A stretch of DNA of 64,000 nt from an uncultured Amylibacter sp. (GTDB lineage: Bacteria; Pseudomonadota; Alphaproteobacteria; Rhodobacterales; Rhodobacteraceae). Positions 1 to 64,000 of the stretch are shown piece after piece. The notes beneath the pieces are model-generated. The model did no database searches and had not been told where the DNA came from. It worked only from the letters and a program-made list of their open reading frames with translations. The translations under genes were made by a program, and so were the position numbers. Positions within the stretch are counted from its first letter, which is position 1. Each line of letters begins with the position of its first letter. The stretch covers positions 608 to 64,607 of the forward strand of contig CAXMSA010000002.1 in NCBI GenBank assembly GCA_964195605.1. The letters run 5' to 3'.

Positions 1-908
1 CCCATATCAATCCGCGCCTCTTTGGTGGCAGATGCCATATGCGGTAGCAGCATCACGTTGTCGCGTCCGCATAGGCGTGGGTCAACTTCGCTGCCTTTCT
101 CAAAGACATCCAATCCAGCCCCAGCCAAACGTCCGCTTTCTAATGCGTCTATCAGGGCGGTTTCGTCAATCACTGAACCGCGCGCCGTGTTGATGACAAA
201 AGCACTTGGTTGTAGCATCTGCAAACGTTTCGTATTCAATAAATGATGGGTTTCAGGGGTGTTTGGGCAATGCACTGACAATACATCTGCCATCGGCAGC
301 ATGTCGTCGAGCTTTTCGATAAAGCTTGCATTCAAGTTACGTTCAATTTCAGGGTGCACGGGCTTGCGGTTATGATAAACTACCTTCATCCCAAACGCAT
401 TGGCGCGGCGCGCCACGGCCATACCAACGCGGCCCATGCCGATGATGGCCAGTGTTTTGCCGCCAATAGAGGAACCCAAAAATGCAGAAGGCGCCCAGCC
501 TTGCCATTTGCCTGATTGCAATGCGGCCGAGCCTTCTTTGAAGCGGCGCATCACGGTCAGGATCAAGGCCAGCGTCATATCGGCGCTGTCTTCAGATAAC
601 AGGCCGGGCGTGTTGGTGACCATGATCCCGTGCGCCTTGGCGGCCTCTATATCAATATGGTCATAGCCTGAACCATAGTTGGTGATCAGTTTCAGTTGCG
701 CGCCAGCCTTGGCCAGCGTTTTGGCATCAAGATTATCGCTAAGTGTCGGCACCAGAACATCAGCAGTTTGCAACGCATTAACCAATTGGGCGTGGGTGAA
801 AGGCGTGTCTGTTACATTCAATTTAGCATCAAACAATTCGGACAGTCGGCTTTCAACTGTCTCTGGCAACCGTCGCGTCACGACAACACTTAGTTTGGAA
901 TTGGACAT
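1..908 (-). CDS. D-isomer 2-hydroxyacid dehydrogenase (glyoxylate/hydroxypyruvate reductase-like), runs off the window edge
   Basis: Manual minus-strand translation from ATG at 908: MSNSKLSVVVTRRLPETVESRLSELFDA..., with later NAD-binding GMGRVG and HCPNTPETHHLLN segments typical of the family. No stop codon inside the window, so it is absent from the ORF track. Confidence 0.9.
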   Translation of the reverse strand, partial: MSNSKLSVVVTRRLPETVESRLSELFDAKLNVTDTPFTHAQLVNALQTADVLVPTLSDNLDAKTLAKAGAQLKLITNYGSGYDHIDIEAAKAHGIMVTNTPGLLSEDSADMTLALILTVMRRFKEGSAALQSGKWQGWAPSAFLGSSIGGKTLAIIGMGRVGMAVARRANAFGMKVVYHNRKPVHPEIERNLNASFIEKLDDMLPMADVLSVHCPNTPETHHLLNTKRLQMLQPSAFVINTARGSVIDETALIDALESGRLAGAGLDVFEKGSEVDPRLCGRDNVMLLPHMASATKEARIDM

Positions 909-1023
909 CATTCACCTATATGGCTGGATTTCTTTTGTCTATTCTGGCAAATTTTAAGACACAAGAACAGGGCGAAACAACCAGCCTTGTCAAAAAACAC
1001 TTTGGCCAGAGCAGGCATGTAAA

Positions 1024-1536
1024 ATGGTACAGTTGAATATGAAACCCCTTTTATTGGGTGTTATGGTAGCTATTCTGGCGGGGTTTCCTGCTATGACAGC
1101 GGCAACAGAACGTGGTGCCGTGACTAATTTGCTGTTGCCCCGGTTTGTTTCAATGAAAGCAAAACAGGGTAATGCGCGGCGGGGCCCGGGTTTGACATAC
1201 CGTATTGACTGGGTTTTCCAGCATATTAACACGCCGCTTCTGATTACTGCTGAATTTGGCCATTGGCGGCGAGTGCAAGACAAAGACGGGCAAGGTGGTT
1301 GGATGCATTACGCGCTTTTATCGGGTTCACGCACAGTTATTGTGAATAAGCCGGATATAACGTTGCGCATTAAGCCAAACCTGCAAGCCGCCCCTGCTGC
1401 CTATGCGCAAGAGGGAGCGATTGTCTTGCTGAATGAATGTTTGCCGGAATGGTGTTCTATTTCAGCAAAAGGCGACGAAAGCTGGGCGTTGAAAACCGAC
1501 ATATGGGGGGTTGGGGCGGATGAGTTACGTGATTAG
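1024..1536 (+). CDS. Exported bacterial SH3-domain protein (tandem SH3_4-like)
   Basis: N-terminal signal-like stretch, then LPRFVSMK..NARRGPG..YRIDW..GHWRRVQDKDGQGGWMH, the conserved alphaproteobacterial SH3 protein pattern. Confidence 0.8.
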   Translation: MVQLNMKPLLLGVMVAILAGFPAMTAATERGAVTNLLLPRFVSMKAKQGNARRGPGLTYRIDWVFQHINTPLLITAEFGHWRRVQDKDGQGGWMHYALLSGSRTVIVNKPDITLRIKPNLQAAPAAYAQEGAIVLLNECLPEWCSISAKGDESWALKTDIWGVGADELRD

Positions 1537-1639
1537 AACGTTTCGACTTAATGTTGAAACGCAATTTCCTGCCTCTCGCTTATGCTCGAACGGGATTTTC
1601 GTTCCGTGATGATTCAAGGTAAAGTCGAAACGCTATAAT
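1532..1639. repeat. 27-bp imperfect terminal inverted repeats (22/27 match) flanking a 54-bp core; MITE-like element or long hairpin
   Basis: 1532-1558 ATTAGAACGTTTCGACTTAATGTTGAA matches the reverse complement of 1613-1639; lies between convergent genes. Confidence 0.55.
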
Positions 1640-1645
1640 TAGGCT

Positions 1646-3670
1646 TTAAGCCAATCCACGCCCTTTCAACAAAGCATCAACCTTGGGTAGTGACCCGCGA
1701 AAGCCAAGATAGAGTTCTTCTGCATCCTTGGAACCGCCCGTCGCAAAGATATTGTCATGCAGGCGTTTTGCGGTATCCGCATCAAAAGGATCTCCGGCCT
1801 CGCGAAAGGCGGCAAAGGCATCTTCATCCATCACCTCTGACCACATGTAGCTGTAATAGGCACTGGAATAACTGTCGCCTGAAAACACATGGGCGAAATG
1901 CGGCGTGGCGTGGCGCATGGTGATAGCGGCAGGCATGCCGATATTGTCCAAAATCTCGGCCTGTTTTTGCATCGGGTCGCTGGGCGGGCTTTGGGTGTGA
2001 AAAGCCAGATCAACTAAAGCGCTGGCGGTATATTCCACCGTAGCAAAGCCCTGATCGAAATTGTCGGCAGCCAGCAAGCGTTGCAAAAGCTCTGCGGGGA
2101 TGGTTTCACCTGTGTCTGCGTGGCGGGCATATTGTTCCAGTACTTCGGGTACAGACAGCCAGTGTTCATAAAGCTGGCTGGGCAGTTCGACAAAATCGCG
2201 GGCCACAGATGTGCCAGAGATAAAGCCGTAGGTTACATCCGACAGCATTGAATGCAGCGCATGGCCGAACTCGTGAAACAAGGTGCGGGCATCGTCAAAG
2301 GTTAGCAAGCAGGGCTGTCCCTTTGGGGCTTTGGCGAAATTGCAGACATTCACAGTGATCGGGCGTATATCACCATCCAACGCTGATTGTGCGCGAAAAC
2401 GCGAGCACCATGCACCGGATCGTTTGGAAGAGCGTGCGAAATAATCGCCAATAAACACCGCCATGTGACGGTCGCCCTTCTTTACGTCCCAAGCGCGGGC
2501 GTCGGCGTGGTAAAGTGGGGCGTCTATCGGCGTGAAGCTTAACCCGAACAGCTTGTTGGCGCAGTCAAACGCGGCTTCAATCATTTGATCTAATTGGAAG
2601 TAGGGCTTCAGTTCAGCCTCATCCAGATCATGTTCAGCTTTACGCAGCTTTTCCGCGTAATAACGCCAGTCCCATGGGGCAAGATCGGCCTGAATATCAT
2701 CAGCGCGCATCAGCTTTGTCAGTTTTTCAGCATCCCTGTTGGCCGCAGCTTTTGCAGGTTCCCACACCGCCATCAGCAAATCCCGTACTGCCTCAGGGGT
2801 TTTGGCCATTTCTGTAGCCAGCTTAAAGTCTGAAAAAGTGTCATAACCCAACAACTGCGCCCGCTCTTGGCGCAGTTTCAGGGTTTCTGTAACAATTGCG
2901 CGATTATCCGTATCGCCACCATTTTCACCCCGCGCAACCCAAGCTTTAAACGCAACCGCGCGCAGATCACGGCGCGGTGAGAATTGTAAAAACGGCACGA
3001 TCAGAGAGCGTGACAAAGTGATGATATAGCCTGAAAGATCACGCTCTTTGGCGGCTTCATGGGCGGCTGCGGTCAGAAAGTCAGGGCATCCGGCCAGATC
3101 ATCCAAGGACAATTCCATAAACCATGTGCGTTCATCGGATAAAAGATTTTGGGTGAACGCGGTTCCCAACTCTGCCAACCGTTGTGAAATAGCCGCCAAC
3201 TGATCCCGCGCGTCACCCACAAGTTTTGCGCCTGACCGCACGAACATTTCATGGTATAATTCCAGCACACGTAATTGTTCGCCCGTTAATTCCAGATCAT
3301 TGCGGCCTTGATAAAGCGCATCAACGCGTCCGAACAGTTTGGCATTCATCATGGTTTCTGAATTAAACGCCGCCCATTTGGGCGCAAGATCGCGTTGCAA
3401 AACTTCCAGCACCTCGTTGGAGTTAGAGCCTGCAAGGTTCATGAAAACCCCGGCCACACGCTCCATGAAATGATCCGCGCGTTCCAGTGCCTCGATGGTG
3501 TTGGTAAATGTCGGGGCGTCTTGCGTGTCAGCCACCGCATTCACTGCTGCACGGGACTGTTTGAAGGCTTCTTCAAAGGCGGGTGCGAAATGTGCGTCGT
3601 TGATCTGGTCAAAAGGCGGTATTTCAAACGGGGTGGTCCATGTGGCGAAGAAGGGGTTTGTGGTGGTCAT
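1646..3670 (-). CDS. dcp: M3 family metallopeptidase (peptidyl-dipeptidase Dcp)
   Basis: HEFGH zinc motif, RDFVELPSQLYEHW, N-terminal NPFF..W.TPF..PPF. Likely start ATG 3670; the ORF track extends to 3748. Confidence 0.9.
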   Translation of the reverse strand: MTTTNPFFATWTTPFEIPPFDQINDAHFAPAFEEAFKQSRAAVNAVADTQDAPTFTNTIEALERADHFMERVAGVFMNLAGSNSNEVLEVLQRDLAPKWAAFNSETMMNAKLFGRVDALYQGRNDLELTGEQLRVLELYHEMFVRSGAKLVGDARDQLAAISQRLAELGTAFTQNLLSDERTWFMELSLDDLAGCPDFLTAAAHEAAKERDLSGYIITLSRSLIVPFLQFSPRRDLRAVAFKAWVARGENGGDTDNRAIVTETLKLRQERAQLLGYDTFSDFKLATEMAKTPEAVRDLLMAVWEPAKAAANRDAEKLTKLMRADDIQADLAPWDWRYYAEKLRKAEHDLDEAELKPYFQLDQMIEAAFDCANKLFGLSFTPIDAPLYHADARAWDVKKGDRHMAVFIGDYFARSSKRSGAWCSRFRAQSALDGDIRPITVNVCNFAKAPKGQPCLLTFDDARTLFHEFGHALHSMLSDVTYGFISGTSVARDFVELPSQLYEHWLSVPEVLEQYARHADTGETIPAELLQRLLAADNFDQGFATVEYTASALVDLAFHTQSPPSDPMQKQAEILDNIGMPAAITMRHATPHFAHVFSGDSYSSAYYSYMWSEVMDEDAFAAFREAGDPFDADTAKRLHDNIFATGGSKDAEELYLGFRGSLPKVDALLKGRGLA

Positions 3671-3844
3671 GAGGTTCTCCAGTATAGTTGTGGCAAAACA
3701 TAGCCCTGCAGGGGCGAAGGTCAACAGACCTATGCATTTTGCGACCACTATGTCGTTTTTTCCTCAAATAAGTCGTCGAACTCTAGCCCCTTGCGCATAA
3801 ATTTTGCAATCTAACGATATTATTCAATTTAAGGAATCGATCCG

Positions 3845-6337
3845 ATGAAAACCCATGTGAAAGCTCTGGTTGTTGGTGGTGGTGCTGTTGGTACAGGCAT
3901 TGCATATCATTTAGCGAAATACGGCTGGGATGATGTGATGTTGCTGGAACGCGATGAGCTGACTTCGGGGTCAACTTGGCACGCCGCTGGATTGTTGCCT
4001 TTGTTCAACATGGGTTATGCTACCACGCATTTGCATGATTATTCGGTTGAGTTTTATAAGTCGCTTGAGGCTGAAACTGGTCTGAACGCGGGATTTTCGA
4101 TTGTTGGCAACCTGCGCATGGCCCAAACCAAAGATCGTATGGATGAATATATGCTGTATGGTTCCGTCGCTGAAACTGTGGGCATTGAGTATCACCACCT
4201 GACGCCTAATGAGATCAAGGAACGCTGGCCACTTATTCGCACCGATGATTTGGAGGGTGCTATTTATCACCCGGGTGATGGCTATATCAACCCCGCCGAC
4301 GTGACCATGGCTATGGCCAAAGGCGCGCGCCAACGCGGTGTGACTATTGAACGGAAATGGCAGGTTGACGGGTACGAATGGACAGGGTCCGAATGGAAAG
4401 TTACCTGCACCAAGATGGTGGAAAAGGGCGGCAATCTGGTACCATCCGAAGAGCAAGTGATCATCACGGCTGAACATGTTGTGACGGCTACGGGCAACCA
4501 CGCGCAACGCACGGCACAATTACTGGGCATTAAAATCCCTGCAATCCCTGTGGAACACCAGTTTATTGTCACCGATAAAGACCCTGCTTTGGTGCAGTGG
4601 CGCTCAAACGGTAATCCTGAACACCCTGTGATCCGCGACGCGGATGCGCAATCTTATGTGCGTGAAGAACGTGGCGGTTGGATTTTGGGTGTTTATGAGG
4701 CCAACGCGCCGGCACGGTTTAAATACGGTGTGCCAGACAGCTTTCGCGCGGATCTATTCCCGCTGGAACTGGAACGCATCGAAGAACAATATATGGCGAT
4801 GATCCACAGGATGCCATCTTGTGAAGAAAGCGGCTTGAAAGACGATTTCAACGGCCCGATTTGCTACACACCTGATGGCAACCCGCTGGTGGGCCCAGCC
4901 CCCGGCCTGCGTAATATGTGGCTGGCGGAAGGCTTCTCTTTTGGCATTACCGCAGCAGGTGGTGTTGGCAATTATATGGCGCAAATGATGGTCGAAGGTG
5001 AGGCCGAGATCGATATGGCGTCACTTGACCCGAAACGCTACGGCTCTTGGATGACGACGGAATACGCCTCTGTGAAGAATGAGGAATGCTATGAGCACGT
5101 CTACATTTTGCACCACCCCGATGAAGAACGTGAAGCGGCACGCGGCCTTCGCACATCACCCGCTTATGACCGCCAAAAAGCGGCAGGCGCACAGTTTGGC
5201 CAAGTCAACGGCTGGGAGCGGCCTAATTATTACGCGCCTAACGGCTTTGACGATAACGCCGCACGGTCTTTTCGCCGTGGTGGTTGGTGGCAATATGTTG
5301 TGGAAGAGGCCAAAGCCATTCGTGAGGGCGTAGGCCTGATCGATGCGACTGCATTCACCAAGCATGTGGTCAAGGGGCCGGGTGCGACGCAATTCCTGGA
5401 TTGGTTTACGTGTAACAAGCTGCCGAAAATTGGCCGTATCAACCTAACTTACGCGCTGACATCGCACGGCACCACACGCACTGAATACACTATCGTGCGC
5501 AATGGCGAGGATGATTATTATCTTGTCTCTGCGGGTGCTTGGACAGCTTATGACGCGGATTATCTGCGCAAAGCCGCTGCCGATAAGGCCGAAGAGTTCG
5601 GCTATATCGAAATTCAGGATGTGACCAATCAATGGGGTGTGTTTGCGATTGCAGGGCCAAAAACCCGTGATGTTTTGAACAAGATCATCAAGGATGTTGA
5701 TCCTGTAACAGCGCTTAGCAACAAACACTTTCCGTGGTTGTCTGCACGCCAGATTGAACTGGGCATGTGCCCGGTCAATGCTATTCGTGTGGCTTATACT
5801 GGTGAGCTGGGTTGGGAATTGCACCACCCGATTGAGATGCAAAACTACCTATATGACTTGATCATGGAAGCGGGTGCCGATGTTGGCATCAAACTGGTGG
5901 GTGCGCGGGCGCAAAACTGGTTACGGCAAGAAAAATCCTACCGCGCGTTTGGTACCGAGTTGGGCCGTGATGCAACACCTGCCGAAGCTGATTTGCCACG
6001 TTTCATTGATCTGTCAAAAGATTTCTACGGCAAAGAGGCGATGGAAGCGAAGGGCATCCGTTCAAAATGTGTGACCCTGTTGATCGATGGACCTGCGGAC
6101 GCAGACCCATGGGGGCGTGAAGCACTTTATGACGGCGACAAAAAAGTCGGGCGTTTAACCTCCGGCGGGTATTCGGTTGCGTTCGAAAAATCAATCGGCA
6201 TGGGTTATCTGCCACCTGAATTGGCGGTTATGGGTCAAAAGCTGAAGGTCAGAATGTTCCGTGAATTGTGGGATGCGGAAGTGGTTGAAGACAGCCCTTA
6301 CAATCCAAATAATTCTACGATCAGGGTGGATGGGTAA
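3845..6337 (+). CDS. GcvT-family FAD-dependent oxidoreductase (dimethylglycine/sarcosine dehydrogenase-like)
   Basis: GGGAVG FAD motif, GSTWHAAG (covalent-FAD His), C-terminal aminomethyltransferase/THF domain (YTGELGWELH); 830 aa. Confidence 0.88.
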   Translation: MKTHVKALVVGGGAVGTGIAYHLAKYGWDDVMLLERDELTSGSTWHAAGLLPLFNMGYATTHLHDYSVEFYKSLEAETGLNAGFSIVGNLRMAQTKDRMDEYMLYGSVAETVGIEYHHLTPNEIKERWPLIRTDDLEGAIYHPGDGYINPADVTMAMAKGARQRGVTIERKWQVDGYEWTGSEWKVTCTKMVEKGGNLVPSEEQVIITAEHVVTATGNHAQRTAQLLGIKIPAIPVEHQFIVTDKDPALVQWRSNGNPEHPVIRDADAQSYVREERGGWILGVYEANAPARFKYGVPDSFRADLFPLELERIEEQYMAMIHRMPSCEESGLKDDFNGPICYTPDGNPLVGPAPGLRNMWLAEGFSFGITAAGGVGNYMAQMMVEGEAEIDMASLDPKRYGSWMTTEYASVKNEECYEHVYILHHPDEEREAARGLRTSPAYDRQKAAGAQFGQVNGWERPNYYAPNGFDDNAARSFRRGGWWQYVVEEAKAIREGVGLIDATAFTKHVVKGPGATQFLDWFTCNKLPKIGRINLTYALTSHGTTRTEYTIVRNGEDDYYLVSAGAWTAYDADYLRKAAADKAEEFGYIEIQDVTNQWGVFAIAGPKTRDVLNKIIKDVDPVTALSNKHFPWLSARQIELGMCPVNAIRVAYTGELGWELHHPIEMQNYLYDLIMEAGADVGIKLVGARAQNWLRQEKSYRAFGTELGRDATPAEADLPRFIDLSKDFYGKEAMEAKGIRSKCVTLLIDGPADADPWGREALYDGDKKVGRLTSGGYSVAFEKSIGMGYLPPELAVMGQKLKVRMFRELWDAEVVEDSPYNPNNSTIRVDG

Positions 6338-6365
6338 ACCACTCCGTATCACTACCGATTGACGT

Positions 6366-6400
6366 AAGAGCCGCGGCGGATAAAGCTGCGGCTCTTTCTT
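6366..6400 (+). terminator. Rho-independent terminator
   Basis: Stem AAGAGCCGCGGC/GCTGCGGCTCTT, 7-nt loop, followed by TCTT, just after the oxidoreductase stop. Confidence 0.75.
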
Positions 6401-6401
6401 A

Positions 6402-7268
6402 TTGGATCCCCCCATGCCGCAACACGCGCTATACAAATCCGTTGCCATCATGTTTCTGGCCATGACCATGATTGTAATTGGTGATGCGGTGGGTAAGATA
6501 CTATCCGCTTCGGGGTTTCGCCCTTTGTTTATCGCATGGGCGCGGTTTGCGCTGGGCGCGTTGCTTATTTTGCCATTCAGTGGTCTAACACGCGCAGAGC
6601 TGCCGAACTTGCTGAACAGGTTCGTCATTTTGCGCGCCTGCTTTATTATAGGGGGGGTAAGTTCGATCCTGACTGCGCTGAAAACCGAGCCGATTGCCAA
6701 TGTTTATGGTGGGTTCTTCATTGGCCCCGTGATCTCTTACATCCTGTCAGCTATAATCCTGAAAGAACGCATCACACTGTGGCGTAGTTTACTGTTGATG
6801 ATCAGTTTCATCGGTGTGCTTTTGGTTGTTAAACCGGGTTTCGGTATGACCCCCGGCATGGGCTTTGCGATACTTGCAGGCAGTTTTTACGGTGCTTTTC
6901 TAGTGGCCACACGCAGGTTGGCAGGCCAGTATCGCCCGCGGTTTTTGCTGGTCTCGCATTTGTTGATCGGGGCTGTTGTTCTGTTCCCTTTAAGCATTGG
7001 CCCAGTGCCGGAAATGACCCCTTTCCTGGGTGGTTTCATCATAATCAGTGCCATTGCCTCTGCGGTGGGTAATATGTTGTTGATCGTTGTAAGCAGAACA
7101 ACGCCTGCAAATGTTATGGCCCCATTGGTTTACAGCCAACTTATATCGGCCACGGTTGCCGGCGTGTTGATTTTTTCTGACTGGCCAGATTACTATAGTC
7201 TGGTCGGTTTAATGGTGATTATAATCGCGGGGGTATCCTCTTTCTGGTTGGCGCAACATGGAAAGTAG
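6402..7268 (+). CDS. DMT/EamA family transporter
   Basis: About 10 hydrophobic segments, two-repeat EamA layout (FIGP..LKERIT; APLVYSQL). Confidence 0.85.
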   Translation: MDPPMPQHALYKSVAIMFLAMTMIVIGDAVGKILSASGFRPLFIAWARFALGALLILPFSGLTRAELPNLLNRFVILRACFIIGGVSSILTALKTEPIANVYGGFFIGPVISYILSAIILKERITLWRSLLLMISFIGVLLVVKPGFGMTPGMGFAILAGSFYGAFLVATRRLAGQYRPRFLLVSHLLIGAVVLFPLSIGPVPEMTPFLGGFIIISAIASAVGNMLLIVVSRTTPANVMAPLVYSQLISATVAGVLIFSDWPDYYSLVGLMVIIIAGVSSFWLAQHGK

Positions 7269-7275
7269 GCCCTGC

Positions 7276-7438
7276 TTGTAAATTTACAAAATTTACAAGT
7301 TTACAAGCCAAGCTTTACACGACCCATACAAAAATACACGAAAAACCCTTGTTTTTCTTATATTTTCAACACTTCCCCGATCTAATTTTGTAAATATAGT
7401 CACAGAATATGACCCTGAGTCGTGACTGACTTTACAAA
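7276..7438. promoter_or_regulatory. Array of TTTACAA/TTGTAAA motifs upstream of aceA (candidate ScfR/RamB-family operator sites)
   Basis: Copies at 7276, 7283, 7292, 7300, 7314 (TTTACAC), 7387 and 7431, in both orientations. Confidence 0.55.
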
Positions 7439-7454
7439 ATCAAGGAACTGAAAA

Positions 7455-9038
7455 ATGCCTTACGATACGCAAAGCACAGAGTTGCAAAACCTGATCGCAC
7501 AGCACGGAACTGCTTGGGCGGCGATCAACCCTGAATATGTGGCACGCATGCGTGCGCAAAACAAATTTCAAACTGGCATTGATATTGCAAAATATACCGC
7601 CAAGATTATGCGCGAAGATATGGCCGCTTATGATGCGGACAGCTCACAATACACCCAGTCCTTGGGGTGCTGGCACGGGTTTATCGGCCAACAGAAAATG
7701 ATTTCGATCAAGAAGCATTTCGGTACAACCAAAGGTAAATACCTGTACTTGTCCGGTTGGATGATCGCGGCATTGCGTTCCGAGTTTGGCCCATTGCCTG
7801 ACCAAAGCATGCATGAAAAAAGCTCTGTACCTGCGTTAATCGAAGAGCTTTACACATTCTTACGTCAAGCGGATGCCCGTGAATTGGGGGGCTTGTTTCG
7901 TGCGTTGGATGCGGCATCTGATGCGGCTGCTAAAGCCGAAGTGCAAGCCAAGATCGACAATTTCGAAACCCACGTTGTGCCGATCATCGCTGACATTGAT
8001 GCAGGCTTTGGTAACGCGGAAGCGACATATCTGCTGGCCAAACAGATGATCGAAGCGGGTGCTTGTGCATTGCAAATCGAAAACCAAGTGTCAGATGAAA
8101 AACAATGTGGCCACCAAGACGGTAAAGTAACTGTACCGCACGAAGATTTTCTAGCGAAAATCCGTGCCTGTCGCTACGCCTTCCTTGAATTGGGTGTGGA
8201 TGACGGTGTTATTGTTGCTCGTACAGACAGCCTAGGCGCTGGCCTAACCAAACAAATCGCAGTTACCAACACACCAGGCGATCTGGGTGATCAATACAAC
8301 AGTTTTCTGGATTGTGACGAAGTGACTTTGGATGATATGGCCAATGGTGATCTGGTAATCAAACAAGACGGAAAGTTGATGCGCCCGAAACGTCTGCCAT
8401 CAAACCTGTTCCAGTTCAAAGCCGGCACAGGCGTGGCCCGCTGCATTCTGGATAGTGTCACAAGCCTACAAAACGGTGCAGATATGATCTGGATTGAAAC
8501 TGAAAAACCGCATATCGGCCAAATCGGCGAGATGATCAATGAAGTGCGTAAAGCCGTACCTAACGCGAAGCTGGTTTATAACAACTCACCGAGCTTCAAC
8601 TGGACTTTGAGCTTCCGCCAGCAAATCTTTGACACATGGAATGATGAAGGCAAAGACGTGTCAGCTTATGACCGTGATGGGTTAATGTCTGTGGATTACG
8701 ATGGCACTGATCTGGCCACGGAAGCGGACGATAAAATCCGTACTTTCCAAGCTGATGCAGCACGTGACGCGGGTATTTTCCACCATCTGATCACCCTGCC
8801 GACATACCACACGGCAGCCCTGTCTACAGACAATCTGGCGAAAGATTACTTCGGTTCCGAAGGCATGCTGGGTTATGTGGCTGGCGTTCAACGCAAAGAA
8901 ATCCGCCAAGGCATTGCCTGTGTGAAACACCAGAATATGTCAGGTTCCGACATGGGCGATGATCACAAGGAATACTTCTCAGGTGACGCGGCCCTAAAAG
9001 CGGCTGGCGAAGACAACACGATGAACCAGTTCGGTTAA
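7455..9038 (+). CDS. aceA: Isocitrate lyase (long, Pseudomonas-type)
   Basis: YLYLSGW, DIDAGFG, and catalytic loop QVSDEKQCGHQDGK; 527 aa. Confidence 0.95.
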   Translation: MPYDTQSTELQNLIAQHGTAWAAINPEYVARMRAQNKFQTGIDIAKYTAKIMREDMAAYDADSSQYTQSLGCWHGFIGQQKMISIKKHFGTTKGKYLYLSGWMIAALRSEFGPLPDQSMHEKSSVPALIEELYTFLRQADARELGGLFRALDAASDAAAKAEVQAKIDNFETHVVPIIADIDAGFGNAEATYLLAKQMIEAGACALQIENQVSDEKQCGHQDGKVTVPHEDFLAKIRACRYAFLELGVDDGVIVARTDSLGAGLTKQIAVTNTPGDLGDQYNSFLDCDEVTLDDMANGDLVIKQDGKLMRPKRLPSNLFQFKAGTGVARCILDSVTSLQNGADMIWIETEKPHIGQIGEMINEVRKAVPNAKLVYNNSPSFNWTLSFRQQIFDTWNDEGKDVSAYDRDGLMSVDYDGTDLATEADDKIRTFQADAARDAGIFHHLITLPTYHTAALSTDNLAKDYFGSEGMLGYVAGVQRKEIRQGIACVKHQNMSGSDMGDDHKEYFSGDAALKAAGEDNTMNQFG

Positions 9039-9254
9039 CATACATAGTACCAAACCCTTTCTGAAGGGCCTTCGGGGGAAACCTTGCAGGCCTTTTACTT
9101 CTGTGGCCGTAAAACCAAGAACTATTACCTTCGTATGCTTGCCTCTTCAATTCACAAAATATTACCTATTTAAGATAGCGATTGACGTATTTTTTCAATA
9201 TGCTTTTGCTGGCGTTTAAGGCTTCACCATAAAGCCAGTGATACTATTTCAGGA

Positions 9255-10802
9255 ATGCCGCATATGTCTGATAACCTTAAAATTCTTTTTGTTATAACTG
9301 ATCAGTTTCGGGCTGATTGTATTGAAGGTGCTTTGGCAGATCATGTGGATCTGCCTAACATTCAGGCGTTCCGCAAAGAGGCGGTGACATTCGTCAAACA
9401 TTACTCTGTCACCAACCCATGCGGACCATCGCGGGCCAGTATTCTAACGGGTAAATATGCGATGAACCATCGGTCTATCCGCAATGGTACACCATTATCC
9501 AATGACATAACAAATATTGCGCTTGAGGCCCGTAAATCGGGTTATGACCCGATGTTATACGGCTATACCGATACCAGTTTTGATCCGCGCACGCATCACC
9601 CGAACGACCCTGATCTGACAAGCGAGGAAAATGTTTTGCCGGGGTTCAGGGAAGTGCTGGAAATGCGGTCTAAACAAAGCTACCCTTGGCGGGCGTATCT
9701 GAAATCCAAAGGTTATGATCTGCCAGATTACGCGCATTTTTATGATGCCATATCCCCTGATCCAATTAGGGCACCGCGGCCGGATGATCCGCCATTTTAT
9801 AAGGCTGAGGATAGTGACACTGCATTCCTGACCAACTCACTTCTTCATGACCTGTCTGTACGTATGGATCAAAACTGGTTTGCGCTTGCTACTTATATCC
9901 GCCCGCATCCCCCGCTGGTGGCCCCTGAGCCTTACAATAAGATGTATGACCCAAGCACATTACCCAAGCCCGCGCGCATGTCCACACAGGCAGAGCAGGC
10001 GGCATCGCATCCTTATATGGCAGGGGCTGTGCAACACCCGACGGTTAACACCGTTGTGTGCGGCCTTGATCCGCTGGATAATGAAAACGATAATGATGTG
10101 CAGCAGCTGCGTGCGATTTATCTGGGCTTGGCAACGGAGGTGGATAGTCATTTTGGCCGGATCATCAATTTCCTAAAAGAAACTGACCAGTATGATGATA
10201 CTCTGGTTGTCTTTGTTGCTGACCACGGTGAAATGCTGGGTGAGCATCACTTGTGGGGTAAACAAAACCCTTATGAAGCGGCTTACCATATTCCATTGAT
10301 TATCCGTGATCCAAAAAATACGGCACAACATGGCACCACAGTTCAGACTTTTACCGAGTCTATTGACGTGACCCCCACAGTTTTGGATTTGATCGGGCAT
10401 CAAGTACCTGCAGGTATGGACGGTGTTTCTTTACGCCCCTTCCTAGAAGGTAAAACCCCTGCGAAGTGGCGAGATTCTGTTCATCTGGAACTTGATTACA
10501 GTGAGCCGGATGAGGTGACTATTTGGCAGCAGGCCGCCGGGGTCTCAACCCATGAAGCAAATCTGGCAATCCTGCGTGAAGAGCAATTTAAATTGATACA
10601 TTTCAATGGCGACCTGCCGCCAATGTTATTTGATCTGCAAGCTGATCCGCATGAATTACATGATCTGGCGGCAGACCCTACCCATGCACCCACATTGCTA
10701 CGCTTGACCCGAAAACTACTAAGCCACCGCATGAAATATGCGGACAGGACTTTAGCGGATGTCAGAATTACGCCTAACGGGGTTGTGGGTTATACTCCCT
10801 AA
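9255..10802 (+). CDS. Sulfatase-superfamily hydrolase, phosphonate monoester hydrolase/phosphodiesterase-like
   Basis: DQFRAD metal motif, formylglycine motif CGPSRASILTG, YIRPHPP, ADHGEMLGEH. No signal peptide. Start may be ATG 9264. Confidence 0.85.
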   Translation: MPHMSDNLKILFVITDQFRADCIEGALADHVDLPNIQAFRKEAVTFVKHYSVTNPCGPSRASILTGKYAMNHRSIRNGTPLSNDITNIALEARKSGYDPMLYGYTDTSFDPRTHHPNDPDLTSEENVLPGFREVLEMRSKQSYPWRAYLKSKGYDLPDYAHFYDAISPDPIRAPRPDDPPFYKAEDSDTAFLTNSLLHDLSVRMDQNWFALATYIRPHPPLVAPEPYNKMYDPSTLPKPARMSTQAEQAASHPYMAGAVQHPTVNTVVCGLDPLDNENDNDVQQLRAIYLGLATEVDSHFGRIINFLKETDQYDDTLVVFVADHGEMLGEHHLWGKQNPYEAAYHIPLIIRDPKNTAQHGTTVQTFTESIDVTPTVLDLIGHQVPAGMDGVSLRPFLEGKTPAKWRDSVHLELDYSEPDEVTIWQQAAGVSTHEANLAILREEQFKLIHFNGDLPPMLFDLQADPHELHDLAADPTHAPTLLRLTRKLLSHRMKYADRTLADVRITPNGVVGYTP

Positions 10803-10982
10803 TCAGTTCCGGCTGCTTTGACTGCGATAGATAAGGTCGGAAATGCCGCCACGGTTTAACCCGATATCATTCAGTTCTTTATCAGTTAAATGATTCAGGT
10901 GTTTTATCGTGTCACGATGGGCAGTCCAATCTAGGACGTACCTTAAAAACCTGAAAATAGAAGTTTCCTTTAACCATTTCAT
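10803..10982 (-). CDS. DUF1127 (YjiS-like) small protein, 59 aa; not in the ORF track
   Basis: Manual translation MKWLKETSIFRFLRYVLDWTAHRDTIKHLNHLTDKELNDIGLNRGGISDLIYRSQSSRN. L..L.D..L.DIGL.R..I signature, GGAG RBS, 16 bp after the ABC ATPase stop. Confidence 0.85.
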   Translation of the reverse strand: MKWLKETSIFRFLRYVLDWTAHRDTIKHLNHLTDKELNDIGLNRGGISDLIYRSQSSRN

Positions 10983-10998
10983 GTGCTTGTCTCCAAAT

Positions 10999-12000
10999 CT
11001 AAGGTGTCATCAACTCTTCCCAGCGATGGCAAGCAACTTCATGCCCGTGACTGGAATGTTGCAATATCGGTTCTACCTCACGGCAGTGATCCGTTACATA
11101 CGGACAACGTGTGTGGAACTTACAGCCCGATGGTTGGTTGGTGGGTGACGGAATTTCGCCTTCCAGCTTTTGCGCTTTACCTCGATCATCCGGGTCAAGT
11201 GACGGGATCGCGGATAGCAGTGCCTTGGTATAGGGGTGCCGTGGATTTGCAAACAACTCGCGCGTTGGCGCGGTTTCCACCAGACGGCCCAGATACATCA
11301 CGGCCACGTGGTCACAGATATGCGCCACCACACTTAAATCGTGACTGATAAACAGGAACGTCAGCCCCATTTCCTGTTGAATTTCTTTCAATAGGTTCAG
11401 AACATCAGCCTGAATAGACACATCCAACGCGGCCACACTTTCATCGGCCACAACGAAATTCGGATTAGATACCAGCGCACGCGCAATGGAAATCCGCTGC
11501 CGTTGACCACCCGAAAATGCGTGTGGGAAGCGGCGCAAGTGCTCTAGGTTCAAGCGGCATTTCGCAGCTATTTCACGCACCCATTTATCGGTTTCTTCGC
11601 GTGATGATGTCAGGCCCATCACCTCTACTGGCTCGGCAATAATATCGCGCACGGTCATGCGCGGGCTTAGTGCCGCGTAAGGGTCTTGAAAGATCAGCTG
11701 TGCGCGTTTGCGGTATTCATTCAGCTCGCTTGGTGAAAGGCTTGTCAGGTCAAAACTTGCTTCGCCGTCATTATAAGCAACTGTCCCACGTGAGATCGGG
11801 GCGGCTTGTAACAAAGCTTTGCCCAGCGTGGTCTTGCCAGAGCCACTTTCACCTACAAGGCCGAAAAAACTGCCCTTGGCAATGTCCAGATTGACATTTT
11901 CAACTGCTTTGACCACAGGTTTCGGGCCAAACAGGCTCTTGCCGCGCAATGGGTAATGAACTGAAAGATCACGGGCTTCTATTAGTACGTCATCACTCAT
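10999..12000 (-). CDS. Oligopeptide/dipeptide-family ABC transporter ATP-binding subunit (OppF/DppF-like)
   Basis: GESGSGKT, FSGGQRQR, ADESVAALD, C-terminal oligo_HPY domain. Confidence 0.93.
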   Translation of the reverse strand: MSDDVLIEARDLSVHYPLRGKSLFGPKPVVKAVENVNLDIAKGSFFGLVGESGSGKTTLGKALLQAAPISRGTVAYNDGEASFDLTSLSPSELNEYRKRAQLIFQDPYAALSPRMTVRDIIAEPVEVMGLTSSREETDKWVREIAAKCRLNLEHLRRFPHAFSGGQRQRISIARALVSNPNFVVADESVAALDVSIQADVLNLLKEIQQEMGLTFLFISHDLSVVAHICDHVAVMYLGRLVETAPTRELFANPRHPYTKALLSAIPSLDPDDRGKAQKLEGEIPSPTNQPSGCKFHTRCPYVTDHCREVEPILQHSSHGHEVACHRWEELMTP

Positions 12001-12995
12001 TTTGAAGCTCCCTCATCGTAAATATGGCACGCAACATTATGCCCTTTTGTGACCTCACTGAAACCTGGTATCTTGGTAGAGCAAACATCGCCCACTACCG
12101 AAGAACACCGTGTGCTGAACACACAGCCAGGTGGCCGTTCCAGTGGTGATGGAATATCGCCCGGGATAGCGGTTAGTGGATTGTCCAAATCATCAAGGCT
12201 TGGCAGTGCTGCAATCAGGCCCTTGGTATAAGGGTGTGATGGATTACGAATTACTTCGCGCACAAGACCTTGTTCCACAAGGCGGCCCAAATACATCACG
12301 GCCACTTTATCAGCGGTTTGGGCTATCACACCCAGATCGTGCGTAATGAAAACAATCCCCATGCCAAATTCAGTGACAAGATCTTTCATCAAATCTATCA
12401 CCTGTGCTTGAATGGTCACATCCAGTGCTGTTGTAGGCTCATCCGCGATCAGCAATTTAGGCTTGGTTGAAAGAGCCATCGCGATCATCGCACGCTGGCG
12501 CATCCCGCCTGACAACTCGAACGCATATTGCCTGAAGCGCTCGCTCGCGTCGGAAATCCCCACGCGGTCCAGCATTTCAATGGAAACTTCTTGCGCGCGC
12601 TTTGCATTCATATCCGTATGGATCTGCAACTGTTCGACCATCTGATCCCCGATGGTGATCGCGGGTGCGAAACTGGCCATTGGTTCTTGGAAGATCATTG
12701 AAATAGCCCCGCCACGGATCACTTTCAGATCAGTGGAGGTTTGCAATGACATCACGTCAATCGGCCCGTCTTCCAGATGCAAAGTGACTTTGGTGTCGTC
12801 ACTATAGATCGCGTTTGATGGGTTCAGTTTCATCAAAGATTTAGCAGTAACCGATTTTCCCGATCCACTTTCGCCCACAAGGCCCATGACCTCGCCTGCT
12901 TCCAGTGTGAAAGAAACATTGTCTACTGCGGTGATCCGACCCTCATCCGTATCGAATTGAAGGGTCAGGTTTTCTACATCTAAAAGTCGTGTCAT
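11997..12995 (-). CDS. Oligopeptide/dipeptide-family ABC transporter ATP-binding subunit (OppD/DppD-like)
   Basis: GESGSGKS, LSGGMRQR, ADEPTTALD, HPYT. Confidence 0.93.
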   Translation of the reverse strand: MTRLLDVENLTLQFDTDEGRITAVDNVSFTLEAGEVMGLVGESGSGKSVTAKSLMKLNPSNAIYSDDTKVTLHLEDGPIDVMSLQTSTDLKVIRGGAISMIFQEPMASFAPAITIGDQMVEQLQIHTDMNAKRAQEVSIEMLDRVGISDASERFRQYAFELSGGMRQRAMIAMALSTKPKLLIADEPTTALDVTIQAQVIDLMKDLVTEFGMGIVFITHDLGVIAQTADKVAVMYLGRLVEQGLVREVIRNPSHPYTKGLIAALPSLDDLDNPLTAIPGDIPSPLERPPGCVFSTRCSSVVGDVCSTKIPGFSEVTKGHNVACHIYDEGASK

Positions 12996-14140
12996 TTGCT
13001 GCTATCCGAATAGGGGTCGGCAGCATCGCGTAATCCGTCACCGACGAACACAAAGGCCAACACAAGTATAATAAAGAAGATCACTGGTATGAAGTACCAC
13101 TGATAGTTAAGTAGAACATCGGCACTTGTGACATTTTGCAACATCACCCCAAGTGAATTCACAGGGTCCTTCAGGCCCAACCCGATAAAGCTAAGGGCGG
13201 TTTCTGACAGAATCATATAGGGAAAAGAAATCACCAAATCGACGATGATATAGCTGGTAAAGCTAGGCAATAAGTGGCGTCGAATGATATGCGCAGGCGT
13301 TGCACCACATAGTTGAGCTGCCAGCACATATTCCTGATTTCGTTCCGTTAACAAGTGCGTTCGTATTCGTCGGGCAAGGGTAGGCCAACCAATCAGTCCT
13401 AATACCATCGAGATGAAAAAGAACCTCGCCTCCGCGCTCCATGTGTCTGGTATAAAGGCGGCCAAGGCCATGAACAGTGGAATACTGGGGATGGTGCGTA
13501 CCGTATCAGTTATCATTTGCAAGCCAGAGTCGATCCAGCCACCGTAATAACCTGCAATCCCCCCTATCGCCAATGCCAGAAGGAAAGCAATAACCACCCC
13601 GATGGTTCCCACCGCCATTGATGTATTGATCGCGGTCAGGGTTCGGGAATAAATATCCTTACCTGTCGAGTCTGTGCCAAAAATATGGATCATGCCTTTG
13701 TCGACACCAAATAAATGGGTCTCAAAATTCACGCCCAGAAACGTATATGGCACACCTTTGCTGAAAAACTCAACATAGCGACGCGCTTCAAGGCTGGTGT
13801 CGGTTTTCGTCACCCAGCGAAAGTTGGTTAGTGCCGAACGGGTACGTTCTGACGTATAAACAAACGGGCGTAGCGAACAACCGCTGTCATCGCAAAAAGA
13901 CGGGATTTGTGGTGCGCCGTTCATATATTCCTTATCCCGCCCCGCAATGGTGGCGTCATATGGCGTCAGGAATGGTGCGAATATACCTGAAAGGATCAGA
14001 AAAATCAGAACCCATGCCCCAGCAAGGGCGGATTTGTTTTTCTTGAACCGCTGCCAGATTAACTGGCTTTGCGAGGCAGTGAAATAGGCCTCTTTCAGCT
14101 TTTGGTCGGCAGCGGCATCTATGTTTGTTGTATCGGTCAT
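12992..14140 (-). CDS. Oligopeptide-family ABC transporter permease (OppC-like)
   Basis: GTDSTGKDIYSR, EAA-like loop EYVLAAQLCGA..IIRRHLLP. Confidence 0.9.
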   Translation of the reverse strand: MTDTTNIDAAADQKLKEAYFTASQSQLIWQRFKKNKSALAGAWVLIFLILSGIFAPFLTPYDATIAGRDKEYMNGAPQIPSFCDDSGCSLRPFVYTSERTRSALTNFRWVTKTDTSLEARRYVEFFSKGVPYTFLGVNFETHLFGVDKGMIHIFGTDSTGKDIYSRTLTAINTSMAVGTIGVVIAFLLALAIGGIAGYYGGWIDSGLQMITDTVRTIPSIPLFMALAAFIPDTWSAEARFFFISMVLGLIGWPTLARRIRTHLLTERNQEYVLAAQLCGATPAHIIRRHLLPSFTSYIIVDLVISFPYMILSETALSFIGLGLKDPVNSLGVMLQNVTSADVLLNYQWYFIPVIFFIILVLAFVFVGDGLRDAADPYSDSSK

Positions 14141-14145
14141 ATCTC

Positions 14146-15150
14146 TTATCCTACAATGCTGCGACGAACGCGTGGATCGGTAAGGGCGAGGATGATGTCA
14201 GTAATAAAGTTAATGCTGACAATACTTGCGGTCAGCAAGAAAATGATCGCCCCCGCTAACTGCTGATCGTTTGATCGCGCCAAGGCTTCGATCAACAATG
14301 AACCGGCTTCGGTCAATGTCAGGATCAGGGCCACGATAGGCAACTCGTTGAAGATACGGTTCAAATCGAACCCTAGTGAGTTGATGATCGGGCTTAGTGC
14401 GTGGCGTGCAGGATAGCGCATCAACAATCTGCGGCCTGACACACCGCGTGCAGCGGCGGCAGTCACATAGAGCTTGCCAATTTCATCAGACATCAAGGCA
14501 CGTACTGTTTGGATGGCAAACGCGGTCGCAGACCAGCCCAGAATAAAGATCGGCAACCAGACGTGGCCAAGGAAATCCATTACCCGGTCATACGACCATG
14601 CCGCATCCCGGAACTCTTTTGAAAACAATCCCGTCAGACTGTCTCCGAACATCACGGTGGAGAACAGCATGATCATCAGGGCCAGCAGGAAGTTTGGCAG
14701 GGCCAGACCTAGGTAGCTGACCAGACGCAGGCTGTTGTTCAAAACAGCATTTTTTGAAGTTGCAGCCAGAATGCCAACAGGAATGGCAATTGCGTAGGCA
14801 AGAAGCAGGGCAGATAAGCAAAGCCCCAAGCTTAACCAGAATTTCTCACCCAGAAGCTGGTTGATATTCAAACGCAGGATACAGCTGTCACCGTATTCGC
14901 CTTGGAAGGCATTGATGATCCAGCCACCCCAGCGTTGAATGTAAGGTTGGTCAAGGCCAAGCCGGACACGTTCTGCCTGTATATCAGCAGGAGAGATCAC
15001 AGCCCCTTGAGAGTTCTTAAAGGCTAGGTACCGCTCGGCGCAATCGCCGGGTACCAATTCCATCAAGGAAAAAACAATGAATGAGACAAGTACAAGCGTG
15101 AAGATTGCCAACACCGCCCGAACCACAACAAATTTGGAAAATTCTAACAT
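14146..15150 (-). CDS. Oligopeptide-family ABC transporter permease (OppB-like)
   Basis: ELVPGD..RLGLDQP..YVTAAAARGVS; hydrophobic profile and operon position. Confidence 0.9.
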   Translation of the reverse strand: MLEFSKFVVVRAVLAIFTLVLVSFIVFSLMELVPGDCAERYLAFKNSQGAVISPADIQAERVRLGLDQPYIQRWGGWIINAFQGEYGDSCILRLNINQLLGEKFWLSLGLCLSALLLAYAIAIPVGILAATSKNAVLNNSLRLVSYLGLALPNFLLALMIMLFSTVMFGDSLTGLFSKEFRDAAWSYDRVMDFLGHVWLPIFILGWSATAFAIQTVRALMSDEIGKLYVTAAAARGVSGRRLLMRYPARHALSPIINSLGFDLNRIFNELPIVALILTLTEAGSLLIEALARSNDQQLAGAIIFLLTASIVSINFITDIILALTDPRVRRSIVG

Positions 15151-15202
15151 TGCTACGTTAATCCCCCCTGGAATTTAGATGGCTATTTTTTTGATTTTGT
15201 AA

Positions 15203-15228
15203 CCTTGGGCAATCGAAATTGCCCAAGG
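15203..15228. terminator. Perfect 11-bp hairpin between the binding-protein and permease genes (mRNA stabiliser or partial terminator)
   Basis: CCTTGGGCAAT-CGAA-ATTGCCCAAGG; the loop reads UUCG on the transcribed minus strand. Confidence 0.65.
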
Positions 15229-15255
15229 CTTTTAGGTCAGAGACTTAAAGACAGA

Positions 15256-17298
15256 TTATTCGTCTAGGTACCACTGTGTCGGGCGGTAAGGATATGCCCG
15301 GTAGTAAGCATAAGACTGCGTCTTGAACTCGGTGAAGTTCTTCAGTGCATTGTTGTGATAGATCGGTGCAACTGCTTTCACAGTACCGATAAACAGCAGG
15401 CTTTTGGCCATGGTCTCTACCAGACGTGCACCAATTGTATTTGATTCATCAGAACCAGCTACAGCACCTTGGAATGCATCAATGTCTGCCATCATATCAT
15501 AGACATACTGTGGTGGTTTCACACCAGACGCACCATTTTGGTCAAGATATTCAGCCCAAAGTATACCGTTCCGCACGTTGAAGTAGTTATCAAACGGTGG
15601 TTGGAACACTTCGGCGTTGCCTAGGATAACAGCCAATGGTTGACCTTTAGCATACATCATCACATCAAGTTTGTTAGAAGACTGTGCTGAACGAAATTCA
15701 TCCGTTGTCACTTCTTTAACTGTATTATTGATGCCAACGTCTTTCCAGTTTTGGCCAACAAGTTCGACCAGTTTCACTGAAATACCTTGTGTCGCAACCT
15801 GAAGGTTCAGCACCAGTGTTTCGCCATTTGGCAACTCACGCATACCGTCGCCATCTGTGTCAACCATACCGATCTCATCAAGCAATGCATTGGCTTTTCC
15901 AGCATCGAACTGAGTCATATAGTTGTCCATCTCTTCGCTTACAAACGAAGGCGATGGTGAGAAAGCAACATACTGCGCTGGTTTACCCAGACCGAAATAA
16001 ACAACTTCGTTCATTTCGTCACGGTTCATCGCAACAGACATCGCCTGACGGAACCGTACATCACCGAACACTTTACGCTTCTCAAGGTTCTCGGAATTTA
16101 CGTTAAACGCGAAAACACCAAATGCAACTTCAGGCTTCAGATCAACGCTAAAGTTACCTTTTTCCTGATTTTCCATCAACAATGGCGCATAATCTAGGTT
16201 CAGTGACTGTGCCTTATAATCAACTTCTGCGTTGACCAATTTCAGCAACCGCACTTCACTTTCACCAACAAACAACTCGTCTTGCTCATTGATATATGGC
16301 AATTGGTTACCCGCAGTATCAACCTGGAAGAAATACGGGTTAGCAACCAGATGACGGCCTTCCGTGCTTTCAGCGATGATGATGTGGCTTTCCAATGTTG
16401 GCACCGTATCAGCAGGCATAGCCGCTAGTTTGTCAGAATTAGTCAACATCGGTGTCGGCGTGTCCATCCAGTCAGAGCTGCCATAGTAAGCTGCAACCGC
16501 TGCATAACCGTTTTCAAATCCCATAGCTTGTGCATTTGCATCTGCATCTGCATCTACAGACGGGTGATATTTACCCAGGAAGTGCATTGGCTGGAAACCT
16601 TGCGCATAGTGGTTGGCAAAGTGTGACAACAGGCCCGGTTTTGGTGACGGCAGGTTGAACTGGATAGTTTGCTCATCAACAACCACAAGGTTCATTTTTT
16701 CGCCAGCAACCAAAACATAATCTTTTGGCTTTTCACGCACATTGCTATCAACCGCTAGATTGTCATACCAGAACTTAACGTCACGGGCACCAAATGGCGC
16801 GCCATCTGACCATTTGTGGCCTTTACGCAGATTGAAAGTCAGCTGTGTGAAATCAGCGTTCCATGCCCAGCTTTTAGCAACGTTTGGCACGATGGTTGTC
16901 AGATCGTCTGAATAACGCACCAAGTTCACGTGACGTACAGACATAAAGTCTGATGTACCGGACTCTGTTGCATTTGAAAGCGCATCAAATGTGCCGCCGT
17001 ATTTACCAACAGAAGCGTAAGGTGTCATAATCAATGGCTCTGCCGGAATACGGTCTGCAAGACCAGGCAGCGGGCCATTACCGCGAATGCGTGCATTCAG
17101 CGCTTCAGACGCAGGGTTTGCGGCAAATTCCATAGTACAGTTGCCCAGAGATTGATATTCGGCAAGTTCAAATACTTGTGGAAAAGCACCGCTCGCGATG
17201 CCTGCCATGTCGGAGACTGTCGCTGCAGGGCATGTGCCGGCAAGGGCAGCTCCCGTCAGCGTCAGCCATGCGACACCTGATAAGGTTAGTGTTTTCAT
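15256..17298 (-). CDS. Family-5 ABC transporter substrate-binding protein
   Basis: Signal peptide, PNVAKSWAWNADFTQLTFNLRKGHKWSDGAPF, GNQLPYI, D.RFRQAMSVA.NR; 680 aa. Confidence 0.92.
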   Translation of the reverse strand: MKTLTLSGVAWLTLTGAALAGTCPAATVSDMAGIASGAFPQVFELAEYQSLGNCTMEFAANPASEALNARIRGNGPLPGLADRIPAEPLIMTPYASVGKYGGTFDALSNATESGTSDFMSVRHVNLVRYSDDLTTIVPNVAKSWAWNADFTQLTFNLRKGHKWSDGAPFGARDVKFWYDNLAVDSNVREKPKDYVLVAGEKMNLVVVDEQTIQFNLPSPKPGLLSHFANHYAQGFQPMHFLGKYHPSVDADADANAQAMGFENGYAAVAAYYGSSDWMDTPTPMLTNSDKLAAMPADTVPTLESHIIIAESTEGRHLVANPYFFQVDTAGNQLPYINEQDELFVGESEVRLLKLVNAEVDYKAQSLNLDYAPLLMENQEKGNFSVDLKPEVAFGVFAFNVNSENLEKRKVFGDVRFRQAMSVAMNRDEMNEVVYFGLGKPAQYVAFSPSPSFVSEEMDNYMTQFDAGKANALLDEIGMVDTDGDGMRELPNGETLVLNLQVATQGISVKLVELVGQNWKDVGINNTVKEVTTDEFRSAQSSNKLDVMMYAKGQPLAVILGNAEVFQPPFDNYFNVRNGILWAEYLDQNGASGVKPPQYVYDMMADIDAFQGAVAGSDESNTIGARLVETMAKSLLFIGTVKAVAPIYHNNALKNFTEFKTQSYAYYRAYPYRPTQWYLDE

Positions 17299-17397
17299 TA
17301 TATATTCTCCCAGTTGTTATTCCATTGTTTTTTTAAGTCAGACTAAAACGCAGCCTGCTTGCTATGAGATCGATAGCATCCTTTTCCTGATGGAATC

Positions 17398-17442
17398 AGT
17401 TTATACAAACTACATTACAGTTTTGTAACAGTTTTGTAATAT
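17398..17442 (-). promoter_or_regulatory. PhoB-type promoter: Pho box plus -10 element
   Basis: The minus strand reads ATATTAC-AAAA-CTGTTAC-AAAA-CTGTAAT (11-bp period), then 10 bp, then TAAACT; it points at the binding-protein gene. Confidence 0.75.
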
Positions 17443-18165
17443 TAGATATTCTCTCCCTCTTACAAGCGTCGCAATCAAATGCGCACGACCGATTGAAGAA
17501 GATTGGACAAGAGTCACTGAACTGTCAATAAATTTTCAGGATTTCACAGTAAATTCATACATTTTCGAGTTGTCTTAATTTTGTTAAATCTTATCGCTGT
17601 CTGTACTACCTATCCCCCGTTGGCACGACCTGACCATGTTACATTGGTGGCATTGTAGTAAAATCAACCGCTTTGATTGGGCGTCTAACAGCACGGACAT
17701 CTGCGCTATTTCACACGATAACAAGCGTTTTATGCCAAGTTTCAAAGATTTTACGCCGGTAAAGCCCTGTGATGCCGATTGCTATAAGGCGACTAAACGA
17801 TTTGGTTACCATTGATTTTCCGGGCGGAATGCCCATCACGGGAATATGCATCACCATCAATATTGCATCTATCTCCTGACCTAATGCCACCCTTAAATTG
17901 CATATTTCCAAGTCTATGCAAAAATCTTTTAAAACTCCTAGGTCTGTAGAAATATCTTTTAAAATGTGCCGTTTGGCCTGCACCTTGATCAACCCTTCAT
18001 CCGATTCGCCAAATCGAAATGATCCTGATTGATTATTGTCACCACATAAGCTGCTTATTTAAAGCAATCGACGGTCACCCTTTCGGCTGTCTTGTTTTCA
18101 GAGTTTATGCGTCATCAGAGCAGAATGATTCTGATCTTTTACTTTTATTAAATTAGTTAATCCAC

Positions 18166-18196
18166 TTGACCTTCCAGTTACTGGAGCCATTATTTA
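18166..18196 (+). promoter_or_regulatory. CueR/MerR-type promoter of copA
   Basis: TTGACC-19 bp-TATTTA with dyad TCCAGT-T-ACTGGA in the spacer, closely resembling the E. coli copA promoter. Confidence 0.8.
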
Positions 18197-18233
18197 TACC
18201 CATAAAGCCAAAACCACCAATCGGATAAAGATA

Positions 18234-20681
18234 ATGAATACCCAAAGTACCAGCGCATTCCAGATTGAAGGCATGTCTTGTGCATCGTGCGTGAGACGGG
18301 TGGAAAAAGCATTGTTAGCAGTTCCCAATATTACCAAAGCTGTAGTAAACCTCGCCACAGAAACAGTTCAAGTCAGCTACGATAACCCTGTCACCACGGT
18401 CGATGTGGTTAAAATCTTATCAGATACAGGCTACCCCGCAGTCTCTTTGGACGTAACATTAGATATCGAAAACATGTCTTGTGCGTCTTGTGTCGGACAG
18501 GTTGAAAAAGCCCTGAAAGCCGGGGCAGGGGTGTTGGATGCATCCGTTAACCTTGCGTCCGAGACAGCATCAGTGCGTTTTACCGCAGGTGTCATATCCC
18601 CTGAAAAAATCGCAGGATTAGCCACAGAAGCTGGTTACCCCGCGAAAGTGAAAACACAAAGCAATGTTGATAAAACAGACCGTAAAGCGCAAGAAATTGC
18701 AACGCTTGGGCGGCTGACATTATTAGCCGCAGTCTTGGCCTTGCCCGTTTTTATAATAGAGATGGGTGGCCATATCTTCCCCGCCCTGCACTTATTTATC
18801 GATAATAGCTTAGGGATGCAAAACAGCCGCCTTTTGCAATTTGTTCTTACCACTGCCGTACTGTTTGGCCCCGGTCTGTCGTTTTATACCAAAGGGTTTC
18901 CTGCCTTAATCAAGGGCACCCCCGATATGAATTCACTTGTCGCACTTGGTACATCTGCAGCTTACGGGTTTTCGCTGGTAGCAACATTTGCCCCCAACTT
19001 GCTGCCTGCTGGTACAGCCAATGTCTATTATGAAGCCGCTGCGGTCATCGTGGTGCTGATCCTGCTTGGCCGCTTTATGGAAGCCCGCGCCAAAGGGCGC
19101 ACTGGGCAGGCCATTCGAAAACTTATCAGTCTGCAACCAAAGACTGCATTTGTGGAACGGGACGGGAAAACAATTGAATTGGTCATTGATGAGATTGTCG
19201 TAGGCGATCTGATCCATACCAAACCGGGTGAGAAGATTGCAGTAGATGGCACAGTTCAAACCGGTAGATCTTATGTTGATGAAAGCATGATCACGGGTGA
19301 GCCGGTTCCGGTGGAAAAGACAAATGGTGCGCATGTGGTTGGTGGCACGATAAACGGCACAGGCGCTCTTGCATTTATTGCTACCAAAGTTGGCAGTGAC
19401 ACCATGTTGGCGCAAATCATCCATATGGTTGAACAGGCGCAAGGGGCTAAACTACCTGTTCAGGGCATGGTCGATAAAATCACGGCATGGTTCGTACCTG
19501 CGGTGATGATTATCGCACTACTTACCGTTATTCTCTGGTTTATCTTCGGGCCGGAGCCTGTTCTTGGGTTTGCGCTTGTCGCGGGGGTATCGGTTCTGAT
19601 CATTGCTTGCCCGTGTGCTATGGGCCTGGCCACGCCAACCTCGATAATGGTGGGAACGGGACGCGCAGCTGAAATGGGCGTTTTGTTTCGCAAAGGGCAA
19701 GCGTTACAAATGTTACAAGAGGTCTCTATCGTTGCCGTAGATAAAACGGGTACGCTTACCGAAGGCCATCCCGAACTGACCGACTTGATTGTAGCCGACG
19801 GGTTTGATCCCGACGAGGTACTTGCGCATGTCGCCGCCATAGAAGCGACCTCGGAACATCCGATTGCGCAGGCAATTCTGCGGGCCGCCAACGGCATGAC
19901 CTTGCCCGACATTCAGGATTTCACGTCGATCACTGGTTACGGTGTGCAAGCAACAGTTAATGGTAAAACCGTGCTTATTGGCGCAGACCGTTTTATGGTC
20001 CGGGAAAATGTGACCCTTGATGGGTTGAAAGCCCGTGGGGTTGCGTTAGGTCAAAGCGGCAAAACACCGCTTTATGCCGCGATTGACGGCCAGATTGCCG
20101 CCGTGATTGCGGTGTCAGACCCGATCAAAGAAACCACCCCCGCTGCAATTGCAGCACTTCATGATCTGGGCCTGAAAGTGGCGATGATCACAGGCGATAA
20201 TACTGGCACCGCAAACGCCATCGCCAAACAGCTTGGTATAGATCACGTGGTGGCCGAGGTTTTGCCTGAAGGCAAAGTTACCGCATTGAAGGCCTTGCGT
20301 GCAGGTGGCCACAAACTCGCCTTTGTCGGTGACGGCATCAATGATGCGCCTGCACTTGCGGTGGCAGAGGTTGGCATTGCGATCGGAACAGGTACCGATG
20401 TGGCGATTGAGGCAGCCGATGTGGTGCTGATGTCAGGTGATCTGCAAGGTGTGGCCAACGCTTTTGCGATCAGCCAACGCACCATGCAAAACATTCGCCA
20501 AAACCTGTTCTGGGCATTTGGATACAATATTTTACTGATCCCTGTAGCCGCAGGTGCACTTTACCCGTTAAGCGGTGTTCTGTTATCACCTGTTCTGGCT
20601 GCGGGTGCTATGGCACTGTCCAGCGTTTTCGTTTTGACAAATGCGCTTCGGTTGCGTTGGGTCAATGTTGGAAAATCATAA
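18234..20681 (+). CDS. copA: Cu(I)-translocating P1B-type ATPase
   Basis: Two MSCASC HMA domains, [23 protein letters not shown] and MALSS motifs. Confidence 0.95.
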
Positions 20682-20876
20682 AGAACGATGAAAACCAGAA
20701 CTATCCACGTAAAATTATCTCATTCGTAGCCTCTTCGTACTGGCAGATGAATATCTGCCCATTTCATAATCAAGAGATGTTAATAAATTCGGAAAATTAT
20801 CTAAATTCGACAAGGAGAGGCTTGAATATTATTTCCAACTGTATCTATTAACAATTGCTCAAGTTAGGATGTCGAC

Positions 20877-22043
20877 ATGAAGCCGTTTAAATTTCAGACC
20901 ACCAGTTCAATTCTGTCCGAAGTTGGTGCCACCGAAAAGATCGGCCAGATCATGGCTGAAATGGGGTGCCATAAGGTTGCTTTCGTAACCGATGCAATGA
21001 TCTTGAAGTTGGGTCTGGCAAATGCTGCTCTGAACGGTTTGAAAGCCGCAGGCATAGATGTACATATTATTGATAATGTAGTCGCAGACCCGCCAGAGGC
21101 TATGATCCGTGCGGCAGTTGATGCGGCCAAAGCCCAAACTGTTGATGGTGTTGTTTCCGTTGGCGGTGGCTCGTCTTTGGATACGGCAAAACTGATATCG
21201 GTTTTGGCACACCCCCATATAACGCAAGATCTTGATGAAATGTACGGTGTGGGCATGGTCAAAGGCATGCGCTTGCCGTTGCTTCTGGCACCGACTACAG
21301 CAGGTACCGGTTCTGAAGTGACCCCGATCTCGATTGTCACCACGCGCACATCTGAGAAAAAGGGTGTGGTGTCACCTGTCTTATTGCCGGACTGGGCCAT
21401 ATTGGACGCGGAACTGACTATCGGCCTGCCTGCCCATATCACTGCGGCCACTGGTATTGATGCGATGGTGCATGCGATTGAGGCTTACACCACCAAACAC
21501 GCAAAAAATCTTCTGTCTGACACGCTGGCAAAACAAGCCTTGCAGCTTTTGGGCGGCGCTATCCACACGGCTTGCAGTCATGGCGACGACCGTACCGCGC
21601 GCTCTGACATGCTGCTGGGCTCCATGCTTGCGGGCATGTCGTTTGCCAATGCGCCGGTCGCCGCCGTGCATGCGCTGGCCTATCCGTTGGGGGGGCATTT
21701 TCATGTGCCACATGGGCTGTCAAACGCGATTATCCTGCCGTATGTGCTGGAATTTAATATGGCAGATACTCTGGCCGCCAGACAATATGCTGAAATTGCC
21801 CCGATTGTTTTTCCCGAACTGACAGGGAAAACAACGCTAGAAATATGTGCAGGCATGGTGCAGGGTTTTAAAAACCTCGGCCCCGAACTTGGCATGAAAT
21901 CCTGCCTGCGTGATGTGGGTATTAACCATAATGACCTGCCGATGCTGGCCGAAGATGGTATGAAACAAACCCGGCTTTTGGTGAATAATCCACGCGAAAT
22001 GACCTATGAAGCGGCTTTGGCGATTTATACTGCGGCCTTATAG
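20877..22043 (+). CDS. Iron-containing alcohol dehydrogenase
   Basis: GGGSSLD, PTTAGTGSE, GIDAMVHAIE, VHALAYP..HVPHG. Confidence 0.9.
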   Translation: MKPFKFQTTSSILSEVGATEKIGQIMAEMGCHKVAFVTDAMILKLGLANAALNGLKAAGIDVHIIDNVVADPPEAMIRAAVDAAKAQTVDGVVSVGGGSSLDTAKLISVLAHPHITQDLDEMYGVGMVKGMRLPLLLAPTTAGTGSEVTPISIVTTRTSEKKGVVSPVLLPDWAILDAELTIGLPAHITAATGIDAMVHAIEAYTTKHAKNLLSDTLAKQALQLLGGAIHTACSHGDDRTARSDMLLGSMLAGMSFANAPVAAVHALAYPLGGHFHVPHGLSNAIILPYVLEFNMADTLAARQYAEIAPIVFPELTGKTTLEICAGMVQGFKNLGPELGMKSCLRDVGINHNDLPMLAEDGMKQTRLLVNNPREMTYEAALAIYTAAL

Positions 22044-22081
22044 GCCCTAATATCCCTTACAAGTTTACGCAGTGTTTTTTA

Positions 22082-22099
22082 TTTTACCAGTCGGTAAAA
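22082..22099. promoter_or_regulatory. Palindromic operator candidate upstream of the TAXI operon
   Basis: TTTTACC-AGTC-GGTAAAA. Confidence 0.5.
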
Positions 22100-22196
22100 C
22101 AAAAATAACAGGTGTTTTTAAGTGACATCAATAAAACATTACGTATTATCAGGGCGAGTCGGTCTAAGCCGGCCGTATAGCATATGGGAGAATCTT

Positions 22197-23156
22197 ATGA
22201 AAAAATTTAGCTTTTTAGCAGCTGCACTGACAGCTTCAACAATGGTGGCGGGTGCCGCCACTGCGGAACAGTTTGTGTCTATTGGCACAGGCGGTGTAAC
22301 CGGGGTTTATTACCCAACAGGTGGCGCAATTTGCCGTCTGGTGAATAAAAACCGCAAAGAACATGGTATCCGCTGCTCTGCAGAGTCTACAGGTGGATCA
22401 ATCTACAACATCAACACTATCAAAGCGGGTGAGTTGGAATTTGGTGTGGCCCAGTCTGACTGGCAGTACCATGCCTACAACGGCACATCCAAATTCGCAG
22501 ATGCTGGCAAATTTGAGAAACTGCGCGCAGTATTTTCAGTTCATGCCGAGCCAGTGACGGTTATTGCACGTGATGATGCAGGTATTGCCAACATCTCTGA
22601 TGTTAAAGGCAAGCGGATGAATATCGGCAACCCCGGTTCCGGTACACGTGGTACATGGGAAGTTCTTGAAGGCGCACTTGGCTGGGAACGTTCTGATCTG
22701 GCTCTTGCGGCAGAAATGAAATCTGCTGAAACTGGTGCTGCTGTTTGTGATGGTAAAATCGACGCTTATTTCTGGTTGGTGGGTCACCCATCCGCGCTTA
22801 CACAAGAAAGCCTAGCTTCATGTGCGGCACACTTGGTTGACGTTACAGGTCCTGAAATTGATAAGCTGATTGCGGATAACTCATACTACCGTAAAGCAAC
22901 AATTCCGGCCGGCATGTATAACAACGCTGATGATGTCACAACATTCGGTGTTGGTGCTACTTTTGTAACGAGCGCTGATGTGCCGGAAGATGTGGTTTAT
23001 GTTGTTGTGAAAGCTGTGTTTGATAACATTGACCAGTTCAAGAAATTGCACCCTGCGTTTGCAAACTTGAAACCGGGAGAAATGATCCAAGACGGTCTTT
23101 CTGCACCGCTTCATGCTGGTGCGGTTAAGTACTACAAAGAACAAGGCTGGATGTAA
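22197..23156 (+). CDS. TAXI-family TRAP transporter solute-binding protein
   Basis: [37 protein letters not shown]. Likely start ATG 22197 behind a GGAG RBS. Confidence 0.93.
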
Positions 23157-23167
23157 TATCAGCCCGT

Positions 23168-23193
23168 GTAGCAGAGGGGAAACTCTCTGCTAC
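23168..23193 (+). terminator. Hairpin between the TAXI binding-protein and permease genes
   Basis: GTAGCAGAGGG-GAAA-CTCTCTGCTAC followed by AATTTT. Confidence 0.65.
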
Positions 23194-23290
23194 AATTTTG
23201 CGACTCCAAGATAAAACTATAAATAAATTTTAAAAATGTCGGGTGAATACAGGTTTTATGTACATCTGAACGCTCTGGGGAGAGACATAT

Positions 23291-25921
23291 ATGTCAGATA
23301 ATCAAACGATGTCGGATGCGGACAAGCTAGTCGCGGATGTAGATACAGGCGCGCGAAATCCATTGGGTTGGCAGGCAAAACTTATACCCGTGATTTGTTT
23401 TTCATGGGCGATCTACCAACTTTATATTGCCTCTCCTGTCCCCTCTATGCTGTCAACCGCCCTTGGTATTGATTTCTTTCAGTTTATCGGCAACCTGTCG
23501 ATTTCACGCAAAGTGCATTTGGCGTTCTCTCTTGTGCTTGCCACACTTGCTTTTCCATTATTCAAAAGCAGTTCGCGCACAAGCATCCCTTGGTATGACT
23601 GGATAGTGCTGTCGCTTGGTGTCTGCGCGATGCTGTACATGATTTTGATGAACACCAATATCGCGGAACGCGCAGGTGATTTCGGACATGCCAATATTAA
23701 ATTCGATATGACTGTTGCTGTGCTTGGGGTCATTGTGTTGACTATGGCTGTATACCGATCACTTGGATTGCCACTGGTTGTGGTTGCGGGTGTTCTGGCT
23801 GCATATGTGTTTATCGGCGGCGGCAACTGGGGCGGGGCTTCTTTTGTCAAAGGCATGTGGCACTTCTGGATGCAGGAAGAAGGCATATTCGGGAAACCCC
23901 TTGCGGTATCTACCCAAACGATTTTCTTATTCGTGCTGTTTGGCGCTATTCTGGAAAAAGCCGGTGCTGGCGGATATTTCATTAAAATCGCCTTTGCACT
24001 GCTTGGCCACTTTAAAGGCGGACCGGCTAAAGCCGCTGTTATCGCCTCTGCTTTAAGCGGACTTTATTCAGGTTCCTCGATCGCCAATACGGTGACCACG
24101 GGCACATTCACTATTCCATTGATGAAACGCACAGGCTTTTCTGCTGAAAAGGCGGGAGCGGTTGAGGTGGCTTCATCCACCAACGGCCAGCTGATGCCGC
24201 CGGTGATGGGGGCTGCGGCCTTTTTGATCGCCGAATTCACAGGTGTTGAATACACCACGCTTTTGAAACATGCGCTGTTGCCTGCGATTATTTCCTATAT
24301 AGCGCTTGTGTACATTGTGCATCTGGAAGCCTGTAAACTGGACCTGAAAGGTCTGCCAAAACCGCCTTCAACAAAGACACTTACGCATAAGATGATCGGG
24401 TTCCTGACTGGGTTTATCACTGTGGGTGTATTGTTCGTGCTGGTCTACTTCACGCTGGGCCAAGTTAAAGCGGCATTCCCCGGGTTGACCGTATATATGG
24501 TGCTGGCGATCACATTCGTGCTGTATCTGGTTCTGCTTTATCTCGCATCAAAACGGCCTGATCTGGAACGTGATGATCCGAATGCGCCGATTACCGAATT
24601 GCCGGTTGCATCCGATACCGCATGGACCGGTCTTTATTTTCTGTTGCCGATCATCATATTGCTATGGTGTATCTTACCATCACCAGAACGTCTGTCGGCA
24701 CACTTGTCAGCCTATTATGCCTGTCTTGCAATGATCTTCATCACGCTGACACAGCATCCGCTAAAAGCGATGTTCCGTGGTGAGTCTGAAGTGTTCAACC
24801 GCTTAAAACACGGTATTGGCGAATGTGTGGAAGGTGTCACCGCGGGCGCACGCAACATGATTTCGATCGGTATTGCTACAGCTGCTGCCGGTGTGATCGT
24901 TGGGTCGATTTCTCTGACAGGCGCACACGGGTTTGTGGGCGAGGTTGTAGAATACCTCTCTGGCGGCAACCTGCTGGTGATGCTGGTCCTTGTGGCCATC
25001 ATGAGCCTACTTTTGGGCATGGGTCTGCCAACAACCGCCAACTATCTGGTTGTGGCTGGTCTTATGGCGCCGGTGATTGTGGCACTTGCAGCTAAGTCGG
25101 GGCTGATCGTTCCCTTGGTGGCGGTACACCTGTTCGTGTTCTACTTCGGTATTCTGGCAGATGATACGCCCCCGGTTGGCCTTGCGGCCTATGCGGCGGC
25201 GGCGATTTCAGGTGGCGATCCGATCAAGACCGGTATTCAGGGTTTCACCTATGATATCCGTACCGCCTTGTTGCCATTCCTGTTCCTGTTCAACACCGAA
25301 TTGCTGTTGATGAACGTTACTCTTGCGAAAGGTGTATTTGTTTTCGTTGTGGCCACCGGCGCGATGATGTTGTTTGCCGCAGCCACGATGGGATGGTTCC
25401 TGTTCAAAAGTAAGCTATGGGAAAGTGTCGCGTTGCTGTTGATTGCATTCACGCTGTTCCGCCCCGGGTTCTGGCTGGATTACGCATCGGCACCGTTTGA
25501 AGTACAACCGGGTGGCCAAGCGATTGTTCTGGCCGAAGCGATGCCGGATAATGCCACGATGCGCATTCGAATTGTTGGGCCTGATTTCGATGATGTTGAT
25601 ATAGCCAACAACACCAGTATCATTTTGAACCTTGGCGAAAAGGCTGACGGTGAAACGCGTCTGACAAATGCAGGGCTTCAGGTGCTGAATGAAGATGGCA
25701 AGGTTATTATTGATGCCCTGACATGGGACTCTAAGCACAAGCAGCTAGATCGTTTGTTTACGATGGGTGATCTGGATAATCCTCTGGTGATCGATAAAGT
25801 CCTGTTGAAACGCGACAGACCAGCCAAAGAACTGTTCTATATCCCGGCGTTCTTGTTACTGGGTCTGATCTGCATGTTGCAACTTGGCCGACAGCGTAAG
25901 TCAAAAACGCAGGCGGCGTAG
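23291..25921 (+). CDS. TRAP transporter fused 4TM/12TM permease with C-terminal DUF3394-like domain
   Basis: GGPAKAAV, GSSIANTVTTG, QLMPPVMGAAAF, LADDTPPVGLAAYAAA. Confidence 0.92.
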   Translation: MSDNQTMSDADKLVADVDTGARNPLGWQAKLIPVICFSWAIYQLYIASPVPSMLSTALGIDFFQFIGNLSISRKVHLAFSLVLATLAFPLFKSSSRTSIPWYDWIVLSLGVCAMLYMILMNTNIAERAGDFGHANIKFDMTVAVLGVIVLTMAVYRSLGLPLVVVAGVLAAYVFIGGGNWGGASFVKGMWHFWMQEEGIFGKPLAVSTQTIFLFVLFGAILEKAGAGGYFIKIAFALLGHFKGGPAKAAVIASALSGLYSGSSIANTVTTGTFTIPLMKRTGFSAEKAGAVEVASSTNGQLMPPVMGAAAFLIAEFTGVEYTTLLKHALLPAIISYIALVYIVHLEACKLDLKGLPKPPSTKTLTHKMIGFLTGFITVGVLFVLVYFTLGQVKAAFPGLTVYMVLAITFVLYLVLLYLASKRPDLERDDPNAPITELPVASDTAWTGLYFLLPIIILLWCILPSPERLSAHLSAYYACLAMIFITLTQHPLKAMFRGESEVFNRLKHGIGECVEGVTAGARNMISIGIATAAAGVIVGSISLTGAHGFVGEVVEYLSGGNLLVMLVLVAIMSLLLGMGLPTTANYLVVAGLMAPVIVALAAKSGLIVPLVAVHLFVFYFGILADDTPPVGLAAYAAAAISGGDPIKTGIQGFTYDIRTALLPFLFLFNTELLLMNVTLAKGVFVFVVATGAMMLFAAATMGWFLFKSKLWESVALLLIAFTLFRPGFWLDYASAPFEVQPGGQAIVLAEAMPDNATMRIRIVGPDFDDVDIANNTSIILNLGEKADGETRLTNAGLQVLNEDGKVIIDALTWDSKHKQLDRLFTMGDLDNPLVIDKVLLKRDRPAKELFYIPAFLLLGLICMLQLGRQRKSKTQAA

Positions 25922-26051
25922 AAAGGAACCATACACGGCTGATCGTAAGACCAAAGAGGTTTTCTTATCTGCCTGCATTCTCAGTGTTGATAATGGTCTA
26001 TATGCTGCAAACGCGGCGCAGACGTAACGAAGAAAGAAGTGAGGTTCCAGT

Positions 26052-26477
26052 ATGAGTAATATAGTTCTGTGCGCTGTCGATTTAGGACAGTCTGACAAAA
26101 GCGAAAACGTGTTACGGAAGGCCAGGAAACTGGCCGACCTACACGGGGCGGATCTAAGTGTGATCACGGTTATCCCTGATTTCGGGATGAGTCTTGTCGG
26201 AAGTTTCTTTGACAAAGACACTTTGAAAAATGCTTTGCAAAAAGCCAATGATGATTTGCATAGTCTCGTAAAAGATACACTGCCAAAGGCAGGCGATGTG
26301 CAGCATATTGTTGCCCTAGGTACTGCTTATGAAGAAGTACTGAAAGCGGCCAAAAAGATCGAAGCCAATCTTATTGTTATAGGTGCCAGCAAACCCGATT
26401 TGGTCGATAAAATTCTGGGACCGAATGCAGCGCGGGTTGCCCGCTATGCTTCAGTTTCGGTGTATATCGTACGTTAA
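26052..26477 (+). CDS. Universal stress protein (TRAP-associated)
   Basis: VLCAVD..IVIGAS..LGPNAARV USP signature. Confidence 0.88.
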   Translation: MSNIVLCAVDLGQSDKSENVLRKARKLADLHGADLSVITVIPDFGMSLVGSFFDKDTLKNALQKANDDLHSLVKDTLPKAGDVQHIVALGTAYEEVLKAAKKIEANLIVIGASKPDLVDKILGPNAARVARYASVSVYIVR

Positions 26478-26492
26478 GCTTTACCTAAATTG

Positions 26493-26536
26493 AAAACGGC
26501 CCGTTTACCTTTATCTGGCAAACGGGCCGTTTTTTT
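26493..26536. terminator. Bidirectional terminator between convergent USP genes
   Basis: 14-bp stem AAAACGGCCCGTTT/AAACGGGCCGTTTT with A and T tracts. Confidence 0.8.
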
Positions 26537-26551
26537 GCAAGGTTACGGTTT

Positions 26552-26995
26552 TTATCTAACCGTCAAAACCGGGCATTTCGCCATCAATTCAACACGGTGC
26601 GAAACGCCGCCGCGCAATGTGGCTTCTATATTGCCCATACCGCGCGATCCGATGACGATCATATCCGCGTTATGGTGTTTGGCACGTGCAATAACTGTGC
26701 GTGCAACGGGGCCATCTATGACCTCGCCCGCAACATCCTTGGCACCCTTTTTACTTGCGCGTCCCTTGGCTTCAGCGACTAAATCACTGGCGGCTTTTTG
26801 CAAAACCGCCTCATTACCGCCTGGGATATGTTCGATCTCTGCGTAGTTGGACAGACCCTTTGGTAATTCGTGTGTTTTCAACACATAAAGCACAATAATC
26901 TGTGCATCCATCGCGGCTGCAATGGACGCGGCATAATCTACGGCTTTCATTGAATGCCCAGACCCGTCCACGGCTACGAGTAGTTTTTTAATCAT
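26552..26995 (-). CDS. Universal stress protein
   Basis: LLVAVDGS..IVIGSRG..GGVSHRVELMAKCPVLTVR. Confidence 0.9.
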   Translation of the reverse strand: MIKKLLVAVDGSGHSMKAVDYAASIAAAMDAQIIVLYVLKTHELPKGLSNYAEIEHIPGGNEAVLQKAASDLVAEAKGRASKKGAKDVAGEVIDGPVARTVIARAKHHNADMIVIGSRGMGNIEATLRGGVSHRVELMAKCPVLTVR

Positions 26996-27580
26996 CTGAA
27001 GAACCTTTCTAATCTATTATCGGGCTGATTTATGACATTAGGCCCTTTTTGACGTTGTCACAATGCTCTTGCTCAAGCTGAATATCAAGAGTGCTGTTGG
27101 AATATTCCTGATAAGGTGGCTTTTGGGTTCGCCGAACGCAGCTCTAACGCAATCGCAACCTTTCGCAGTGTATAACGCCTTTGCTGGCAAAAGTGGTTAA
27201 CGGGTTTTCAAAGGGCGGATAACAGCGCCAAATGCGAAAGCCACCGAAATTACTGATTAAGTTAAGCGTTTCAACAAAAACTCGAAACGTTGTAGCTGCA
27301 AAGGCTATCAACTCTTGTTCGGCATATACAACCACGTTGGTGGGCCCACCGCTTTCATAATATGATGCGAAATAAGACAGAAATACAGATGTAATGTAAA
27401 AACAATGCACCCGTTTCAGGTGGCAGTGGAAAACCCGTGCTGCCGTTTTTAAGGCAAAAGATCGTCGTGGGTTCTGGGTGAAAACAAATGTTATTATTAG
27501 ACAAATTAAAAACGAAAGCTATTGTGAACTATGAGTCGCAAAAAATAGCAGCTTATTCTGTAACATATGGGGAAATTAAT

Positions 27581-28996
27581 ATGTCAAGCATACAAGAACC
27601 TTCGTTTCGTCAATCCGTTGATATGATGTTTGAAAAGGCTGTCAGCCTTATGGATTTATCACCGGGCCTTCAAGAAAAGATCCGAGTTTGCAACTCGACC
27701 TATACCGTTCGTTTCGGGGTGAAACTGCGTGGTGATATTCATACGTTCACTGGTTATCGCGCGGTACATTCCGAACATAAAGAACCGGTAAAGGGCGGCA
27801 TTCGTTTTGCGCTGTCTGTTAATCAGGATGAAGTAGAAGCGCTTGCAGCCTTGATGAGTTATAAATGTGCATTGGTCGAAACCCCGTTTGGTGGTTCAAA
27901 AGGTGGTTTGAACATTGATCCCAACGCATGGGAAGTCGATGAGTTGGAACGCATCACGCGCCGTTTTGCCTATGAGCTGATCAAACGCGATTTGATCCAC
28001 CCGTCACAAAACGTACCGGCCCCCGATATGGGCACTGGCGAACGCGAAATGGCGTGGATTGCCGACCAGTTTCGCCGCATGAATACAACCGAGTTGAACT
28101 CCGAAGCCTGTGTTACAGGCAAACCGCTGAACAAAGGCGGCATTGCCGGGCGGGTTGAAGCAACTGGGCGCGGAGTGCAATATGCTTTGCAAGAATTTTT
28201 TCGTCACGCTGAAGACATTAAAGCGGCCAAGATGACCGGTACTTTAGACGGCAAACGGGTGATCATGCAGGGTTTGGGTAACGTGGGCTATCATGCGGCA
28301 AAGTTTCTGAGCGAAGAAGATGGTTGCCTTATCACAGCAGTGATCGAACGTGACGGTGCCATTGTTGATGATAAGGGTATCAATATTGAAGAGCTGTCAC
28401 ATTACATCCGCACACATGGCGGGGTAAAAGGCTTCTTCTCTGGCGAATATGTGAAAAACGGCGCGGCTGTTTTGGAAAAAGATTGCGATATTTTAGTCCC
28501 TGCGGCTTTGGAAGGGGTGATCAACCTATCGAATGCAAAACGTATTTCAACCAAATTGATTATCGAAGCGGCAAACGGCCCTGTCACCGCTGGTGCGGAT
28601 GAAGTCCTGCGCAAAGCAGGTGTGGTGATTATCCCTGATATGTATGCCAACGCGGGCGGCGTAACTGTGTCTTACTTTGAGTGGGTCAAAAACCTAAGCC
28701 ATATCCGCTTTGGCCGGATGCAGCGACGCAAGGAAGAGTCAAATAATATCCTGCTGATCAAAGAGCTGGAACGTCTGGTCGGCAAGCCGGTTTCCGACGA
28801 TTTCAAATACAAGTTTTTCCAAGGCGCGGGTGAGCTGGAACTGGTGCGTTCAGGGTTAGAGGATACAATGCGCGCGGCTTATCAATCCATGCGCGGGGTT
28901 TGGCATTCACGCGATGATGTGGATAGCCTGCGTACCGCGGCCTATCTGGTATCGTTGGGGCGTATTGCTGAAAGTTATAAAGCACTGGGCCTATAA
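27581..28996 (+). CDS. gdhA: Glu/Leu/Phe/Val dehydrogenase (glutamate dehydrogenase)
   Basis: KGGIRF, PFGGSKGG, VPAPDMGT, GLGNVG, EAANGP, NAGGVTVSYFEW. Likely start ATG 27581; the track start 27488 is upstream. Confidence 0.9.
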   Translation: MSSIQEPSFRQSVDMMFEKAVSLMDLSPGLQEKIRVCNSTYTVRFGVKLRGDIHTFTGYRAVHSEHKEPVKGGIRFALSVNQDEVEALAALMSYKCALVETPFGGSKGGLNIDPNAWEVDELERITRRFAYELIKRDLIHPSQNVPAPDMGTGEREMAWIADQFRRMNTTELNSEACVTGKPLNKGGIAGRVEATGRGVQYALQEFFRHAEDIKAAKMTGTLDGKRVIMQGLGNVGYHAAKFLSEEDGCLITAVIERDGAIVDDKGINIEELSHYIRTHGGVKGFFSGEYVKNGAAVLEKDCDILVPAALEGVINLSNAKRISTKLIIEAANGPVTAGADEVLRKAGVVIIPDMYANAGGVTVSYFEWVKNLSHIRFGRMQRRKEESNNILLIKELERLVGKPVSDDFKYKFFQGAGELELVRSGLEDTMRAAYQSMRGVWHSRDDVDSLRTAAYLVSLGRIAESYKALGL

Positions 28997-29257
28997 AATA
29001 AGAGCAACACAAACCGCCAAGTTATCCTGATTGGAATGGGCTTGCGCGTCGATCATCTTGGTGATCGACGCGGCAATCTTTTCAGCTGTTTGGTTTGCTG
29101 GCGTTATACATGTGATTAAATCTTGATCTGATAGGCTTAGAATACCGTCGGTCGCTGCAATTAAAATATCCCCGCTTTTTATGTTCGTTGTTTTCATATT
29201 AGGGGCGATACATCACGGTGCAACATGCTGCTTTCATGGACCTCACCAAGCGCGCAT
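28991..29257 (-). pseudogene. Remnant fusing a Ser/Thr kinase catalytic-loop fragment to a PP2C phosphatase C-terminal fragment
   Basis: 28991-29197 encodes GDILIAATDGI...DNLAV (PP2C metal-binding motifs); the adjacent frame 29198-29254 reads ALGEVHESSMLHRDVSP. Confidence 0.6.
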
Positions 29258-29288
29258 TAAGCTCCCTTTCTTTACCGAGTTAGTTTTG

Positions 29289-29303
29289 GCAAAAAATGTG
29301 CCA
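29289..29303 (-). promoter_or_regulatory. Sigma54-like -24/-12 promoter
   Basis: Minus strand TGGCAC-ATTTT-TTGC, pointing into the kinase/PP2C remnant. Confidence 0.45.
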
Positions 29304-29368
29304 AAAAACAACAGGCCCTAATCAGGTTAAAACGGAGACGTGCCGTCTACTTCTGCCTTTAACTTGCG

Positions 29369-30202
29369 TTAAGATTTGATATTGGCCTCAGCTTCTTCAC
29401 CGCCTTCAATAACCAAAAGGTGTAACAGGCTTTCCAGAATCGCGATAACACCCAGATAACAGGCAAAAACATAAGGGCTTTCCATTTCGGCGGTTAATAC
29501 CGCTTCGGGTTCCAACTCTGAAAGTGGCAGGTTACTGTCAGTGATAATCAGTAGTTTCATGCCCTTTTTCCGGGCAAATTTGCAGGCGTTTACGGTGATC
29601 TGGCTATAGGGATGTACTGTGATGGCAAGCAAAACATCCTGATCAGAGGCAAAGTTCAGATCAACGATCGGGTTGGCCATATCACGGGGGACAAACTGCA
29701 CATTGGGCAAACCCAGCCGTGCTATATGCTGAAAATAATAGGCCAAAGCATAGCTGGTGCTGGTTGCTGTTACATAAACAGTGCGGGCATTAGTCAGTAT
29801 GGAAACGAATTTTTCCGAAACCTCTGGCGTCATATGACGTAAAGAGTGTTTCAGGATCGACATCGAATTTTCAGCGGAACTGGCCAGTATCGAGCCTGTG
29901 TTGCCCATTGCCGACAATTCATCCAGCCAGCTGGAATTGATAACCGGTTTTGATGTGGTGCGCAGGGCGCGTCTGAAAGGGTCGCGGAATTCTTCAAAAC
30001 CGGGAAATCCCAGTTCTTTTGACAGGCGGACAAGTGAATATGTGCTAACGCCGATTTTTTCGGCCGTAGTTCTGATCGGATCAAGACCAAAATCTGCGGG
30101 ATGGTCGATCACGTATTTCGCAGCTAATTGCAGCGTTGGAGCCAGCATTGAATACTGTTCCCGCATTTTTTTTAACACGCGATTTTGCTGCGTCGCACTC
30201 AT
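29369..30202 (-). CDS. MurR/RpiR family transcriptional regulator (HTH + SIS)
   Basis: AAKYVIDHP.DFGL..IR..A..IGVS.YSLVRLSKELGFPGFEEFR, followed by an SIS domain. Confidence 0.9.
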   Translation of the reverse strand: MSATQQNRVLKKMREQYSMLAPTLQLAAKYVIDHPADFGLDPIRTTAEKIGVSTYSLVRLSKELGFPGFEEFRDPFRRALRTTSKPVINSSWLDELSAMGNTGSILASSAENSMSILKHSLRHMTPEVSEKFVSILTNARTVYVTATSTSYALAYYFQHIARLGLPNVQFVPRDMANPIVDLNFASDQDVLLAITVHPYSQITVNACKFARKKGMKLLIITDSNLPLSELEPEAVLTAEMESPYVFACYLGVIAILESLLHLLVIEGGEEAEANIKS

Positions 30203-30260
30203 ATCAGAACTTTCACTTATTATTCATTTGAACAGTATAATCGAAAGTCCACGGACTTTG

Positions 30261-30989
30261 CTAGCTGGTTTGTATTTTTACTGCTTCAAGTTGCGCATAA
30301 AACGGTAAAGCCGCAGCCAACACAGCTTGCAACGCATCGCCAACATCGGGCAAAAGCCCTTCGATCCCGGCAAATCCTGTGCTGTTACGCACCGCAGGAT
30401 ACCAATGCGGCGCCCATGGCCCGTCTTGCGGGTGACCACCTTTGGGCCAGCTTAACATGGCCGGATCATAGGGCAGATCAATGGTCGTACATAAAGCGCG
30501 CAGCATGGCTGCGGGATTGGCGCGAATATCGGCGCTGTCGATGACAATGGGGGCGTGGCCCAAGTGCTGTGCAACCTGATCAAACAGCTCTGCCTGTTCC
30601 TGAAAACCGATGTCGCTCAGGCTAGGGCTTTCACGTTTGGCGTGGTAACTGGCAATGACCCTTGCAGGGTGGCGGATTAGGAAGATGTTAGTGACATCAT
30701 GCATCCATGTGCGGTCAAATCTGGGCAACATATGCTGGGTCATATGTTTTTGATAAAACACAGTTCTTTCCTGTGGTATGCTGCCTGTAAGGCGTTTGGA
30801 AATTTCTGCGGGATCGTGCAACCATGTGTCGAGTATCTCGGTGCGCATCGGATGATCAAGGCCGGTTTCCAGCAAATATGCTGCATAATAAGGCTCATCC
30901 CAAACCGCACAGTCGGAGCGTGCGCCAAAGGCATACATCATCGCGGTGGACAGGTTACGCGGTCCTGACCACATGGCGATGCGTTTCAT
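30261..30989 (-). CDS. Sulfotransferase-like P-loop protein (homolog of the N-terminal domain of plant BCAT-like proteins)
   Basis: MWSGPRNLSTAMMYAF..DEP(Y/F)Y..YQKHMT..FLIRHP..WAPHWY. Confidence 0.75.
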   Translation of the reverse strand: MKRIAMWSGPRNLSTAMMYAFGARSDCAVWDEPYYAAYLLETGLDHPMRTEILDTWLHDPAEISKRLTGSIPQERTVFYQKHMTQHMLPRFDRTWMHDVTNIFLIRHPARVIASYHAKRESPSLSDIGFQEQAELFDQVAQHLGHAPIVIDSADIRANPAAMLRALCTTIDLPYDPAMLSWPKGGHPQDGPWAPHWYPAVRNSTGFAGIEGLLPDVGDALQAVLAAALPFYAQLEAVKIQTS

Positions 30990-31894
30990 GTGGTTTCCGT
31001 AGCGATCAGATCGGCATAAAGCGCGCGAATACGCTGGGTGACAAGACCAAGTGTGGCATCGCCAATACTGCGCCCGTCGATCTGGGATACGGGTGTTTGT
31101 GCGCCAAATGTACCAGTCAGGAACGCTTCATCCGCACTATAGGTGTCCACAAGCGAATAATTGCGTTCTAGGCATTCAATGCCGTTGGCACGGCACAGAT
31201 CAATTACCTTCTGGCGGGTAATCCCGTTCATGCAATAGTCGCCCGTACTGGTCCAAACCACGCCCTTTTTAACGATGAAAAAGTTGCACGCGTTGGTGGT
31301 GTTCACAAAGCCGTTGATGTCCAGCATCAGGGCCTCATCCGCACCAGCCTTTTCGGCGGCGATACAGGCCAGTATGCAGTTCAGCTTGGAATGTGAGTTC
31401 AGTTTTGGGTCTTGGGTCATCGGCAGCCCGCGCAGATGTGGCACAGTGGCCAGACGGATCGGACGCGGCAGGGATGGTTTGGAATGTTCGCAAATAATCA
31501 CCACTGTCGGGCCTGTTTGCGATAGAGACGGGTGTTGGAACGGCTTGACCTTAACCCCGCGCGTGACCATCAGGCGGACATGCACATCCGTGGTCATATT
31601 GTTGGCTATGCGGGTGGCCTCAAGGGCGGCAATCACGCCCGCACGATCCATGCCGATATCAAGATCAATTGCTTTTGCGGCCTCAAACAGCCGGTCAATA
31701 TGTTCGTCCATGAACGCCCACTTCCCGTCATAAAGGCGCAAACCTTCCCAGACACCGTCGCCCAGCATAAAGCCGCTGTCATAAACCGAGACCACAGCTT
31801 GTGCGCGCGGCACGATTTGGCCGTTCACATATATCTTGATTGTCTCATTGCGTTGGTCATCGGCGGCTTGGTGGGTGGTGACGTGCTTGTCCAT
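30986..31894 (-). CDS. Class IV PLP aminotransferase (D-amino-acid/branched-chain aminotransferase-like)
   Basis: SVYDSGFMLGDGVWEGLR, PLP-Lys region HSKLNC, GITRQ, EAFLTGT. Confidence 0.9.
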   Translation of the reverse strand: MDKHVTTHQAADDQRNETIKIYVNGQIVPRAQAVVSVYDSGFMLGDGVWEGLRLYDGKWAFMDEHIDRLFEAAKAIDLDIGMDRAGVIAALEATRIANNMTTDVHVRLMVTRGVKVKPFQHPSLSQTGPTVVIICEHSKPSLPRPIRLATVPHLRGLPMTQDPKLNSHSKLNCILACIAAEKAGADEALMLDINGFVNTTNACNFFIVKKGVVWTSTGDYCMNGITRQKVIDLCRANGIECLERNYSLVDTYSADEAFLTGTFGAQTPVSQIDGRSIGDATLGLVTQRIRALYADLIATETT

Positions 31895-31975
31895 ATCTGT
31901 GCCTTTAGAATGTTGATCTTATCCATAGACACAAAAAAACAACTGTGATGTCAATTGTTGTTTATGCGTCGGCTG

Positions 31976-32926
31976 CTATTGCAAGAATTGCTCGTTCGGT
32001 ATGTGCAAGCCTTCCATCAGTGATGATAAGTGCGTGGTGCAATGTTTCAAAAAGGCCTCTGTGATCGGCATGTTTTCGGTTTCGGCATTCCAAATCAACT
32101 CGAAGGCGATAAAAGTCGGAGTGTTTTGATCTATCATCAGTTGGCGTGCAGTTTCCCGGTTCTCCGGCGCAATCTTTGACCAAGGCAATATCGCCGAGGC
32201 CAGCCCCAGGCGCGCCCATTCCTGCATCACCTGATAATTAACAGCCTGTCCTGCATATTCTTTGATGGTCTGGCCGCATTGGTTGAACCAGCTGCGGGTT
32301 GCGTTTGCGTGGCCACAGGTGTTGGGGGTTAATATGAAAGTCTCATCAGCCAGTTGGTTTATTGTTATCGGGCCGCTGCCTGTAACGATCGATGTGGCGC
32401 CATCGCGGGGCACCACGAAAATAGGCTCGCGGTAAAACGGCAGTGTAGCGGTTTTTATCCGCAGTGGTTTAGGGGTATGCTGCACTGGGCGTATGGCCAT
32501 GTTTACTTGTCCAGTTTCAAGGCAGATTATCAAATTATCCATGAAACATTCTTTGAAATAGCTGGCCACATCGGGGTTTTTATCTGTAAAGGGGCTGACC
32601 AGCGCATTGATCAGGCGCATGTCCAAAAGCGGAGAAAACCCGATGGCAAGCAGTTTGTGATCTGGCTCGAAATACAGTTTTGCCCTGTCAGCCAATTCGC
32701 GTTTTGTGTTCAACATCGCCTGTATTGCCGGCAACATATGGGTGCCGAACTGGGTCAGTTTGACATGCCGTGTAGTGCGTTCAAATAGCTTGCCGCCCAG
32801 TCCATCTTCCAGATGTTTGATGCCGTTTGATAGGGTGGGCTGGGTCACAAAGCAAGCCGCTGCTGCTTGGGTGAATGAGCCGGAATGAGCCACTTCAAGG
32901 GCAAACTTCAGATGGTTGAGGTTCAT
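31976..32926 (-). CDS. LysR family regulator (OxyR-like N-terminus)
   Basis: SFTQAAAACFVTQPTLSNGIKHLE..LGGKLFERTTR. Likely start ATG 32926. Confidence 0.92.
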   Translation of the reverse strand: MNLNHLKFALEVAHSGSFTQAAAACFVTQPTLSNGIKHLEDGLGGKLFERTTRHVKLTQFGTHMLPAIQAMLNTKRELADRAKLYFEPDHKLLAIGFSPLLDMRLINALVSPFTDKNPDVASYFKECFMDNLIICLETGQVNMAIRPVQHTPKPLRIKTATLPFYREPIFVVPRDGATSIVTGSGPITINQLADETFILTPNTCGHANATRSWFNQCGQTIKEYAGQAVNYQVMQEWARLGLASAILPWSKIAPENRETARQLMIDQNTPTFIAFELIWNAETENMPITEAFLKHCTTHLSSLMEGLHIPNEQFLQ

Positions 32927-32940
32927 TGGTTTTCCTATAT

Positions 32941-32979
32941 ATAGAAAAATTCTATTAAACATATTTTAAAATAGAATTT
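32941..32979. promoter_or_regulatory. LysR operator region
   Basis: ATAG-N7-CTAT (T-N11-A) at 32941-32955, overlapped by the 10-bp inverted repeat AAATTCTATT...AATAGAATTT. Confidence 0.6.
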
Positions 32980-33046
32980 AACTAATAATAAGGTTTTTGC
33001 TAAACCTTGTCCAGACAAATAACAAAACGATGAAAGGGCAACCCTT

Positions 33047-33667
33047 ATGAAAGTATATGACATTGAGAATTTCCCGAACCCTGCGCGTGTGCGCATTGCT
33101 TTGGCGGAAAAAAACGTAACGGATCAGGTGGAATTTATACCAGTTGACGTGATGGGCGGCGAACATCGGACAGAGGCGTTTTGCGCCAAGAACCCCGATG
33201 CATCCGTGCCTTATGTGGAGCTGGAGGATGGTACCATCTTGTCGCAATGCACAGCAATTACCGAATATATCGACGGGCATTTTGAAGGTACGTCTTTATG
33301 TGGTGACACCCCGAAGGAGCGCGCGGTGATCCATATGATGAACCGCCGTGCTGAGGCAAATTTGCTGGATGCAGTTGGTGCGTATTTTCACCATGCGACA
33401 GACGGTCTTGGGCCTGATCTTGAGTTACCACAGAATAAAGAATGGGGCTTGGGCCAGCGCGAAAACGCCTTGTCGACGATGCAATATCTTGATGATACAC
33501 TTGCCACATCAGATTACCTTGCGGGTGATGCGTTTTCGATGGCGGATATCACGGCCTTCGCAGGTCTGGCTTTTGCAGATTTCGCAGGCGTGGAAATCGC
33601 CAACGAATTGAAGAATTTAACAGCGTGGCGCGCCAAAGTTGCCGCCCGCCCAAGTATCGCAGGATAG
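33047..33667 (+). CDS. Glutathione S-transferase family protein
   Basis: PNPARVRIALAEK, NPDASVPYVELEDG..SQCTAITEY, YLAGDAFSMADI. Confidence 0.92.
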   Translation: MKVYDIENFPNPARVRIALAEKNVTDQVEFIPVDVMGGEHRTEAFCAKNPDASVPYVELEDGTILSQCTAITEYIDGHFEGTSLCGDTPKERAVIHMMNRRAEANLLDAVGAYFHHATDGLGPDLELPQNKEWGLGQRENALSTMQYLDDTLATSDYLAGDAFSMADITAFAGLAFADFAGVEIANELKNLTAWRAKVAARPSIAG

Positions 33668-33676
33668 GGGATTATT

Positions 33677-34354
33677 ATGAAAATTAATGCGGATTTTGAC
33701 AAACGTGTAATGGTGCATTCCGATGAGCTGGACTGGATTACTTCCCCCACTGCGGGAGTTGACCGGCGGATGCTTGACCGGATCGGTGACGAAGTGGCGC
33801 GCGCGACAACGATTGTGCGTTATGCCAAAGGTAGCAAGTTTCCGGCGCATGTCCATACGGGCGGTGAAGAGTTTATCGTTTTGGATGGTGTGTTTCAGGA
33901 TGAACATGGCAATTTACCTGCGGGTAGTTATATCCGCAACCCGCCAACCACACGCCATGCGCCCGGCTCGGATGATGGCTGCACGATTTTCGTGAAACTG
34001 TGGCAGTATGATATGGATGATCGTACGCAAGTTACGACCGATATGAACAAAAACACCTCTGTTGATGCTGCGGGCCGTGATGGTGTTGCAGTCATGCCAT
34101 TGTTTAGTGACACGCGTGAAACTGTTAAGATGGAAACATGGGATGCAGGGGCTAAGGTTGCGATGGATTTACCGCAAGGCGGTGAGTTTCTGGTACTGGA
34201 TGGCGGGTTTAATGACGGCGTCGATGATCTGCGCAGGCATTCGTGGCTACGCTTGCCCGTTGGCAGTGCATTCTCTGCGGTTGCAGGCGCTAAAGGTGCT
34301 AAGGTTTGGATCAAAACTGGGCATTTACCCTATGCAAAAGCACCGAAAGGATAA
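33677..34354 (+). CDS. ChrR-like tandem cupin-domain protein
   Basis: F.AHVHTGGEEFIVLDGVFQDEHG..PAGSYIRNP...HAP; second cupin lobe at the C-terminus. Confidence 0.85.
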   Translation: MKINADFDKRVMVHSDELDWITSPTAGVDRRMLDRIGDEVARATTIVRYAKGSKFPAHVHTGGEEFIVLDGVFQDEHGNLPAGSYIRNPPTTRHAPGSDDGCTIFVKLWQYDMDDRTQVTTDMNKNTSVDAAGRDGVAVMPLFSDTRETVKMETWDAGAKVAMDLPQGGEFLVLDGGFNDGVDDLRRHSWLRLPVGSAFSAVAGAKGAKVWIKTGHLPYAKAPKG

Positions 34355-34357
34355 GAT

Positions 34358-35041
34358 ATGGCAGATAGGCAACTGGCAATCGTTGCAGGGGTGGGGGCGG
34401 GCTTAGGCCACGCCCTTTTGCGCCGTTTTGACGCGGGTGGGATGCAAGCCGTTGGGCTTGCCCGCAGTCCGTCGACCAATAATAACGGTCTGGATATTCG
34501 GGTTTGCGACCTAAGTGATGTGCAAGCTGTAAAGGCCGTTATTGCTGAGCTGATCCAAGAGTTCGGCGCGCCCAATATTGTAGTGCATAACCCGTCTAAT
34601 CTTGTGATAGCGCCGTTTCTTGAACTGGATCTTGATGCTTTTGAAGCCAGTTGGCGCGCGATGGTTTTATCGGCGGCGGTTCTGGGGCAAGCGATTTTAC
34701 CAGCAATGGTAAAGGCTGAAGCTGGCGCATTTATCGTGTCAGGGGCCACGGCCAGTCTGCGCGGTGGGGCACGATTTGCAGCCCTTGCCTCACCCAAATT
34801 TGCGTTGCGCGGCTTGACCCAATCATTAGCGCGTGAATTTCAGCCCTTGGGTATTCATGTTATCCATGCGGTTCTGGACGGGATTATTGATACGAAGCGC
34901 AGTCGGGAAAAACATGGGTTGGATCCCGCTAAAATGATGCGTCCCGAAGATATTGCCGAGGCTTATTGGCATTTGGCGCATCAGCCGCGCTCTGCCTGGT
35001 CGCATGAGGTTGATCTGCGGCCGCAGACAGAGACGTTCTAA
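34358..35041 (+). CDS. Short-chain dehydrogenase/reductase
   Basis: AGVGAGLG NAD motif, SGATASLRG, KFALRGLTQSLARE. Confidence 0.88.
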   Translation: MADRQLAIVAGVGAGLGHALLRRFDAGGMQAVGLARSPSTNNNGLDIRVCDLSDVQAVKAVIAELIQEFGAPNIVVHNPSNLVIAPFLELDLDAFEASWRAMVLSAAVLGQAILPAMVKAEAGAFIVSGATASLRGGARFAALASPKFALRGLTQSLAREFQPLGIHVIHAVLDGIIDTKRSREKHGLDPAKMMRPEDIAEAYWHLAHQPRSAWSHEVDLRPQTETF

Positions 35042-35045
35042 AGTC

Positions 35046-36107
35046 ATGAATACGGATGTTATTATTATAGGTGGCGGCCTGTCCGGGCTTGCCTTGGCCG
35101 ATCATTTGCAACGCGCGGGCGTGGATTATCTGCTGCTTGAGGCGCGTATGCGGCTGGGTGGGCGGATTAAAGCCGCATCTGTGGGGGATGCAGGCTTTGA
35201 TCTGGGGCCATCGTGGTTTTGGCCGGGTCAGCCGCGCATGGCGGCAATGGTGGACCGGTTTGATCTGGCACGCTTTGAGCAATACGCCAAGGGTACGCTA
35301 TGTTTTGAAGATGAACGGGGTGCGGTGGAAAATGGGCTGGCCCATGCGCCCATGGCAGGGTCATACAGGATAGAAGGCGGAATTTATGCCTTGATAGATC
35401 GGTTGGTTGCCAGCCTTGGAACACAAAATATACTGCTGGATGCGGCAGTGAACGCATTGCGTTATGATAATGCGGCTGTCACGGTTCAGTTGCAAAATGG
35501 TAAAGCCTTTTCAGGGAAACGCGTGGTTCTGGCTTTGCCACCACGTGTGGCTGCGGGTTTGACATATGCGCCTGCACTGCCTGATGCGGCGATGGAAGCG
35601 ATGCGTTCCATTCCCACTTGGATGGGCGGGCAGGCGAAGTTTCTGGCGATTTATGACCGCCCTTTCTGGCGTGAAAAAGGCTTGTCTGGCGATGCGATGA
35701 GCCGACATGGCCCGTTGGTGGAAGTCCATGATGCGACGGACCCTAAAACCGGTCTAGGGGCCTTGTTTGGTTTTGTCGATGTGCCCGCAACGGGGCGGCT
35801 TGGGCAAGATGAGACAATTAAAACGGCGGCGATTGGCCAACTTGGACGGCTGTTCGGGCCGCAGGCTTTGCAGCCAAAACAGGTGTTTTACCAAGATTGG
35901 GCACAGGCTGTGGAAACCGCATCTGATCTTGATCTGGAACCTTTGTATGAGCATCCGGCCTATGGTTTGCCAAAGCCCTTGTCGGGGCTTTGGAATAAAC
36001 GTTTGCGTATGGGATCCACAGAAGTTACGGCAGAGTTTGGCGGTTATCTGGAAGGGGCTTTGGATGTTGCGGAATATCTTGCTCAGGATTTAATTGCTGA
36101 TAGATAG
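35046..36107 (+). CDS. Flavin monoamine-oxidase-family FAD oxidoreductase
   Basis: IGGGLSGL..EAR.RLGGRI, DLGPSW, GGYLEGAL. Start ATG 35046; the track start 34953 overlaps the SDR. Confidence 0.85.
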   Translation: MNTDVIIIGGGLSGLALADHLQRAGVDYLLLEARMRLGGRIKAASVGDAGFDLGPSWFWPGQPRMAAMVDRFDLARFEQYAKGTLCFEDERGAVENGLAHAPMAGSYRIEGGIYALIDRLVASLGTQNILLDAAVNALRYDNAAVTVQLQNGKAFSGKRVVLALPPRVAAGLTYAPALPDAAMEAMRSIPTWMGGQAKFLAIYDRPFWREKGLSGDAMSRHGPLVEVHDATDPKTGLGALFGFVDVPATGRLGQDETIKTAAIGQLGRLFGPQALQPKQVFYQDWAQAVETASDLDLEPLYEHPAYGLPKPLSGLWNKRLRMGSTEVTAEFGGYLEGALDVAEYLAQDLIADR

Positions 36108-36155
36108 GGCAAATGCAAAGCCGCGCGGGCGGTTGGAAGTCATGGGAGATATGAC

Positions 36156-36983
36156 ATGGAAATTCTATCGGAAAACACCTGTTTTGGCGGGGTTCAGGGC
36201 GTTTACAAACATGCGTCAGTTGCCTGTCAGTGCGACATGACATTTGCAGTTTATCTGCCGCCACAGGCCAAGATACAAAAAGTGCCGGTACTGTGGTTTC
36301 TATCGGGCCTGACTTGTACCCACGAAAATGCCATGACCAAAGCGGGGGCGCAGGCTTGGGCTGCTAAATACGGGGTGGCTTTGGTGTTTCCTGACACCTC
36401 GCCACGCGGTGAAGCCGTGGCGAATGATGAGGCTTATGATCTGGGTCAAGGGGCCGGGTTTTATGTGGATGCTGTACAAAAACCCTGGGCACCGCATTTT
36501 AATATGTGGACATATGTGACCGAAGAATTGCCTAAACTGGTGACGGCTGAATTCGAAGTTTTAGAGGAAAAACAAGGTATTACTGGACATTCTATGGGCG
36601 GTCACGGGGCTTTGACCATTGCGATGACACTGCCTGATCGTTACCGATCTGTTTCTGCATTCGCACCGATTGCCAACCCATCCGCCTCTGATTGGGGGCG
36701 CAAGCAATTGGGGGCTTATCTGGGGGCGGATGAGGCGGCTTGGCTGGCGCATGATGCGTCATTGTTGATGGCAGAGCGCGGCTTTCATGCCCCGGTTCTA
36801 ATAGATCAGGGCACGGCGGATAATTTTCTGGATTTGTTAAAGCCGCAGGCGTTAGCAGATGCGATTATCGCACGCAAACAGGCCGCGACTTTGCGGATGC
36901 AAAACGGTTATGACCACAGTTATTTCTTCATTCAAAGCTTCATGGAAGATCATGTAAAGTTTCACGCTGAATTATTGAAGTGA
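36156..36983 (+). CDS. fghA: S-formylglutathione hydrolase
   Basis: LSGLTC, PDTSPRG, GHSMGGHGA, GYDHSYFFI. Confidence 0.95.
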   Translation: MEILSENTCFGGVQGVYKHASVACQCDMTFAVYLPPQAKIQKVPVLWFLSGLTCTHENAMTKAGAQAWAAKYGVALVFPDTSPRGEAVANDEAYDLGQGAGFYVDAVQKPWAPHFNMWTYVTEELPKLVTAEFEVLEEKQGITGHSMGGHGALTIAMTLPDRYRSVSAFAPIANPSASDWGRKQLGAYLGADEAAWLAHDASLLMAERGFHAPVLIDQGTADNFLDLLKPQALADAIIARKQAATLRMQNGYDHSYFFIQSFMEDHVKFHAELLK

Positions 36984-37477
36984 TACGATCTCGCGCCTGA
37001 AGAGTTGCTTGGCAACCTTTTCGGGGTCTTCCTCATAATTTCTTGCAGCCGTATGGCCCGCTTAGACTGCGCCTGCAATCAGGCTGTGGCTGGCGGCGTC
37101 GTCGATCAGTTCTAACGTTTGAAGTTTTGTATCGCTTATTATCAGCGTGTCATAAAGATTGTTGTGGCGGGTGCGTTTTGTGACCAGAAAAACCGCGCCG
37201 CAGGTGATGTCTTGTAATTGCCCTGAATAGGTGCAGGCCAGTTTGCAACCCGTGGCACTGATCGCGGCCAATTCTTGGTTTGTGTGAATTTTACATTCTT
37301 CGGTGCTGACAACGCCCCAATCACCTTCTGCTTTCATTGCATACATGGCGGCGTGGGCTTGTGGTCTGACATGGCCCATGCCGCAACAATGCGGGAATTG
37401 ATAGAAGCGGTTTGGTGCGGTGACTGGGCCGATTTTTACTGGTTCGAACAGGATGGAATATTTATTATTATCGGCAT
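36972..37477 (-). pseudogene. Trimethylamine/histamine dehydrogenase-like flavoprotein pseudogene with a large internal deletion
   Basis: N-terminus YSILFEPVKIGPVTAPNRFYQFPHCCGMGH..KAEGDWGVVSTEECKIH joined in frame to C-terminal-type sequence LVTKR..LY..LIAGAV*AGHTAAR..FRRE. Frameshift just after ATG 37477 and in-frame TAA at 37062-37064. Confidence 0.8.
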
Positions 37478-37522
37478 CCTTTGCACCTTAAATTTTGATT
37501 GTACTGTGCTTTATTTTATGGA

Positions 37523-37540
37523 ATTATACAAGTGTATAAT
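37523..37540. promoter_or_regulatory. Palindromic TetR operator candidate
   Basis: ATTATACA-AG-TGTATAAT in the divergent interval between the pseudogene and tetR. Confidence 0.65.
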
Positions 37541-37554
37541 AAGAAGCAGTTCAA

Positions 37555-38187
37555 ATGGTAGATTCGCGAAAAAGTTTTAAACGGGAAAGCTCTGACCAAC
37601 GTCAGGATGACCTGATTGAAGCCACGCTGTCGCTGATCGCGTCAGGCGGGCCTGAAGTTGCGACCGTGCGTAATATAGCACTTGAGGCGGGCGTAACACC
37701 GGGGCTGATAAGGCATTATTTTTCGACCAAAGAAGATTTGATCGGGGCGGCTTATGAGCGGCATATGACAACGATGCGCTACGCCGCATATTCGCCGCTT
37801 GAACAAGAGCTGCCCGGTGCGGTGGCACGTCTTGCAGCCCTTGTTAAAGCTTCTGTTTTACCACCTGTTGTCGATCCGCGTTCGCTAGCTTTATGGGCTG
37901 GTTTTATCCAGTCAGTTCAACGGGATGACGCAATGAAGGTGATCCACGAAAGAACCTATCGCCAGTTTAGGGATCAACTGCAGGAACTTATTAGGGACGC
38001 GTTTCTTGAGCTGGGACAGCCCAAAACTAAAACGGATTTGCGTAAGCTTGCGATTGCCTGCAACGCGGTTATGGACGGGTTGTGGTTAGAAGGCAGTGCG
38101 CTGCCAGATACGTTTCAAGCGGGCGAGTTGCCTGCGATTGGCTTGGCATCTGTGGGTGCAATTCTTGGCCTGAAACTGGAGGAATAA
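37555..38187 (+). CDS. TetR family regulator (BetI-like C-terminal domain)
   Basis: LIEATL..ATVRNIA.EAGVTPGLIRHYF..KEDL; A.MDGLWLE. Confidence 0.92.
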   Translation: MVDSRKSFKRESSDQRQDDLIEATLSLIASGGPEVATVRNIALEAGVTPGLIRHYFSTKEDLIGAAYERHMTTMRYAAYSPLEQELPGAVARLAALVKASVLPPVVDPRSLALWAGFIQSVQRDDAMKVIHERTYRQFRDQLQELIRDAFLELGQPKTKTDLRKLAIACNAVMDGLWLEGSALPDTFQAGELPAIGLASVGAILGLKLEE

Positions 38188-38189
38188 TA

Positions 38190-39383
38190 ATGCGATTTGC
38201 AAACATTACCGAACGGCTTGCCGGTTTGGGCAGTGAGAAATGGGCTGTGCATCTACATGCGTTAAAATTGCAGGCAGAGGGGCGTGATATTATCAAAATG
38301 ACCATTGGCGAACCCGATACCCCGCCGCCTGCCGCGTTGATAAAAACAGCGGTTGAAGCGATGCAAAATGGGCGCACACGCTATTCAAACGGGCGCGGTG
38401 AGCAGGGGCTTCTAGAGGCCCTTTCTAAACGCTATACGCAAAGCAGCGGGCGGGCGATTGCGCCTGACCAGTTCATCTGTCTACCCGGCACGCAATCGGC
38501 ACTTTATGTGGCGATGCAGGGCATCGCGCAAACGGGCGATGAGGTACTGGTTGGCGACCCCATGTATGCCACTTACGAAGGGGTGATTGCGGCGAGTGGT
38601 GCAACGTTGGTGCCGGTACCGATTAGGGCTGAAAACGGGTTTCGTTTGGCGGCGGCGGATATTGCGGCGCGTATAACCCCCAAGAGCCGTGTGATTTTGT
38701 TGAACAGTCCGCATAACCCGTCAGGCGCGATCTTGACGGCGGATGATATTGCGAAAATTGGTGCGTTGGCGATAAAACATGATCTGTGGATTGTAGCGGA
38801 TGAGGTCTATGAAGAGCTGGTGTTTGATGCCGCCACATTCGTGTCACCCTTGGCTTTTGCAGAACTGGCAGAGCGGGTGATTGTGGTCTCGTCAATTTCA
38901 AAATCCCATGCGTCACCGGGGTTTCGCAGTGGCTGGTGTATTGGGTCTTCTGACTTCATCAAACACCTGCTTTGTGTGGCTGAAACCATGCTGTTCGGCA
39001 ACCAGCCGTTTATCGCAGATATGACAGCGGAAGCGGTTTCAGAACCTTCCGAGGTGGCAGTAGGGATGAGGCGCAGGTTTGCCCGCCGTGCGGAGCTGGT
39101 GTTTGAGGCGTTGGACGGGGTTGCCGGGCTGCGTGTCAGCCGACCAGAAGCTGGAATGTTTGCACTGATAGATGTGTCGGCTTTGGGTATGGATAGCAAT
39201 GAATACGCGCTGGATCTGTTGCAAAATGCTGGTGTTGCGGTGATGCCGGGGACATCTTTTGGCGATTGCATTAAGGGCTGGGTGCGTATTGCGCTGACAG
39301 TTGATAACGAGACCACTTTGCGGGCCTGTGAACGGATTGCAGGTCACGCTAACGCTTTGATTAAATTAAAGGAAGCATCATGA
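38190..39383 (+). CDS. Class I/II PLP aminotransferase, AruH (arginine:pyruvate transaminase)-like
   Basis: MRFANITERLAG, TIGEPD, NSPHNPSG, DEVYE, SISKSHA..G.RSGW. Start ATG 38190 behind a GGAGG RBS. Confidence 0.85.
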   Translation: MRFANITERLAGLGSEKWAVHLHALKLQAEGRDIIKMTIGEPDTPPPAALIKTAVEAMQNGRTRYSNGRGEQGLLEALSKRYTQSSGRAIAPDQFICLPGTQSALYVAMQGIAQTGDEVLVGDPMYATYEGVIAASGATLVPVPIRAENGFRLAAADIAARITPKSRVILLNSPHNPSGAILTADDIAKIGALAIKHDLWIVADEVYEELVFDAATFVSPLAFAELAERVIVVSSISKSHASPGFRSGWCIGSSDFIKHLLCVAETMLFGNQPFIADMTAEAVSEPSEVAVGMRRRFARRAELVFEALDGVAGLRVSRPEAGMFALIDVSALGMDSNEYALDLLQNAGVAVMPGTSFGDCIKGWVRIALTVDNETTLRACERIAGHANALIKLKEAS

Positions 39384-40951
39384 AAACCATTGGGGAAGCG
39401 CTTGTAGCACAGTTAGAACAACGCGGCGTAGAAATTGTGTTTGGCATTCCGGGGGTACACACGGTCGAATTGTATCGCGGGCTGGCAAGTTCGGGTATTC
39501 GACATGTCACATCACGCCATGAACAAGGCGTGGGCTTTATGGCAGACGGTTATGCGCGGGTGTCGGGCAAGCCGGGGGTGGCTTTTGTGATCACTGGGCC
39601 GGGTTTGGCTAACACGTTGACACCGATGGGGCAGGCGCGTGCTGACAGTAGTTCTATGTTGGTGGTCTCTGGGGTCAACGCGACCACGACTTTGGGGCGC
39701 GGTTTGGGCTGTTTGCACGAATTGCCGGAACAACAGAAGATGACCGCAACAGTGGCTTTAGTCTCAACCCAACTGACGGCAGACAGTGATCTGACGCCTG
39801 CACTGGATCGCGCGTATGATCTGTTTGCGAATGCGCGCGGTGGTCCTGTGCATATCGAGGTGCCTACAGATGTGATGAAGCTGGCTTATACGGCTACGGA
39901 TGAGGTGCCTATTGCAAGCACGCTCAAAGACAAGCTGGATATAACAAAAGTAGCTGCGGTTTTAAGTGCCGCAAAATCGCCTGTGATTATAGCAGGTGGC
40001 GGCGCACGCCGGGCAGAAAGTGATCTGTTTGCGCTCGCGGTTCGGTTGGATGCGCCTGTGGTGGAAACCGTGAATGGGCGCGGACTATTGCATGGGGATG
40101 CATTATGTGTACCTGCCAGCCCCAGCCTGAAATCGGTTAATGCCTTGATTGAGGGCGCAGATGTAGTTCTGGCTTTGGGCACCGAGTTCGGACCGACGGA
40201 TTACGGCATGTGTGGCACGCTATGCCCACCCAAGATTGCCAAGCTGATCCGTGTGGATATTTGCACCGAACAACTGGCACGCCACCCTGTGGACCATGGC
40301 ATATGCGGGCGGGTGGAAGATGTTTTGCCTGATCTGCTTGTGGCCTTGGGTGATGGTGCTGCGCAACATAATGGCGCAAGCCGTGCAGATGCGGTCAGAC
40401 GTGCGGCATGGGATGAGGTTGGGGAAGATTACCGGCTGCAAATTGGCCTGCTTGAGACCATTCAAGCGGCGATGCCAAACGCGATACTGATCGGGGACAG
40501 CACCCAAGTGACCTATGCGGGCAACCTTTATTATGACCACGACCGTGCGGGCGGCTGGTTTAATGCAGCCACGGGTTTTGGCGCACTGGGCTTTTCCATT
40601 CCGGCCTGTATCGGGGCGGCTTTGGCTGATCCAACGGCACAGGTGGTGTGTTTGGTCGGCGACGGCGGCGCGCAGTTTTCAATGCCTGAGATTATGGTGG
40701 CGGTGGATGAAAAGCTACCCATTCTGTTCATTGTTTGGAACAATGAGGGTTATCAGGAAATTGAAACCTCTATGGCGCGTGCGGGGGTGGCTGTTGTTGG
40801 CTGTGATCCGACACCACCCAAGTTTGAATATATTGCCAAGGCTTGCGGCATACCGTTTCAAAGCTGTGAAATGACAAAAGAGGGTTTGGCCGAAGCGTTA
40901 CGGGGTGAACGGCCATTAAGTGGCCCTGCGATGATCGAAATTAAAGCTTAG
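39380..40951 (+). CDS. ThDP-dependent decarboxylase, AruI (5-guanidino-2-oxopentanoate decarboxylase)-like
   Basis: FGIPGVHTVELY, RHEQGVGFMADGYAR, GDGG-X-NN ThDP motif; translationally coupled to the AruH-like gene. Confidence 0.82.
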   Translation: MKTIGEALVAQLEQRGVEIVFGIPGVHTVELYRGLASSGIRHVTSRHEQGVGFMADGYARVSGKPGVAFVITGPGLANTLTPMGQARADSSSMLVVSGVNATTTLGRGLGCLHELPEQQKMTATVALVSTQLTADSDLTPALDRAYDLFANARGGPVHIEVPTDVMKLAYTATDEVPIASTLKDKLDITKVAAVLSAAKSPVIIAGGGARRAESDLFALAVRLDAPVVETVNGRGLLHGDALCVPASPSLKSVNALIEGADVVLALGTEFGPTDYGMCGTLCPPKIAKLIRVDICTEQLARHPVDHGICGRVEDVLPDLLVALGDGAAQHNGASRADAVRRAAWDEVGEDYRLQIGLLETIQAAMPNAILIGDSTQVTYAGNLYYDHDRAGGWFNAATGFGALGFSIPACIGAALADPTAQVVCLVGDGGAQFSMPEIMVAVDEKLPILFIVWNNEGYQEIETSMARAGVAVVGCDPTPPKFEYIAKACGIPFQSCEMTKEGLAEALRGERPLSGPAMIEIKA

Positions 40952-40959
40952 AGGATAGT

Positions 40960-41742
40960 ATGACTGAACCTACATTTGAATTTACCCGCGCCGTCACCCG
41001 TAAGCCCAGTGCCAGTATTGTAGATGGGTTGCGTGCATTTGATATTGGTACGCCTGATCACGCGCAGATGCTTGATGATCATGCGCATTATGTGAAGACC
41101 TTGCGTGAAACTGGTGCTGACGTGGTGGAATTGCCAGCTTTAGGGGCCTACCCCGATGCGGTGTTTGTTGAAGACACAGCACTTTGCCTGCCCCAAGGGG
41201 CGATCATGATGCGCCCTGGTGCGCCAAGCCGTGCGGGTGAAGTGGATGGCATGGCCCCGGTTTTGCGCGAGTTTTACGATGTGGTTCTGGATATTAACGG
41301 CCCCGGATTTATTGAAGGTGGGGATATTCTGGTCACGTCCATGGAAATACTGGTGGGGCGGTCAGACCGCACCGATGCAGCAGGGGTGGCAGAATTGCAA
41401 AGCCTTGTAGCACCTTGGGGTTACATTGTGCGTGAGGTGTTTACGCCCGAAGGTGTGCTACATTTCAAAACCGATTGTTCGCTGTTGGATGGGGAAACCA
41501 TTTTGGCAACAAAACGGCTGGAAGCTTCGGGATGTTTTGAAGGCTACCGGGTTATTCATACTGCTGAAGGTGAAGAGGCGGCAGCGAATGCGATCCGGTT
41601 CAATCAATTTGTGCTGATGGCGGCAGGCTTTCCAAAGACCGCAAAGCGATTACGCGATGCGGGTTTTGAGGTGCGCGAGATCAACAACACGGAATGTGCC
41701 AAGTTGGACGGCGGCATGTCGTGCCTTTCGTTGCGATTTTAA
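40960..41742 (+). CDS. Dimethylarginine dimethylaminohydrolase (DDAH)/amidinotransferase family protein
   Basis: PDAVFVED, IEGGD, LHFKT, DGGMSCLS (catalytic Asp/Glu, His, Cys). Confidence 0.88.
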   Translation: MTEPTFEFTRAVTRKPSASIVDGLRAFDIGTPDHAQMLDDHAHYVKTLRETGADVVELPALGAYPDAVFVEDTALCLPQGAIMMRPGAPSRAGEVDGMAPVLREFYDVVLDINGPGFIEGGDILVTSMEILVGRSDRTDAAGVAELQSLVAPWGYIVREVFTPEGVLHFKTDCSLLDGETILATKRLEASGCFEGYRVIHTAEGEEAAANAIRFNQFVLMAAGFPKTAKRLRDAGFEVREINNTECAKLDGGMSCLSLRF

Positions 41743-41757
41743 GTAAATCGACACAGA

Positions 41758-41771
41758 TTGATTTAAATCAA
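41758..41771. promoter_or_regulatory. FNR/FnrL-family box
   Basis: Perfect TTGAT-TTAA-ATCAA, 89 bp upstream of the cupredoxin ATG. Confidence 0.75.
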
Positions 41772-41859
41772 AGCATAAACTTCTGAAAAGCGTACAGATA
41801 AGGTGCATCGCAAAAGGCGGTGCCAATTTCAAAGAAATATATACCAGAAGGAGAATATC

Positions 41860-42312
41860 ATGAAAATGGCCCTATCCGCTATGTGCATTCTTACACTCTT
41901 TGCCACTGGCCCCACCTTTGCAGGGGGTGATCTGAGCCGCGCCAATGTGATTGACGTTGTGATCGAAATGGGAAGCAATGATGACGGGATGTACCTGAAG
42001 CCAGACAATTACGTGTTTGAGACGGGGCAGGCGTATAAACTGATCCTGAAAAATGTTGATGAGATCAAGCATGAGCTGGCACTTAACGAAATGGGCGAAA
42101 GAATTTTCACCCGTAAGGTCGAAGCATCTGATGCGGACGGTAATCTGATTACCGAAGTGAAAGGCGCAATCAATGAGGTGGAAGTCGGGGCGGGGCAAAC
42201 CGTTGAATGGTTCATCGTTCCCGTGCAGACAACAAAATCACCAGTTGAGATTACCTGCGAAATTCCCGGTCATCTGGAAGCTGGGATGCGTGCGAGTGTT
42301 GAGATCAATTAA
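41860..42312 (+). CDS. Periplasmic cupredoxin (type-1 copper, CopI/plastocyanin-like)
   Basis: Signal peptide, KHEL, CEIPGHLEAGM (His/Cys/His/Met ligands). Start ATG 41860. Confidence 0.85.
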   Translation: MKMALSAMCILTLFATGPTFAGGDLSRANVIDVVIEMGSNDDGMYLKPDNYVFETGQAYKLILKNVDEIKHELALNEMGERIFTRKVEASDADGNLITEVKGAINEVEVGAGQTVEWFIVPVQTTKSPVEITCEIPGHLEAGMRASVEIN

Positions 42313-42321
42313 AACGAAGTT

Positions 42322-42350
42322 ACCACTGCCAAAATGTAATTGGCAGTGGT
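42322..42350. terminator. Bidirectional terminator
   Basis: ACCACTGCCAA-7 nt-TTGGCAGTGGT between convergent genes. Confidence 0.75.
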
Positions 42351-42363
42351 TGTTTTCTGAAAC

Positions 42364-42966
42364 CTAATTGGCCGCAAGTTGTGTTTCCAGTTCAGTAATG
42401 CGTTGCTGTAACACCGAAACCGATTTTTCAATGTCGGATACCGTATAGCGTTCGGTGATATGTTGCGGACAATTCCAGTCAAAAGCCTCTACTTTGATGA
42501 CATACCCACGTTCTATATGGCCGCGATAATCCGGCATTTGCAGTTTTTCGATAATCTTGGGCTGATCCAACCCGACCAATTCCACCCGCCCCAGAAGCTT
42601 TAGGCGGGTTTTGTTGGGGTAATCCATGAAAAACAGGGAAACGCGGTTATCTTTGGTCAGATTTCCGACGCTGACATATTGGCGATTGCCACGAAAATCA
42701 GGCATTGCAATGGTTTTCTGATCCAGTATTTTAACAAAGCCCAAAGGCCCGCCGCGATGCTGCACATAGGGCCAACCCGTTTCACTAACGCTGGCCATAT
42801 AAAGGCTGTCGCGGGCGGAAATAAACGTCGCCTCATTTGGGCCGATCAGATTATTGTAATCTTCGGTGCCTTCTTCCATACGGGTGTACATTTTACGACT
42901 GCCAAAGTCACTTTGGATGGATTTGACCGTCTCGGTAAACATGATATCTGCGAATTTATGGGGCAT
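42364..42966 (-). CDS. Pyridoxamine 5'-phosphate oxidase-like FMN-binding protein
   Basis: YMASVSETGWPYVQHRGG..DFRGNRQY...DWNCPQHIT. Confidence 0.85.
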   Translation of the reverse strand: MPHKFADIMFTETVKSIQSDFGSRKMYTRMEEGTEDYNNLIGPNEATFISARDSLYMASVSETGWPYVQHRGGPLGFVKILDQKTIAMPDFRGNRQYVSVGNLTKDNRVSLFFMDYPNKTRLKLLGRVELVGLDQPKIIEKLQMPDYRGHIERGYVIKVEAFDWNCPQHITERYTVSDIEKSVSVLQQRITELETQLAAN

Positions 42967-42975
42967 GGTGATCTC

Positions 42976-43443
42976 CTATAACCCTAGGTCGCTTAAGCTA
43001 GGGTGGTCAGCGGGGCGTGGGCCTGTTGGCCATTTGAATTTGCGTTCGGCATTTGTTATCGCAAGGTCGTTGATGCTGGCAAAACGGAATTTCATCAGAC
43101 CATCTTCATCAAATTCCCAGTTTTCATTGCCGTAAGAGCGGAACCATTCGCCTGCTTGATTGTGCCACTCATAGGCAAAACGCACGGCGATACGATTGCC
43201 TGAATAGGCCCAAAGCTCTTTGATCAGGCGGTAATCATGTTCGCGTTGCCATTTTTGGGTCAGAAAATCAATAATTTCGGCGCGACCTTTGGGAAAATCG
43301 GCGCGGTTGCGCCAGATACTGTCGGGCGTGTAAGCCAATGCGATTTTTTCGGGGTTCTGGCCGTTCCAGCCATCTTCGGCAGCACGGACTTTTTGGATTG
43401 CAGTTTCTTTTGTAAAGGGCGGAAGTGGGGGGCGTTGTGACAT
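42976..43443 (-). CDS. DUF1348 / SnoaL-like (NTF2-fold) protein
   Basis: [44 protein letters not shown]. Confidence 0.88.
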
Positions 43444-43464
43444 GGATTTATCCTTTGGTTAAGG

Positions 43465-43491
43465 AGGGCGCAACAGGGGGTGTTGCGCCCT
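43465..43491. terminator. Intra-operon hairpin
   Basis: AGGGCGCAACA-GGGGG-TGTTGCGCCCT, just upstream of the DUF1348 RBS on the minus strand. Confidence 0.55.
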
Positions 43492-43500
43492 AGGGGCAGG

Positions 43501-44484
43501 TTAATTGCTTAAAGAACGGCCCAGAAATCTGTGGATTTTATCGGCAATTTCAGGTCCGTTTGTTTCCAGTGCGAAGTGGCCCGCATCTAACATATGAAGC
43601 TCTGCTTTTGGTAGGTCGCGCAGATAAGGTGGTGCCCCTGCGCCTGGAAAAATAACGTCATTCTCACCCCAGACGATTAAGGTTGGTGGCTGGTATGTAC
43701 GGAAGTATTCCTGAAAATCGGGGTACAGGTCAACATTGGTGCGGTAATCATAAAACAGGTCAAGCTGGATTTCCTGATTGCCAGTGCGATCAAGATAGGC
43801 CTGATCCAACATCCATGCGTCCGGGCTGACCAGCTCTGCATTTTTTGCTGGTATTCCGTGGGTGTATTGCCATTCAGTTGCACCTATTTTTAGAAATCCG
43901 CGCAGCTTTTCACGATTTTCTGGTGTGTTATCAGACCAGTAGGTTTTAAATACATCCCAGAACTCTAGCAGACCTTCGTCATATGCATTGCCGTTTTGGA
44001 TGATCAGCGCATTGATTTTTTCAGGGGCTTTCAGGGCCAGACGGTAACCAACGGGCGCGCCATAATCCATCACATATAGTGAATAACTGTCCAGTTTCAG
44101 GTCTTGGGTGAAGCTTTCAATCAGGTTTGCATATGAGGCGAATGAATAATCGAAATCTGCACGAGATGGCATCGCACTGCGGCCAAATCCGGGGTAATCA
44201 GGGGCGATGACGTGGTATTTATCGGCCAGTGCGGGGATCAGATTGCGGTATTGTTGCGATGATGTCGGAAAACCGTGCAACAGCAACAAGGTGGGTGCGT
44301 CTTTGGCGCCGGCTTCACGGTAGAAAATTTCCAGACCGTCAACTTCAGCGGTTTTATAATGCACGGCTGTTTCTGTTTGAATAGATGCGGCCTGTGCTTG
44401 TGTTGATGTAAGGATGGGGGCGGTGATTAAACCAAAGGCCAGCAAGGCGGCCCCGTAAGTTTTTTTGAATGAGAATTTAGACAT
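43501..44484 (-). CDS. Exported alpha/beta hydrolase (epoxide hydrolase/dehalogenase-like, Asp nucleophile)
   Basis: Signal peptide ending AQA, LLHGFP, MDYGAP, DAGHF. Confidence 0.85.
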
Positions 44485-44582
44485 TGCGATTTCTTTCTGG
44501 TTTAGGTTCGTCAGGCGTGGCCTGTTGTTGGGACCTGTATAGAGAATTTTAATTGTTTGAATAATACGCTTAATTGTGAATA

Positions 44583-44607
44583 TACTATTCCAAAAATAGG
44601 AATAGTA
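44583..44607. promoter_or_regulatory. LysR operator
   Basis: Perfect TACTATTCC-N7-GGAATAGTA directly abutting the LysR ATG. Confidence 0.65.
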
Positions 44608-45513
44608 ATGGATCGCTTGTTGGAAATGGAAGTTTTTGCGGCTGTCAATGAGATGGGCAGTTTCAGCAAAGCGGCTGAACGGATGCGCATGTCGCCACCT
44701 GCTGTGACCCGTGCGGTGGCGTCATTGGAAGAACGACTTGGGGCAACGCTGTTGACGCGCACCACAAGGCGCTTGCATTTGACCGATGCGGGCGCGCGGT
44801 TTCTGGAAAGCGCGCAAAGGTTATTGTCTGAGATTGAGAGTGCGGAAAAGAATGCAAGTGGTGAGACAGGGGTGCCACAGGGGCATTTGACGATTTCGGC
44901 CTCGGTAACGTTTGGGCGATTTGTGATCGCCCCCATGGTGCGCCGTTTTTTGCAAACGCAGCCCAAGATTACAGCGACTGTTTTAAGTTTGGACCGCGTG
45001 GTTAATCTGGTTGATGAAGGTATTGATGTGGCCGTGCGGATAGGTGAACTGGCCCCTTCCAGCCTGATTGGGCGTCGCGTGGGGGCGGTGCGGCGTATCT
45101 TTGTTGCCAGCCCAGATTACCTGACACGGCGCGGCTGCCCAGAGCATCCACAGGAATTGAAATTGCATGCGATGATCGGGTTTACCAACATTCAAGCCAG
45201 CCAAGAATGGCATTATAAAACCAAGGCCGGCAAGGGGCATGTGACGCTTACACCGCGTTTAATGGTTAACGATGCCATGGCCGCGGTTGAGGCGGCGGTG
45301 GCAGGCGAGGGTATAACGATGATGATGTCTTATGTGGTTGTGGATTTGATTAAATCAAACAAACTGGTGCCGATATTGATGGATTTTGTACCGCAAGAGA
45401 TACCAGTTCATCTGGTGTTTCCGCAAAGCCAGCTGGTTGCACCGAAACTGCGGGCTTTTCTGGATTTCTCAGCTGCACGTTTGAAGGTGGAATTGGCGCG
45501 GCTGGCCTTGTAA
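44608..45513 (+). CDS. LysR family regulator (CrgA-like)
   Basis: [49 protein letters not shown]. Confidence 0.93.
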
Positions 45514-45520
45514 CAGTGGA

Positions 45521-46651
45521 TTAGCGGTCGCTGGTATTTCGGTCTTCCAAACGTTCAAGATTTACGACGGTTGACAACATCAAACGATCTTGGCTCCAGT
45601 CGGTTGGGGCTTGGATGGTCAATGATGCCAAGATAACCAGTGTCATTGCAGGCAGTAAAATACAGGCAAAGGTTTTCTTTGAAATTTCTGTGGTGGCAGG
45701 TTCTGCCATCGCGATGATACGTTGTTTCAAGGCGGTTGCAGCATTAAGACCAAACGGGGTGTTGTCGACCTGCACGAAAGGCACAGAAGGCAGTGCGATA
45801 GAGTATTTATCTTGTTTGCGGATGCTGTTCTGGCAAACCTGTAACAGGCATTCGCAATAAGCTTTTGCATCGAATTTACTGTCGGAAATAAGCTGTTGGT
45901 CACAGGCCAGTTCGCGCAGATGCTGGACTTGGCGTTTCCACAAATAAAACACCGGGTTCCAGAAAAACAGCGGGTGCAAGGCTTCCAGAATATAGGCCCA
46001 TTCAACGTCTTTCTGGCGCATATGCTGGAATTCGTGGGCTAACGCCATTTTTAGGTCATTGCTTTTTGTCAGCATACCTGAGGGAATGACAACATAACGG
46101 TTTTTCAAGCCGCGGGTTGAAAACGGGATGAAGGTTTTATCACTTAAAAGGATCTTCAGATTGCCGAATTGGCGCCATTGATAGCTGTTGCGTAATATTG
46201 TGCGTAATTTAAATATGCTGAAAAGTGAGCGGCTTAAGATGCCGATAAAGCCTATGGCAAAGAGGCCCGCAATGAAAATATAGCTAGGGCTTTTCAGGTT
46301 CAGAATTTCTTGGGTAATGGTGCTGCGCATGCCCAAGATGCGTTCAAATTCAACGGCTTTCATTTCGATACTGCCGTTTAGGTACTGGGCCACAGCAAAG
46401 TCGGAAACCCGCATTGAGAAATCGGCTGCAAGAAGGCCCGCACTTGTAAGCACATTGACGGCAAGGGTGGCAATCGGGCTAAGGATAATGGCAATAAATA
46501 TGCCGTTTAGCAGGCGCAGTTGCAGGATGTACGGAAGGTGAATTTTAAGCTTTTTTATAGTGTAGCGTGCCAAAACCCATAGGGCAAAGGCAAAGATCAG
46601 CATGATGTTTGCGTTGATGTAAGCGTTCAGGGCAGCATCAGTCAGTATCAT
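45521..46651 (-). CDS. M56 family (BlaR1-like) membrane metallopeptidase
   Basis: AHEFQH zinc motif, FFWNP..RELACD; ends shortly after the last TM helix. Confidence 0.85.
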   Translation of the reverse strand: MILTDAALNAYINANIMLIFAFALWVLARYTIKKLKIHLPYILQLRLLNGIFIAIILSPIATLAVNVLTSAGLLAADFSMRVSDFAVAQYLNGSIEMKAVEFERILGMRSTITQEILNLKSPSYIFIAGLFAIGFIGILSRSLFSIFKLRTILRNSYQWRQFGNLKILLSDKTFIPFSTRGLKNRYVVIPSGMLTKSNDLKMALAHEFQHMRQKDVEWAYILEALHPLFFWNPVFYLWKRQVQHLRELACDQQLISDSKFDAKAYCECLLQVCQNSIRKQDKYSIALPSVPFVQVDNTPFGLNAATALKQRIIAMAEPATTEISKKTFACILLPAMTLVILASLTIQAPTDWSQDRLMLSTVVNLERLEDRNTSDR

Positions 46652-47033
46652 TTTTCAACCTCTTATCTAGCAGAGCTCGAATTTCCTCTAGGGCTTCTTC
46701 GGACATGCCCGCGTCATCCACAAGGCGGGCCACCAGTGATACCGGTGTGTCGTCAAACAGCTTTTCAGACAGGTTCTTAAGTGACCTTGACTGATAGATA
46801 TTTTTTTCAATAGCGGGCTTATAGATAAACTTCTTGCCCTCTTTTATACTTGCCACAAAATTCTTCTGCTCCAAAATACGCAGGATTGTGGCAGCGGAAG
46901 TGTAGGCAAGATTGCGACCTTCGGCCAGATTGGCCAGAACATCGCGCACGGTCCCTTGACCGAGTTTCCATAGGTGAGACATGAACTCCAGTTCAACTTC
47001 TGTCAGCAGTTCATTTTTCTTTTTTTGTCTCAT
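46638..47033 (-). CDS. BlaI/MecI/CopY family repressor
   Basis: LTEVELEFM..LW..GTVRDV..LAYTSAATILRILEQK. Likely start ATG 47033. Confidence 0.92.
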   Translation of the reverse strand: MRQKKKNELLTEVELEFMSHLWKLGQGTVRDVLANLAEGRNLAYTSAATILRILEQKNFVASIKEGKKFIYKPAIEKNIYQSRSLKNLSEKLFDDTPVSLVARLVDDAGMSEEALEEIRALLDKRLKNDTD

Positions 47034-47109
47034 AGGTGCTTTGCCCAACATTAATTCGTACTGGGTCTATTAAATACTAAAACGGTCGTTTTTCCAACCC
47101 CGAACACAT

Positions 47110-47387
47110 CTATACTTTCCAGAAGCAAAACACACCCCATACGGCACCTATGCCAAGGGGGGCCCAAAGCGGCATTCCCATCAGGCCAAGCCAGGCAAGG
47201 AATATGTAAACAGTGCCTAATAGCGATATAAACAAGCGATCCCCGCGTGTGGTGGTCAGGCCCAGAACGCCTTTGCGTTCGGCCCCGCCGGGGTATTTAA
47301 TCTCGAGTATTGTCAGGATGCCCATGGCACTGAATATCCCGATAAAAACCAATGCGGTGGGCCACGTCCATGCCATCCAACTTAACA

Positions 47388-47388
<1 letters not shown>
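47110..47388 (-). CDS. DUF2160 small membrane protein (GlpU-like)
   Basis: WMAWTWPT..RKGVLGLTTTRGDRLFISL. Confidence 0.85.
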
Positions 47389-48185
<797 letters not shown>

Positions 48186-48195
48186 GGGGTCCGTC

Positions 48196-49059
48196 CTATT
48201 CCGTATCGTTTTTGGTCATTAGCGTGTAGAACAGCCATGACACAAGCAGGGTGATTGCAAAGTAGATCAGTGACATTGCCGCCGCCGGGCCAAGGTCAAA
48301 CTGGCCAAGTGCTATTTTTACCAAATCAATTGACAGCAGGGTTGTTGAGTTGCCGGGGCCGCCGCCTGTCAGCACGAATATTTCTGTGTAGATGTTGAAA
48401 CTGTCCATGAAACGTAACAGGATTGCGATGGTCAGCACCTGTTTCATTTTTGGCAATTGGATATAGCGAAACACGGCCCAGTTTGAAGCACCGTCGATTT
48501 TGGCGGCTTGATAATAGGCGTCGGGGATCGATACTAGGCCTGCGTAACTTAGTAACACGACTAGTGATGTCCAATGCCAGACATCCATTGTGATGATAGT
48601 GACCCATGCGGCAAACGGGTTTTGGGTCATGTCGTAATTGATGCCAAGTGTGGTGTTCATCAAATAGCCCAAAAGACCGATATCGGGCAGGGTGAAAATG
48701 TTCCACATCGCCCCCACCACGTTCCACGGGATCAGCATTGGTAAAGCCATTGTCACAAGGCAGACCGGCACCCAAAAGCCTGAGCGCGGCATGGACAGGG
48801 CGATGATGATGCCCAAGGGCACCTCGATTGACAGGATCAGTGCGGTGAACATGAATTGGCGGCCAAGGGCTGCATGGAAGCGGTCAGAATGCAGCAGTTT
48901 TTCAAACCAGCCCAAGCCTTCCCAGAAAAACAGGTTGTTGCCGAAGGTTTCCTGTACCGAATAGTTGACTACGGTCATCATTGGAATAAGCGCGTTGAAA
49001 GCTACCAGCAACAGAACTGGCAAAACAAAAAACCAAGCTTTTTGATAGTGGGTTTTCAT
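48196..49059 (-). CDS. Carbohydrate ABC permease (glycerol-type, GlpP-like)
   Basis: NYSVQETFG..YYQAAKIDGA. Confidence 0.9.
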   Translation of the reverse strand: MKTHYQKAWFFVLPVLLLVAFNALIPMMTVVNYSVQETFGNNLFFWEGLGWFEKLLHSDRFHAALGRQFMFTALILSIEVPLGIIIALSMPRSGFWVPVCLVTMALPMLIPWNVVGAMWNIFTLPDIGLLGYLMNTTLGINYDMTQNPFAAWVTIITMDVWHWTSLVVLLSYAGLVSIPDAYYQAAKIDGASNWAVFRYIQLPKMKQVLTIAILLRFMDSFNIYTEIFVLTGGGPGNSTTLLSIDLVKIALGQFDLGPAAAMSLIYFAITLLVSWLFYTLMTKNDTE

Positions 49060-50141
49060 GGCGTGCCCCCTTTGGCTTTTGTGGCAATCCAGCCATCGCG
49101 GTAGAGGCGGGTTTTTGCGGGGTCAAACGACAGATGAACGGTTTCGCCTTGTGAGGGAACCGTGCCTTTGACCACAACTTTAATCAGGGTATCACCGGCC
49201 ATTGCATCAACCACGTTGTGGCGCCCAACATCAGAGACTTTGCGGATAATCACCTTTAGACCATGATCGCTAAGGCTGACGTGCTCGGGGCGGATGCCGA
49301 TCTCGGTTTTGCCTTGTATGCCGTTTCCGATTTTTCCTTCAAGCTGTAATTGTTTCCCGTGGAAAAACGCAACCCCTTGTTGCACCTCGCAGGGCAACAC
49401 GTTCATGCCGGGTGAACCAATGAAATGGCCGACGAAAGTGTGCGCAGGGCGTTCGAACAGCTCAACTGGTGTGCCTATCTGGACAATCTCGCCATCGTTC
49501 ATCACCACCACCTGATCGGCAAAAGTCAGGGCTTCGGTCTGATCGTGGGTGACATAGATCATTGTGGCGCGTACTTTCTGGTGCAGCTCTTTCAGCTTGG
49601 AACGCAGTTTCCATTTTAAATGCGGATCGATCACCGTAAGCGGTTCATCGAACATCACTACATTGACATCTTTGCGCACCAAGCCGCGGCCCATGGATAT
49701 TTTTTGTTTGTTGTCAGGCGACAAGGCTGATGCGCGGGTTTGCAACATGTCGCTGAGTTCTAGCATCTGGGCGATTTCTATAACGCGGCCCTTAACGGTT
49801 GCCTCATCCATACCGCGATTGCGTAACGGGAAGGCAAGGTTGTTAAAGACGGTCATGGTGTCGTAGATCACCGGAAACTGGAATACTTGCGCAATGTTGC
49901 GTTGATCTGGGGGCAGGTGGGTGACATCCTGATCATCAAACAAAACGCGGCCTTCGGACGGGTCTAGCAGGCCTGATATGATATTCAGTAATGTGGATTT
50001 TCCGCAGCCTGAGGGGCCTAACAGGGCATAGGCACCGCCGTCTTGCCAATCCAGATTGATTTCCTTTAAAGCATAATCTTCAGGGGTATTGGGGCTTGGA
50101 TGGTAGCTGTGCCGCAGTTTTGAAAGGGTGATTTTTGCCAT
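49056..50141 (-). CDS. Carbohydrate ABC ATPase (GlpT-like)
   Basis: GPSGCGKS, AQVFQFPVIYD, degenerate signature, FDEPLT, THDQTEA. Confidence 0.9.
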   Translation of the reverse strand: MAKITLSKLRHSYHPSPNTPEDYALKEINLDWQDGGAYALLGPSGCGKSTLLNIISGLLDPSEGRVLFDDQDVTHLPPDQRNIAQVFQFPVIYDTMTVFNNLAFPLRNRGMDEATVKGRVIEIAQMLELSDMLQTRASALSPDNKQKISMGRGLVRKDVNVVMFDEPLTVIDPHLKWKLRSKLKELHQKVRATMIYVTHDQTEALTFADQVVVMNDGEIVQIGTPVELFERPAHTFVGHFIGSPGMNVLPCEVQQGVAFFHGKQLQLEGKIGNGIQGKTEIGIRPEHVSLSDHGLKVIIRKVSDVGRHNVVDAMAGDTLIKVVVKGTVPSQGETVHLSFDPAKTRLYRDGWIATKAKGGTP

Positions 50142-50151
50142 GTTTTACCCC

Positions 50152-51216
50152 TTACGCCACGAACGCGCCGTCGGGCGCGAAGTAGAAACATTGGGCGGGA
50201 TCCATGAAGAATTTACGGGTCTCGCCGATTTGATAAGGGTGGGTGCCGTGGGCCAGTGAAACCCATGTGTGATCGCCCATCTCGAAATGCGCACTGCTTT
50301 CAGAGCCGCTTAATTCAGTGACCAAAACCATGCCTGACAAGGTAACATTGGCATGCTCCGTTTGGTTTGGGGTCACGTGATGCGGGCGGATGGCTACTGT
50401 GTAGCGGCCATCCTTCAGTTTGGCAGCAGCCCCCGTCAGAGGCCATGATGTGGTGGTATCCAGCAAAGCCTTGGTACCTTGTTTGGTGATAGTCGCAGCA
50501 TTGATCGGCGGGCTGGAAAACACCTGGGCCGAGGCCAAATTATGCGGGTTGCGGTAAATTTCTGCGGTGAGGCCGAATTGGGTGACATGGCCGTCATCCA
50601 TCAGGGCGGTATAACCGCCCAGCAAAAGGGCCTCTTCGGGTTCGGATGTCGCGTAAACCACGACAGCACCACGCCCTGCAAAAAGTTCAGGCAGCTGTTC
50701 GCGTAGTTCTTCGCGCAGTTTGTAATCAAGGTTTGCAAGCGGTTCATCCAGAAATACCGCACGGCTTTCTTTGGCGATGGCGCGTGCTAATGCGGTACGT
50801 TGTTGCTGGCCGCCTGACAGTTCATGCGGACGGCGGTGCAGCATCGGGCGCAGCTGTAAAATGTCGGCAGCCTCTTCCACGCGGCCCTGAATTTCAGATT
50901 GTGCCATGCCTGCGACCCTTAAAGGGGAGGCGATGTTGTCGAATACGGTCATATGCGGGTAGTTGACGAAAAACTGGTGAACGAGTGAGATATTGCGCTT
51001 TTGGGTGGAAAGCCTGGTGACATCCTGCCCGTCCATGAATATCTGGCCGCCGGCCATGGGATCAAGGCCCGCCATCATTTTAATAAGCGAAGTCTTGCCC
51101 GCACCGGTCTGACCTAAAAGCACGTTGAAATGCCCAGGCTTAAGGGTCAGGCTGGTTTCTTTGATGTGGGTAATCGCGCCGACGCGTTTGGTGATATTTT
51201 TCAGTTCAATTGTCAT
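50152..51216 (-). CDS. Carbohydrate ABC ATPase (GlpS-like)
   Basis: GQTGAGKT, LSGGQQQR, DEPLANLDYKLREELR. Confidence 0.9.
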   Translation of the reverse strand: MTIELKNITKRVGAITHIKETSLTLKPGHFNVLLGQTGAGKTSLIKMMAGLDPMAGGQIFMDGQDVTRLSTQKRNISLVHQFFVNYPHMTVFDNIASPLRVAGMAQSEIQGRVEEAADILQLRPMLHRRPHELSGGQQQRTALARAIAKESRAVFLDEPLANLDYKLREELREQLPELFAGRGAVVVYATSEPEEALLLGGYTALMDDGHVTQFGLTAEIYRNPHNLASAQVFSSPPINAATITKQGTKALLDTTTSWPLTGAAAKLKDGRYTVAIRPHHVTPNQTEHANVTLSGMVLVTELSGSESSAHFEMGDHTWVSLAHGTHPYQIGETRKFFMDPAQCFYFAPDGAFVA

Positions 51217-51276
51217 TCGGGTACTTTTCTAGTGGGGCGCTGCCCATTAAAATGCCGGGGCCTATAAGCCCCAGCG

Positions 51277-51304
51277 TGATAAGTCTGGTTTGCCAGACTT
51301 ATCA
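51277..51304. terminator. Perfect 12-bp hairpin after the binding-protein gene
   Basis: TGATAAGTCTGG-TTTG-CCAGACTTATCA. Confidence 0.65.
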
Positions 51305-51312
51305 AAGAGTGG

Positions 51313-53049
51313 TTATTGTGCGGCCCAGCGGGCTACAAGATCGTCATAGTTGACGGTGATCCCTTGTGGTTTCTCGTTATCCAACGGGGGTTTTGCACCG
51401 CCGTTTACATACCAGAATGCTGCATCTTTTTCTTCGTTCAGACGCGGACCACAACCGCCATATACATTGGCGGCTTCATCAACCGCTTGCATACGAGCCA
51501 TTGTGATATCCATTTCACCGGCCAGACGATCCATCGCTTCTTGCGGTGTGAAAGCACCAGAGTTCACGTCACCGATTTGCTGCCACCAAATTTGGGCCAG
51601 TTTGGGATAGTCAGGCACATTAATGCCGGTTGGTGACCATGCCACACGATCAGGTGAGCGGTAAAACTCAACCAGACCACCCAGATTAGGCGCACGATCA
51701 GAGAACGACGCGTGGTTGACGGTACTGTTTCGGATGAAGGTCAAACCAACGTGTGATTTTTTCACATCCACGGTTTTTGACACAGCGAATTGTGCGTATA
51801 ACCATGCGGCTTTGGCACGATCTTCGGGTGTGGACTTAAGAATTGTCCATGAACCCACGTCCTGATAACCAACCTTTTGGCCTTCTTGCCAATAAGGGCC
51901 ATGCGGGGATGGGGCCATGCGCCAAAGCGGCTTGCCGTTGTCGTCCACAGTGTTATTGCCTTCAGACTTCGGTTTCACCATGTCGGCGGTAAAGGCTGTG
52001 TACCAGAAAATTTGTTGCGCTACGTTGCCTTGGCTAAGCGCGGGCAAGGACTGGTAGAAGTCAAAGGATGCCGCGCCCGGAGGTGCGTAAGCCCGTAACC
52101 ATTCATCCCATTTTCGAATGGCATAAACTGCTGCGGGGCCGTTTGCTGCACCACCCCGGCTGACAGACGCACCTGATGGATTACAAGAACCCGCTTCCAT
52201 ACGGATACCCCATTCATCAATAGGAATGCCGTTTGGCTCACCTTTGGAACCGGTACCGGCCATGGAAAGCCAGGCATCGGTCATGCGCCAACCCAGATCG
52301 GGGGCGCGTTTGCCATAATCCATGTGGCCGTAAATCGCTGTACCGTCGATTTCTTTGACGTCTTTGGAAAAGAACTCGGCGATGTCTTCGTAAGCTGACC
52401 AGTTCACTGGTACACCTAATTCATAACCGTATTTGGCTTTGAAGGCGGTTTTCAGGTCTTCGCGGTCAAACCAGTCTTTGCGGAACCAATAAAGGTTGGC
52501 AAATTGTTGATCGGGTAACTGATAAAGGTCGCCATCTGGCCCTGTGGTAAACTGGGTGCCGATAAAATCGCCTAGATCAAGATTAGGGTTTGTGACATCT
52601 GCACCAGCACCTGCCATCCAGTCAGTCAGGTTATAGGCCAGTTGCAAGCGTGAGTGGGTGCCAATCAAGTCACTGTCATTGACGTATGCGTCATAAAGAT
52701 TACGGCCAGTTTGCATTTGGGTTTGCACGGCTTGTACAACTTCGCCTTCGCCCAAAATCTGGTGATTGACTTTGATGCCGGTGATTTCCTCGAAAGCTTT
52801 TGTCAACACTTCAGACTCGTATGAATGTGTTGGAATGCCTTCCGAAAGCACGTTAATCTCCATGCCTGAAAACGGCGCTGCCGCCTTGATAAACCATTTC
52901 ATTTCGCCCATCTGTTCATCTTTATTCATAGATGACGGTTGAAACTCCTGATTGATCCATTTTTGAGCAGCGGCCTCATTAGCCATGGCTGTCGTGGTAC
53001 CCGCTATAACGGCAATGACCGCGGCTGCGGATAGTAAATACTTACGCAT
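51313..53049 (-). CDS. Carbohydrate ABC substrate-binding protein (glycerol-type, GlpV-like)
   Basis: Signal peptide, YQLPDQQFANLYWFR, YGHMDYGK..RWAAQ; the SBP-2 ATPase-2 permease-DUF2160 layout matches the glycerol ABC family. Start ATG 53049. Confidence 0.85.
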   Translation of the reverse strand: MRKYLLSAAAVIAVIAGTTTAMANEAAAQKWINQEFQPSSMNKDEQMGEMKWFIKAAAPFSGMEINVLSEGIPTHSYESEVLTKAFEEITGIKVNHQILGEGEVVQAVQTQMQTGRNLYDAYVNDSDLIGTHSRLQLAYNLTDWMAGAGADVTNPNLDLGDFIGTQFTTGPDGDLYQLPDQQFANLYWFRKDWFDREDLKTAFKAKYGYELGVPVNWSAYEDIAEFFSKDVKEIDGTAIYGHMDYGKRAPDLGWRMTDAWLSMAGTGSKGEPNGIPIDEWGIRMEAGSCNPSGASVSRGGAANGPAAVYAIRKWDEWLRAYAPPGAASFDFYQSLPALSQGNVAQQIFWYTAFTADMVKPKSEGNNTVDDNGKPLWRMAPSPHGPYWQEGQKVGYQDVGSWTILKSTPEDRAKAAWLYAQFAVSKTVDVKKSHVGLTFIRNSTVNHASFSDRAPNLGGLVEFYRSPDRVAWSPTGINVPDYPKLAQIWWQQIGDVNSGAFTPQEAMDRLAGEMDITMARMQAVDEAANVYGGCGPRLNEEKDAAFWYVNGGAKPPLDNEKPQGITVNYDDLVARWAAQ

Positions 53050-53211
53050 CTTGTCTCCTCCCTTATATATCGTAGTCGGCATACGCCGATCACAGTATAG
53101 TCATCCAAAAGATGGGATTCTGTCAAACTAAAAGTTTAGTAGAAATAATCACTGTTGGTATTTCGTAATGTGCATTGTTTTAACTGGGCGATTAATGGGG
53201 TTTTCCCCAGC

Positions 53212-53892
53212 TTATTCAGGTATTTGTTCCATAAGTTCTAGGGCTTTGGGGCCGATGGCATGGGCAATCTTGGCCACACCTTTTGCATTGGGATGAATAT
53301 TATCATTTTGCATGAATTTTGGGTTCGGGAACTTCTGGTCAGCCGTATCCATCAGGGCGCTAAAGAAATTTTTGTAAATCAACACATCATACTTAGTAGC
53401 AAGATCAACATAGATGGCATCAAATGCGGTTTTGTAATCGGGGCCGTAATTGCCAGGGGCAATCAGGCCGATCAGCAATACGGGCAGGCCGCGTTCTTTT
53501 GCTGCCTGTAGTATTCCTGCAAGATTTTTGCGGCTTGTTGCCGGGTCAATACCGCGTAACAGATCGTTGCCGCCCAAGGTGACGATCATCGCGCCAATTT
53601 CTGGTGTAAGTGTCCACGCCACACGAGATAGGCCACCTGCCGTGGTGTCACCTGATACGCCTGCGTTTAAGATGGTTACGTCTGCGCCAGTTTCGCGTAA
53701 CCAGTTTTGTAATTGAGGGACAAAGCCTTTTTTGGCGGGTAACCCATAGCCCTGGATCAGGCTATCGCCAAGGGCGGCAATGACAACGGGGGCAGCATTT
53801 GTGGGCCACGCGGTGAGTAAAATCAGAAATAATGTAATTGTGCGCTTGCGAAATTTGCAGGCAAGCCAATATATAAATGAAGAAGAGAACAT
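53212..53892 (-). CDS. tesA: GDSL/SGNH arylesterase (TesA-like)
   Basis: GDSL, NAGVSG, LGGND, DNIHPN; divergent from ybbAP-like genes. True start near 53892, not 54090. Confidence 0.85.
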   Translation of the reverse strand: MFSSSFIYWLACKFRKRTITLFLILLTAWPTNAAPVVIAALGDSLIQGYGLPAKKGFVPQLQNWLRETGADVTILNAGVSGDTTAGGLSRVAWTLTPEIGAMIVTLGGNDLLRGIDPATSRKNLAGILQAAKERGLPVLLIGLIAPGNYGPDYKTAFDAIYVDLATKYDVLIYKNFFSALMDTADQKFPNPKFMQNDNIHPNAKGVAKIAHAIGPKALELMEQIPE

Positions 53893-53896
53893 AAGG

Positions 53897-54601
53897 ATGA
53901 AACCCATGACCGAGACGATATTGTCGTTGAATGATGCCAAGCTTAGCTTATCTGGCAATGCGGGCAAGGTGGATATTCTGCATGGTATTACGTTGGATGT
54001 GCAGCGCGGGGAAACGCTGGGGCTTGTAGGGCCGTCTGGGTCTGGCAAGTCGTCTCTCCTTATGCTTATGGGCGGGTTGGAACAGGCCACGGGGGGGGCT
54101 GTGCATGCGTTGGATCACGACCTGACGCAGTTGAACGAAGATGCGCTGGCCCAGTTCCGTCTACAACATATGGGAGTGGTGTTTCAATCTTTCCACCTTA
54201 TTCCAACAATGACGGCGCTTGAAAATGTAGCGACGCCTTTGGAACTTGCAGGTGTTCGGGATGCATTTGAACGGGCAAAGGATGAACTTTGCGCGGTTGG
54301 GCTAGAAGCGCGGATGGATCATTACCCATCGCAAATGTCGGGGGGCGAACAACAACGTGTGGCATTGGCCCGTGCCGCGGCACCGCGACCTGATATTTTG
54401 CTTGCGGATGAGCCTACGGGTAATTTGGATACCAGTAACGGGCAGGTGATTATGGATTTGCTTTTTGGGTTACGCGACACATATGGCACAACAATTATTC
54501 TAGTAACCCACGCGGCAGAGCTTGCGGCGCGCTGTGACCGTATTGTGCGGCTGAATGACGGGCGGATTGATCAGGTGACACCACAGAAAGCCGCAGAATG
54601 A
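53897..54601 (+). CDS. ABC ATP-binding protein (YbbA/LolD-like)
   Basis: GPSGSGKS, MSGGEQQR, ADEPTGNLD. Confidence 0.9.
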   Translation: MKPMTETILSLNDAKLSLSGNAGKVDILHGITLDVQRGETLGLVGPSGSGKSSLLMLMGGLEQATGGAVHALDHDLTQLNEDALAQFRLQHMGVVFQSFHLIPTMTALENVATPLELAGVRDAFERAKDELCAVGLEARMDHYPSQMSGGEQQRVALARAAAPRPDILLADEPTGNLDTSNGQVIMDLLFGLRDTYGTTIILVTHAAELAARCDRIVRLNDGRIDQVTPQKAAE

Positions 54602-57120
54602 GTTTTATTGCAGCCTATCGTATCGCACGGCGTGAATTGCGTGGGGGTCTGCGTGGCTTCGGTATTTTCATTGCATGTCTTGCCCTTGGGGTGGGTGCGA
54701 TTGCAGCTGTGGGCTCGGTTCGGATGAGTATCGAAAAAGGGCTGGTGCAAGAAGGTGCGGTGATACTGGGGGGCGATGCTGTTCTGGAATTTACGTATCG
54801 TTTTGCCAGTGATGAAGAGCGCGGGTGGATTGCTGCGAACAGTGACAGAGTGTCTGAAATAGTCGATTTTCGTTCGATGGCGGTTGTCGGTGTCGGCGCG
54901 GAGGCAACACGGGCTTTGACGCAGGTGAAGGGGGTGGATGATCAGTACCCGTTATATGGCCGCGCCGTATTATCGCCTGATATTCCGCTGGCCAGTGCCT
55001 TGGCAGGGCAGGGTGCTGTGATGCAACAAGTATTGGTTGATCGGTTGGGATTGAAGGTTGGCGATAGCTTTCGTATGGGTGTGAAACAGTTTCAGCTTAG
55101 GGCTACCTTATTGCGTGAACCCGACAATGCCAGTGCGGGGTTTGGATTGGGGCCGCGTATTATTGTGGCGAAACGGGCGTTGACGGGGGCTGGATTGTTG
55201 GAGCCCGGGTCAATTTTCAAAACGAAATACAGGATGGCCCTGCCTGATGACACTGTGCTTGGCGCGATGCAGGCCAAGGCTGAGAAACTGTTTCAAGAAA
55301 GCGGTGCGCGTTGGCATGACCGGCGCAACGGAGCACCCGGCGTACAGCGGTTTGTCGGGCGTATGGGCGCATTTCTGGTGCTGGTTGGTTTGGCAGGGCT
55401 GGCGGTGGGTGGTATTGGTGTTTCGGCAGCTGTACGGGCTTATCTGGGTGGCAAGTCGACCGTGATTGCCACGTTAAAAACGCTGGGGGCAAGCGGGCGG
55501 ATCATTTTTTTGACTTACTTGATGCAGATTGGGGTGCTGACGTTTCTGGGCATTGCTTTGGGGCTGATATTCGGGGCGGCGATGCCAGTGTTGTTATCGC
55601 CTGTGATTGAAGCTGCTTTACCTGTTCCGGTTTTTGTGGGCGTACATCTGTCGCCTTTGATTGAGGCTGCACTTTACGGTATTCTGACCGCATTGATATT
55701 TACGTTATGGCCTTTGGCGCAAGCAGAGCAAATTCGCGCAGCTTCTTTATTTCGGGAACCGGGTGGGCAATTACACGGCTGGCCGCGGGCTATATTTCTG
55801 TTGTTGATACTTGCGTTGACACTTGCATTGGTGGGGCTTGCCGCATGGTATTCGGGGGCGCCTGAATTGGCGGTTTGGGTTGCGGGCGGTATTTTGATTG
55901 CACTTGGTGCATTGACACTATCAGCCGCAGGCGTGCGGCGGTTGGCGGCGCGTCTGTCAAGAACGGGTTGGGTGCGCGGGCATACGGCTTTGCGTCTGGC
56001 ATTTGGCGCTGTGGGTGGGCCCAGCGGGGAAACCACCTCGGTCGTTTTATCGCTTGGGTTGGGCTTGGCGGTACTGGCCTCTATTGGGCAGATAGAAGCG
56101 AACCTGCGCAATGCGATTTCAGATGAATTACCAAAAGCTGCCCCCTCTTACTTTTTCATCGATATTCAACCGGATCAGTTGGCAGGTTTTATGACGCGGT
56201 TGAATGCGCATGATGGGGTTTCAAAGGTGGATAGCGCACCGATGATGCGCGGGGTGATAACCCAGATCAACGGACAATCCGCGCAGGATGTGGCCGGGGA
56301 TCATTGGGTTATTCGTGGTGATCGCGGGATTACCTATTCCGCTGTCGTACCCAAAGGGTCATCCGTCACCCAAGGCCAATGGTGGGCAAAGGATTATGCG
56401 GGACCGCCGCTGGTGAGCGTGGCGCAAAAACAGGCCGATGAGATTGGGTTGAAACTGGGCGATACCCTGACCGTGAATATATTAGGGCGCGATATCATCG
56501 CGACCATCTCTAATTTTCGCAATGTTGATTTTTCGGATGCGAGCATAGATTTTGTGCTGACCTTAAATCCGTCTGCCATTGCAGGGGCACCGCATACGAA
56601 TATTGCGACGGTTTATGCCGATCAAGCGGTTGAGGCGACCCTGTTGCGCGATGTGGCCGGGGATTACCCGAACATTACTGCGGTGCGGGTGCGCGATGCG
56701 ATTGCACGGGTATCAGATGCTTTGGCAGGAATTGCGGCTGCCACCTCATACGGGGCGGGGGCCACGTTGTTGACGGGATTTATTGTCTTGATCGGAGCAG
56801 CGGCTGCGGGTGAACCTGCACGTATCTTTGAAGCGGCTGTTTTGAAAACTGTCGGGGCATCGCGGGGGCGCATTCTGGCCAGCTTTGCAATGCGGTCGGT
56901 CATTTTGGGCAGTGCGGCTGGCAGTGTCGCTTTGCTGGCAGGTGTTGTGGCCGGTTGGGGGGTGACGGTTTACGTGATGCAAACCAGTTACCAATTCCAG
57001 CCATTGTCGGCGGGACTAATCGTTGTGGGCGGGGCATCAGCAACGCTTCTGGCCGGGTTGATATACGCTTGGCGGCCACTTATGGCCCGTCCTGCGCAGG
57101 TTTTGCGGGCGCGTGAATAA
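54598..57120 (+). CDS. FtsX-like ABC permease (YbbP-like)
   Basis: ARRELRGG, IATLKTLGA, PSYFFIDIQP; 840 aa, two-repeat permease. Confidence 0.9.
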   Translation: MSFIAAYRIARRELRGGLRGFGIFIACLALGVGAIAAVGSVRMSIEKGLVQEGAVILGGDAVLEFTYRFASDEERGWIAANSDRVSEIVDFRSMAVVGVGAEATRALTQVKGVDDQYPLYGRAVLSPDIPLASALAGQGAVMQQVLVDRLGLKVGDSFRMGVKQFQLRATLLREPDNASAGFGLGPRIIVAKRALTGAGLLEPGSIFKTKYRMALPDDTVLGAMQAKAEKLFQESGARWHDRRNGAPGVQRFVGRMGAFLVLVGLAGLAVGGIGVSAAVRAYLGGKSTVIATLKTLGASGRIIFLTYLMQIGVLTFLGIALGLIFGAAMPVLLSPVIEAALPVPVFVGVHLSPLIEAALYGILTALIFTLWPLAQAEQIRAASLFREPGGQLHGWPRAIFLLLILALTLALVGLAAWYSGAPELAVWVAGGILIALGALTLSAAGVRRLAARLSRTGWVRGHTALRLAFGAVGGPSGETTSVVLSLGLGLAVLASIGQIEANLRNAISDELPKAAPSYFFIDIQPDQLAGFMTRLNAHDGVSKVDSAPMMRGVITQINGQSAQDVAGDHWVIRGDRGITYSAVVPKGSSVTQGQWWAKDYAGPPLVSVAQKQADEIGLKLGDTLTVNILGRDIIATISNFRNVDFSDASIDFVLTLNPSAIAGAPHTNIATVYADQAVEATLLRDVAGDYPNITAVRVRDAIARVSDALAGIAAATSYGAGATLLTGFIVLIGAAAAGEPARIFEAAVLKTVGASRGRILASFAMRSVILGSAAGSVALLAGVVAGWGVTVYVMQTSYQFQPLSAGLIVVGGASATLLAGLIYAWRPLMARPAQVLRARE

Positions 57121-57359
57121 AGAATTCTAAAAAAACCTAGCTTAGGTAATCTTAACAAACTGTTCAAATTTGTTAAAAACAGGTGAAATGCGGTTGGTTA
57201 TATAGCTCTGCGGTGCATAATTATTAAATATTTAGTAATACCCAGCACGTGGTGCTGTAAATTGTGTTTTAAATTCCCTTTTTCACAACTTTTTGAAAAG
57301 ATTCTTTTTGCACTTATTGTTTTTTTCGCTAGTGTTCCCCGAATAATGGGAGAAATAAC

Positions 57360-58340
57360 ATGACAATACTAGCGAAATTAACGAAAACCCTTTCGGCGGC
57401 TTTACTGCTGACACTGATGGTGTCGGCACCTAATACAGCTTCCGCTCAGGACGAATGTAACCGAGGAACATTGGACGCAGCTTATTGCGACCGTAACTTT
57501 GACCAAACTGCCGACCTGCCGCTGGATGAAGGCGATTGGGTTGATCCAAGCACAATCATTTTCGCATACACACCTGTTGAAGATCCAGCCGTGTATGCAA
57601 ATATCTGGGACGGCTTTGTGAAACACATGGAAGCGGTAACTGGCCGTAAAGTTGTGTTTTTCCCGGTTCAGTCAAACGCGGCCCAACTGGAAGCTATGCG
57701 TTCAGGGCGTTTGCACGTTGCTGGCTTTAACACAGGTTCAAACCCGATCGCGGTTAGCTGTGCGGGTTTTGTACCTTTCGCTATGATGGCGAAAGACGAT
57801 GGTGCATTCGGCTATGAAATGGAAATCATTGTTCCGGCAGACTCGCCTATGCAATCAGCCGCAGACATCAAAGGCAAAACAATGGCCTTTACCTCACCGA
57901 CTTCAAACTCTGGTTTCAAAGCGCCATCAGCGATTTTGAAAGGTGAGTTCGGTTTGGTTGCAGGAACCGACTTTGAACCTGCGTATTCTGGCAAGCATGA
58001 TAACTCGATCCTTGGCGTGGCAAACGGTGACTACGAAGTGGCCGCTATCGCCAACTCTGTTCTGGCACGTATGATCCGTCGTGGTGTGGTGGATGCGGAT
58101 AAAATCCGTACTATCTACAAATCGCAAACTTTTCCGACAACCGGTTATGGTCATGCATATAATCTGCACCCAGCAGTTGTCGCGAAAGTGAAAGAAGCGT
58201 TCTGGACATATTCCTGGGAGGAGCATTTCCAGAAGGAATTCAAAAAAGCAAACCGCTTTATCGGGATTACACATAAGTTCGATTGGGCTGTGATCCGTCA
58301 GATCGATGCGGCCAATGGCATAAGCTACGACTGTAAATAA
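57360..58340 (+). CDS. phnD: Phosphate/phosphite/phosphonate ABC substrate-binding protein (PhnD-like)
   Basis: Signal peptide, [31 protein letters not shown]. Confidence 0.82.
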
Positions 58341-58355
58341 ACTTCAAATTAACGT

Positions 58356-58387
58356 TATGGGGGCGGATCATATGGTCTGCCCTCATA
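58356..58387 (+). terminator. Hairpin after the binding-protein gene
   Basis: TATGGGGGCGGATC-ATAT-GGTCTGCCCTCATA (with G-U pairs), followed by TTTT. Confidence 0.55.
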
Positions 58388-58422
58388 TTTTAAGAAAATC
58401 AAAAAAGATACATGGGGATGGT

Positions 58423-59226
58423 ATGCTGCGTCTTAAGGGGCTTAAAAAGCGTTATAAAACTGGTGATTATGCGCTAAAAGGCGTTGATTTAGAGATACCG
58501 AAAGGGCAGGTTATCGCCCTTATTGGCCCATCAGGGGCGGGTAAATCCACTTTGATCAGATGTGTGAACAGACTGGTGGAACCGACCGAGGGTTCCGTAC
58601 ACTTAGGCGATCAGGAAATTACATCATTATCATCCGGCCCGCTGCGCAAAGCGCGCCGCCGCATGGGGATGATCTTTCAGGAATATGCACTGGTTGAAAG
58701 ACTGACGGTGATGGAAAACGTGCTGTCTGGCCGTTTGGGTTACGTCGGATTTTGGGCGAGTTGTTTTCGCAAATTTCCTAAGATGGATGTGCAAGAAGCA
58801 TATCGTTTGCTGGACCGTGTCGGCCTGATGCACATGGCAGACAAACGCGCGGATGAATTGTCAGGTGGGCAACGTCAGCGTGTCGGTATTTGCCGCGCTT
58901 TGATCCAAGATCCCGATTTATTGCTGGTGGATGAACCCACAGCCAGCCTTGACCCGAAAACCTCGCGCCAGATTATGCGCTTGATTAATGAACTTTGTGC
59001 TGAACGCGGCCTAGCCGCGATTATCAACATTCACGATGTGTTGCTGGCGCAAATGTATTCACAACGGGTTGTTGGCCTGAAACTGGGTGAGATCGTTTAT
59101 GACGGTAAGCCTGATGGGCTGAAACCTGCGGTTCTGACCGAGATTTATGGTGAAGAGGACTGGGAAGCAACGATTGACGAAGTTGATGAAGATGAAGAAG
59201 GTGAAGCTAAAGAGGCTGCCAAATGA
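58423..59226 (+). CDS. phnC: Phosphonate-type ABC ATPase
   Basis: [40 protein letters not shown]. Start ATG 58423. Confidence 0.9.
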
Positions 59227-60032
59227 GCAGTGCCAGCACAGATTTTCCATCCAAATGGAAAAAACCGCCCTTCATTAAAAGCCCCGCCTTGCGTTGGTCG
59301 ATCATTACCGGCAGCCTGATTTATCTGGCCCTTGCCTTTAGTACAATGGACGTGGACTGGGGACGTGCAGCAGAAGGTTTGCCACGCGGCAAACGGTTTT
59401 TGGGCGCATTTTTTCCGCCTAACTTTTCTGACAACCTTGGGGTTGTTTGGGAGGGGATCTTTGAAAGCAGCTGGATGGCGATTATTTCTACCTTTACGGG
59501 GATCGCACTGTCGATCCCGATCGGCTTGGGGGCGGCTAAAAACCTAGCCCCGAAATGGGTGTATCTGACATGCCGTTCTATCATCGGTGGCTCGCGGACA
59601 TTCCCTGAGATTATCCTTGCGATCTTTGCGGTGAAGTTCTTCGGTTTTGGCCCGTTTGCGGGCTTTGTCGCCCTGTCTATAGGAACCATCGGGTTTTACG
59701 CTAAGCTTCTGGCAGAGGATATTGAGAACATCAATCCGACACAGGCCGAAGCGGTTAAGGCCACGGGTTCCAGTTGGCTGCAATGGATCAACTATGCGAT
59801 CCAGCCACAGGTTATGCCACGCATGATCGGGTTATCCGTGTACCGCTTGGATATTAACTTTCGTGAAAGTGCGGTTGTGGGGATCGTGGGGGGCGGTGGC
59901 ATTGGTGCCACGCTGAACACGGCCTTTAACCGTTATGAATTTGATACGGCTGCGGCCATTTTGCTGATCATCATCGGTATCGTTATGGTGCTTGAATATA
60001 CATCCGGCTACCTTAGAAAGTTGGTACAATAA
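59223..60032 (+). CDS. phnE: Phosphonate-type ABC permease
   Basis: [30 protein letters not shown]. Confidence 0.9.
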
Positions 60033-60033
60033 C

Positions 60034-60846
60034 ATGCCTTTAATTGAAACGCCTGATGGCCCCGCATGGAAAAGACGCACACCGAAAGAACAATATATCA
60101 GATGGTTTTTCTGGATTATTGCGCTGACAATTATCGCTTATGCTTGGAAAGGCATATCTGACAAGACCGTTTGGTTTTTTGTGCAAGATGCGCCGCGCCA
60201 AATGGCAGATATTGCTGGCCGGATGGTACCGCCGAAGTTCAGCTATATGTCGCAGCTATGGGTACCTATCTGGGATACGCTGAACATTGCAACGCTTGGA
60301 ACGGTCATTGCCTTGGTGATTGCGGTGCCTGTGGCATTTGCTGCCGCCCATAACACCACACCACACCCGATTGTGCGTGCGGTTGCGATTTTCATAATCG
60401 TGTCGTCACGCTCAGTAAACTCTTTGATCTGGGCTTTGATGCTGGTGTTTATCTTCGGCCCCGGTGTTCTGGCTGGCACAATAGCTATTGGCCTGCGCTC
60501 AATCGGGTTCTGTGCCAAACTGCTTTATGAGGGGATTGAGGAAATTGATCACACCCAAGTAGAAGCGATTGAAGCCACTGGGGCCAGCAAAGCCCAGCAA
60601 ATGGTGTTTGGGATCATACCGCAAATCTTGCCGACATTGGCCGGTATCGGTGTGTTTCGCTGGGATATTAACATCCGCGAAAGTACCATTTTGGGTTATG
60701 TGGGTGCGGGCGGTATTGGCCTGCAACTTAGCGGTTCAATTGATACTTTGGCTTGGACACAGGTTTCCGTGATCCTACTGGTGATCCTGTTAACCGTGAT
60801 TGTCAGTGAATGGGTTTCAGCCAAGGTACGTGGTGCCATTATCTGA
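60034..60846 (+). CDS. phnE: Second phosphonate-type ABC permease
   Basis: SRSVNSLIWAL..KLLYEGIEE..WDINIRES. Start ATG 60034. Confidence 0.9.
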   Translation: MPLIETPDGPAWKRRTPKEQYIRWFFWIIALTIIAYAWKGISDKTVWFFVQDAPRQMADIAGRMVPPKFSYMSQLWVPIWDTLNIATLGTVIALVIAVPVAFAAAHNTTPHPIVRAVAIFIIVSSRSVNSLIWALMLVFIFGPGVLAGTIAIGLRSIGFCAKLLYEGIEEIDHTQVEAIEATGASKAQQMVFGIIPQILPTLAGIGVFRWDINIRESTILGYVGAGGIGLQLSGSIDTLAWTQVSVILLVILLTVIVSEWVSAKVRGAII

Positions 60847-61759
60847 TCATAAGAATTGTTGTGGCAGTACCAACTGGATCTTTGACGCTTATGAAGCGGC
60901 AAGGCCCCGCCTGCCACAACCCTTGTTCAGCAACAGTTATCAACTGACTGACAATCTAATCAGTATTGCCGATGATTTTGATACCTTCCTGCTGGATGCG
61001 TTTGGTGTGCTGGTTGTCGGGGATAAAGCTGTTCCCGGTGTTATTGCGCGTGTTGAAGAATTGCAGGGGCTGGGCAAGCGCGTCATGGTTGTGACAAATT
61101 CAGCCAAGACGACAAGGCAGGCCCATGCTGCACGCTATGCCAAGCTTGGGTTTAACTTTGGCGCGAACGATATCATTACCAGCCGAGACCCCGCATTGGC
61201 CGCTATCGGGCATGGGCCGGATTATAAGTGGGGTCTGGTTGCAGACCCAGCTTTGGGATCGGACGGGATTGCGCATCTTGATGGAGTTTTTCTGGCGGAT
61301 GATGAAACTGTATATGAAACGGTTGATGCTATTTTGATGCTGGGCTGTACGCATTGGACCGAAGCGCGTCAGAAAATTCTAGAGCAAGCACTGCGCCGTA
61401 ATCCCAGACCGGTTTATGTGGGAAACCCTGACATTGCTGCACCACAAGCAAAAAAGGCGTCTTATCAACCCGGTTATTTTGCCCATCGTTTAGCAGATGT
61501 AACGAGTATTACACCACAGTTTTTCGGCAAACCGTTTCCAAACATTTTTGAATGTGCTTTCACAAAACTTAGCCTAGACTTTGACCGCGACCGTACTGTT
61601 ATGGTCGGGGATAGTCTGCATACTGATATTCTGGGTGGGCGCGGGGTCGGCATTAAAACCGCGCTGATTACCGACTACGGCACGCTTGCGGGAATGGACA
61701 TTAATGTTGCTATAAAAAAATCTGGTATTATACCTGATTATGTTATGCCGCACCCGTAA
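60800..61759 (+). CDS. HAD-superfamily class IIA hydrolase; start uncertain (GTG near 60830 possible)
   Basis: Motif I FLLDAFGVL, motif II VTNS, motif III GKP, motif IV GDSLHTDILG. Confidence 0.87.
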   Translation: MSVNGFQPRYVVPLSDHKNCCGSTNWIFDAYEAARPRLPQPLFSNSYQLTDNLISIADDFDTFLLDAFGVLVVGDKAVPGVIARVEELQGLGKRVMVVTNSAKTTRQAHAARYAKLGFNFGANDIITSRDPALAAIGHGPDYKWGLVADPALGSDGIAHLDGVFLADDETVYETVDAILMLGCTHWTEARQKILEQALRRNPRPVYVGNPDIAAPQAKKASYQPGYFAHRLADVTSITPQFFGKPFPNIFECAFTKLSLDFDRDRTVMVGDSLHTDILGGRGVGIKTALITDYGTLAGMDINVAIKKSGIIPDYVMPHP

Positions 61760-61778
61760 GGGGCATGGTATAAAAACT

Positions 61779-61808
61779 TTGACTAAATGGTCAAAAAAAG
61801 ACTACGCT
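61779..61808 (+). promoter_or_regulatory. RutR-like operator overlapping a sigma70 promoter
   Basis: TTGACTAAATGGTCAA (one mismatch to the E. coli RutR box TTGACCAnnTGGTCAA); TTGACT-N18-TACGCT. Confidence 0.65.
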
Positions 61809-61867
61809 TTTTTCAATGACGAATCCCATTGGTTTCGTTTTCATCTATTTAAGGGGGTATAAGGCTG

Positions 61868-62857
61868 ATGTTTCTAAATAAATTAACCCGCCGCTGCATG
61901 ATTGCAGGTGTTGCTGTTGCCGCAACGCTTGGCACTGCAGGCATGGCGGCAGCAGAGGCGATTAAGGTTGCTGCGATTTACACATTGCCAGTTGAGCAAC
62001 AATGGATCAGCCGTATTCACATCGCGCTAAACGCAGCCGATGCGCGTGGCGATATTGAATATACTTATTCGGAAAATGTTGCCAATACAGATTATGAACG
62101 TGTGATGCGCGAGTATGCTGAAAGTGGCCAAAAACTGATCGTGGGCGAGGTGTTCGGTCTGGAACGCGCCGCACGTAAAGTGGCCAAGGATTATCCGGAC
62201 ACCGGATTTCTGATGGGCTCATCTTTCGAGCCTGCCGGCGATAATTTTAGCGTGTTTGATAACTGGATTCACGAGCCAAGCTATCTGTCGGGTATCGTGG
62301 CAGGTTCAGCCACCAAATCTAACGTGATCGGCATGGTCGGCGGTTTCGCGATTCCCGAAGTAAACCGTCTGATGAATGCCTTTATGGAGGGTGCGCGTTC
62401 TGTAAACCCTGACGTGAAGTTCCTAGTGAACTTCCTGGACAGTTGGTATGACCCGCCTAAAGCCAAGGAAAGCGCTTTTGCAATGATGGATGCGGGTGCG
62501 GACATCATGTATGCGGAACGTTTTGGTGTGTCTGATGCCGCTGTTGAACGCGGTGTGAAGGCGATTGGCAATGTGATCGACACCTCTGGCGATTACCCTA
62601 ACACGATCCTAAGCTCGGCTCTTTGGCATATGGAAACCACTATTGATACGGCGATCGCAGCTGTAGCAAATGGTACTTATAAAGCGGCAGATTACGGTCA
62701 ATATAGCTTTATGGCCCATGGCGGCGGTTCTGTGGTTGTCGACGCGGCACTGGTGCCTGCGGATGTTGTGGCAAAGGTTGCCGCCATTGAAGCTGACATC
62801 AAATCAGGCAAGTTTACAGTGACTGTAAACGATAATGCGCCTGTGTCTGATAAATAG
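61868..62857 (+). CDS. BMP-family (PnrA/TmpC-like) nucleoside ABC substrate-binding protein
   Basis: HEPSYLSG..IGMVGG..W.DP..KE.A..GAD; followed by a nucleoside-type ATPase. Confidence 0.88.
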   Translation: MFLNKLTRRCMIAGVAVAATLGTAGMAAAEAIKVAAIYTLPVEQQWISRIHIALNAADARGDIEYTYSENVANTDYERVMREYAESGQKLIVGEVFGLERAARKVAKDYPDTGFLMGSSFEPAGDNFSVFDNWIHEPSYLSGIVAGSATKSNVIGMVGGFAIPEVNRLMNAFMEGARSVNPDVKFLVNFLDSWYDPPKAKESAFAMMDAGADIMYAERFGVSDAAVERGVKAIGNVIDTSGDYPNTILSSALWHMETTIDTAIAAVANGTYKAADYGQYSFMAHGGGSVVVDAALVPADVVAKVAAIEADIKSGKFTVTVNDNAPVSDK

Positions 62858-62900
62858 ATAAAGGCTGGTTCGGGCCCTGTACGGCCCGAACCACATTTTG

Positions 62901-64000
62901 ATGACTAATCCCTTGATATTATCCCTGCGGGGTATGACAAAACGCTTTGGGTCTGTCGTGGCCTCGGATGCGATTGATCTTGACCTGCAACGCGGCGAGG
63001 TTCTGGCCCTGTTGGGTGAAAACGGTGCCGGCAAGACCACGTTGATGAATATGCTGTTCGGGCAATATACCCCTGACGCGGGGGGCGTGCATGTCTGGGA
63101 TGAGGCCGGTGTTGAAACCGTGCTGCCCGCAGGCCAGCCGCAAGCTGCCATTGATGCGCGGATCGGTATGGTGCATCAGCATTTTACACTGGCAGAGAAT
63201 CTAAGTGTTCTGGATAATATTCTGCTGGGTGCGGAACCCTTGTTCAAGCTGGGCCGCAACACGGGTGCCGCACGTGAAAAACTGACGGCATTGATGGATA
63301 ATTCGGGCCTGATTGCGCCCTTGGATGCGCGGGTGCGCGACCTGACCGTGGGCGAACGCCAACGGGTTGAAATTCTGAAAGCTTTATACCGCGATGTGCG
63401 CATTCTGGTGCTGGATGAACCCACCGCTGTTCTAACCCCGCAAGAGTCCGATACAATGTTTGCCGCAATGCGTGCGATGGTTGATAGTGGCCTGTCCGTG
63501 ATCTTTATTTCCCATAAATTACATGAGGTTCAGGCATTTTCAGACCGTATTGCAGTGTTACGTCACGGGCGTAAAACTGGTGAAATAGCGACAAAAGATG
63601 CAGATACTGCCTCAATTATCCGGATGATGGTAGGCGAAGATTTGGACGCACCTGTGCGGGTACAAGGTGTGCCGCAGCAGCCTATTCTTGAACTTGATAA
63701 TATTAACACGATGGGGGCCAAAGGCGGGCAAGGTCTGTCTGGTTTGAACCTCACGGTGCATGGCGGCGAAATTATTGGCATTGCCGGGGTTTCGGGCAAT
63801 GGGCAAAGTGCTTTTGCAGGGCTTGTTTCAGGCCTTGTGCAACCGGATGCGGGGAAAATGTCCGTGAATGGGCAAATGATGGCAAAACCGACCCCGAAAG
63901 CAATGATTAAAGCAGGCGTCGGGCGTATCCCGGAAGATCGCCACCATGATGGTATTGTTAGTGCCATGTCGGTGGCGGAAAATCTGGTGATTGAGCGGCT
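62901..64000 (+). CDS. Nucleoside/sugar (CUT2-type) ABC ATPase, runs off the window edge
   Basis: Manual translation MTNPLILSLRGMTKRFG..LLGENGAGKTTLMNMLFG..VHQHF..DEPTAVLTPQE..GVSGNGQ. Confidence 0.92.
   Translation, partial: MTNPLILSLRGMTKRFGSVVASDAIDLDLQRGEVLALLGENGAGKTTLMNMLFGQYTPDAGGVHVWDEAGVETVLPAGQPQAAIDARIGMVHQHFTLAENLSVLDNILLGAEPLFKLGRNTGAAREKLTALMDNSGLIAPLDARVRDLTVGERQRVEILKALYRDVRILVLDEPTAVLTPQESDTMFAAMRAMVDSGLSVIFISHKLHEVQAFSDRIAVLRHGRKTGEIATKDADTASIIRMMVGEDLDAPVRVQGVPQQPILELDNINTMGAKGGQGLSGLNLTVHGGEIIGIAGVSGNGQSAFAGLVSGLVQPDAGKMSVNGQMMAKPTPKAMIKAGVGRIPEDRHHDGIVSAMSVAENLVIER

Follow-up and report, generated by a model that had tools for sequence, protein, structure and literature searches.

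Known systems for uptake and cleavage of organophosphorus esters

In E. coli and rhizobia, the UgpBAEC-UgpQ system combines a Pho-box promoter with ABC import of an intact organophosphate ester (glycerophosphodiesters) and a cytoplasmic esterase that acts afterwards. The locus described here follows the same outline. However, UgpB belongs to binding-protein family 1 and UgpQ has a GDPD fold, whereas our locus encodes a family-5 substrate-binding protein (SBP) of 680 aa and a formylglycine-dependent phosphonate monoester hydrolase (PMH) of the alkaline phosphatase superfamily. In the AccABCDE-AccF system of Agrobacterium Ti plasmids, a family-5 SBP imports the sugar phosphodiester agrocinopine and AccF is a cytoplasmic phosphodiesterase. 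The likeness is that a 'peptide/nickel'-type importer carries a phosphodiester, which a partner enzyme cleaves inside the cytoplasm; the differences are that AccF is GDPD-like and not a PMH, and that the system is opine-specific and regulated by AccR. No AccA-like sequence was found among the significant PDB matches of our SBP.

The characterised PMHs, SpPMH (4UPK), AtPMH (4UPH), RlPMH (2VQR) and BcPMH/PehA (2W8S), differ from the enzyme described here in that they were studied on synthetic substrates, and the open-access literature searched yielded neither a natural substrate nor a pathway for these enzymes. For 2-aminoethylphosphonate (AEP), the transporters AepXVW, AepP, AepSTU and PhnSTUV are known together with PhnWX or PhnWYA. 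In several species phnW-phnX or phnW-phnY-phnA, with a LysR regulator of the phn type, likewise adjoin the module described here or are fused to it, but the known transporters take up free AEP (PMC8316502), whereas this importer is of the Dpp/Opp type and is accompanied by an esterase, which implies bound (esterified) AEP.

We propose a two-part pathway, in which an organophosph(on)ate ester would be imported and then cleaved by the PMH. We favour this reading by a narrow margin, at a probability of roughly 0.55. The module would thus be a variant of Ugp/UgpQ-type logic and a testable lead to a natural PMH substrate.

Organisation of the locus

The window, by which we mean the whole 64-kb stretch of DNA that was analysed, comes from a marine Amylibacter-like bacterium and contains the following features.

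9150..9187, plus strand: conserved element 5' of the PMH gene, ATTCACAAAATATTAC (9150-9165) and then TTGACG (9182-9187), from an alignment of upstream regions
9255-10802, plus strand: PMH-like hydrolase, 515 aa (Pfam Sulfatase, 154 bits, and SGSH_C)
10803..10982, minus strand: DUF1127 small protein, 59 aa, closing the ABC operon (PF06568, 35.1 bits; cut-off 23.3)
10999..12000, minus strand: ABC ATPase 2, DppF/OppF-like with oligo_HPY domain (domain matches)
11997..12995, minus strand: ABC ATPase 1, DppD/OppD-like with oligo_HPY domain (domain matches)
12992..14140, minus strand: permease 2 (Pfam domains OppC_N and BPD_transp_1)
14146..15150, minus strand: permease 1 (BPD_transp_1_N and BPD_transp_1, domain search)
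15203..15228, no strand: inverted repeat with an 11-bp stem between the SBP and permease 1 genes (sequence scan)
15256..17298, minus strand: periplasmic family-5 SBP (SBP_bac_5), 680 aa (PF00496, 185.8 bits)
17400..17405, minus strand: -10-like TATAAA hexamer, 8 nt 3' of the Pho box (sequence)
17414..17442, minus strand: Pho-box-like element of three repeats with 11-bp phasing, ATATTAC-AAAA-CTGTTAC-AAAA-CTGTAAT (sequence)

The five minus-strand genes from 17298 down to 10999 form a complete family-5 (Dpp/Opp-type) ABC importer, with 4-nt stop/start overlaps at both ATPase genes. The inverted repeat is likely an intra-operon hairpin that sets the ratio of SBP to permease, a role that is inferred. 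The DUF1127 gene has a GGAGA ribosome-binding site 8 nt upstream and is co-transcribed with the ABC genes; it is convergent with the PMH gene and the two stop codons abut directly, with zero gap. Pieces of the SBP and ABC sequences are present in environmental metatranscriptome contigs; the four metatranscriptomes contained no pieces of PMH transcripts, which counts against the main reading.

The SBP has an N-terminal signal peptide and invariant Cys23 and Cys54, and many marine Alpha- and Gammaproteobacteria encode homologues that are 71-90% identical to it. Its nearest solved structures are SPH1118, a pectin-oligosaccharide binder (1e-62), and AgpA, an alpha-galactoside binder. That these relatives are oligosaccharide binders and not phosphoester binders counts against the main reading.

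The hydrolase belongs to the PMH clade

The closest solved structure to the hydrolase in a PDB search was 4UPK, a 'phosphonate monoester hydrolase' (E 2e-179, residues 7-509), and the protein is about 65% identical to this crystallised enzyme of Silicibacter pomeroyi. Further matches were 4UPH (7e-118), 2VQR (9e-108) and 2W8S (9e-105), while arylsulfatases and choline sulfatases followed at 1e-52 or weaker. The top NCBIfam match was PehA, with 478.7 bits where the equivalog cut-off is 900. The CGPSR motif corresponds to C56-G-P-S-R60, and C56, P58 and R60 are shared by 95% or more of 48 aligned PMHs, as are D16, N71, H72, Y104, T105, D106, H218, D323, H324 and K336. No signal peptide is present in the sequence, in line with a leaderless, cytoplasmic protein. 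The hydrolase is therefore a member of the characterised PMH clade with the full active-site set; its enzyme activity is inferred. The sequence-only reading, which had described a peptide/nickel-type ABC operon ending in a DUF1127 gene and convergent with a cytoplasmic, PMH-like CGPSR hydrolase, held on all of these points.

PMHs are promiscuous and hydrolyse sulfate esters too, which counts against the main reading. An alternative is that the enzyme is a cytoplasmic sulfatase acting on an imported organosulfate ester, for example 2-aminoethyl sulfate or a sulfated sugar, paralleling choline-O-sulfate uptake and BetC. In its favour are the sulfatase fold and CxPxR motif, the promiscuous sulfatase activity of PMHs (PMC5870055), the anionic or neutral oligosaccharides bound by the closest solved relatives of the SBP, and ethanolamine-pathway neighbours in other species (see below), which are compatible with 2-aminoethyl sulfate. 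Against it, the enzyme is far nearer to characterised PMHs than to arylsulfatases or choline sulfatases, the recurrent neighbours are phnW, phnX, phnY and phnA, an IMPase-family phosphatase and a Na/Pi symporter with no sulfate-related genes among them, and the promoter box is of the Pho type in a context that is not Cbl/CysB-type. We consider an organosulfate cargo very unlikely.

When the PMH upstream regions of the window and six Amylibacter-like loci were aligned, the element at 9150..9187 was conserved. It is possibly a shared regulator site or a promoter, a function that is only inferred.

A PMH is the most conserved neighbour of the transporter

We compared 80 species-level loci whose SBPs are 68-95% identical. 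The PMH cluster was the sole widely conserved neighbour, present at 47 of the 80 loci, and the runner-up cluster was found at 17. For 48 well-flanked loci, where 6 kb or more upstream and 3 kb or more downstream were available, a PMH homologue was counted within 10 kb in 38, in both Alpha- and Gammaproteobacteria and in four arrangements (19 downstream and convergent, 6 downstream and co-directional, 11 upstream in the same orientation, 2 divergent); none was found within 10 kb in the remaining 10. Absence of genomic co-occurrence with the hydrolase had been set beforehand as an outcome that would refute the proposal, and the opposite was found. The paired PMHs are 36 to 90% identical to that of the window, while the transporter stays at or above 68%, so the transporter is paired with 'a PMH' and not with a single block inherited together. 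PMH paralogues also occur apart from the transporter, which, like the 10 loci without a PMH, counts against the main reading. The archetypal RlPMH gene (pehA, on pRL9) immediately precedes a different SBP_bac_5/oligo_HPY ABC importer.

Catabolic neighbours in other species

In Ca. Njordibacter and relatives, the order is lysR, then phnA, phnY and phnW, then SBP-perm-perm-ATP-ATP, followed by an IMPase-family gene and a PMH; phnA (532 bits), phnY (797) and phnW (583) all score above their cut-offs (408, 636 and 401, respectively). Several Rhodobacterales carry lysR-phnW(-phnA-phnY)-[EamA]-SBP...PMH together with a Na/Pi symporter, and on plasmid pSC52_2 all genes of SBP-perm-perm-ATP-ATP-phnW-phnX-PMH-like are co-directional. 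At Ruegeria conchae and Sulfitobacter-type loci we found DeoR, an IMPase-family gene, a Na/Pi symporter and GS-like, ALDH, Fe-ADH and amidohydrolase genes. The latter set makes up the ethanolamine gamma-glutamylation pathway, which has been demonstrated in Phaeobacter (PMC10132767). AEP genes lie beside only 7 and IMPase or Na/Pi genes beside 14 of the 48 well-flanked loci, which counts against the main reading.

These recurrent phnW/phnY/phnA or phnW/phnX genes, IMPase-family phosphatases and Na/Pi symporters independently support a phosphorus-containing cargo, for which ligand binding is inferred. The 64 kb of the window lack phn, ethanolamine-pathway, IMPase and Na/Pi genes, so the aminoethyl inference rests entirely on other species.

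A second alternative is that the transporter takes up free AEP or phosphoethanolamine, a phosphonopeptide or another peptide conjugate, and that the PMH is a loosely associated accessory that does not act on the cargo. In its favour, phosphonopeptides classically enter cells through systems of the Dpp/Opp type. The gammaproteobacterial ABC genes directly follow phnA-phnY-phnW, an opposite-strand gene lies between the ABC genes and the PMH, and an MlrC-like M81 peptidase is recurrent at Sulfitobacter-type loci. On the other hand, the PMH is far commoner as a neighbour than any phn gene or peptidase, the PMH-like gene on pSC52_2 stands in one co-directional string with the ABC genes and phnWX, small dedicated AEP transporters are already known and belong to other binding-protein families (PMC8316502), and a 680-aa SBP resembling oligosaccharide binders is oversized for AEP. 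We regard this alternative as unlikely.

In the ester pathway that we prefer, the SBP would capture a soluble phosphonate monoester or phosphodiester in the periplasm, the permease and ATPase pairs would import it, and the cytoplasmic formylglycine/Mn-type PMH would hydrolyse its R-O-P ester bond. Because of the neighbours in other species, the most likely cargo would be an ester of AEP or of its oxygen analogue phosphoethanolamine, with an undetermined alcohol part, for example the head group of a phospho(no)lipid after deacylation, or a sugar or polyol that carries AEP or phosphoethanolamine. AEP freed by cleavage would be degraded by PhnW-PhnX or PhnW-PhnY-PhnA; alternatively, phosphoethanolamine or ethanolamine would be freed and broken down by a phosphatase of the IMPase type together with the gamma-glutamyl ethanolamine pathway. 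Import of a phosphorus-containing ester and its cleavage by the PMH, as first read from the window, are thus supported by linkage, phosph(on)ate neighbours and promoter repeats, while the ligand, the cleaved bond and the activity are inferred.

A Pho-box-like promoter in the Amylibacter lineage

The core 18-mer of the Pho-box-like element, CTGTTACAAAACTGTAAT, lies at 17431-17414 on the minus strand, with the degenerate third repeat ATATTACAAAA directly upstream at 17442-17432. It is the single perfect match to CTGTNAY-N4-CTGTNAY in the window, at -133 from the SBP start codon, where we estimate a chance expectation of about 0.03 per window. Compared to the E. coli consensus, 15 of 18 positions agree. 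No sigma-70 -35/-10 pair was found at this promoter; TATAAA is present without a -35, as would suit a promoter that depends on an activator. Five Amylibacter relatives keep the phased repeats with spacers that vary.

All loci, 2.86 M positions altogether, were scanned with a position-weight matrix that was chosen after the window site had been seen. Of 21 sites scoring at least 14, 14 lie on the sense strand within 300 bp 5' of the SBP gene, compared to 0.18 expected (binomial P ~1e-24), and none on the antisense strand of the same 300 bp; below this threshold the antisense strand scores too. Strong boxes occur in 13-18 of 80 species; elsewhere the module stands beside catabolic genes and LysR, DeoR or RpiR regulators, so that it is as much nitrogen/carbon catabolic as phosphorus-scavenging. 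The phnCD promoter of L075 shows weak phased repeats only. The TGTnACA half-site is nearly self-complementary, and another regulator that binds direct repeats is not excluded.

It could be argued that the repeats are not a Pho box and that another regulator or substrate induction controls the operon in this organism, as part of carbon or nitrogen catabolism. Most orthologous loci have such regulators and catabolic genes, and strong Pho-like sites are few; the half-site is quasi-palindromic, and a same-genome Pho promoter for comparison is lacking. Against this stand the consensus match with 11-bp phasing, A/T spacers and a position 8 nt before a -10 that has no -35, the conservation of the repeats while spacers vary, the sense orientation of 14/14 promoter sites scoring at least 14, and the Amylibacter loci, which have no local regulator and have acquired a DUF1127 gene, of a family shown to act on PhoR. 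We lean against the non-Pho explanation.

In the Amylibacter lineage, the operon would instead be placed under a PhoB-type promoter with the Pho box in place of the -35, and the module would thereby serve phosphorus scavenging. PhoB-type control and Pi-dependent induction are inferred from sequence alone, without a same-genome control such as pstS. Two claims of the sequence-only reading thus held in part: the 'canonical' Pho box is near-canonical, and for phosphate-starvation control there are Pho-like repeats concentrated at the SBP promoter.

DUF1127 is a lineage-specific addition

Members of the DUF1127 family bind PhoR and hold the Pho regulon in check (PMC12501420). Like the Agrobacterium proteins and E. 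coli YjiS, the window protein is small and carries this Pfam domain; it differs in that its gene is the final cistron of a transporter operon with putative Pho regulation. If it works as in Agrobacterium and E. coli, it may bind PhoR and so dampen the Pho response in a negative feedback loop, a role that is inferred by analogy. As a proposed component of the system it held only in part. The gene is present here, but it is an Amylibacter-lineage addition outside the core module and is absent at all loci compared other than L001-L004, L007 and L043. Copies 81-93% identical occupy the same position in L001, L002, L003 and L043, the copy in L004 is disrupted and that in L007 is divergent.

An importer operon and a hydrolase gene converge in the window

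Two convergent transcription units fill positions 9255-17442: the gene of a hydrolase of the phosphonate monoester hydrolase (PMH) clade on the plus strand, and the operon of a family-5 ABC importer on the minus strand.

Features of the importer-PMH module (positions, strand, description)
9255-10802, plus: PMH-clade hydrolase, 515 aa, Pfam Sulfatase PF00884 154 bits (cut-off 25) and SGSH_C
10803-10982, minus: DUF1127 small protein, 59 aa, PF06568 35.1 bits (cut-off 23.3)
10999-12000, minus: ATPase with oligo_HPY, Dpp/Opp-type
11997-12995, minus: ATPase with oligo_HPY, Dpp/Opp-type
12992-14140, minus: permease, BPD_transp_1
14146-15150, minus: permease, BPD_transp_1
15256-17298, minus: SBP_bac_5 binding protein, 680 aa, signal peptide ending ...AALA/G
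17442 down to 17400, minus: Pho-box-like element and -10, ATATTAC-AAAA-CTGTTAC-AAAA-CTGTAAT-gtagtttg-TATAAA

The five importer genes overlap or are closely spaced (the two ATPase genes have a stop/start overlap of 4 nt) and make up a full Dpp/Opp-type set, with a SBP_bac_5 substrate-binding protein (SBP), two BPD_transp_1 permeases, one of them with OppC_N, and two oligo_HPY ATPases. The ATPases scored highest on Dpp/Opp models, while PhnT/PhnK-type models scored far lower and under their cut-offs. When the SBP was compared with OppA, DppA and NikA, no NCBIfam equivalog cut-off was met, the best score being that of Opp4A (112 bits vs 650). Its nearest solved relatives are oligosaccharide binders, SPH1118 (oligogalacturonates, 1e-62) and AgpA (alpha-galactosides). 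Peptide or nickel is the default annotation of this importer; its genomic context, from which we infer the cargo, instead suggests phosph(on)ate esters. Within the 105-nt gap between the SBP gene and the first permease gene we found a perfect inverted repeat with an 11-bp stem (15203-15228), which by analogy resembles intra-operon hairpins that raise the stability of binding-protein mRNA.

The hydrolase lacks a signal peptide and carries the motif C56-G-P-S-R60. The closest solved structure is 4UPK, deposited under the name 'phosphonate monoester hydrolase' (E 2e-179 over residues 7-509, ~65% identical in the printed alignment), and the remaining crystallised PMHs gave 7e-118 (4UPH), 9e-108 (2VQR) and 9e-105 (2W8S). 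By these E values, the hydrolase is nearer to the characterised PMHs than to the dimeric arylsulfatases 4UPL/4UPI (~1e-52) or choline sulfatase (~1e-34). PehA (NF045661) was the top NCBIfam model, with 478.7 bits below an equivalog cut-off of 900. Since PMH structures match best and the PehA score stays under its cut-off, the enzyme belongs to the PMH clade without being a PehA equivalog. C56-G-P-S-R60, D16, N71, H72, Y104, T105, D106, H218, D323, H324 and K336 are kept in at least 95% of 48 aligned PMHs; we take these residues to be the formylglycine motif and the metal-binding and substrate-binding set. That the window enzyme would hydrolyse phosphonate monoesters and phosphodiesters, carry a formylglycine modification and form a tetramer is inferred from its clade, without an assay, mass spectrometry or a structure. 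No gene for a formylglycine-generating enzyme was found among the ten neighbouring ORFs scanned. Upstream of PMH, positions 3845-9038 encode a dimethylglycine/sarcosine-dehydrogenase-like protein (DAO + GCV_T), an EamA transporter and isocitrate lyase.

Importer and PMH remain linked across species

SBP homologues that are 71-90% identical (among the 120 best) occur in marine Rhodobacterales, Hyphomicrobiales and Gammaproteobacteria, with the closest ones in Amylibacter MAGs. One genome per species was scanned, which yielded 251 SBP relatives, and the best 80 loci were analysed with 10-kb flanks. Upon clustering of the ORFs, PMH alone, apart from the ABC genes themselves, was widely conserved as a neighbour, being found in 47 of the 80 loci, and the next commonest non-ABC cluster was present in 17. 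The sequence-only reading had proposed that a Pho-box ABC operon imports a phosphorus-containing ester which the PMH-like enzyme cleaves, and that a lack of genomic co-occurrence with the hydrolase would refute this. We checked this and it did not occur, as PMH is present in 38 of the 48 loci having at least 6 kb upstream and at least 3 kb downstream. The observation behind that reading is confirmed, and its interpretation is supported by the available comparative tests; we narrow it to a proposed import and de-esterification of aminoethyl-phosph(on)ate esters.

In these 38 loci, PMH lies downstream and convergent, as in the window (19), downstream and co-directional (6), upstream on the same strand (11) or divergent (2). 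The paired PMHs are 36-90% identical to that of the window, and the transporter at least 68%. The linkage was repeatedly rearranged and yet kept with different PMH sub-lineages, which is a signature of functional coupling. Because it survives both rearrangement and varied PMH sub-lineages, we consider a functional coupling of transporter and PMH very likely.

Between Rhodobacterales and Gammaproteobacteria (Ca. Njordibacter, Granulosicoccus), SBPs are 70-75% and permeases 80-90% identical. This cross-class conservation is unusual for a transporter and suggests that the module may have spread horizontally among marine bacteria. In two loci a second, distant sulfatase-superfamily gene (502 aa, ~26% identical to PMH) occupies the convergent-downstream position, beside PMH in L014 (16341-17849) and in place of PMH in L020 (16365-17873).

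The association is not restricted to this SBP clade. On pRL9 of Rhizobium johnstonii 3841, pehA, which encodes the crystallised RlPMH, immediately precedes a second, unrelated SBP_bac_5 gene, followed by two oligo_HPY ATPases, two permeases and a LacI regulator. As pehA thus adjoins an unrelated family-5 importer, the pairing of PMH with a family-5 importer is a wider rule than one SBP clade. The converse linkage is not universal: the PMH paralogues of the R. pomeroyi megaplasmid and of Ruegeria sp. B32 are not beside a family-5 importer, and the Aliiroseovarius paralogue likewise stands in another context. This 53% identical paralogue, on the Aliiroseovarius crassostreae plasmid NZ_CP080779.1 (locus L085, 5039-11521), lies next to, and divergent from, a small ABC system consisting of a 377-aa binding protein, one ATPase and two permeases. 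A. crassostreae was reported to encode AepX, a binding protein for 2-aminoethylphosphonate (AEP) (PMC8316502).

Neighbouring genes point to aminoethyl-phosph(on)ate esters as a possible cargo

In Ca. Njordibacter and related Gammaproteobacteria (L029, L031, L038 and L039), the gene order is phnA, phnY, phnW, SBP, permease, permease, ATPase, ATPase, with a phn-type lysR on the opposite strand ahead and an IMPase-family gene (opposite strand), then PMH, behind. The NCBIfam scores exceed the equivalog cut-offs for PhnA (532 vs 408), PhnY (797 vs 636) and PhnW (583 vs 401). Four Rhodobacterales loci (L006, L040, L049 and L065) show the order lysR-phnW(-phnA-phnY)-[EamA]-SBP...PMH, often with a Na/Pi symporter; the EamA transporter near PMH in the window is unrelated to this phn-associated EamA cluster. 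Furthermore, on plasmid pSC52_2 a 47% identical SBP heads a co-directional SBP-perm-perm-ATP-ATP-phnW-phnX-'sulfatase-like' series, in which the 'sulfatase-like' gene is a PMH homologue (42% identical). As phnWYA and phnWX loci were both seen, each of the two known hydrolytic AEP routes occurs fused to this family of transporters and a PMH.

A second context was found on a Ruegeria conchae plasmid and in many Sulfitobacter-type loci, which encode DeoR, an IMPase-family (HisN-like) phosphatase, a Na/Pi symporter with a PhoU-like tail, a GS-like enzyme, an aldehyde dehydrogenase, an Fe-alcohol dehydrogenase and an N-formylglutamate-amidohydrolase-like protein. The last four correspond to the ethanolamine gamma-glutamylation pathway shown in Phaeobacter sp. 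MED193 (PMC10132767). In Roseobacter loci an aldehyde dehydrogenase clusters with PhnY; with 197 bits vs a cut-off of 636 it is not PhnY itself and belongs to the ethanolamine pathway. None of the AEP, ethanolamine and phosphate-handling neighbour genes described in other species was found in the 64 kb of the window.

AEP and phosphoethanolamine are isosteres that differ in having a C-P or a C-O-P linkage. Because of this isosterism and the recurrence of both gene contexts, the simplest reading that covers them, inferred from neighbours, is that the importer carries aminoethyl-phosph(on)ate esters and PMH cuts the R-O-P bond. In the absence of ligand data, we regard a phosphate or phosphonate ester as the likely cargo, and assign a probability of roughly 0.45 to an aminoethyl-phosph(on)ate ester in particular. 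The alcohol part R could be a sugar, inositol or glycerol, since the nearest solved SBPs bind oligosaccharides and the pehA neighbourhood in Rhizobium is sugar- or inositol-like.

In eight loci (L053, L059, L060, L061, L066, L070, L075 and L076), genes for RpiR, a DAO-family FAD oxidoreductase and an MlrC-like M81 peptidase lie between PMH and the SBP gene, a trio that is recurrent in Sulfitobacter-type loci. Its oxidase might be a PbfD-like AEP oxidase replacing PhnW, a possibility that is untested.

The module shares with Ugp/UgpQ the import of an intact ester that is then cleaved in the cytoplasm, a logic also common to the agrocinopine Acc system. However, UgpB is a family-1 protein and UgpQ has a GDPD fold, in contrast to the Pfam assignments in the window, which makes the module an analogue. 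As binding-protein family and esterase fold are said to differ for Ugp/UgpQ and Acc alike, it is a member of neither. Nor does it belong to the known AEP transporters PhnSTUV, AepXVW and AepSTU (PMC8316502), as its SBP is of the SBP_bac_5 family and its ATPases are Dpp/Opp-like. PMHs have served as models of catalytic promiscuity since 1996-2008. In the searchable literature we found nothing on a natural substrate or pathway of PMH, on this transporter or on an ethanolamine link, beyond a speculation in 2017 that PMH may release phosphonates by cleaving phosphonate esters in marine DOM (PMC5649143) and a remark in 2026 that pmh is located in phnW clusters (PMC13608971).

A Pho-box-like element in the importer promoter

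A Pho box consists of two 7-bp CTGTCAT-like direct repeats with a 4-bp A/T spacer and takes the place of the -35, some 10 bp ahead of the -10. The window promoter meets this layout, with repeats, A/T spacer, a -10 and no -35, and the element ends 8 nt upstream of TATAAA. No sigma-70 -35/-10 pair was predicted at the SBP promoter, which fits an activator-dependent promoter. The core 18-mer CTGTTAC-AAAA-CTGTAAT (17431-17414) fits CTGTNAY-N4-CTGTNAY perfectly, as no other site in the 64-kb window does. It agrees with the textbook E. coli Pho box CTGTCATA(A/T)A(A/T)CTGTCA(C/T) at 15 of 18 positions, so that the earlier description of the box as canonical held only partly and near-canonical is more exact. 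In five Amylibacter relatives, whose SBPs are 73-95% identical, the 7-bp repeats are kept while the 4-bp spacers differ (AAAA, AAAT, AAAG, ATAG), and a -10-like hexamer follows the repeats at the same distance.

We scored a two-half-site weight matrix on both strands of the 80 related loci (2.86 million positions). At a score of at least 14 there were 21 sites in all, of which 14, from 13 species, lie on the sense strand in the 300 bp ahead of the SBP gene, against an expectation of 0.18; the antisense strand of the same regions had none. At a score of at least 16, 8 of 11 sites fall in the SBP upstream region. The other strong sites are inside coding sequence. As strong sites concentrate upstream of the SBP gene, the repeat is a genuine cis-element that recurs in the promoter of this operon. 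The matrix was picked after the window's site was known, the related species are not independent, and the half-site TGTnACA is nearly self-complementary. An earlier shuffle-based test placed 34 of the 80 upstream regions above the 95th percentile, but the reverse strand gave 25 of 80, and it was replaced by the whole-locus scan.

The element of the sequence-only reading is thus present, conserved in relatives and concentrated at this promoter, whereas Pi induction is only inferred. We lean towards control of the operon by PhoB in this organism, an inference made without PhoB-binding or Pi-induction data and without a Pho promoter from the same genome as control. Neither the window nor the fetched loci contain a pst or pho gene. 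Pseudosulfitobacter sp. SM2401 (L075) encodes phnC and phnD above NCBIfam cut-offs (19863-21826), 3.6 kb downstream of the module, with weak 11-bp-phased repeats upstream (GGGTCAT, CTTTTAC, ATGTAAA); this promoter is a poor Pho-box control, although it belongs to the sole known Pho-regulon-type pair to hand. From the position of the -10, transcription would be expected to start near 17393. The 5' leader (17296-17395) folds no better than shuffles (z -0.46), and no Rfam family was found in the window.

Upstream of the PMH gene, the element ATTCACAAAATATTAC (9150-9165) is conserved in all Amylibacter-like loci and resembles the degenerate repeat of the transporter promoter. Co-regulation of PMH and importer through similar elements is therefore possible, but unproven.

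A DUF1127 gene at the operon end

The DUF1127 ORF begins 16 nt past the last ATPase gene, behind a GGAGA ribosome-binding site, and its product fits the family profile (PF06568, <~70 aa). When an HMM built from the Amylibacter copies was used, copies were found only in the window, L001, L002, L003 and L043; the gene is disrupted in L004 and divergent in L007. The gene was added to the operon only in the Amylibacter lineage, which has the clearest Pho box and lacks a local regulator. In Agrobacterium and E. coli, small proteins of the DUF1127 family bind PhoR and keep the Pho regulon in check (PMC12501420). By analogy, a Pho-induced DUF1127 protein might give negative feedback.

The stop codons of DUF1127 and PMH abut without a spacer (10800-10805), there is no terminator between the two convergent genes, and the minus-strand operon has its sole terminator-like hairpin within the PMH coding sequence (10340-10319). 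Antisense overlap of the two transcripts is therefore probable, as inferred from sequence alone.

A possible wider role for PMH enzymes

Most marine phosphonate and much of the marine organic phosphorus is ester-bound and not free. An import-then-de-esterify route would therefore fill a real gap in the marine phosphorus/phosphonate cycle. A bolder reading is that the module is the missing physiological context of PMH enzymes. In this reading, marine bacteria, and soil bacteria with a different SBP, would have in it a dedicated route to take up phosphonates in their natural esterified form and to set AEP free inside the cell. The cargo would be AEP bound in the head groups of phosphonolipids or in fragments of phosphonoglycans, plus phosphoethanolamine analogues, and the module would be the first step that feeds 'bound' phosphonates into PhnWX or PhnWYA. 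Some lineages would have wired the route to the Pho regulon with DUF1127 as a feedback protein. Taken whole, with route, cargo and Pho wiring, we place the odds slightly against it.

The comparative result links PMH to a specific, highly conserved importer, and links this pair to the catabolism of AEP and ethanolamine as well as to the handling of phosphate. It yields a few candidate ligands and identifies carriers that can be cultured (Pseudosulfitobacter sp. SM2401, Pseudohalocynthiibacter aestuariivivens BS-W9, Ruegeria conchae M340, strain SC52 and Ca. Njordibacter isolates), and re-annotates a large 'peptide/nickel' transporter group, a relative of which is encoded by at least 251 species representatives.

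Occurrence and transcription

The module sequence occurs mainly in marine-sediment, marine and ice metagenomes. In four unrelated metatranscriptomes there were contigs with parts of the SBP and ABC genes, some of them identical, and none with parts of PMH. The operon is transcribed in nature; these contigs carry no information on phosphorus status or transcript start.

Beyond the importer promoter, four related Amylibacter loci (L001, L002, L004 and L043) have an intact kbl-tdh between copA and the transporter. In the window, kbl-tdh is deleted and a fragment remains in the 935-bp intergenic region, an L-threonine 3-dehydrogenase remnant (17687-18045, minus strand) with 49% identity over 92 aa and a second short piece.

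Follow-up and report, generated by a model that had tools for sequence, protein, structure and literature searches.

The locus analyzed here, part of a 64,000-nucleotide stretch of an uncultured Amylibacter sp. genome (the window), is probably composite, combining a recurrent cupin-oxidase module with a relocated housekeeping fghA gene that still serves the FrmA pathway. Prediction of open reading frames combined with Pfam and NCBIfam searches confirmed the layout described in the first-pass annotation: five genes on the plus strand, encoding a glutathione S-transferase (GST), a bicupin, an SDR-like protein, an amine oxidase and FghA, are separated, in this order, by gaps of 9, 3, 4 and 48 bp and face a divergent LysR gene (Table 1). 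Also as originally noted, no gene for class III alcohol dehydrogenase (frmA) adjoins the five genes. The six-gene order of the window recurs in the related locus L145. Downstream of fghA, the minus strand of the window reads an N-terminal FEPVKIGP...PHCCGMG-type stretch of a trimethylamine dehydrogenase (TMADH)-family protein, whereas the same position in L145 and in another related locus, L013, holds intact TMADH-family genes (685-687 aa) convergent to fghA.

Table 1. Features of the locus, with coordinates in the window
Feature	Coordinates	Strand	Details
LysR-family regulator, 316 aa	31976..32926	-	HTH_1 2.3e-19, LysR_substrate 1.8e-16
Inverted repeat, candidate LysR operator	32942..32984	.	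15-nt arms, T-N11-A core
Gtt2-class glutathione S-transferase	33047..33667	+	GST_N, GST_C
Stand-alone ChrR-like bicupin	33677..34354	+	Cupin_7 2.5e-42
Atypical SDR-fold protein	34358..35041	+	adh_short 1.8e-22
Short MAO/putrescine-oxidase-family flavoprotein, 353 aa	35046..36107	+	Amino_oxidase 1.3e-39
Last ~45 nt of the oxidase gene, candidate fghA promoter/regulatory element	36066..36110	+	
fghA, S-formylglutathione hydrolase	36156..36983	+	TIGR02821 429.9 bits (cut-off 281.7)
TMADH-family (OYE + Pyr_redox_2) gene remnant, convergent to fghA	36972..37477	-	

The distribution of the module was surveyed in the best 80 cupin-centered genome loci and in 80 oxidase-centered metagenome loci. FghA was found in only two of the former, both in Amylibacter MAGs, and in one of the latter, from the same Amylibacter lineage. 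Among the 71 cupin loci with both flanks available, 32 contain the GST only, 19 the oxidase only, 7 both and 13 neither, and all four genes are present in 2; the GST gene lies directly 5' of the cupin gene in 39 of the 77 cupin-centered loci with enough flank. In the oxidase-centered metagenome set, a cupin was found near 32 of the 38 oxidases with at least 47% identity, directly upstream of the oxidase in 27 cases and separated from it by the SDR in 5, and two more of the 38 are preceded only by the SDR, beyond which the contig ends. GST is missing from most cupin-oxidase loci. The most common regulator in the neighborhood belongs to the TetR family (38 members in the neighbor family; about 15 oxidase-centered metagenome loci), and DJ-1/PfpI and MFS proteins are each encoded in 3 loci. 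The recurrent core is the cupin-oxidase pair, to which GST, SDR-like protein, DJ-1/PfpI and MFS are optional additions.

These patterns bear on the pathway proposed in the first-pass annotation, according to which an amine or aromatic compound would be turned by the GST, cupin, SDR and oxidase into a formyl-glutathione-type thioester, to be hydrolyzed by FghA without FrmA. The common strand, the tight spacing, the lack of a detected terminator ahead of fghA and the identical gene order in L145 are all in keeping with such a scheme. However, the linkage to FghA is limited to one Amylibacter subclade, the five genes are not maintained as a set, with even GST and SDR being dispensable around the core, neither the catalytic Ser nor the catalytic Tyr is preserved in the SDR, and FghA is a relocated housekeeping ortholog that one sister genome retains in the absence of the remaining genes (see below), which makes this pathway very unlikely. 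What survives of the proposal is that GST, cupin, SDR-like protein and oxidase, under their regulator, belong to a recurrent, uncharacterized module, a plausible role of which is the processing of an amine or some other small molecule; the part assigned to FghA is not supported.

The fghA gene of the window is an ordinary housekeeping copy, a relocated ortholog and the only full-length copy found in the genome; given that a second FghA-like fragment, ~58-63% identical, is present on a 654-bp contig, the latter is an assembly-level statement. The protein contains the GHSMGG and DHSYFF motifs, and matches to it at E <= 1e-40 were detected in 112 of the 114 genomes of the family, mostly in a single copy. 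As in the known frmA-fghA systems (frmRAB and flhA-fghA; frmA-fghA-gor in Rhodobacteraceae), full-scoring FghA and FrmA are both encoded in this genome, with frmA (TIGR02818, 599.8 bits) located on another contig. The fghA gene lies beside frmA and/or gor in 12 of the 21 loci from the genus and in 13 of the 28 loci from the family, and in most of the searched relatives where frmA or gor adjoined fghA, the order is frmA-fghA-gor. In contrast to these relatives, in the subclade of the window fghA stands behind an unrelated operon and gor directly follows frmA: in the window genome, frmA abuts gor and fghA is absent from that slot, and in genomes G000, G001 and G009, neither fghA nor a remnant of it was found between frmA and gor. 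In the phylogenetic tree, the six FghAs from oxidase loci form one clade (support 100/99), the sister group of which (92/91) consists of FghAs from the same genus, several of them adjoining frmA, a topology that fits a single relocation. In genome G023, a cupin-SDR-oxidase block is located ~485 kb away from frmA-fghA-gor. The lack of an adjacent frmA in the window is thus due to the relocation of fghA, which left the ancestral frmA-fghA-gor cluster in one Amylibacter subclade and landed between the cupin-oxidase module and the convergent TMADH-like gene, and would continue to serve the pathway of FrmA, whose gene lies at a different site in the genome.

The sister MAG G019 shows that fghA can persist without the upstream genes. 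In this MAG, an aminotransferase gene is joined via 95 nt to the equivalent of window position 36066, so that the entire segment from LysR through the oxidase is missing, whereas the last ~45 nt of the oxidase gene and an intact fghA are retained beside unrelated DNA; neither cupin nor oxidase was detected in the rest of this 83%-complete MAG. The junction is a natural deletion, although a chimeric contig and, given the incompleteness of the MAG, a copy of the module at another site are still conceivable. No other 45-nt window of the oxidase gene is as conserved as this terminal one, with 84% identical columns in five relatives, so that fghA may have its own promoter here, inside the 3' part of the upstream gene. 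A pattern scan called no sigma-70 promoter in this interval and detected neither terminator-like nor promoter-like sites in the 48-bp gap between the oxidase gene and fghA; hence, fghA and the oxidase gene could also be co-transcribed, with read-through from the upstream module. The independent transcription of fghA, which the first-pass annotation named, along with a lack of joint conservation of the gene set, as grounds for refuting its interpretation, is indirectly suggested by the G019 deletion and the conserved upstream stretch.

The short gap between the oxidase gene and fghA is kept in the four relatives with an aligned junction, perhaps because their linkage is under selection. Formaldehyde is released by TMADH and by flavin amine oxidases of the LSD1 and sarcosine oxidase types; it is also a product of N-demethylating enzymes of the MAO family, which would link FghA to the module indirectly. 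It is conceivable, then, that fghA is retained at this site as a local formaldehyde-detoxification partner acting with the distant FrmA, the formaldehyde being produced by a MAO-type N-demethylase and/or the TMADH-family enzyme. Both the preserved gap and the intact, convergent TMADH-family genes in L145 and L013 agree with this possibility. Nevertheless, we consider it unlikely because only a remnant of the TMADH-like gene is left in the window, next to an intact fghA, fghA persists without the oxidase in G019, FrmA, which performs the step that FghA depends on, stayed behind, and the use of N-methyl substrates by either enzyme is hypothetical.

The cupin is most similar to Maqu_0586 of known structure (PDB 3o14, annotated as anti-ECF sigma factor ChrR; 2.6e-81, 57% identity), with which, as well as with the cupin domain of ChrR, it shares the Cupin_7 family. 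Its AF2 model (pLDDT 94.7) superimposes on 3o14 with a TM-score of 0.95, and the next-best structural matches are ureidoglycine aminohydrolase, quercetinases and pirins. The N-terminal barrel contains a conserved metal motif, H58-x-H60-x3-E64...H94, the His/Glu signature that is common to 3o14 and cupin domains in general, whereas the C-terminal barrel is degenerate. Unlike ChrR, the window cupin stands alone, and its gene adjoins those of GST and/or the flavoprotein. An anti-sigma domain was not detected (TIGR02451 score of 35 bits against the cut-off of 124.5, covering model positions 106-190 only), and a role as an anti-sigma factor was rejected given the lack of this zinc-binding domain.

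Two further readings start from the cupin. The first places the locus in the sigma-E/ChrR response to singlet oxygen and lipid damage, with the cupin sensing or processing an oxidized lipid signal and the oxidase-fold protein acting as a UfaD-like fatty-acyl desaturase. Apart from the family membership of the cupin, a precedent exists in Rhodobacter sphaeroides, where the UfaD and UfaO proteins for furan fatty acids are products of a ChrR-controlled operon, RSP1091-1087 (PMC7380195), and Gtt2-type GSTs and DJ-1 suit an oxidative-stress theme. This reading is nonetheless highly improbable: the cupin lacks the anti-sigma domain, the associated regulators belong to the TetR or LysR families, no ECF sigma gene was seen adjoining the module, and, among the proteins compared, putrescine oxidase and MAO come closest to the flavoprotein, which contains their conserved Lys. 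The second, in which the cupin would be a DddQ/DddU-type DMSP lyase and the cluster would handle DMSP or acrylate, is the least credible of all. The genus is right, DddU having been described in Amylibacter and cupin DMSP lyases being common in roseobacters (PMC11497337), and GST could detoxify acrylate-type electrophiles. However, the metal-binding and catalytic set of DddU consists of His146, Glu150, Tyr152 and His185, whereas the window motif, read further as H58-x-H60-x3-E64-E65-F66, has no Tyr two residues past the Glu, and dddU lies in a ddd-acu cluster with CoA-transferase, enoyl-CoA hydratase and ABC transporter genes, a context different from that in the window.

The oxidase, for which the start was assigned to the ATG at 35046 rather than to an upstream TTG, has the same FAD-binding fold, GxGxxG motif and C-terminal GGY...EGA motif as putrescine oxidase (PuO; 2yg3-2yg7) and MAOs (8p84, MAO-A/B). 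These proteins match it in two stretches (residues 1-~101, and residues 107-351 against ~208-449 of the PuO chain), such that the oxidase is ~100 residues shorter in the substrate domain, with no counterpart of PuO residues ~103-208. Foldseek comparison of the AF2 model (pLDDT 93.9) with 2yg7 and 8p84 yielded query TM-scores of 0.84-0.87 and target TM-scores of 0.67-0.69. Lys198 is aligned with the Lys that is conserved in the active-site motif of PuO and MAO, but one aromatic-cage position is replaced, and the nearby Asp296 is invariant; also unlike PuO and MAO, the gene is nearly always placed after a bicupin gene. In P0002, the oxidase is fused to a Zn-type alcohol dehydrogenase, which suggests that it works with an NAD(P) enzyme.

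The SDR-like protein retains the Gly-rich NAD(P) motif, Arg36 and Lys147, whereas Ala130 and Leu143 align with the catalytic Ser and Tyr, respectively, of SQ dehydrogenase and FabG. In the family alignment, position 130 is occupied by Ala (22) or Ser (3), and position 143 by Phe in most relatives (F19/L3/Y3). The closest structure, 3h7a, is itself of unknown function. GST has full-length matches to PDB 4n0v (2.7e-88) and yeast Gtt2 (3erf, 1.1e-67); the counterpart of Gtt2 His133 is kept, within an FHHAT segment, whereas the position of Gtt2 Ser129 is occupied by Gly in both the window protein and the bacterial GST 4n0v.

TetR- or LysR-controlled clusters for detoxification of electrophiles and reactive carbonyls include those of the nemRA-gloA and yhaJ-yhaK types. 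Likened by description, the module similarly combines a small-molecule-responsive regulator with redox or glutathione enzymes, a bicupin, DJ-1/PfpI and efflux, but those clusters are not known to contain an amine-oxidase-fold flavoprotein, which belongs to the core here. The module is probably a mobile, regulator-controlled unit with a constant core, the metal-binding ChrR-like bicupin followed by the shortened MAO-family flavoprotein, that in this lineage was supplemented with the Gtt2-type GST and the atypical, NADP(H)-binding SDR-fold protein under a divergent LysR. The roles of the cupin, oxidase and SDR-like protein are predicted from family membership and gene neighbors. An amine of some kind would relieve repression or activate the regulator; the flavoprotein would oxidize a C-N bond to an imine, yielding a reactive carbonyl and ammonia (or an amine), together with either H2O2 or a reduced acceptor; the cupin, as a metallo-enzyme, would act on the imine or carbonyl, or on the substrate; and electrophilic by-products would be handled by the accessory GST, DJ-1 and SDR-like proteins, along with efflux.

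The LysR start was placed at Met13 of a 328-aa ORF because the HTH_1 and NCBIfam models begin at residues 13-15; no NCBIfam equivalog scored over its cut-off. Apart from the window, this regulator was seen beside the module in just two loci, L013 and L145, and is replaced with TetR in other lineages. The T-N11-A dyad reported upstream of the operon was recovered within the 120-bp interval between the LysR and GST genes: its arms (32942-32956 and 32970-32984) are 87% complementary and separated by 13 nt, making it a candidate operator of LysR. The dyad core is kept in L145 and L013, the two relatives with LysR, whereas the surrounding intergenic DNA is divergent.

The window comes from an Amylibacter-like metagenome-assembled genome (MAG; 2.63 Mb, 94.6% complete). 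Open reading frame and domain calls bore out both the gene set and the intergenic gaps that the first-pass annotation had listed for this locus, and a 15-nt inverted repeat with the reported T-N11-A core was found in the LysR-GST interval. The regulator has the HTH_1 and LysR substrate domains of a LysR-type protein, is divergent from its target and faces this dyad, which is kept in both relatives that have the same LysR. Upstream, genes for RpiR, a sulfotransferase-fold protein and a class IV aminotransferase are syntenic across Amylibacter and mark the left border of a variable block.

Features of the variable block, its borders and the compared loci (window coordinates unless a locus is named)
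Feature	Location	Strand	Remarks
RpiR, sulfotransferase-fold and class IV aminotransferase genes	29369-31894	-	left border of the variable block
Class IV aminotransferase gene	30589-31894	-	retained at the G019 deletion
LysR	31976-32926	-	true start is Met13 of the ORF
GST	33047-33667		gene call and domain match
Cupin_7 bicupin	33677-34354		gene call and domain match
adh_short (SDR-like) protein	34358-35041		gene call and domain match
Amino_oxidase protein	35046-36107		starts at ATG, 4 bp past the SDR stop
Conserved oxidase 3' end	36066-36110		encodes C-terminal tail
FghA	36156-36983		TIGR02821, 429.9 bits (cut-off 281.7)
TMADH-family remnant	36972-37477	-	convergent with fghA
Intact TMADH-family gene, metagenome contig	L145:6925-8982	-	same position as the remnant
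Intact TMADH-family gene, MAG locus	L013:9670-11733	-	same position as the remnant
Deletion junction in relative G019	L091:1318-1413		contig G019:C35
frmA and gor-like gene, contig C66 of the window's MAG	L003:2-2464		
FghA-like fragment, contig C227 of the window's MAG	L002:1-384	-	end of a 654-bp contig

The locus is composite. Judged by sequence, its FghA is canonical: the protein matches the TIGR02821 equivalog over model positions 1-274 of 275, and contains the motifs GHSMGG (GxSxG type) and DHSYFF (C-terminal His), which we take, from family knowledge, to provide the catalytic triad. FghA was detected in 112 of 114 genomes of the family (E <= 1e-40), mostly as one copy with 57-75% identity to the window protein, which on these grounds, and from its grouping with same-genus FghAs in the tree described below, is assigned as an ortholog of the housekeeping gene of the relatives. 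The window's MAG also contains a second FghA-like fragment, on contig C227, that spans model positions 15-141. With the window FghA and other FghAs from Rhodobacteraceae it shares only about 58-63% identity; it could be a paralogue or come from a contaminating contig.

A full-scoring frmA is located away from the window, on contig C66, followed after 9 bp by a gene for a 447-aa pyridine-nucleotide-disulfide oxidoreductase (gor-like). In relatives, fghA, sometimes with one more small gene, lies between frmA and gor, and the tight order frmA-fghA-gor is seen in relative G023; fghA adjoins frmA and/or gor in 12 of 21 genus-level loci and, outside the genus but within the family, in 13 of 28. The window's own genome and two relatives (G001 and G009) have frmA followed by gor without the intervening fghA, and a search of the frmA-gor interval in these three genomes and in G024 revealed no fghA remnants. 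Linkage of fghA to the oxidase is confined to these same three genomes, the MAGs behind loci L011 and L013, and metagenome contig L145. In a maximum likelihood tree of 51 FghAs, the six proteins encoded at this locus form one clade (support 100/99), five of them from genes located behind the oxidase and the sixth from the same site in relative G019 after a deletion. This clade is the sister group (92/91) of FghAs from the same genus, several of which are frmA-linked. The simplest reading is a single relocation of the fghA ortholog within the genus, a clean natural case of operon break-up and re-insertion whereby frmA-fghA-gor gave rise to frmA-gor, with fghA elsewhere.

The first-pass annotation had interpreted the five genes as a glutathione-dependent pathway yielding a formyl-GSH-type thioester that FghA would hydrolyze. 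This interpretation is only partly supported: the arrangement is as described, and the thioester pathway fails its own conservation criterion because the gene set is not conserved together. FghA is encoded in 2 of 80 cupin-centred genome loci (the best 80 of at least 560 relatives) and in one of 80 oxidase-centred metagenome loci, namely, L145, from the same lineage as the window. The orphan fghA inside the operon is a moved housekeeping gene rather than a marker of a new glutathione-thioester pathway, which removes a tempting misreading.

The relative G019 carries a deletion at this locus. Its class IV aminotransferase gene is joined via 95 nt to sequence matching the window from position 36066 onward, so that LysR, GST, cupin, SDR and nearly the whole oxidase gene are gone, and what is left is an intact fghA preceded by the final ~45 nt of the oxidase gene; a search of the rest of this genome (83% complete) found no copy of the cupin or the oxidase. 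The retained 45 nt are the most conserved such stretch of the oxidase gene among five relatives (84% identical columns vs typically 30-75% elsewhere), and encode a C-terminal tail that is variable in more distant homologs. Together, the conservation and the deletion, the two observations bearing on this point, suggest a cis element within the oxidase 3' end, most simply a candidate fghA promoter. A sigma-70 consensus scan of this segment called no promoter, and a pattern scan of the 48-bp oxidase-fghA gap called neither a terminator nor a sigma-70 promoter; read-through from the operon may be another route of fghA expression. In G023, the cupin-SDR-oxidase block and frmA-fghA-gor are ~485 kb apart.

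A less likely alternative is that the new site of fghA is favored because its neighbors make formaldehyde. A gene of the TMADH family (Oxidored_FMN and Pyr_redox_2 domains), convergent with fghA, is intact in L145 and L013, where it encodes 685-687 aa and overlaps the fghA 3' end by ~12 nt; in the window it is reduced to a remnant.

Gene neighborhoods were compared around homologs of the cupin and of the oxidase. Among the 71 of the best 80 cupin-centred loci with flanks on both sides, the cupin has only a GST as neighbor in 32, only an oxidase in 19, both in 7 and neither in 13; GST, cupin, SDR and oxidase all occur together in two of these 7. In the 80 oxidase-centred metagenome loci, oxidases with at least 47% identity nearly always have the cupin upstream, sometimes with the SDR in between, and a TetR-cupin-SDR-oxidase cluster is joined in some loci by DJ-1/PfpI (L165, L213, L223) or an MFS transporter (L166, L173, L174). 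The neighbors of more distant oxidases (40-44% identity) include no consistent partner and gave no functional lead. Within Amylibacter, the block takes the forms GST-cupin-SDR-oxidase-TetR, cupin-SDR-oxidase-fghA, LysR|GST-cupin-oxidase-fghA, and cupin-oxidase, or is missing altogether. Because the neighbors vary from locus to locus, the unit is best described as a cupin-oxidase core with optional parts, often the Gtt2-type GST and an SDR-fold protein lacking the catalytic Ser and Tyr. TetR is the commonest regulator across these loci, and the LysR is confined to the lineage of the window. Marine Alpha- and Gammaproteobacteria carry the pair, as do MAGs with an assignment to Chloroflexota or Polyangiales. 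No papers turned up when the literature was searched for PF12973 or for ChrR combined with cupin, amine oxidase and GST, a hint that the module could be undescribed.

The oxidase matches PF01593 (137 bits vs a cut-off of 19.8), has an N-terminal GGGLSG motif and adopts the MAO fold (Foldseek E 5e-33, TMq 0.84-0.87; AF2 model with pLDDT 93.9); on this sequence and model evidence, it is assigned to the PuO/MAO subfamily of flavin amine oxidases. Its Lys198 is invariant and lines up with the Lys in the motif IKV..Y..PFW of PuO/MAO, presumably the active-site Lys near flavin N5. Unlike PuO, it lacks a complete substrate-binding domain, with no counterpart of PuO residues ~103-208 (~100 residues). 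The two-residue aromatic cage of PuO/MAO is incomplete as well: the Tyr of the C-terminal GGY motif is kept, whereas the position in the 'GCY' segment is non-aromatic, with an invariant Asp296 nearby. In ESM Atlas clusters, the oxidase falls within a large family of ~350-aa proteins with generic names only ("flavin monoamine oxidase family"), and the names for the cupin are likewise generic ("cupin domain-containing").

The cupin is 57% identical to structure 3o14 (Maqu_0586, labelled "ChrR"; TM 0.95), followed as structural neighbors by ureidoglycine aminohydrolase, quercetinases and pirins. In the N-terminal barrel, H58, H60, E64 and H94 are invariant; the second barrel is degenerate. We rejected identity with the anti-sigma factor ChrR: that protein combines an N-terminal zinc-binding anti-sigma domain with a C-terminal cupin, whereas the window protein consists of two barrels without such a domain, and its match to TIGR02451 (35.3 bits vs a cut-off of 124.5) covers only the cupin part, model positions 106-190. 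Identity with the DMSP lyase DddU was also rejected, given the motif HVHTGGEEF without the Tyr and the different gene context; the cupin DMSP lyases DddQ and DddU have a His, Glu, Tyr, His metal set, with the catalytic Tyr two residues past the Glu (PMC11497337).

The SDR-like protein (adh_short, 80 bits) has a Rossmann-type fold with a Gly-rich cofactor motif (GxGxGxG type) at residues 11-17 and a conserved Arg36, and only Lys147 is kept of the classical Ser-Tyr-Lys (YxxxK) set. In alignments with SQ dehydrogenase and FabG, Ala130 and Leu143 occupy the positions of the Ser and the Tyr, and position 143 is Phe in 19 of 25 relatives; the oxidase-linked subfamily, including 3h7a, has Ala and Phe/Leu at the two catalytic sites. 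Classical dehydrogenase activity is unlikely for this protein. The subfamily also has a C-terminal extension that is conserved and ends in ...QPxSAWSxE..RP. The GST belongs to the Gtt2 class (match to Gtt2 at 1.1e-67 over query residues 2-204), with His115 aligned to His133. It differs at the position of Gtt2 Ser129, reportedly the water-fixing residue, which is Gly111 here and Gly also in 4n0v.

The module plausibly oxidizes an amine, and the cupin would then process the reactive product, an imine or a carbonyl; GST, DJ-1, the SDR-like protein and efflux, where present, could buffer this compound, under the control of a ligand-responsive TetR or LysR. FghA probably continues to serve FrmA-dependent formaldehyde detoxification. 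A conceivable and somewhat speculative extension is that the bicupin and the truncated MAO-type flavoprotein make up an undescribed two-enzyme system, in which the cupin replaces or complements the missing substrate-domain segment of the oxidase and the SDR-like protein perhaps binds NADP(H) as a partner without acting as a dehydrogenase, all of them jointly catalyzing a new amine-processing or detoxifying reaction. The cupin-short oxidase module recurs widely. For three of its four proteins, structures of close relatives have been solved but lack an assigned function (3o14, 4n0v, 3h7a), and in two the active site is unusually built, which makes the module a sensible candidate for discovering new functions in marine bacteria.

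Among oxidase fusions of at least 619 aa, none involved the cupin; a cupin-oxidase fusion (~580 aa) would lie outside that length range. Rare fusions (P0001 and P0002, the latter a 693-aa protein of Falsirhodobacter sp.) combine an N-terminal short oxidase with a C-terminal Zn-type medium-chain alcohol dehydrogenase, and in P0004 the short oxidase is fused to the membrane domain DUF2339.

Follow-up and report, generated by a model that had tools for sequence, protein, structure and literature searches.

Do the tetR, aminotransferase, ThDP decarboxylase and DDAH-like genes found together in an uncultured Amylibacter sp. form one metabolic route with the decayed dehydrogenase gene and fghA beside them, and what would that route consume? 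We analyzed the locus within a 64,000-nucleotide stretch of DNA, hereafter the window (Table 1). A preliminary description had read it as a coordinated route for using methylated arginine or related guanidino compounds as nitrogen and carbon sources, now missing its amine-oxidising branch in this strain. Of that proposal, the conserved core operon with its arginine-pathway and DDAH-family parts stood, and the amine-oxidising and formaldehyde branch did not. We consider it somewhat better than an even bet that the functional unit consists of four genes, namely tetR, aminotransferase, ThDP decarboxylase and DDAH-like hydrolase (37523-41742), and we lean to a similar degree toward viewing this operon as a putative catabolic module, under repressor control, for basic amino acids of the arginine type that bear a guanidino group. 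In a literature search, no description of the combined cluster was found.

Table 1. Features of the locus, with positions in the window.
Feature	Position	Strand	Basis or remark
LysR gene	31976-32962	divergent from GST-to-fghA block	block neighbour
GST	33047-33667	same strand as fghA	block member
ChrR-cupin	33677-34354	same strand as fghA	block member
SDR	34358-35041	same strand as fghA	block member
Flavin amine oxidase	35046-36107	same strand as fghA	block member
fghA, S-formylglutathione hydrolase	36156-36983	+	TIGR02821 equivalog, 430 bits (cut-off 282)
Histamine-dehydrogenase-like FMN/[4Fe-4S] amine dehydrogenase pseudogene	~36975-37486	-	frame translation; alignment to intact gene of Amylibacter MAG L005
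Palindromic operator ATTATACAAGTGTATAAT	37523-37540		contains TATAAT-like -10 element; presumed TetR site
TetR-family repressor, BetI-type C-terminal ligand domain	37555-38187	+	Pfam TetR_N, 45.8 bits; TetR_C_6, 67.6 bits
Class I/II PLP aminotransferase, AruH/AspC-like	38190-39383	+	Pfam Aminotran_1_2, 224 bits
ThDP-dependent 2-oxo-acid decarboxylase, AruI/IlvB1-like	39380-40951	+	NCBIfam NF005712; all three TPP domains
DDAH-family (pentein) hydrolase	40960-41742	+	full-length alignment to P. aeruginosa DDAH (3RHY/1H70), E = 1e-50

A conserved operon and its operator

The four genes are tightly packed, with a 2-bp gap between tetR and the aminotransferase gene, a 4-bp ATGA overlap between the latter and the ThDP gene, and an 8-bp gap before the DDAH-like gene; coordinates and spacings agree exactly with those first described. 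Relative to Amylibacter relatives, dN/dS was 0.06-0.15 across all four genes (tetR, 0.07-0.12; aminotransferase, 0.09-0.14; ThDP gene, ~0.09-0.10; DDAH-like gene, 0.06-0.15). The palindrome reported between tetR and the divergent dehydrogenase remnant was also confirmed; it precedes the tetR ATG by 15 bp and the former dehydrogenase start by ~37 bp. The 64 kb contain a single copy, against a chance expectation of 0.01 at ≤3 mismatches, and the observed count was reached in none of 100 shuffles. Its consensus, ATTATRCA-N2-YGTATAAT, precedes tetR in all 15 loci with the gene order TetR-aminotransferase-ThDP-DDAH, and the motif was also found in Phaeobacter inhibens, Sinorhizobium sp. M103, Oceanimonas (two copies) and Denitrobaculum.

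These 15 loci were recovered from a survey of 80 species representatives possessing a DDAH orthologue, and belong to Amylibacter (L001, L002, L005), Roseovarius, Ruegeria, Parasedimentitalea, Hoeflea, a Rhizobiaceae-group bacterium and unclassified Rhodobacterales MAGs. In other genera, tetR orthologues with 52-60% identity are the first gene of the equivalent operon. The four-gene operon also occurs on plasmid pPGA1_262 of P. inhibens, and a Granulosicoccus MAG carries aminotransferase, ThDP and DDAH genes without the TetR or operator. The tetR-aminotransferase-ThDP-DDAH cluster is a genuine unit, conserved together with its operator and subject to purifying selection.

The modules are freely combined. 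A four-gene ABC importer of the LAO/HisJ (cationic-amino-acid) type is divergent from tetR in seven of the 15 complete loci, and an ABC importer adjoins the DDAH gene in 13 further loci lacking the full TetR-aminotransferase-ThDP set; 50 of the 80 DDAH orthologues have neither importer nor aminotransferase/ThDP genes nearby, which counts against the reading favoured here. Sinorhizobium has the same TetR and operator between an ABC importer and the aminotransferase-ThDP pair with no DDAH gene, and Oceanimonas has an ABC importer and TetR divergent from DDAH with no aminotransferase or ThDP gene. Free combination of modules under one TetR and operator argues for parallel rather than sequential roles of the enzymes.

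A decayed amine dehydrogenase gene in the importer's place

Synteny shows that in most other genera a cationic-amino-acid ABC importer, which would serve uptake, is divergent from the shared operator. The 64-kb window contains no importer, and in Amylibacter its place has been taken by a histamine-dehydrogenase-like amine dehydrogenase whose gene is dead in this genome. When compared with the intact 687-aa orthologue of Amylibacter MAG L005, the remnant keeps about residues 7-68 and 587-687 and shows three lesions: a 1-nt deletion immediately behind the start codon, the internal loss of ~1.58 kb coding for about residues 69-586, and a stop codon at 37062-37064 (TAT>TAA). An assembly artefact can be dismissed for the deletion junction, since it is spanned by contigs of independent metagenome runs (X1 contig, 36000-38363 without gaps; X3 contig, 37122-37341 with zero differences).

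The remnant is therefore real, as had been claimed, but its designation as TMADH-like holds at the superfamily level only. The intact orthologue has the full-length architecture shared by the histamine dehydrogenases of Nocardioides simplex (3K30) and Rhizobium sp. 4-9 (6DE6) and by TMADH (2TMD), including an FMN domain that carries the Cys for covalent FMN attachment, a 4Fe-4S Cys motif and an ADP-binding domain. Its scores are 752 and 719 bits against the two histamine dehydrogenases and 555 bits against TMADH, and by sequence it is histamine-dehydrogenase-like. Two of the three aromatic-bowl residues of TMADH, Tyr60 and Trp355, are acidic in this protein (Glu and Asp), while Glu79 and Asp358 of histamine dehydrogenase are kept (residue list in PMC10180351). 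This resemblance speaks against a methylamine oxidiser and points to the outcome that the preliminary description had itself named as refuting its proposal, a dehydrogenase acting on histamine-like substrates.

The dehydrogenase gene adjoins the operon only in Amylibacter. In L005 it is intact, and the ~60-70 bp separating it from the divergent tetR contain the operator, whereas three Amylibacter genomes (the window, L001 and L002) lost it through different lesions with the operon intact. It is less likely than not, though a fair possibility, that the gene was once a true member of the regulon as a primary-amine dehydrogenase, converting agmatine or another cationic amine to 4-guanidinobutanal and providing a third entry point that was later lost in Amylibacter. 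The pocket is of the histamine dehydrogenase type with three acidic residues, and agmatine and putrescine are among the substrates of characterised histamine dehydrogenases (PMC10180351). S. meliloti AspC likewise makes guanidinobutanal from agmatine (PMC7268258), and the aminotransferase/ThDP route would give the same aldehyde. In Denitrobaculum, a TetR homologue (44% identity) and the same operator precede a dehydrogenase orthologue, a second and independent association, but this TetR may sense another ligand. Moreover, only three of eight proposed histamine-binding residues are identical to those of the N. simplex enzyme (Glu79, Trp267, Asp358) and five differ (Gln65>Glu, Ile74>Leu, Phe77>Tyr, Asn115>His, Tyr181>Met), the nearest orthologues lie in Pot-type ABC/Rieske/MttB islands under a different TetR, and repeated loss suggests that the gene is dispensable. 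Such a role supplements the best explanation of the operon and does not replace it.

Arginine and methylated arginine as candidate substrates

The aminotransferase is presumed to be an arginine (basic amino acid):pyruvate transaminase. Among NCBIfam models, the closest is that of the arginine-derivative enzyme GntC, whose cut-off it does not reach, and the ThDP enzyme passes NF005712 ('5-guanidino-2-oxopentanoate decarboxylase') with 664 bits against a cut-off of 500. The pair resembles aruH-aruI of P. aeruginosa and aspC-ilvB1 (SMc02262-SMc02263) of S. meliloti, where a class I aminotransferase gene is likewise followed by a ThDP gene of the 5-guanidino-2-oxopentanoate decarboxylase subfamily. 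Identity to the consecutive Sinorhizobium sp. M103 genes, matched to SMc02262/63 by gene order, is 54% (aminotransferase) and 52% (ThDP), and TetR, operator and divergent ABC importer are common to both units. By assay, S. meliloti AspC is an arginine:pyruvate transaminase that also accepts agmatine, ornithine and putrescine as amino donors to pyruvate, and IlvB1 is a decarboxylase of the 2-oxo acids with a preference for 5-amino-2-oxopentanoate (PMC7268258). Because the Sinorhizobium enzymes are promiscuous and IlvB1 has this preference, ornithine or another basic amino acid could, by analogy, be the physiological substrate of the operon. The Amylibacter unit differs from both known pairs in its appended DDAH-like gene and in having neither kauB nor gbuA near it; substrate preference in S. 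meliloti is broad. P. aeruginosa aruHI is controlled by the AruRS two-component system, not by a TetR.

The DDAH-like protein is presumed to be an Nw-(di)methyl-L-arginine hydrolase that yields citrulline and methylamine or dimethylamine. It aligns with P. aeruginosa DDAH over its full length with 38% identity, and every catalytic and alpha-amino-acid-binding residue is retained in the alignment (Leu18, Asp60, Phe63, Glu65, Asp66, Arg85, Arg132, His162, Asp244 and Cys249 are invariant; Glu114 is kept). As in P. aeruginosa ddaR-ddaH (PA1196-PA1195), the hydrolase is associated with a dedicated regulator and a basic amino acid transporter. The regulator here is a TetR with a palindromic operator instead of DdaR, which is sigma-54-dependent, and the uptake system, where one is linked, is an ABC importer instead of the basic amino acid/polyamine antiporter whose gene flanks PA1196-PA1195; ddaH also lacks the operon partnership with an AruH/AruI-like pair. 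Physiologically, DdaH/DdaR reportedly serve methylarginine utilisation.

A modest minority chance remains with a plain arginine or basic-amino-acid operon, in which the DDAH-like enzyme would be inactive on methylarginines and act on arginine (as a small deiminase or dihydrolase) or on some other guanidino amino acid without methylation, for example homoarginine, canavanine, hydroxyarginine, or guanidino or ureido amino acids of algae. Unlike P. aeruginosa DDAH, the protein scores below the NCBIfam DDAH equivalog cut-off (207 versus 450 bits), some PGAP records, indeed often, label it only 'arginine deiminase family protein', and its regulon partners are of a kind shown in Sinorhizobium to act on arginine. 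The hosts are marine and partly alga- or sediment-associated, and unusual guanidino amino acids are present in such habitats, which also counts for this option. However, the identity to P. aeruginosa DDAH is full-length with all ligand-contacting residues invariant, and arginine deiminase models match very weakly (38 bits, cut-off 489). The second Asp of the His-x-Asp motif of arginine deiminases holds the unsubstituted guanidinium; at what we take to be the equivalent position in the pentein superfamily, the DDAH-like protein has His-Phe-Lys.

Since the parts of the operon belong to the arginine transaminase pathway and the DDAH family, a role in arginine or methylarginine catabolism is reasonable. 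Breakdown of arginine and methylated arginine is most likely its role in marine bacteria, and the core operon could plausibly serve to use methylarginine. We propose that the BetI-type TetR binds the palindrome, which overlaps the tetR promoter, and dissociates in response to an arginine-related effector, whereupon two parallel entry reactions would act on imported substrates. In the first, suggested by family membership and the assayed Sinorhizobium orthologues, the aminotransferase would turn arginine (and probably further basic amino acids) into the 2-oxo acid, from which the decarboxylase would form 4-guanidinobutanal or 4-aminobutanal. In the second, suggested by the conserved active-site and substrate-binding residues, the hydrolase would cleave Nw-methylated arginines, which would not be directly usable by the first route or by arginase. 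The genes for subsequent steps (aldehyde dehydrogenase, guanidinobutyrase, methylamine use) would lie elsewhere. Counting against this reading, the annotated flanks (27.5-46.7 kb) and ten large ORFs scanned further out yielded neither an aldehyde dehydrogenase nor a ureohydrolase.

fghA and the order of the enzymes

We regard it as very improbable that the full scheme first proposed is correct, i.e., that DDAH splits methylarginine, a TMADH-like enzyme oxidises di- or trimethylamine to formaldehyde, FghA disposes of the latter, and the strain lost the amine-oxidising step only. The dehydrogenase does fall within the TMADH/histamine dehydrogenase superfamily, its divergence from tetR across the operator in L005 makes co-regulation geometrically plausible, its closest orthologues elsewhere have as neighbours MttB-like and Rieske enzymes of the kind usual in the breakdown of methylated amines, and fghA encodes a true S-formylglutathione hydrolase. 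However, fghA is convergent to the dehydrogenase remnant and is the final gene of a separate block (GST, ChrR-cupin, SDR, amine oxidase, fghA; gaps of 3-48 bp) opposite a LysR gene. Neither fghA nor the dehydrogenase adjoins the operon in the 12 of 15 full loci outside Amylibacter, and neither is the divergent partner in any of the seven importer loci. Thus, fghA is a neighbour outside the operon, belonging to an adjacent glutathione-linked detoxification block. With a histamine-dehydrogenase-like enzyme, an Amylibacter-only neighbour decayed in three ways while the operon stayed under purifying selection, and fghA ending a block of its own, the formaldehyde branch is unsupported, and the dead dehydrogenase gene and fghA are genus-specific neighbours rather than a lost methylamine branch.

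We give scant credence to a sequential pathway in which the DDAH-like enzyme would follow the aminotransferase and ThDP enzyme and act on a decarboxylated product such as 4-guanidinobutyrate or its methylated form in place of a guanidinobutyrase: its gene is last in the operon and no guanidinobutyrase or aldehyde dehydrogenase lies in or near it, but Leu18, Asp60, Arg85 and Arg132, which bind the alpha-amino and alpha-carboxylate groups in P. aeruginosa DDAH, are invariant, and the gene occurs with the importer alone in 13 loci and under TetR without aminotransferase or ThDP genes in Oceanimonas. The parallel arrangement that we favour resembles, by analogy only, mammalian methylarginine clearance, where the hydrolase DDAH1 and transamination by AGXT2 form two parallel routes; AGXT2 belongs to the class III aminotransferases and is not related to the class I enzyme here, and no decarboxylase follows it.

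The four-gene core and its operator

The genes for TetR, an AruH/AspC-like aminotransferase, an AruI/IlvB1-like ThDP enzyme and a DDAH-like protein would, by a modest balance of probability, make up an operon under TetR control that serves arginine-type guanidino amino acids, with methylarginines plausibly among them. The close spacing claimed in the preliminary description was borne out by the gene coordinates, with a 2-bp gap, a 4-bp overlap of the aminotransferase gene with the ThDP gene and an 8-bp gap, and the palindromic operator that it had proposed was found as a sequence unique in the window. All four genes have dN/dS values of 0.06–0.15, and the DDAH-like protein shares 81–92% identity with the products of Amylibacter MAG genes. 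DNA near-identical to the window came solely from metagenomic DNA runs, namely marine, sediment and ice metagenomes.

Features of the window and their coordinates
Feature	Position	Strand	Remark
Dimethylglycine/sarcosine-dehydrogenase-type protein	3845-6337		DAO + GCV_T, 830 aa; no link to the operon finding
RpiR regulator, Sulfotransfer_5 protein, class IV aminotransferase cluster	29369-31894		no link to the operon finding
GST-to-fghA block with divergent LysR gene	31976-36983		
fghA	36156-36983	+	
Palindrome ATTATACAAGTGTATAAT	37523-37540		single occurrence in window; chance expectation 0.01
tetR	37555-38187	+	
Class I/II aminotransferase	38190-39383	+	
ThDP enzyme	39380-40951	+	
DDAH-like gene	40960-41742	+	
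Region of cupredoxin/CopI-like ORF and hairpin	41803-42350		GC drops to 0.47
Small secreted cupredoxin/CopI-like ORF	41860-42312		NCBIfam CopI 28 bits, under cut-off
Hairpin	42322-42350		perfect 11-bp stem

Orthologues of the DDAH-like gene were compared in 80 species representatives at an identity of at least 58%. The TetR-aminotransferase-ThDP-DDAH context was present at 15 of the 80 loci, always with an operator of the form ATTATRCA-N2-YGTATAAT 30–45 bp upstream of tetR, and seven of these 15 also carried a divergent four-gene ABC importer whose binding protein is nearest to cationic-amino-acid, LAO and HisJ proteins. The importer stood beside the DDAH gene without the full TetR-aminotransferase-ThDP set at another 13 of the 80 loci, the aminotransferase and/or ThDP gene only at two (L010 and L017), and none of these neighbors at the remaining 50. 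A complete eight-gene unit with its operator (PGA1_RS19255-19290) is found on plasmid pPGA1_262 of Phaeobacter inhibens DSM 17395. In Sinorhizobium sp. M103, the importer is divergent from TetR-aminotransferase-ThDP genes that lack DDAH and retain the same TetR and operator. In Oceanimonas, an importer-TetR operon is divergent from DDAH, with two operator copies and neither aminotransferase nor ThDP gene, so that the regulon is reduced to a minimum in this gammaproteobacterium. The two copies in Oceanimonas sp. CHS3-5 (L068:4523-4558) are adjacent, in opposite orientation, and lie between the importer-TetR operon and the lone DDAH-like gene. Modules recombine under a common TetR and operator, an arrangement more easily reconciled with parallel entry reactions on imported arginine-type substrates than with a linear pathway. 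A DDAH homologue on pSymB of S. meliloti (48% identity) has an unrelated gene context and was set aside as uninformative. Searches of the window for an LAO-type ABC importer returned generic ATPase similarity only.

Predicted reactions of the core enzymes

Membership of the DDAH family, as claimed in the preliminary description, is upheld by fold, full-length colinearity and the catalytic and ligand residues, with equivalog scores below their cut-offs. The protein matches the pentein/amidinotransferase fold model PF02274 with 45 bits (cut-off 22.8), and its residues 8–260 align end to end with residues 2–254 of P. aeruginosa DDAH (3RHY; E = 1e-50, 38% identity). Numbered as in the latter, the catalytic Cys249 and His162 are invariant in an alignment of seven sequences, and the window protein shares the catalytic Glu114, a position at which members of the clade have either Glu or Asp. 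Leu18, Asp60, Phe63, Glu65, Asp66, Arg85, Arg132 and Asp244, which we take from the 1H70 structure to hold the alpha-amino acid and guanidino groups, are likewise invariant, and His-Phe-Lys presumably stands where arginine deiminases have His-x-Asp. Scores fell under all NCBIfam equivalog cut-offs (NF045658, 207 vs. 450 bits; NF045660, 157 vs. 340; NF045659, 33 vs. 300). On these scores, the protein represents a distinct subfamily within the DDAH clade.

The ThDP enzyme exceeds the cut-off of the 5-guanidino-2-oxopentanoate decarboxylase subfamily model over residues 1–522 (NF005712, 664 vs. 500 bits). For the aminotransferase there is no curated model, and the best match in NCBIfam, under cut-off, is GntC, whose substrate is an arginine derivative. 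A gene pair in the same context in Sinorhizobium sp. M103 is 54% (aminotransferase) and 52% (ThDP) identical to the window genes and is probably the counterpart of S. meliloti aspC-ilvB1. In that organism, AspC, whose similarity to AruH is given as 40%, uses arginine, agmatine, ornithine and putrescine as amino donors for pyruvate, and IlvB1 decarboxylates 5-guanidino-2-oxopentanoate and, seven times better, 5-amino-2-oxopentanoate (PMC7268258). Neither a KauB-type aldehyde dehydrogenase nor a GbuA guanidinobutyrase was found in the annotated flanks (27.5–46.7 kb) or among ten large ORFs further off, and downstream enzymes of this type may be encoded elsewhere in the genome. The closest known system for methylarginine use is that of P. 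aeruginosa, where ddaH adjoins its own regulator gene, ddaR, and a gene for a basic-amino-acid antiporter.

The dehydrogenase remnant and fghA

The preliminary description had extended this core, which we retain as an arginine-type and plausibly methylarginine operon, with a branch in which methylamines released by DDAH are oxidized by a TMADH-like dehydrogenase to formaldehyde for disposal by FghA. That branch is unsupported because the dehydrogenase resembles histamine dehydrogenases, neighbors the operon in Amylibacter only and has been lost there repeatedly, and because fghA belongs to another transcription unit.

On the minus strand between fghA and the palindrome, two ends of the dehydrogenase gene are fused together. 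An intact gene of 687 aa occupies the same position in Amylibacter MAG L005 (4459-6522, minus strand), relative to which the window copy has a 1-nt deletion directly after the start codon, lacks ~1.58 kb (L005 4738-6318, about residues 69–586) and carries a TAT>TAA stop. An artefact of MAG assembly is excluded, since independent metagenome contigs reproduce the deletion junction: a single contig of run X1 covers 36000-38363 with no gaps, and one of run X3 covers 37122-37341 with no differences. A minor contig in sediment metagenome X2 joins 36967 straight to 37522 (depth 4.4 vs. ~13 for the main form); this allele has no dehydrogenase remnant whatever and coexists with the remnant-bearing form. 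Of the other Amylibacter genomes, L001 has another deletion (L005 5028-6389) plus frameshifts, and in L002 nothing is left except ~50 bp from the 3′ end and a fragment of 36 bp. The dehydrogenase was dispensable and the operon is not, and the repeated decay illustrates clearly, on a small scale, how a gene is lost beside a conserved operon.

The type of dehydrogenase was judged on the intact L005 orthologue, scored against solved structures. The histamine dehydrogenases of N. simplex (3K30) and Rhizobium sp. (6DE6) gave 752 and 719 bits, followed by 6L6J (649 bits) and TMADH (555 bits). In TMADH, methylammonium is bound by an aromatic bowl of Tyr60, Trp264 and Trp355; in the alignment these positions are Glu, Trp and Asp in the intact orthologue, and the window remnant itself has Glu at the Tyr60 position, within the stretch STEECKIH. 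With its bowl absent and its score the lower, the TMADH/DMADH assignment is not sustained. The orthologue retains TMADH Cys30, through which FMN is bound covalently, as well as Trp264 and Asp267. The histamine dehydrogenase clade is marked by the Cys for 6-S-cysteinyl-FMN and by a 4Fe-4S Cys motif, and the L005 protein, aligned to histamine dehydrogenase, keeps the PHC and CIGCNIC motifs as well as Glu79 and Asp358. Among the eight histamine-binding residues proposed for the N. simplex enzyme (PMC10180351), three (Glu79, Trp267 and Asp358) are unchanged, and Glu takes the place of Gln65. The exchange of Tyr60 and Trp355 for Glu and Asp and of Gln65 for Glu, with Glu79 and Asp358 kept, makes the pocket acidic and leaves no methylammonium bowl; it would suit a primary amine with a second positive group. 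The sequence evidence on the dehydrogenase points toward histamine-like substrates, the outcome that the preliminary description had itself named as counting against its proposal, and a TMADH-like annotation in this clade should not be taken as methylamine oxidation.

The DDAH operon adjoins none of the 80 orthologous dehydrogenase loci fetched (55–75% identity), and synteny in 12 of the 15 full operon loci excludes that tetR has the dehydrogenase as a conserved divergent partner. Ruegeria, Leisingera and another Amylibacter MAG carry the closest orthologues, each within an island ordered as TetR (of a different clade), Pot-type ABC transporter, dehydrogenase, Rieske oxygenase, MttB-like methyltransferase and class III aminotransferase. 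This island (L082, L084, L085, L086, L088, L096, L102 and L103, ~position 8000; 66–75% identity) is conserved and apparently uncharacterized, its Rieske gene being alpha-subunit-like and its methyltransferase of the MttB family. A Pot-type importer, the companion of these orthologues, was matched in the window by generic ATPase similarity only. In Denitrobaculum L132, a TetR 44% identical to that of the window, with the same operator, is directly upstream of a histamine-dehydrogenase-like gene. This is a second, independent coupling, and a dehydrogenase of this kind has therefore come under the same family of regulator and operator on two occasions. The Denitrobaculum loci (L126:7195-10049, operator TTTATGCAATTGTATAAT; L132:7255-10076, operator ATTATTCAACTGTATAAT) place the TetR-dehydrogenase pair divergent from a TauD/gamma-butyrobetaine-hydroxylase-like dioxygenase gene. 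Characterized histamine dehydrogenases also oxidize agmatine and putrescine (PMC10180351). Given the two couplings, a real functional link that does not involve formaldehyde may exist, for example by conversion of agmatine to 4-guanidinobutanal.

The product of fghA is a bona fide S-formylglutathione hydrolase (TIGR02821, 430 bits; cut-off 282); its family membership is sound, and we reject only a link to the operon. The gene is the last of a same-strand block of GST, ChrR-type cupin, SDR, flavin amine oxidase-like and fghA genes with gaps of 3–48 bp, and the block as a whole diverges from a LysR gene. Amylibacter genomes share this block, which never adjoins the operon in other genera and looks like one for glutathione-linked detoxification. 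The fghA and dehydrogenase genes are convergent, and their 3′ ends overlap in L005. As the proposed formaldehyde step of the operon, fghA fails on its separate transcription unit and its lack of linkage outside Amylibacter, and its proximity should not be taken as a formaldehyde pathway.

Possible methylarginine salvage and the downstream flank

We regard it as rather unlikely that the LAO-type importer, TetR with operator, and the AruH-, AruI- and DDAH-like enzymes constitute a dedicated, two-branch methylarginine salvage system of marine roseobacters, scavenging ADMA, MMA and SDMA that are set free from the proteins of eukaryotes (algae or animals). In such a system ADMA and MMA would be the substrates of DDAH, while SDMA and ADMA would pass through the transaminase and decarboxylase by a route like that of AGXT2. 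It would parallel, in bacteria, the clearance of methylarginines by two branches in mammals, and would add a previously unrecognized sink for marine dissolved organic matter of a nitrogen-rich class. Should the DDAH-like enzyme hydrolyze methylarginines, the operon would explain how marine heterotrophic bacteria obtain nitrogen from the methylated arginine that eukaryotes release, and would connect this process to the arginine transaminase pathway. All components belong to known types of enzyme, and public records already annotate them one by one. Our literature search (the combined cluster, DDAH in roseobacters, the P. inhibens PGA1_262p genes and DdaR) yielded as relevant only papers on S. 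meliloti AspC/IlvB1 and histamine dehydrogenase engineering, and none joining the components and a cationic-amino-acid importer in a single regulon under TetR control. Abundant marine Rhodobacterales widely possess this regulon, and P. inhibens DSM 17395, which carries it on a plasmid, is genetically tractable.

Scans of the whole window gave no Rfam match to a guanidine or other riboswitch and no tRNAs, and promoter and terminator counts were no higher than in shuffled controls. The only useful result of the latter scan was a strong hairpin past an extra cupredoxin-like gene. This cupredoxin/CopI-like ORF separates the DDAH-like and PNPOx-like genes in this genome only, the PNPOx gene following DDAH directly in Amylibacter L001, L002 and L005; together with its hairpin, it looks like a recent insertion.

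Follow-up and report, generated by a model that had tools for sequence, protein, structure and literature searches.

An amine dehydrogenase pseudogene of the TMADH/histamine dehydrogenase family with an internal in-frame deletion in an uncultured Amylibacter lineage

Between two intact genes of an uncultured Amylibacter species lies a short stretch of minus-strand DNA whose only listed open reading frame (ORF) encodes 105 amino acids (aa). It is part of a DNA segment of 64,000 nucleotides, here called the window, and raises the question of whether a small gene, a misassembled large one or the residue of a decayed enzyme gene is found at this position. The original prediction proposed a gene resembling those of TMADH and histamine dehydrogenase, reduced to its two ends by an in-frame deletion. 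We find that the minus strand at 36972..37477 is a non-functional, fixed pseudogene of an iron-sulfur flavoprotein amine dehydrogenase from the TMADH/DMADH/histamine dehydrogenase family. A real pseudogene, disabled by one internal in-frame deletion together with a frameshift and a stop codon, is very probably the correct account of the locus.

The whole remnant extends from an out-of-frame ATG to the original stop codon (36974..36972), and both of its ends are collinear on one family member. It retains 166 sense codons; codon 2 carries a frameshift, and a TAA interrupts the body. The N-terminal remnant consists of 63 codons on the minus strand (DNNKYSIL...STEECKIH, 37284..37472; translation DNNKYSILFEPVKIGPVTAPNRFYQFPHCCGMGH...STEECKIH) and corresponds to the first ~60 positions of the Oxidored_FMN barrel. 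The C-terminal remnant, also on the minus strand, comprises 103 codons (TNQELAAI...FRREIVSLQ, 36975..37283; translation TNQELAAISATGCKLACTYSG...FRREIVSLQ) and represents the C-terminal tail together with the last part of the ADP-binding domain. Both pieces had been predicted, at about 55 and 100 residues, and these sizes are corrected here. Over 36940-37560, a single translation frame of the minus strand reads ...KDADNNKYSILFEPVKIGPVTAPNRFYQFPHCCGMGHVRPQAHAAMYAMKAEGDWGVVSTEECKIHTNQELAAISATGCKLACTYSGQLQDITCGAVFLVTKRTRHNNLYDTLIISDTKLQTLELIDDAASHSLIAGAV up to a stop and then AGHTAARNYEEDPEKVAKQLFRREIVSLQ up to a further stop. The 105-aa ORF (minus strand, 37062..37379) begins at an internal Met past the PHC motif, spans the deletion junction and ends at the premature TAA; it is an artefactual chimera, as misleading as had been suspected, and forms a single-member cluster found on two contigs.

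Searches with the remnant identify its family. The two matches on one subject that a gene reduced to its ends should give were found by phmmer and by tblastn. In a phmmer search against the PDB, 6de6 (696 aa) was matched collinearly at both ends (query 5-72 to residues 6-73 and query 65-168 to residues 586-693; E=2e-31), and 3k30 gave the same layout, while TMADH (1djn) showed a strong N-terminal and a weak or marginal C-terminal match. With tblastn, the protein of an intact Amylibacter ortholog (locus L002, described below) matched the window through residues 4-71 (85% identity) and 581-685 (71%). The first 66 residues of the remnant also match positions 2-60 of the 342 of the Pfam family Oxidored_FMN (PF00724; E=1.7e-7; score 31.3 bits, gathering threshold 27); the C-terminal piece, searched alone against Pfam, matched no family.

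Among solved structures, both pieces are most closely related to histamine dehydrogenase (Nocardioides simplex, 3k30; Rhizobium sp., 6de6), which shares with the remnant the N-terminal FEPxxIGPxxxxNRFYQVPHC with its FMN-linking Cys and the C-terminal motif GDAxxPxxIAxAxxxGxxAAR. The L002 protein, compared end to end, likewise scores 747 bits with 3k30 and 702 bits with 6de6, whereas TMADH is a weaker match at 546 bits. TMADH (Methylophilus W3A1; 1djn, 2tmd) and dimethylamine dehydrogenase have their architecture and family in common with the ancestor of the remnant. In TMADH this architecture comprises a 6-S-cysteinyl FMN on Cys30, a 4Fe-4S cluster and an ADP-binding domain. The PHC motif was correctly placed in the N-terminal piece: its Cys (query Cys32; codon at 37386..37388, minus strand) stands opposite chain residue 30 in the 1djn alignment, and we take it to be the equivalent of TMADH Cys30, the bearer of the covalent 6-S-cysteinyl FMN.

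The intact L002 ortholog contains Oxidored_FMN at residues 10-338, a CIGCNIC...C motif and the Rossmann-type domains Pyr_redox/NAD_binding_8 at 391-617. Little of this is left in the window. The complete Oxidored_FMN TIM barrel is absent, as positions 2-60 of 342 are matched versus 2-339 in the intact ortholog. The four-cysteine 4Fe-4S motif (CxxCxxC...C past the barrel), which in the orthologs reads CIGCNICVSSDNLGVPIRC between the barrel and the Rossmann-type domains, lies inside deleted codons 66-582 and is missing. The ADP-binding Rossmann-type domain is mostly gone, with the last ~100 residues remaining. Nor does the remnant offer an uninterrupted frame of about 680-730 codons. Lacking a complete barrel, the Fe-S motif, the ADP domain and an intact frame, it is classed as a pseudogene rather than as a member enzyme; with ~517 of 685 residues absent, the window copy, unlike histamine dehydrogenase, cannot be an enzyme.

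The intact state of the locus is preserved in related genomes. A scan for relatives of the N-terminal piece, with one genome per species, returned 561, and the two best are Amylibacter metagenome-assembled genomes (MAGs; loci L001 and L002) with 92% identity to this piece; at the amino acid level the piece is ~90% identical to both. L002 carries an uninterrupted gene of 685 aa (848..2905), flanked by a divergent 210-aa TetR gene and by a convergent 275-aa fghA that overlaps the dehydrogenase gene at its own 3′ end. In L001, an intact 683-aa gene begins from an ATG at 5995 (5995..8046) within the same tetR/fghA arrangement. On its tetR side L001 has, as does the window, an amidinotransferase/DDAH-like gene, a TPP enzyme, an aminotransferase and tetR, and on its other side, again as in the window, fghA, an amine oxidase and a cupin. 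In the window, fghA encodes an intact, convergent S-formylglutathione hydrolase (plus strand, 36156..36983; TIGR02821, 430 bits against a cut-off of 282) and its 3′ end overlaps that of the remnant by 12 nt. The divergent regulator, a BetI-like member of the TetR family, is also intact (plus strand, 37555..38187) and syntenic with its counterparts in L001 and L002. Because the tetR and fghA neighbours are shared, the window locus is the L001/L002 locus with its middle gene collapsed. Relative to these intact orthologs in the identical genomic position, the window copy has three lesions. A tblastn search of the 64-kb window for a paralog of the L002 protein found the two remnant pieces and no other copy. 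No recurrence of the deletion was seen among the relatives retrieved: of nine loci without a long ORF, seven end at contig edges, one (L022) is intact, and the sole broken one (L062) is disrupted by frameshifts.

The largest lesion is delimited by two blastn matches to L002, which align window 38300-37285 with L002 15-1041 and window 37290-36145 with L002 2587-3732, and which share 6 nt (37285..37290). In codon register, the His codon ending at L002 1042 has been joined to the sequence past the His codon ending at 2593. Alignment to the closest intact orthologs thus gives one deletion of 1551 bp (517 codons) relative to L002 and of 1548 bp (516 codons) relative to L001; the missing length is a whole number of codons, so the deletion is in frame. 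A large in-frame loss had been anticipated, at about 1.6 kb, and this figure is replaced by the measured sizes. The junction, predicted as EECKIH joined to TNQEL near 37285, reads GAATGT AAA ATT CAC followed by ACA AAC CAA, with AAA ATT CAC at 37284..37292 on the minus strand, ATT CAC itself at 37289..37284, and a retained repeat copy of AAAATTCAC. Ile-His codons are present at both breakpoints of both orthologs. In L001 the left breakpoint is GAAATCCAC and the right one GAAATTCAC, with codons GAA ATC CAC and GAA ATT CAC, identical at 8/9 bases. In L002 they are GAAATCCAT and ACAATTCAC, with GAA ATC CAT on the left, ACA ATT CAC on the right and a repeat of AATCCAT / AATTCAC. The proposed microhomology at the Ile-His codons therefore holds as far as orthologs of ~80% identity can show; in these, which stand in for the true parent sequence, the repeat is imperfect, at 5/7 to 8/9 bases, so the microhomology could be partly coincidence. 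Slipped mispairing or illegitimate recombination characteristically leaves a short repeat at the breakpoints with one copy retained, and the comparison with the orthologs makes a microhomology-mediated deletion at the Ile-His repeat fairly probable.

The two smaller lesions were both part of the original prediction and both stand. At the start, the window reads ATG CC- GAT AAT AAT AAA TAT, compared with ATG CCT GGA AAC AAT AAA TAT in L001 and ATG TCC GGT AAC GCC AAG TAT in L002. One base is gone from codon 2, just past 37473, and the ancestral ATG (minus strand, 37475..37477) is therefore out of frame with the body of the gene. The premature TAA, expected between AV and AGH, is located at 37062..37064 on the minus strand, in place of a conserved Tyr codon that is TAT in both L001 and L002.

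Substitutions add to these lesions. Seventy-one intact relatives from the fetched loci were used to define 51 remnant-covered columns of at least 90% conservation. The window deviates at five of the 51 (V>F, R>Y, G>D, G>D and P>H; a sixth counted deviation, P>T, is an artefact of the piece boundaries), against a family median of one and none in L001 or L002. In YQVPHC, the V>F change occurs in the window genome alone, Val being kept in a second NCBI assembly (locus L081) and in all four metagenome runs described below. Pairwise Nei-Gojobori estimates for the remnant and the flanking genes gave dS of about 1-1.9, which is saturated and leaves dN/dS uninformative. Between the window and L081 the remnant has one difference in 494 nt, which does not exceed the level in the flanking genes, and this pair is too close to show faster drift.

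The authenticity of the junction was assessed on contigs. L081 is a 13-kb contig of GCA_964195445.1 that encodes exactly the same 105-aa ORF and is 98.8% identical to the window, with 77 mismatches and one gap over 6.3 kb. Its remnant differs at 37397 alone, so all three lesions are common to L081. In addition, Logan contigs from four marine or sediment metagenome runs (X1-X4) were aligned to 36300-38200; these are assembler contigs and can hide rare alleles. A 2768-nt contig of X1 covers the whole stretch with 18 differences and no gap. The X2 contig (37122-37341) crosses the junction with zero differences, X3 contigs (37191-37317 and 37288-37382) lie across it as well, and X4 has depth in the bin that holds it. 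X1-X3 belong to one study and one run may be the window's own source, so that not all of this evidence is independent; the window contig, L081 and the divergent X1 strain nevertheless constitute at least three distinct sequences. Separately, one joint in X3 runs from 36967 to 37522 and bypasses the whole remnant; its shorter side is 21 nt, and it was dismissed as unreliable.

Three other explanations can be weighed against this evidence. An intact gene in the real genome might have been collapsed by the assembler over the short Ile-His repeat, and two circumstances speak for such an artefact, namely that the junction falls in a short repeat and that the sequence support consists throughout of short-read assemblies or Logan contigs. 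A repeat of 6-9 nt is, however, far below the k-mer size of any assembler, and the same junction appears in the window's 69-kb contig, in the second NCBI assembly and in contigs assembled separately from at least three of the four runs. Among the Logan contigs of the four runs no loose end was found at 37285-37290, and the frameshift and the stop are disabling lesions independent of the deletion. A misassembly is thus exceedingly improbable. It is unlikely, though a good deal less so, that the pseudogene is real and arose by several smaller successive deletions or by a mechanism independent of microhomology, the Ile-His identity being coincidental. Bacterial pseudogenes generally shrink by many deletions (deletional bias), and the imperfection of the repeat in both orthologs also counts in favour of this course. 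On the other hand, the two flanks run up to one shared pair of codons and overlap by 6 nt, with neither filler nor scar. The ungapped flanks also keep the ortholog register except for the base in codon 2, where a series of deletions should have left more indels, and two arbitrary breakpoints would both fall at Ile-His about once in 400 at the protein level.

The remaining explanation is that the 105-aa ORF, or a product of frameshifting or read-through, functions as a small protein such as a regulator or binding partner. In its favour, the deletion is in frame, the ORF is present and annotated in a public assembly, and the upstream promoter/operator interval is conserved. Yet an in-frame outcome has a one in three chance, and the intact tetR operon on the other strand suffices to explain the conserved interval. 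The ORF has an internal Met past the PHC motif as its start, and a nonsense codon in place of a conserved Tyr as its end. No Pfam family matches it, the barrel, Fe-S site and nucleotide-binding site are missing from it, and family-conserved residues are replaced. Moreover, 14 sites within 37110-37190 distinguish the window from the X1 strain, which shares the deletion; they change nine of ~27 residues inside the ORF, and the window and X1 alleles are each ancestral-like at about half of them. Nine residue changes between strains that share the deletion argue that no purifying selection acts on a protein. The stretch was also found in no RNA run, a weak argument in the same direction. Taken with the lesions, this makes a functional remnant highly improbable.

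The history of the locus can be reconstructed as follows. An ancestor of this lineage, which its best matches place among Amylibacter-like marine Rhodobacteraceae, had an intact gene of ~685 codons, divergent from the tetR operon and convergent with fghA, as is still the case in the two Amylibacter MAGs. A single deletion of 1551 bp would then have taken codons 66-582, and with them the 4Fe-4S cysteine motif, almost the whole FMN-binding TIM barrel and the greater part of the ADP-binding domain. That both flanks run up to one pair of codons and overlap by 6 nt favours one event, for which the likeliest route would be replication slippage or illegitimate recombination between the Ile-His repeats AT[C/T]CAC, perhaps with the preceding AA. 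The one-base deletion in codon 2 and the TAT>TAA nonsense change also disable the remainder, and no order is assigned to the three lesions. We infer that the gene had ceased to be needed and that its loss was neutral decay.

The neighbourhood of the remnant suggests what its ancestor may have done. In the window, tetR is the first gene of a run that continues with a class I/II aminotransferase, a 5-guanidino-2-oxopentanoate decarboxylase-like gene and the amidinotransferase/DDAH-like gene. The decarboxylase-like TPP enzyme scores 664 bits with the NCBIfam model of 5-guanidino-2-oxopentanoate decarboxylase, above its cut-off of 500, and the DDAH-like product is a 260-aa protein of the arginine-deiminase/amidinotransferase superfamily with the C-terminus ...DGGMSCLSLRF. 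The 77-bp divergent interval contains a perfect 7-2-7 palindrome, TTATACAAGTGTATAA (37524..37539), which is conserved in L001 and L002 and is probably the TetR operator. It is kept beside a dead gene presumably because the tetR operon is still in use. Other searches of the region gave little: Rfam had no match over 36800-37700, a promoter scan of the stretch found no sigma-70-like site, and its one terminator-like hairpin is within chance expectation.

Agmatine and putrescine are further substrates of histamine dehydrogenases (PMC10180351), and the lost enzyme may accordingly have used agmatine or a related guanidino amine. With equally low confidence, it may instead have oxidised dimethylamine released by the DDAH-like enzyme, with fghA taking the formaldehyde; the adjacent fghA would suit a formaldehyde-releasing enzyme, as with TMADH/dimethylamine dehydrogenase. 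In contrast to histamine dehydrogenase, the context of the locus points to guanidino or methylated amines rather than to histamine. The literature search returned nothing on dimethylamine dehydrogenase together with DDAH, nor on 6L6J. There is a slim chance that the loss of the dehydrogenase was adaptive in this marine-sediment lineage, the co-regulated tetR, aminotransferase, decarboxylase and DDAH-like genes and fghA having been kept intact while the amine-oxidising step was discarded. A still uncharacterised guanidino- or methyl-amine catabolic pathway would then have been rewired, and the intact orthologs would represent a new specificity in the histamine/TMA dehydrogenase family, for instance for agmatine, dimethylamine or a methylated guanidino amine. 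Another option is that the 5′ stub left behind and the putative operator might act as a decoy or regulatory leader.

Deletion between short repeats is a textbook route of gene decay, and what is new here is confined to this instance and the correction of an annotation. In Escherichia coli, lacI is reportedly the classic case of spontaneous deletions between short direct repeats, with endpoints in a short direct repeat and one copy retained at the junction, as observed here. The present deletion differs from such known examples in being natural and fixed in an uncultured marine lineage, with a repeat reconstructed from orthologs alone. It does not differ in kind from them, or from the deletional decay of pseudogenes elsewhere, in which the interior of a dispensable gene is lost and its neighbours stay intact. 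The locus is a tidy natural example of what is probably a deletion between short direct repeats, and one gene of a conserved, uncharacterised arginine/guanidino-amine locus is dispensable in this lineage. For metabolic reconstruction, no amine dehydrogenase should be credited to this lineage at this locus. The 105-aa ORF, which is called as a protein-coding gene without a Pfam match in GCA_964195445.1, should be flagged at 37379..37062 as part of a pseudogene.

The internal deletion of the pseudogene, a decayed member of the TMADH/histamine-dehydrogenase family, is also present in the strain sampled by metagenome run X1. The two strains differ at 18 sites over 1.9 kb, and 14 of these are concentrated in an 80-nt patch of the remnant (37110-37190), where they alter nine of its residues. 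Neither allele is consistently the ortholog-like one: the window and X1 each carry the ortholog state at roughly half of these positions. Together with the clustering, this half-and-half match suggests that the pseudogene contains a tract that has recombined or that diverged earlier. Another change is found at position 37397, adjoining the FMN-linking Cys, where A in the window gives Phe in YQFPHC. The ancestral Val, encoded with C at this position, is retained in a second NCBI assembly carrying the same deletion (L081) and in each of the four metagenome runs; the Phe-producing change is thus private to the window genome. The window also differs from all four runs at 37479 and 38116.

Run X3 contains a 215-nt contig (depth 4.4) with an apparent joint from 36967 to 37522, which skips the whole remnant. 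This contig probably comes from another organism or is spurious, because the joint has a shorter side of only 21 nt and the similarity of the contig is 90-95%. In an alphaproteobacterial MAG, the ortholog (L062, 5992-7965) is recovered by tblastn as four pieces in differing frames, reflecting either another decaying copy or a long-read assembly with indel errors.

The 77-bp interval between the pseudogene and the neighboring tetR gene contains a perfect 7-2-7 palindrome, TTATACAAGTGTATAA (37524-37539), a probable TetR operator by prediction. It is kept in both Amylibacter orthologous loci, and its only near match elsewhere in the window lies at 29104-29119, with two mismatches. The tetR gene belongs to an intact run (37555-41742), syntenic with the Amylibacter locus L001, that continues with an aminotransferase, a 5-guanidino-2-oxopentanoate decarboxylase-like TPP enzyme exceeding the cut-off of NCBIfam NF005712, and an amidinotransferase/DDAH-like protein of 260 aa. 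This run looks like a catabolic operon for arginine or a guanidino compound.
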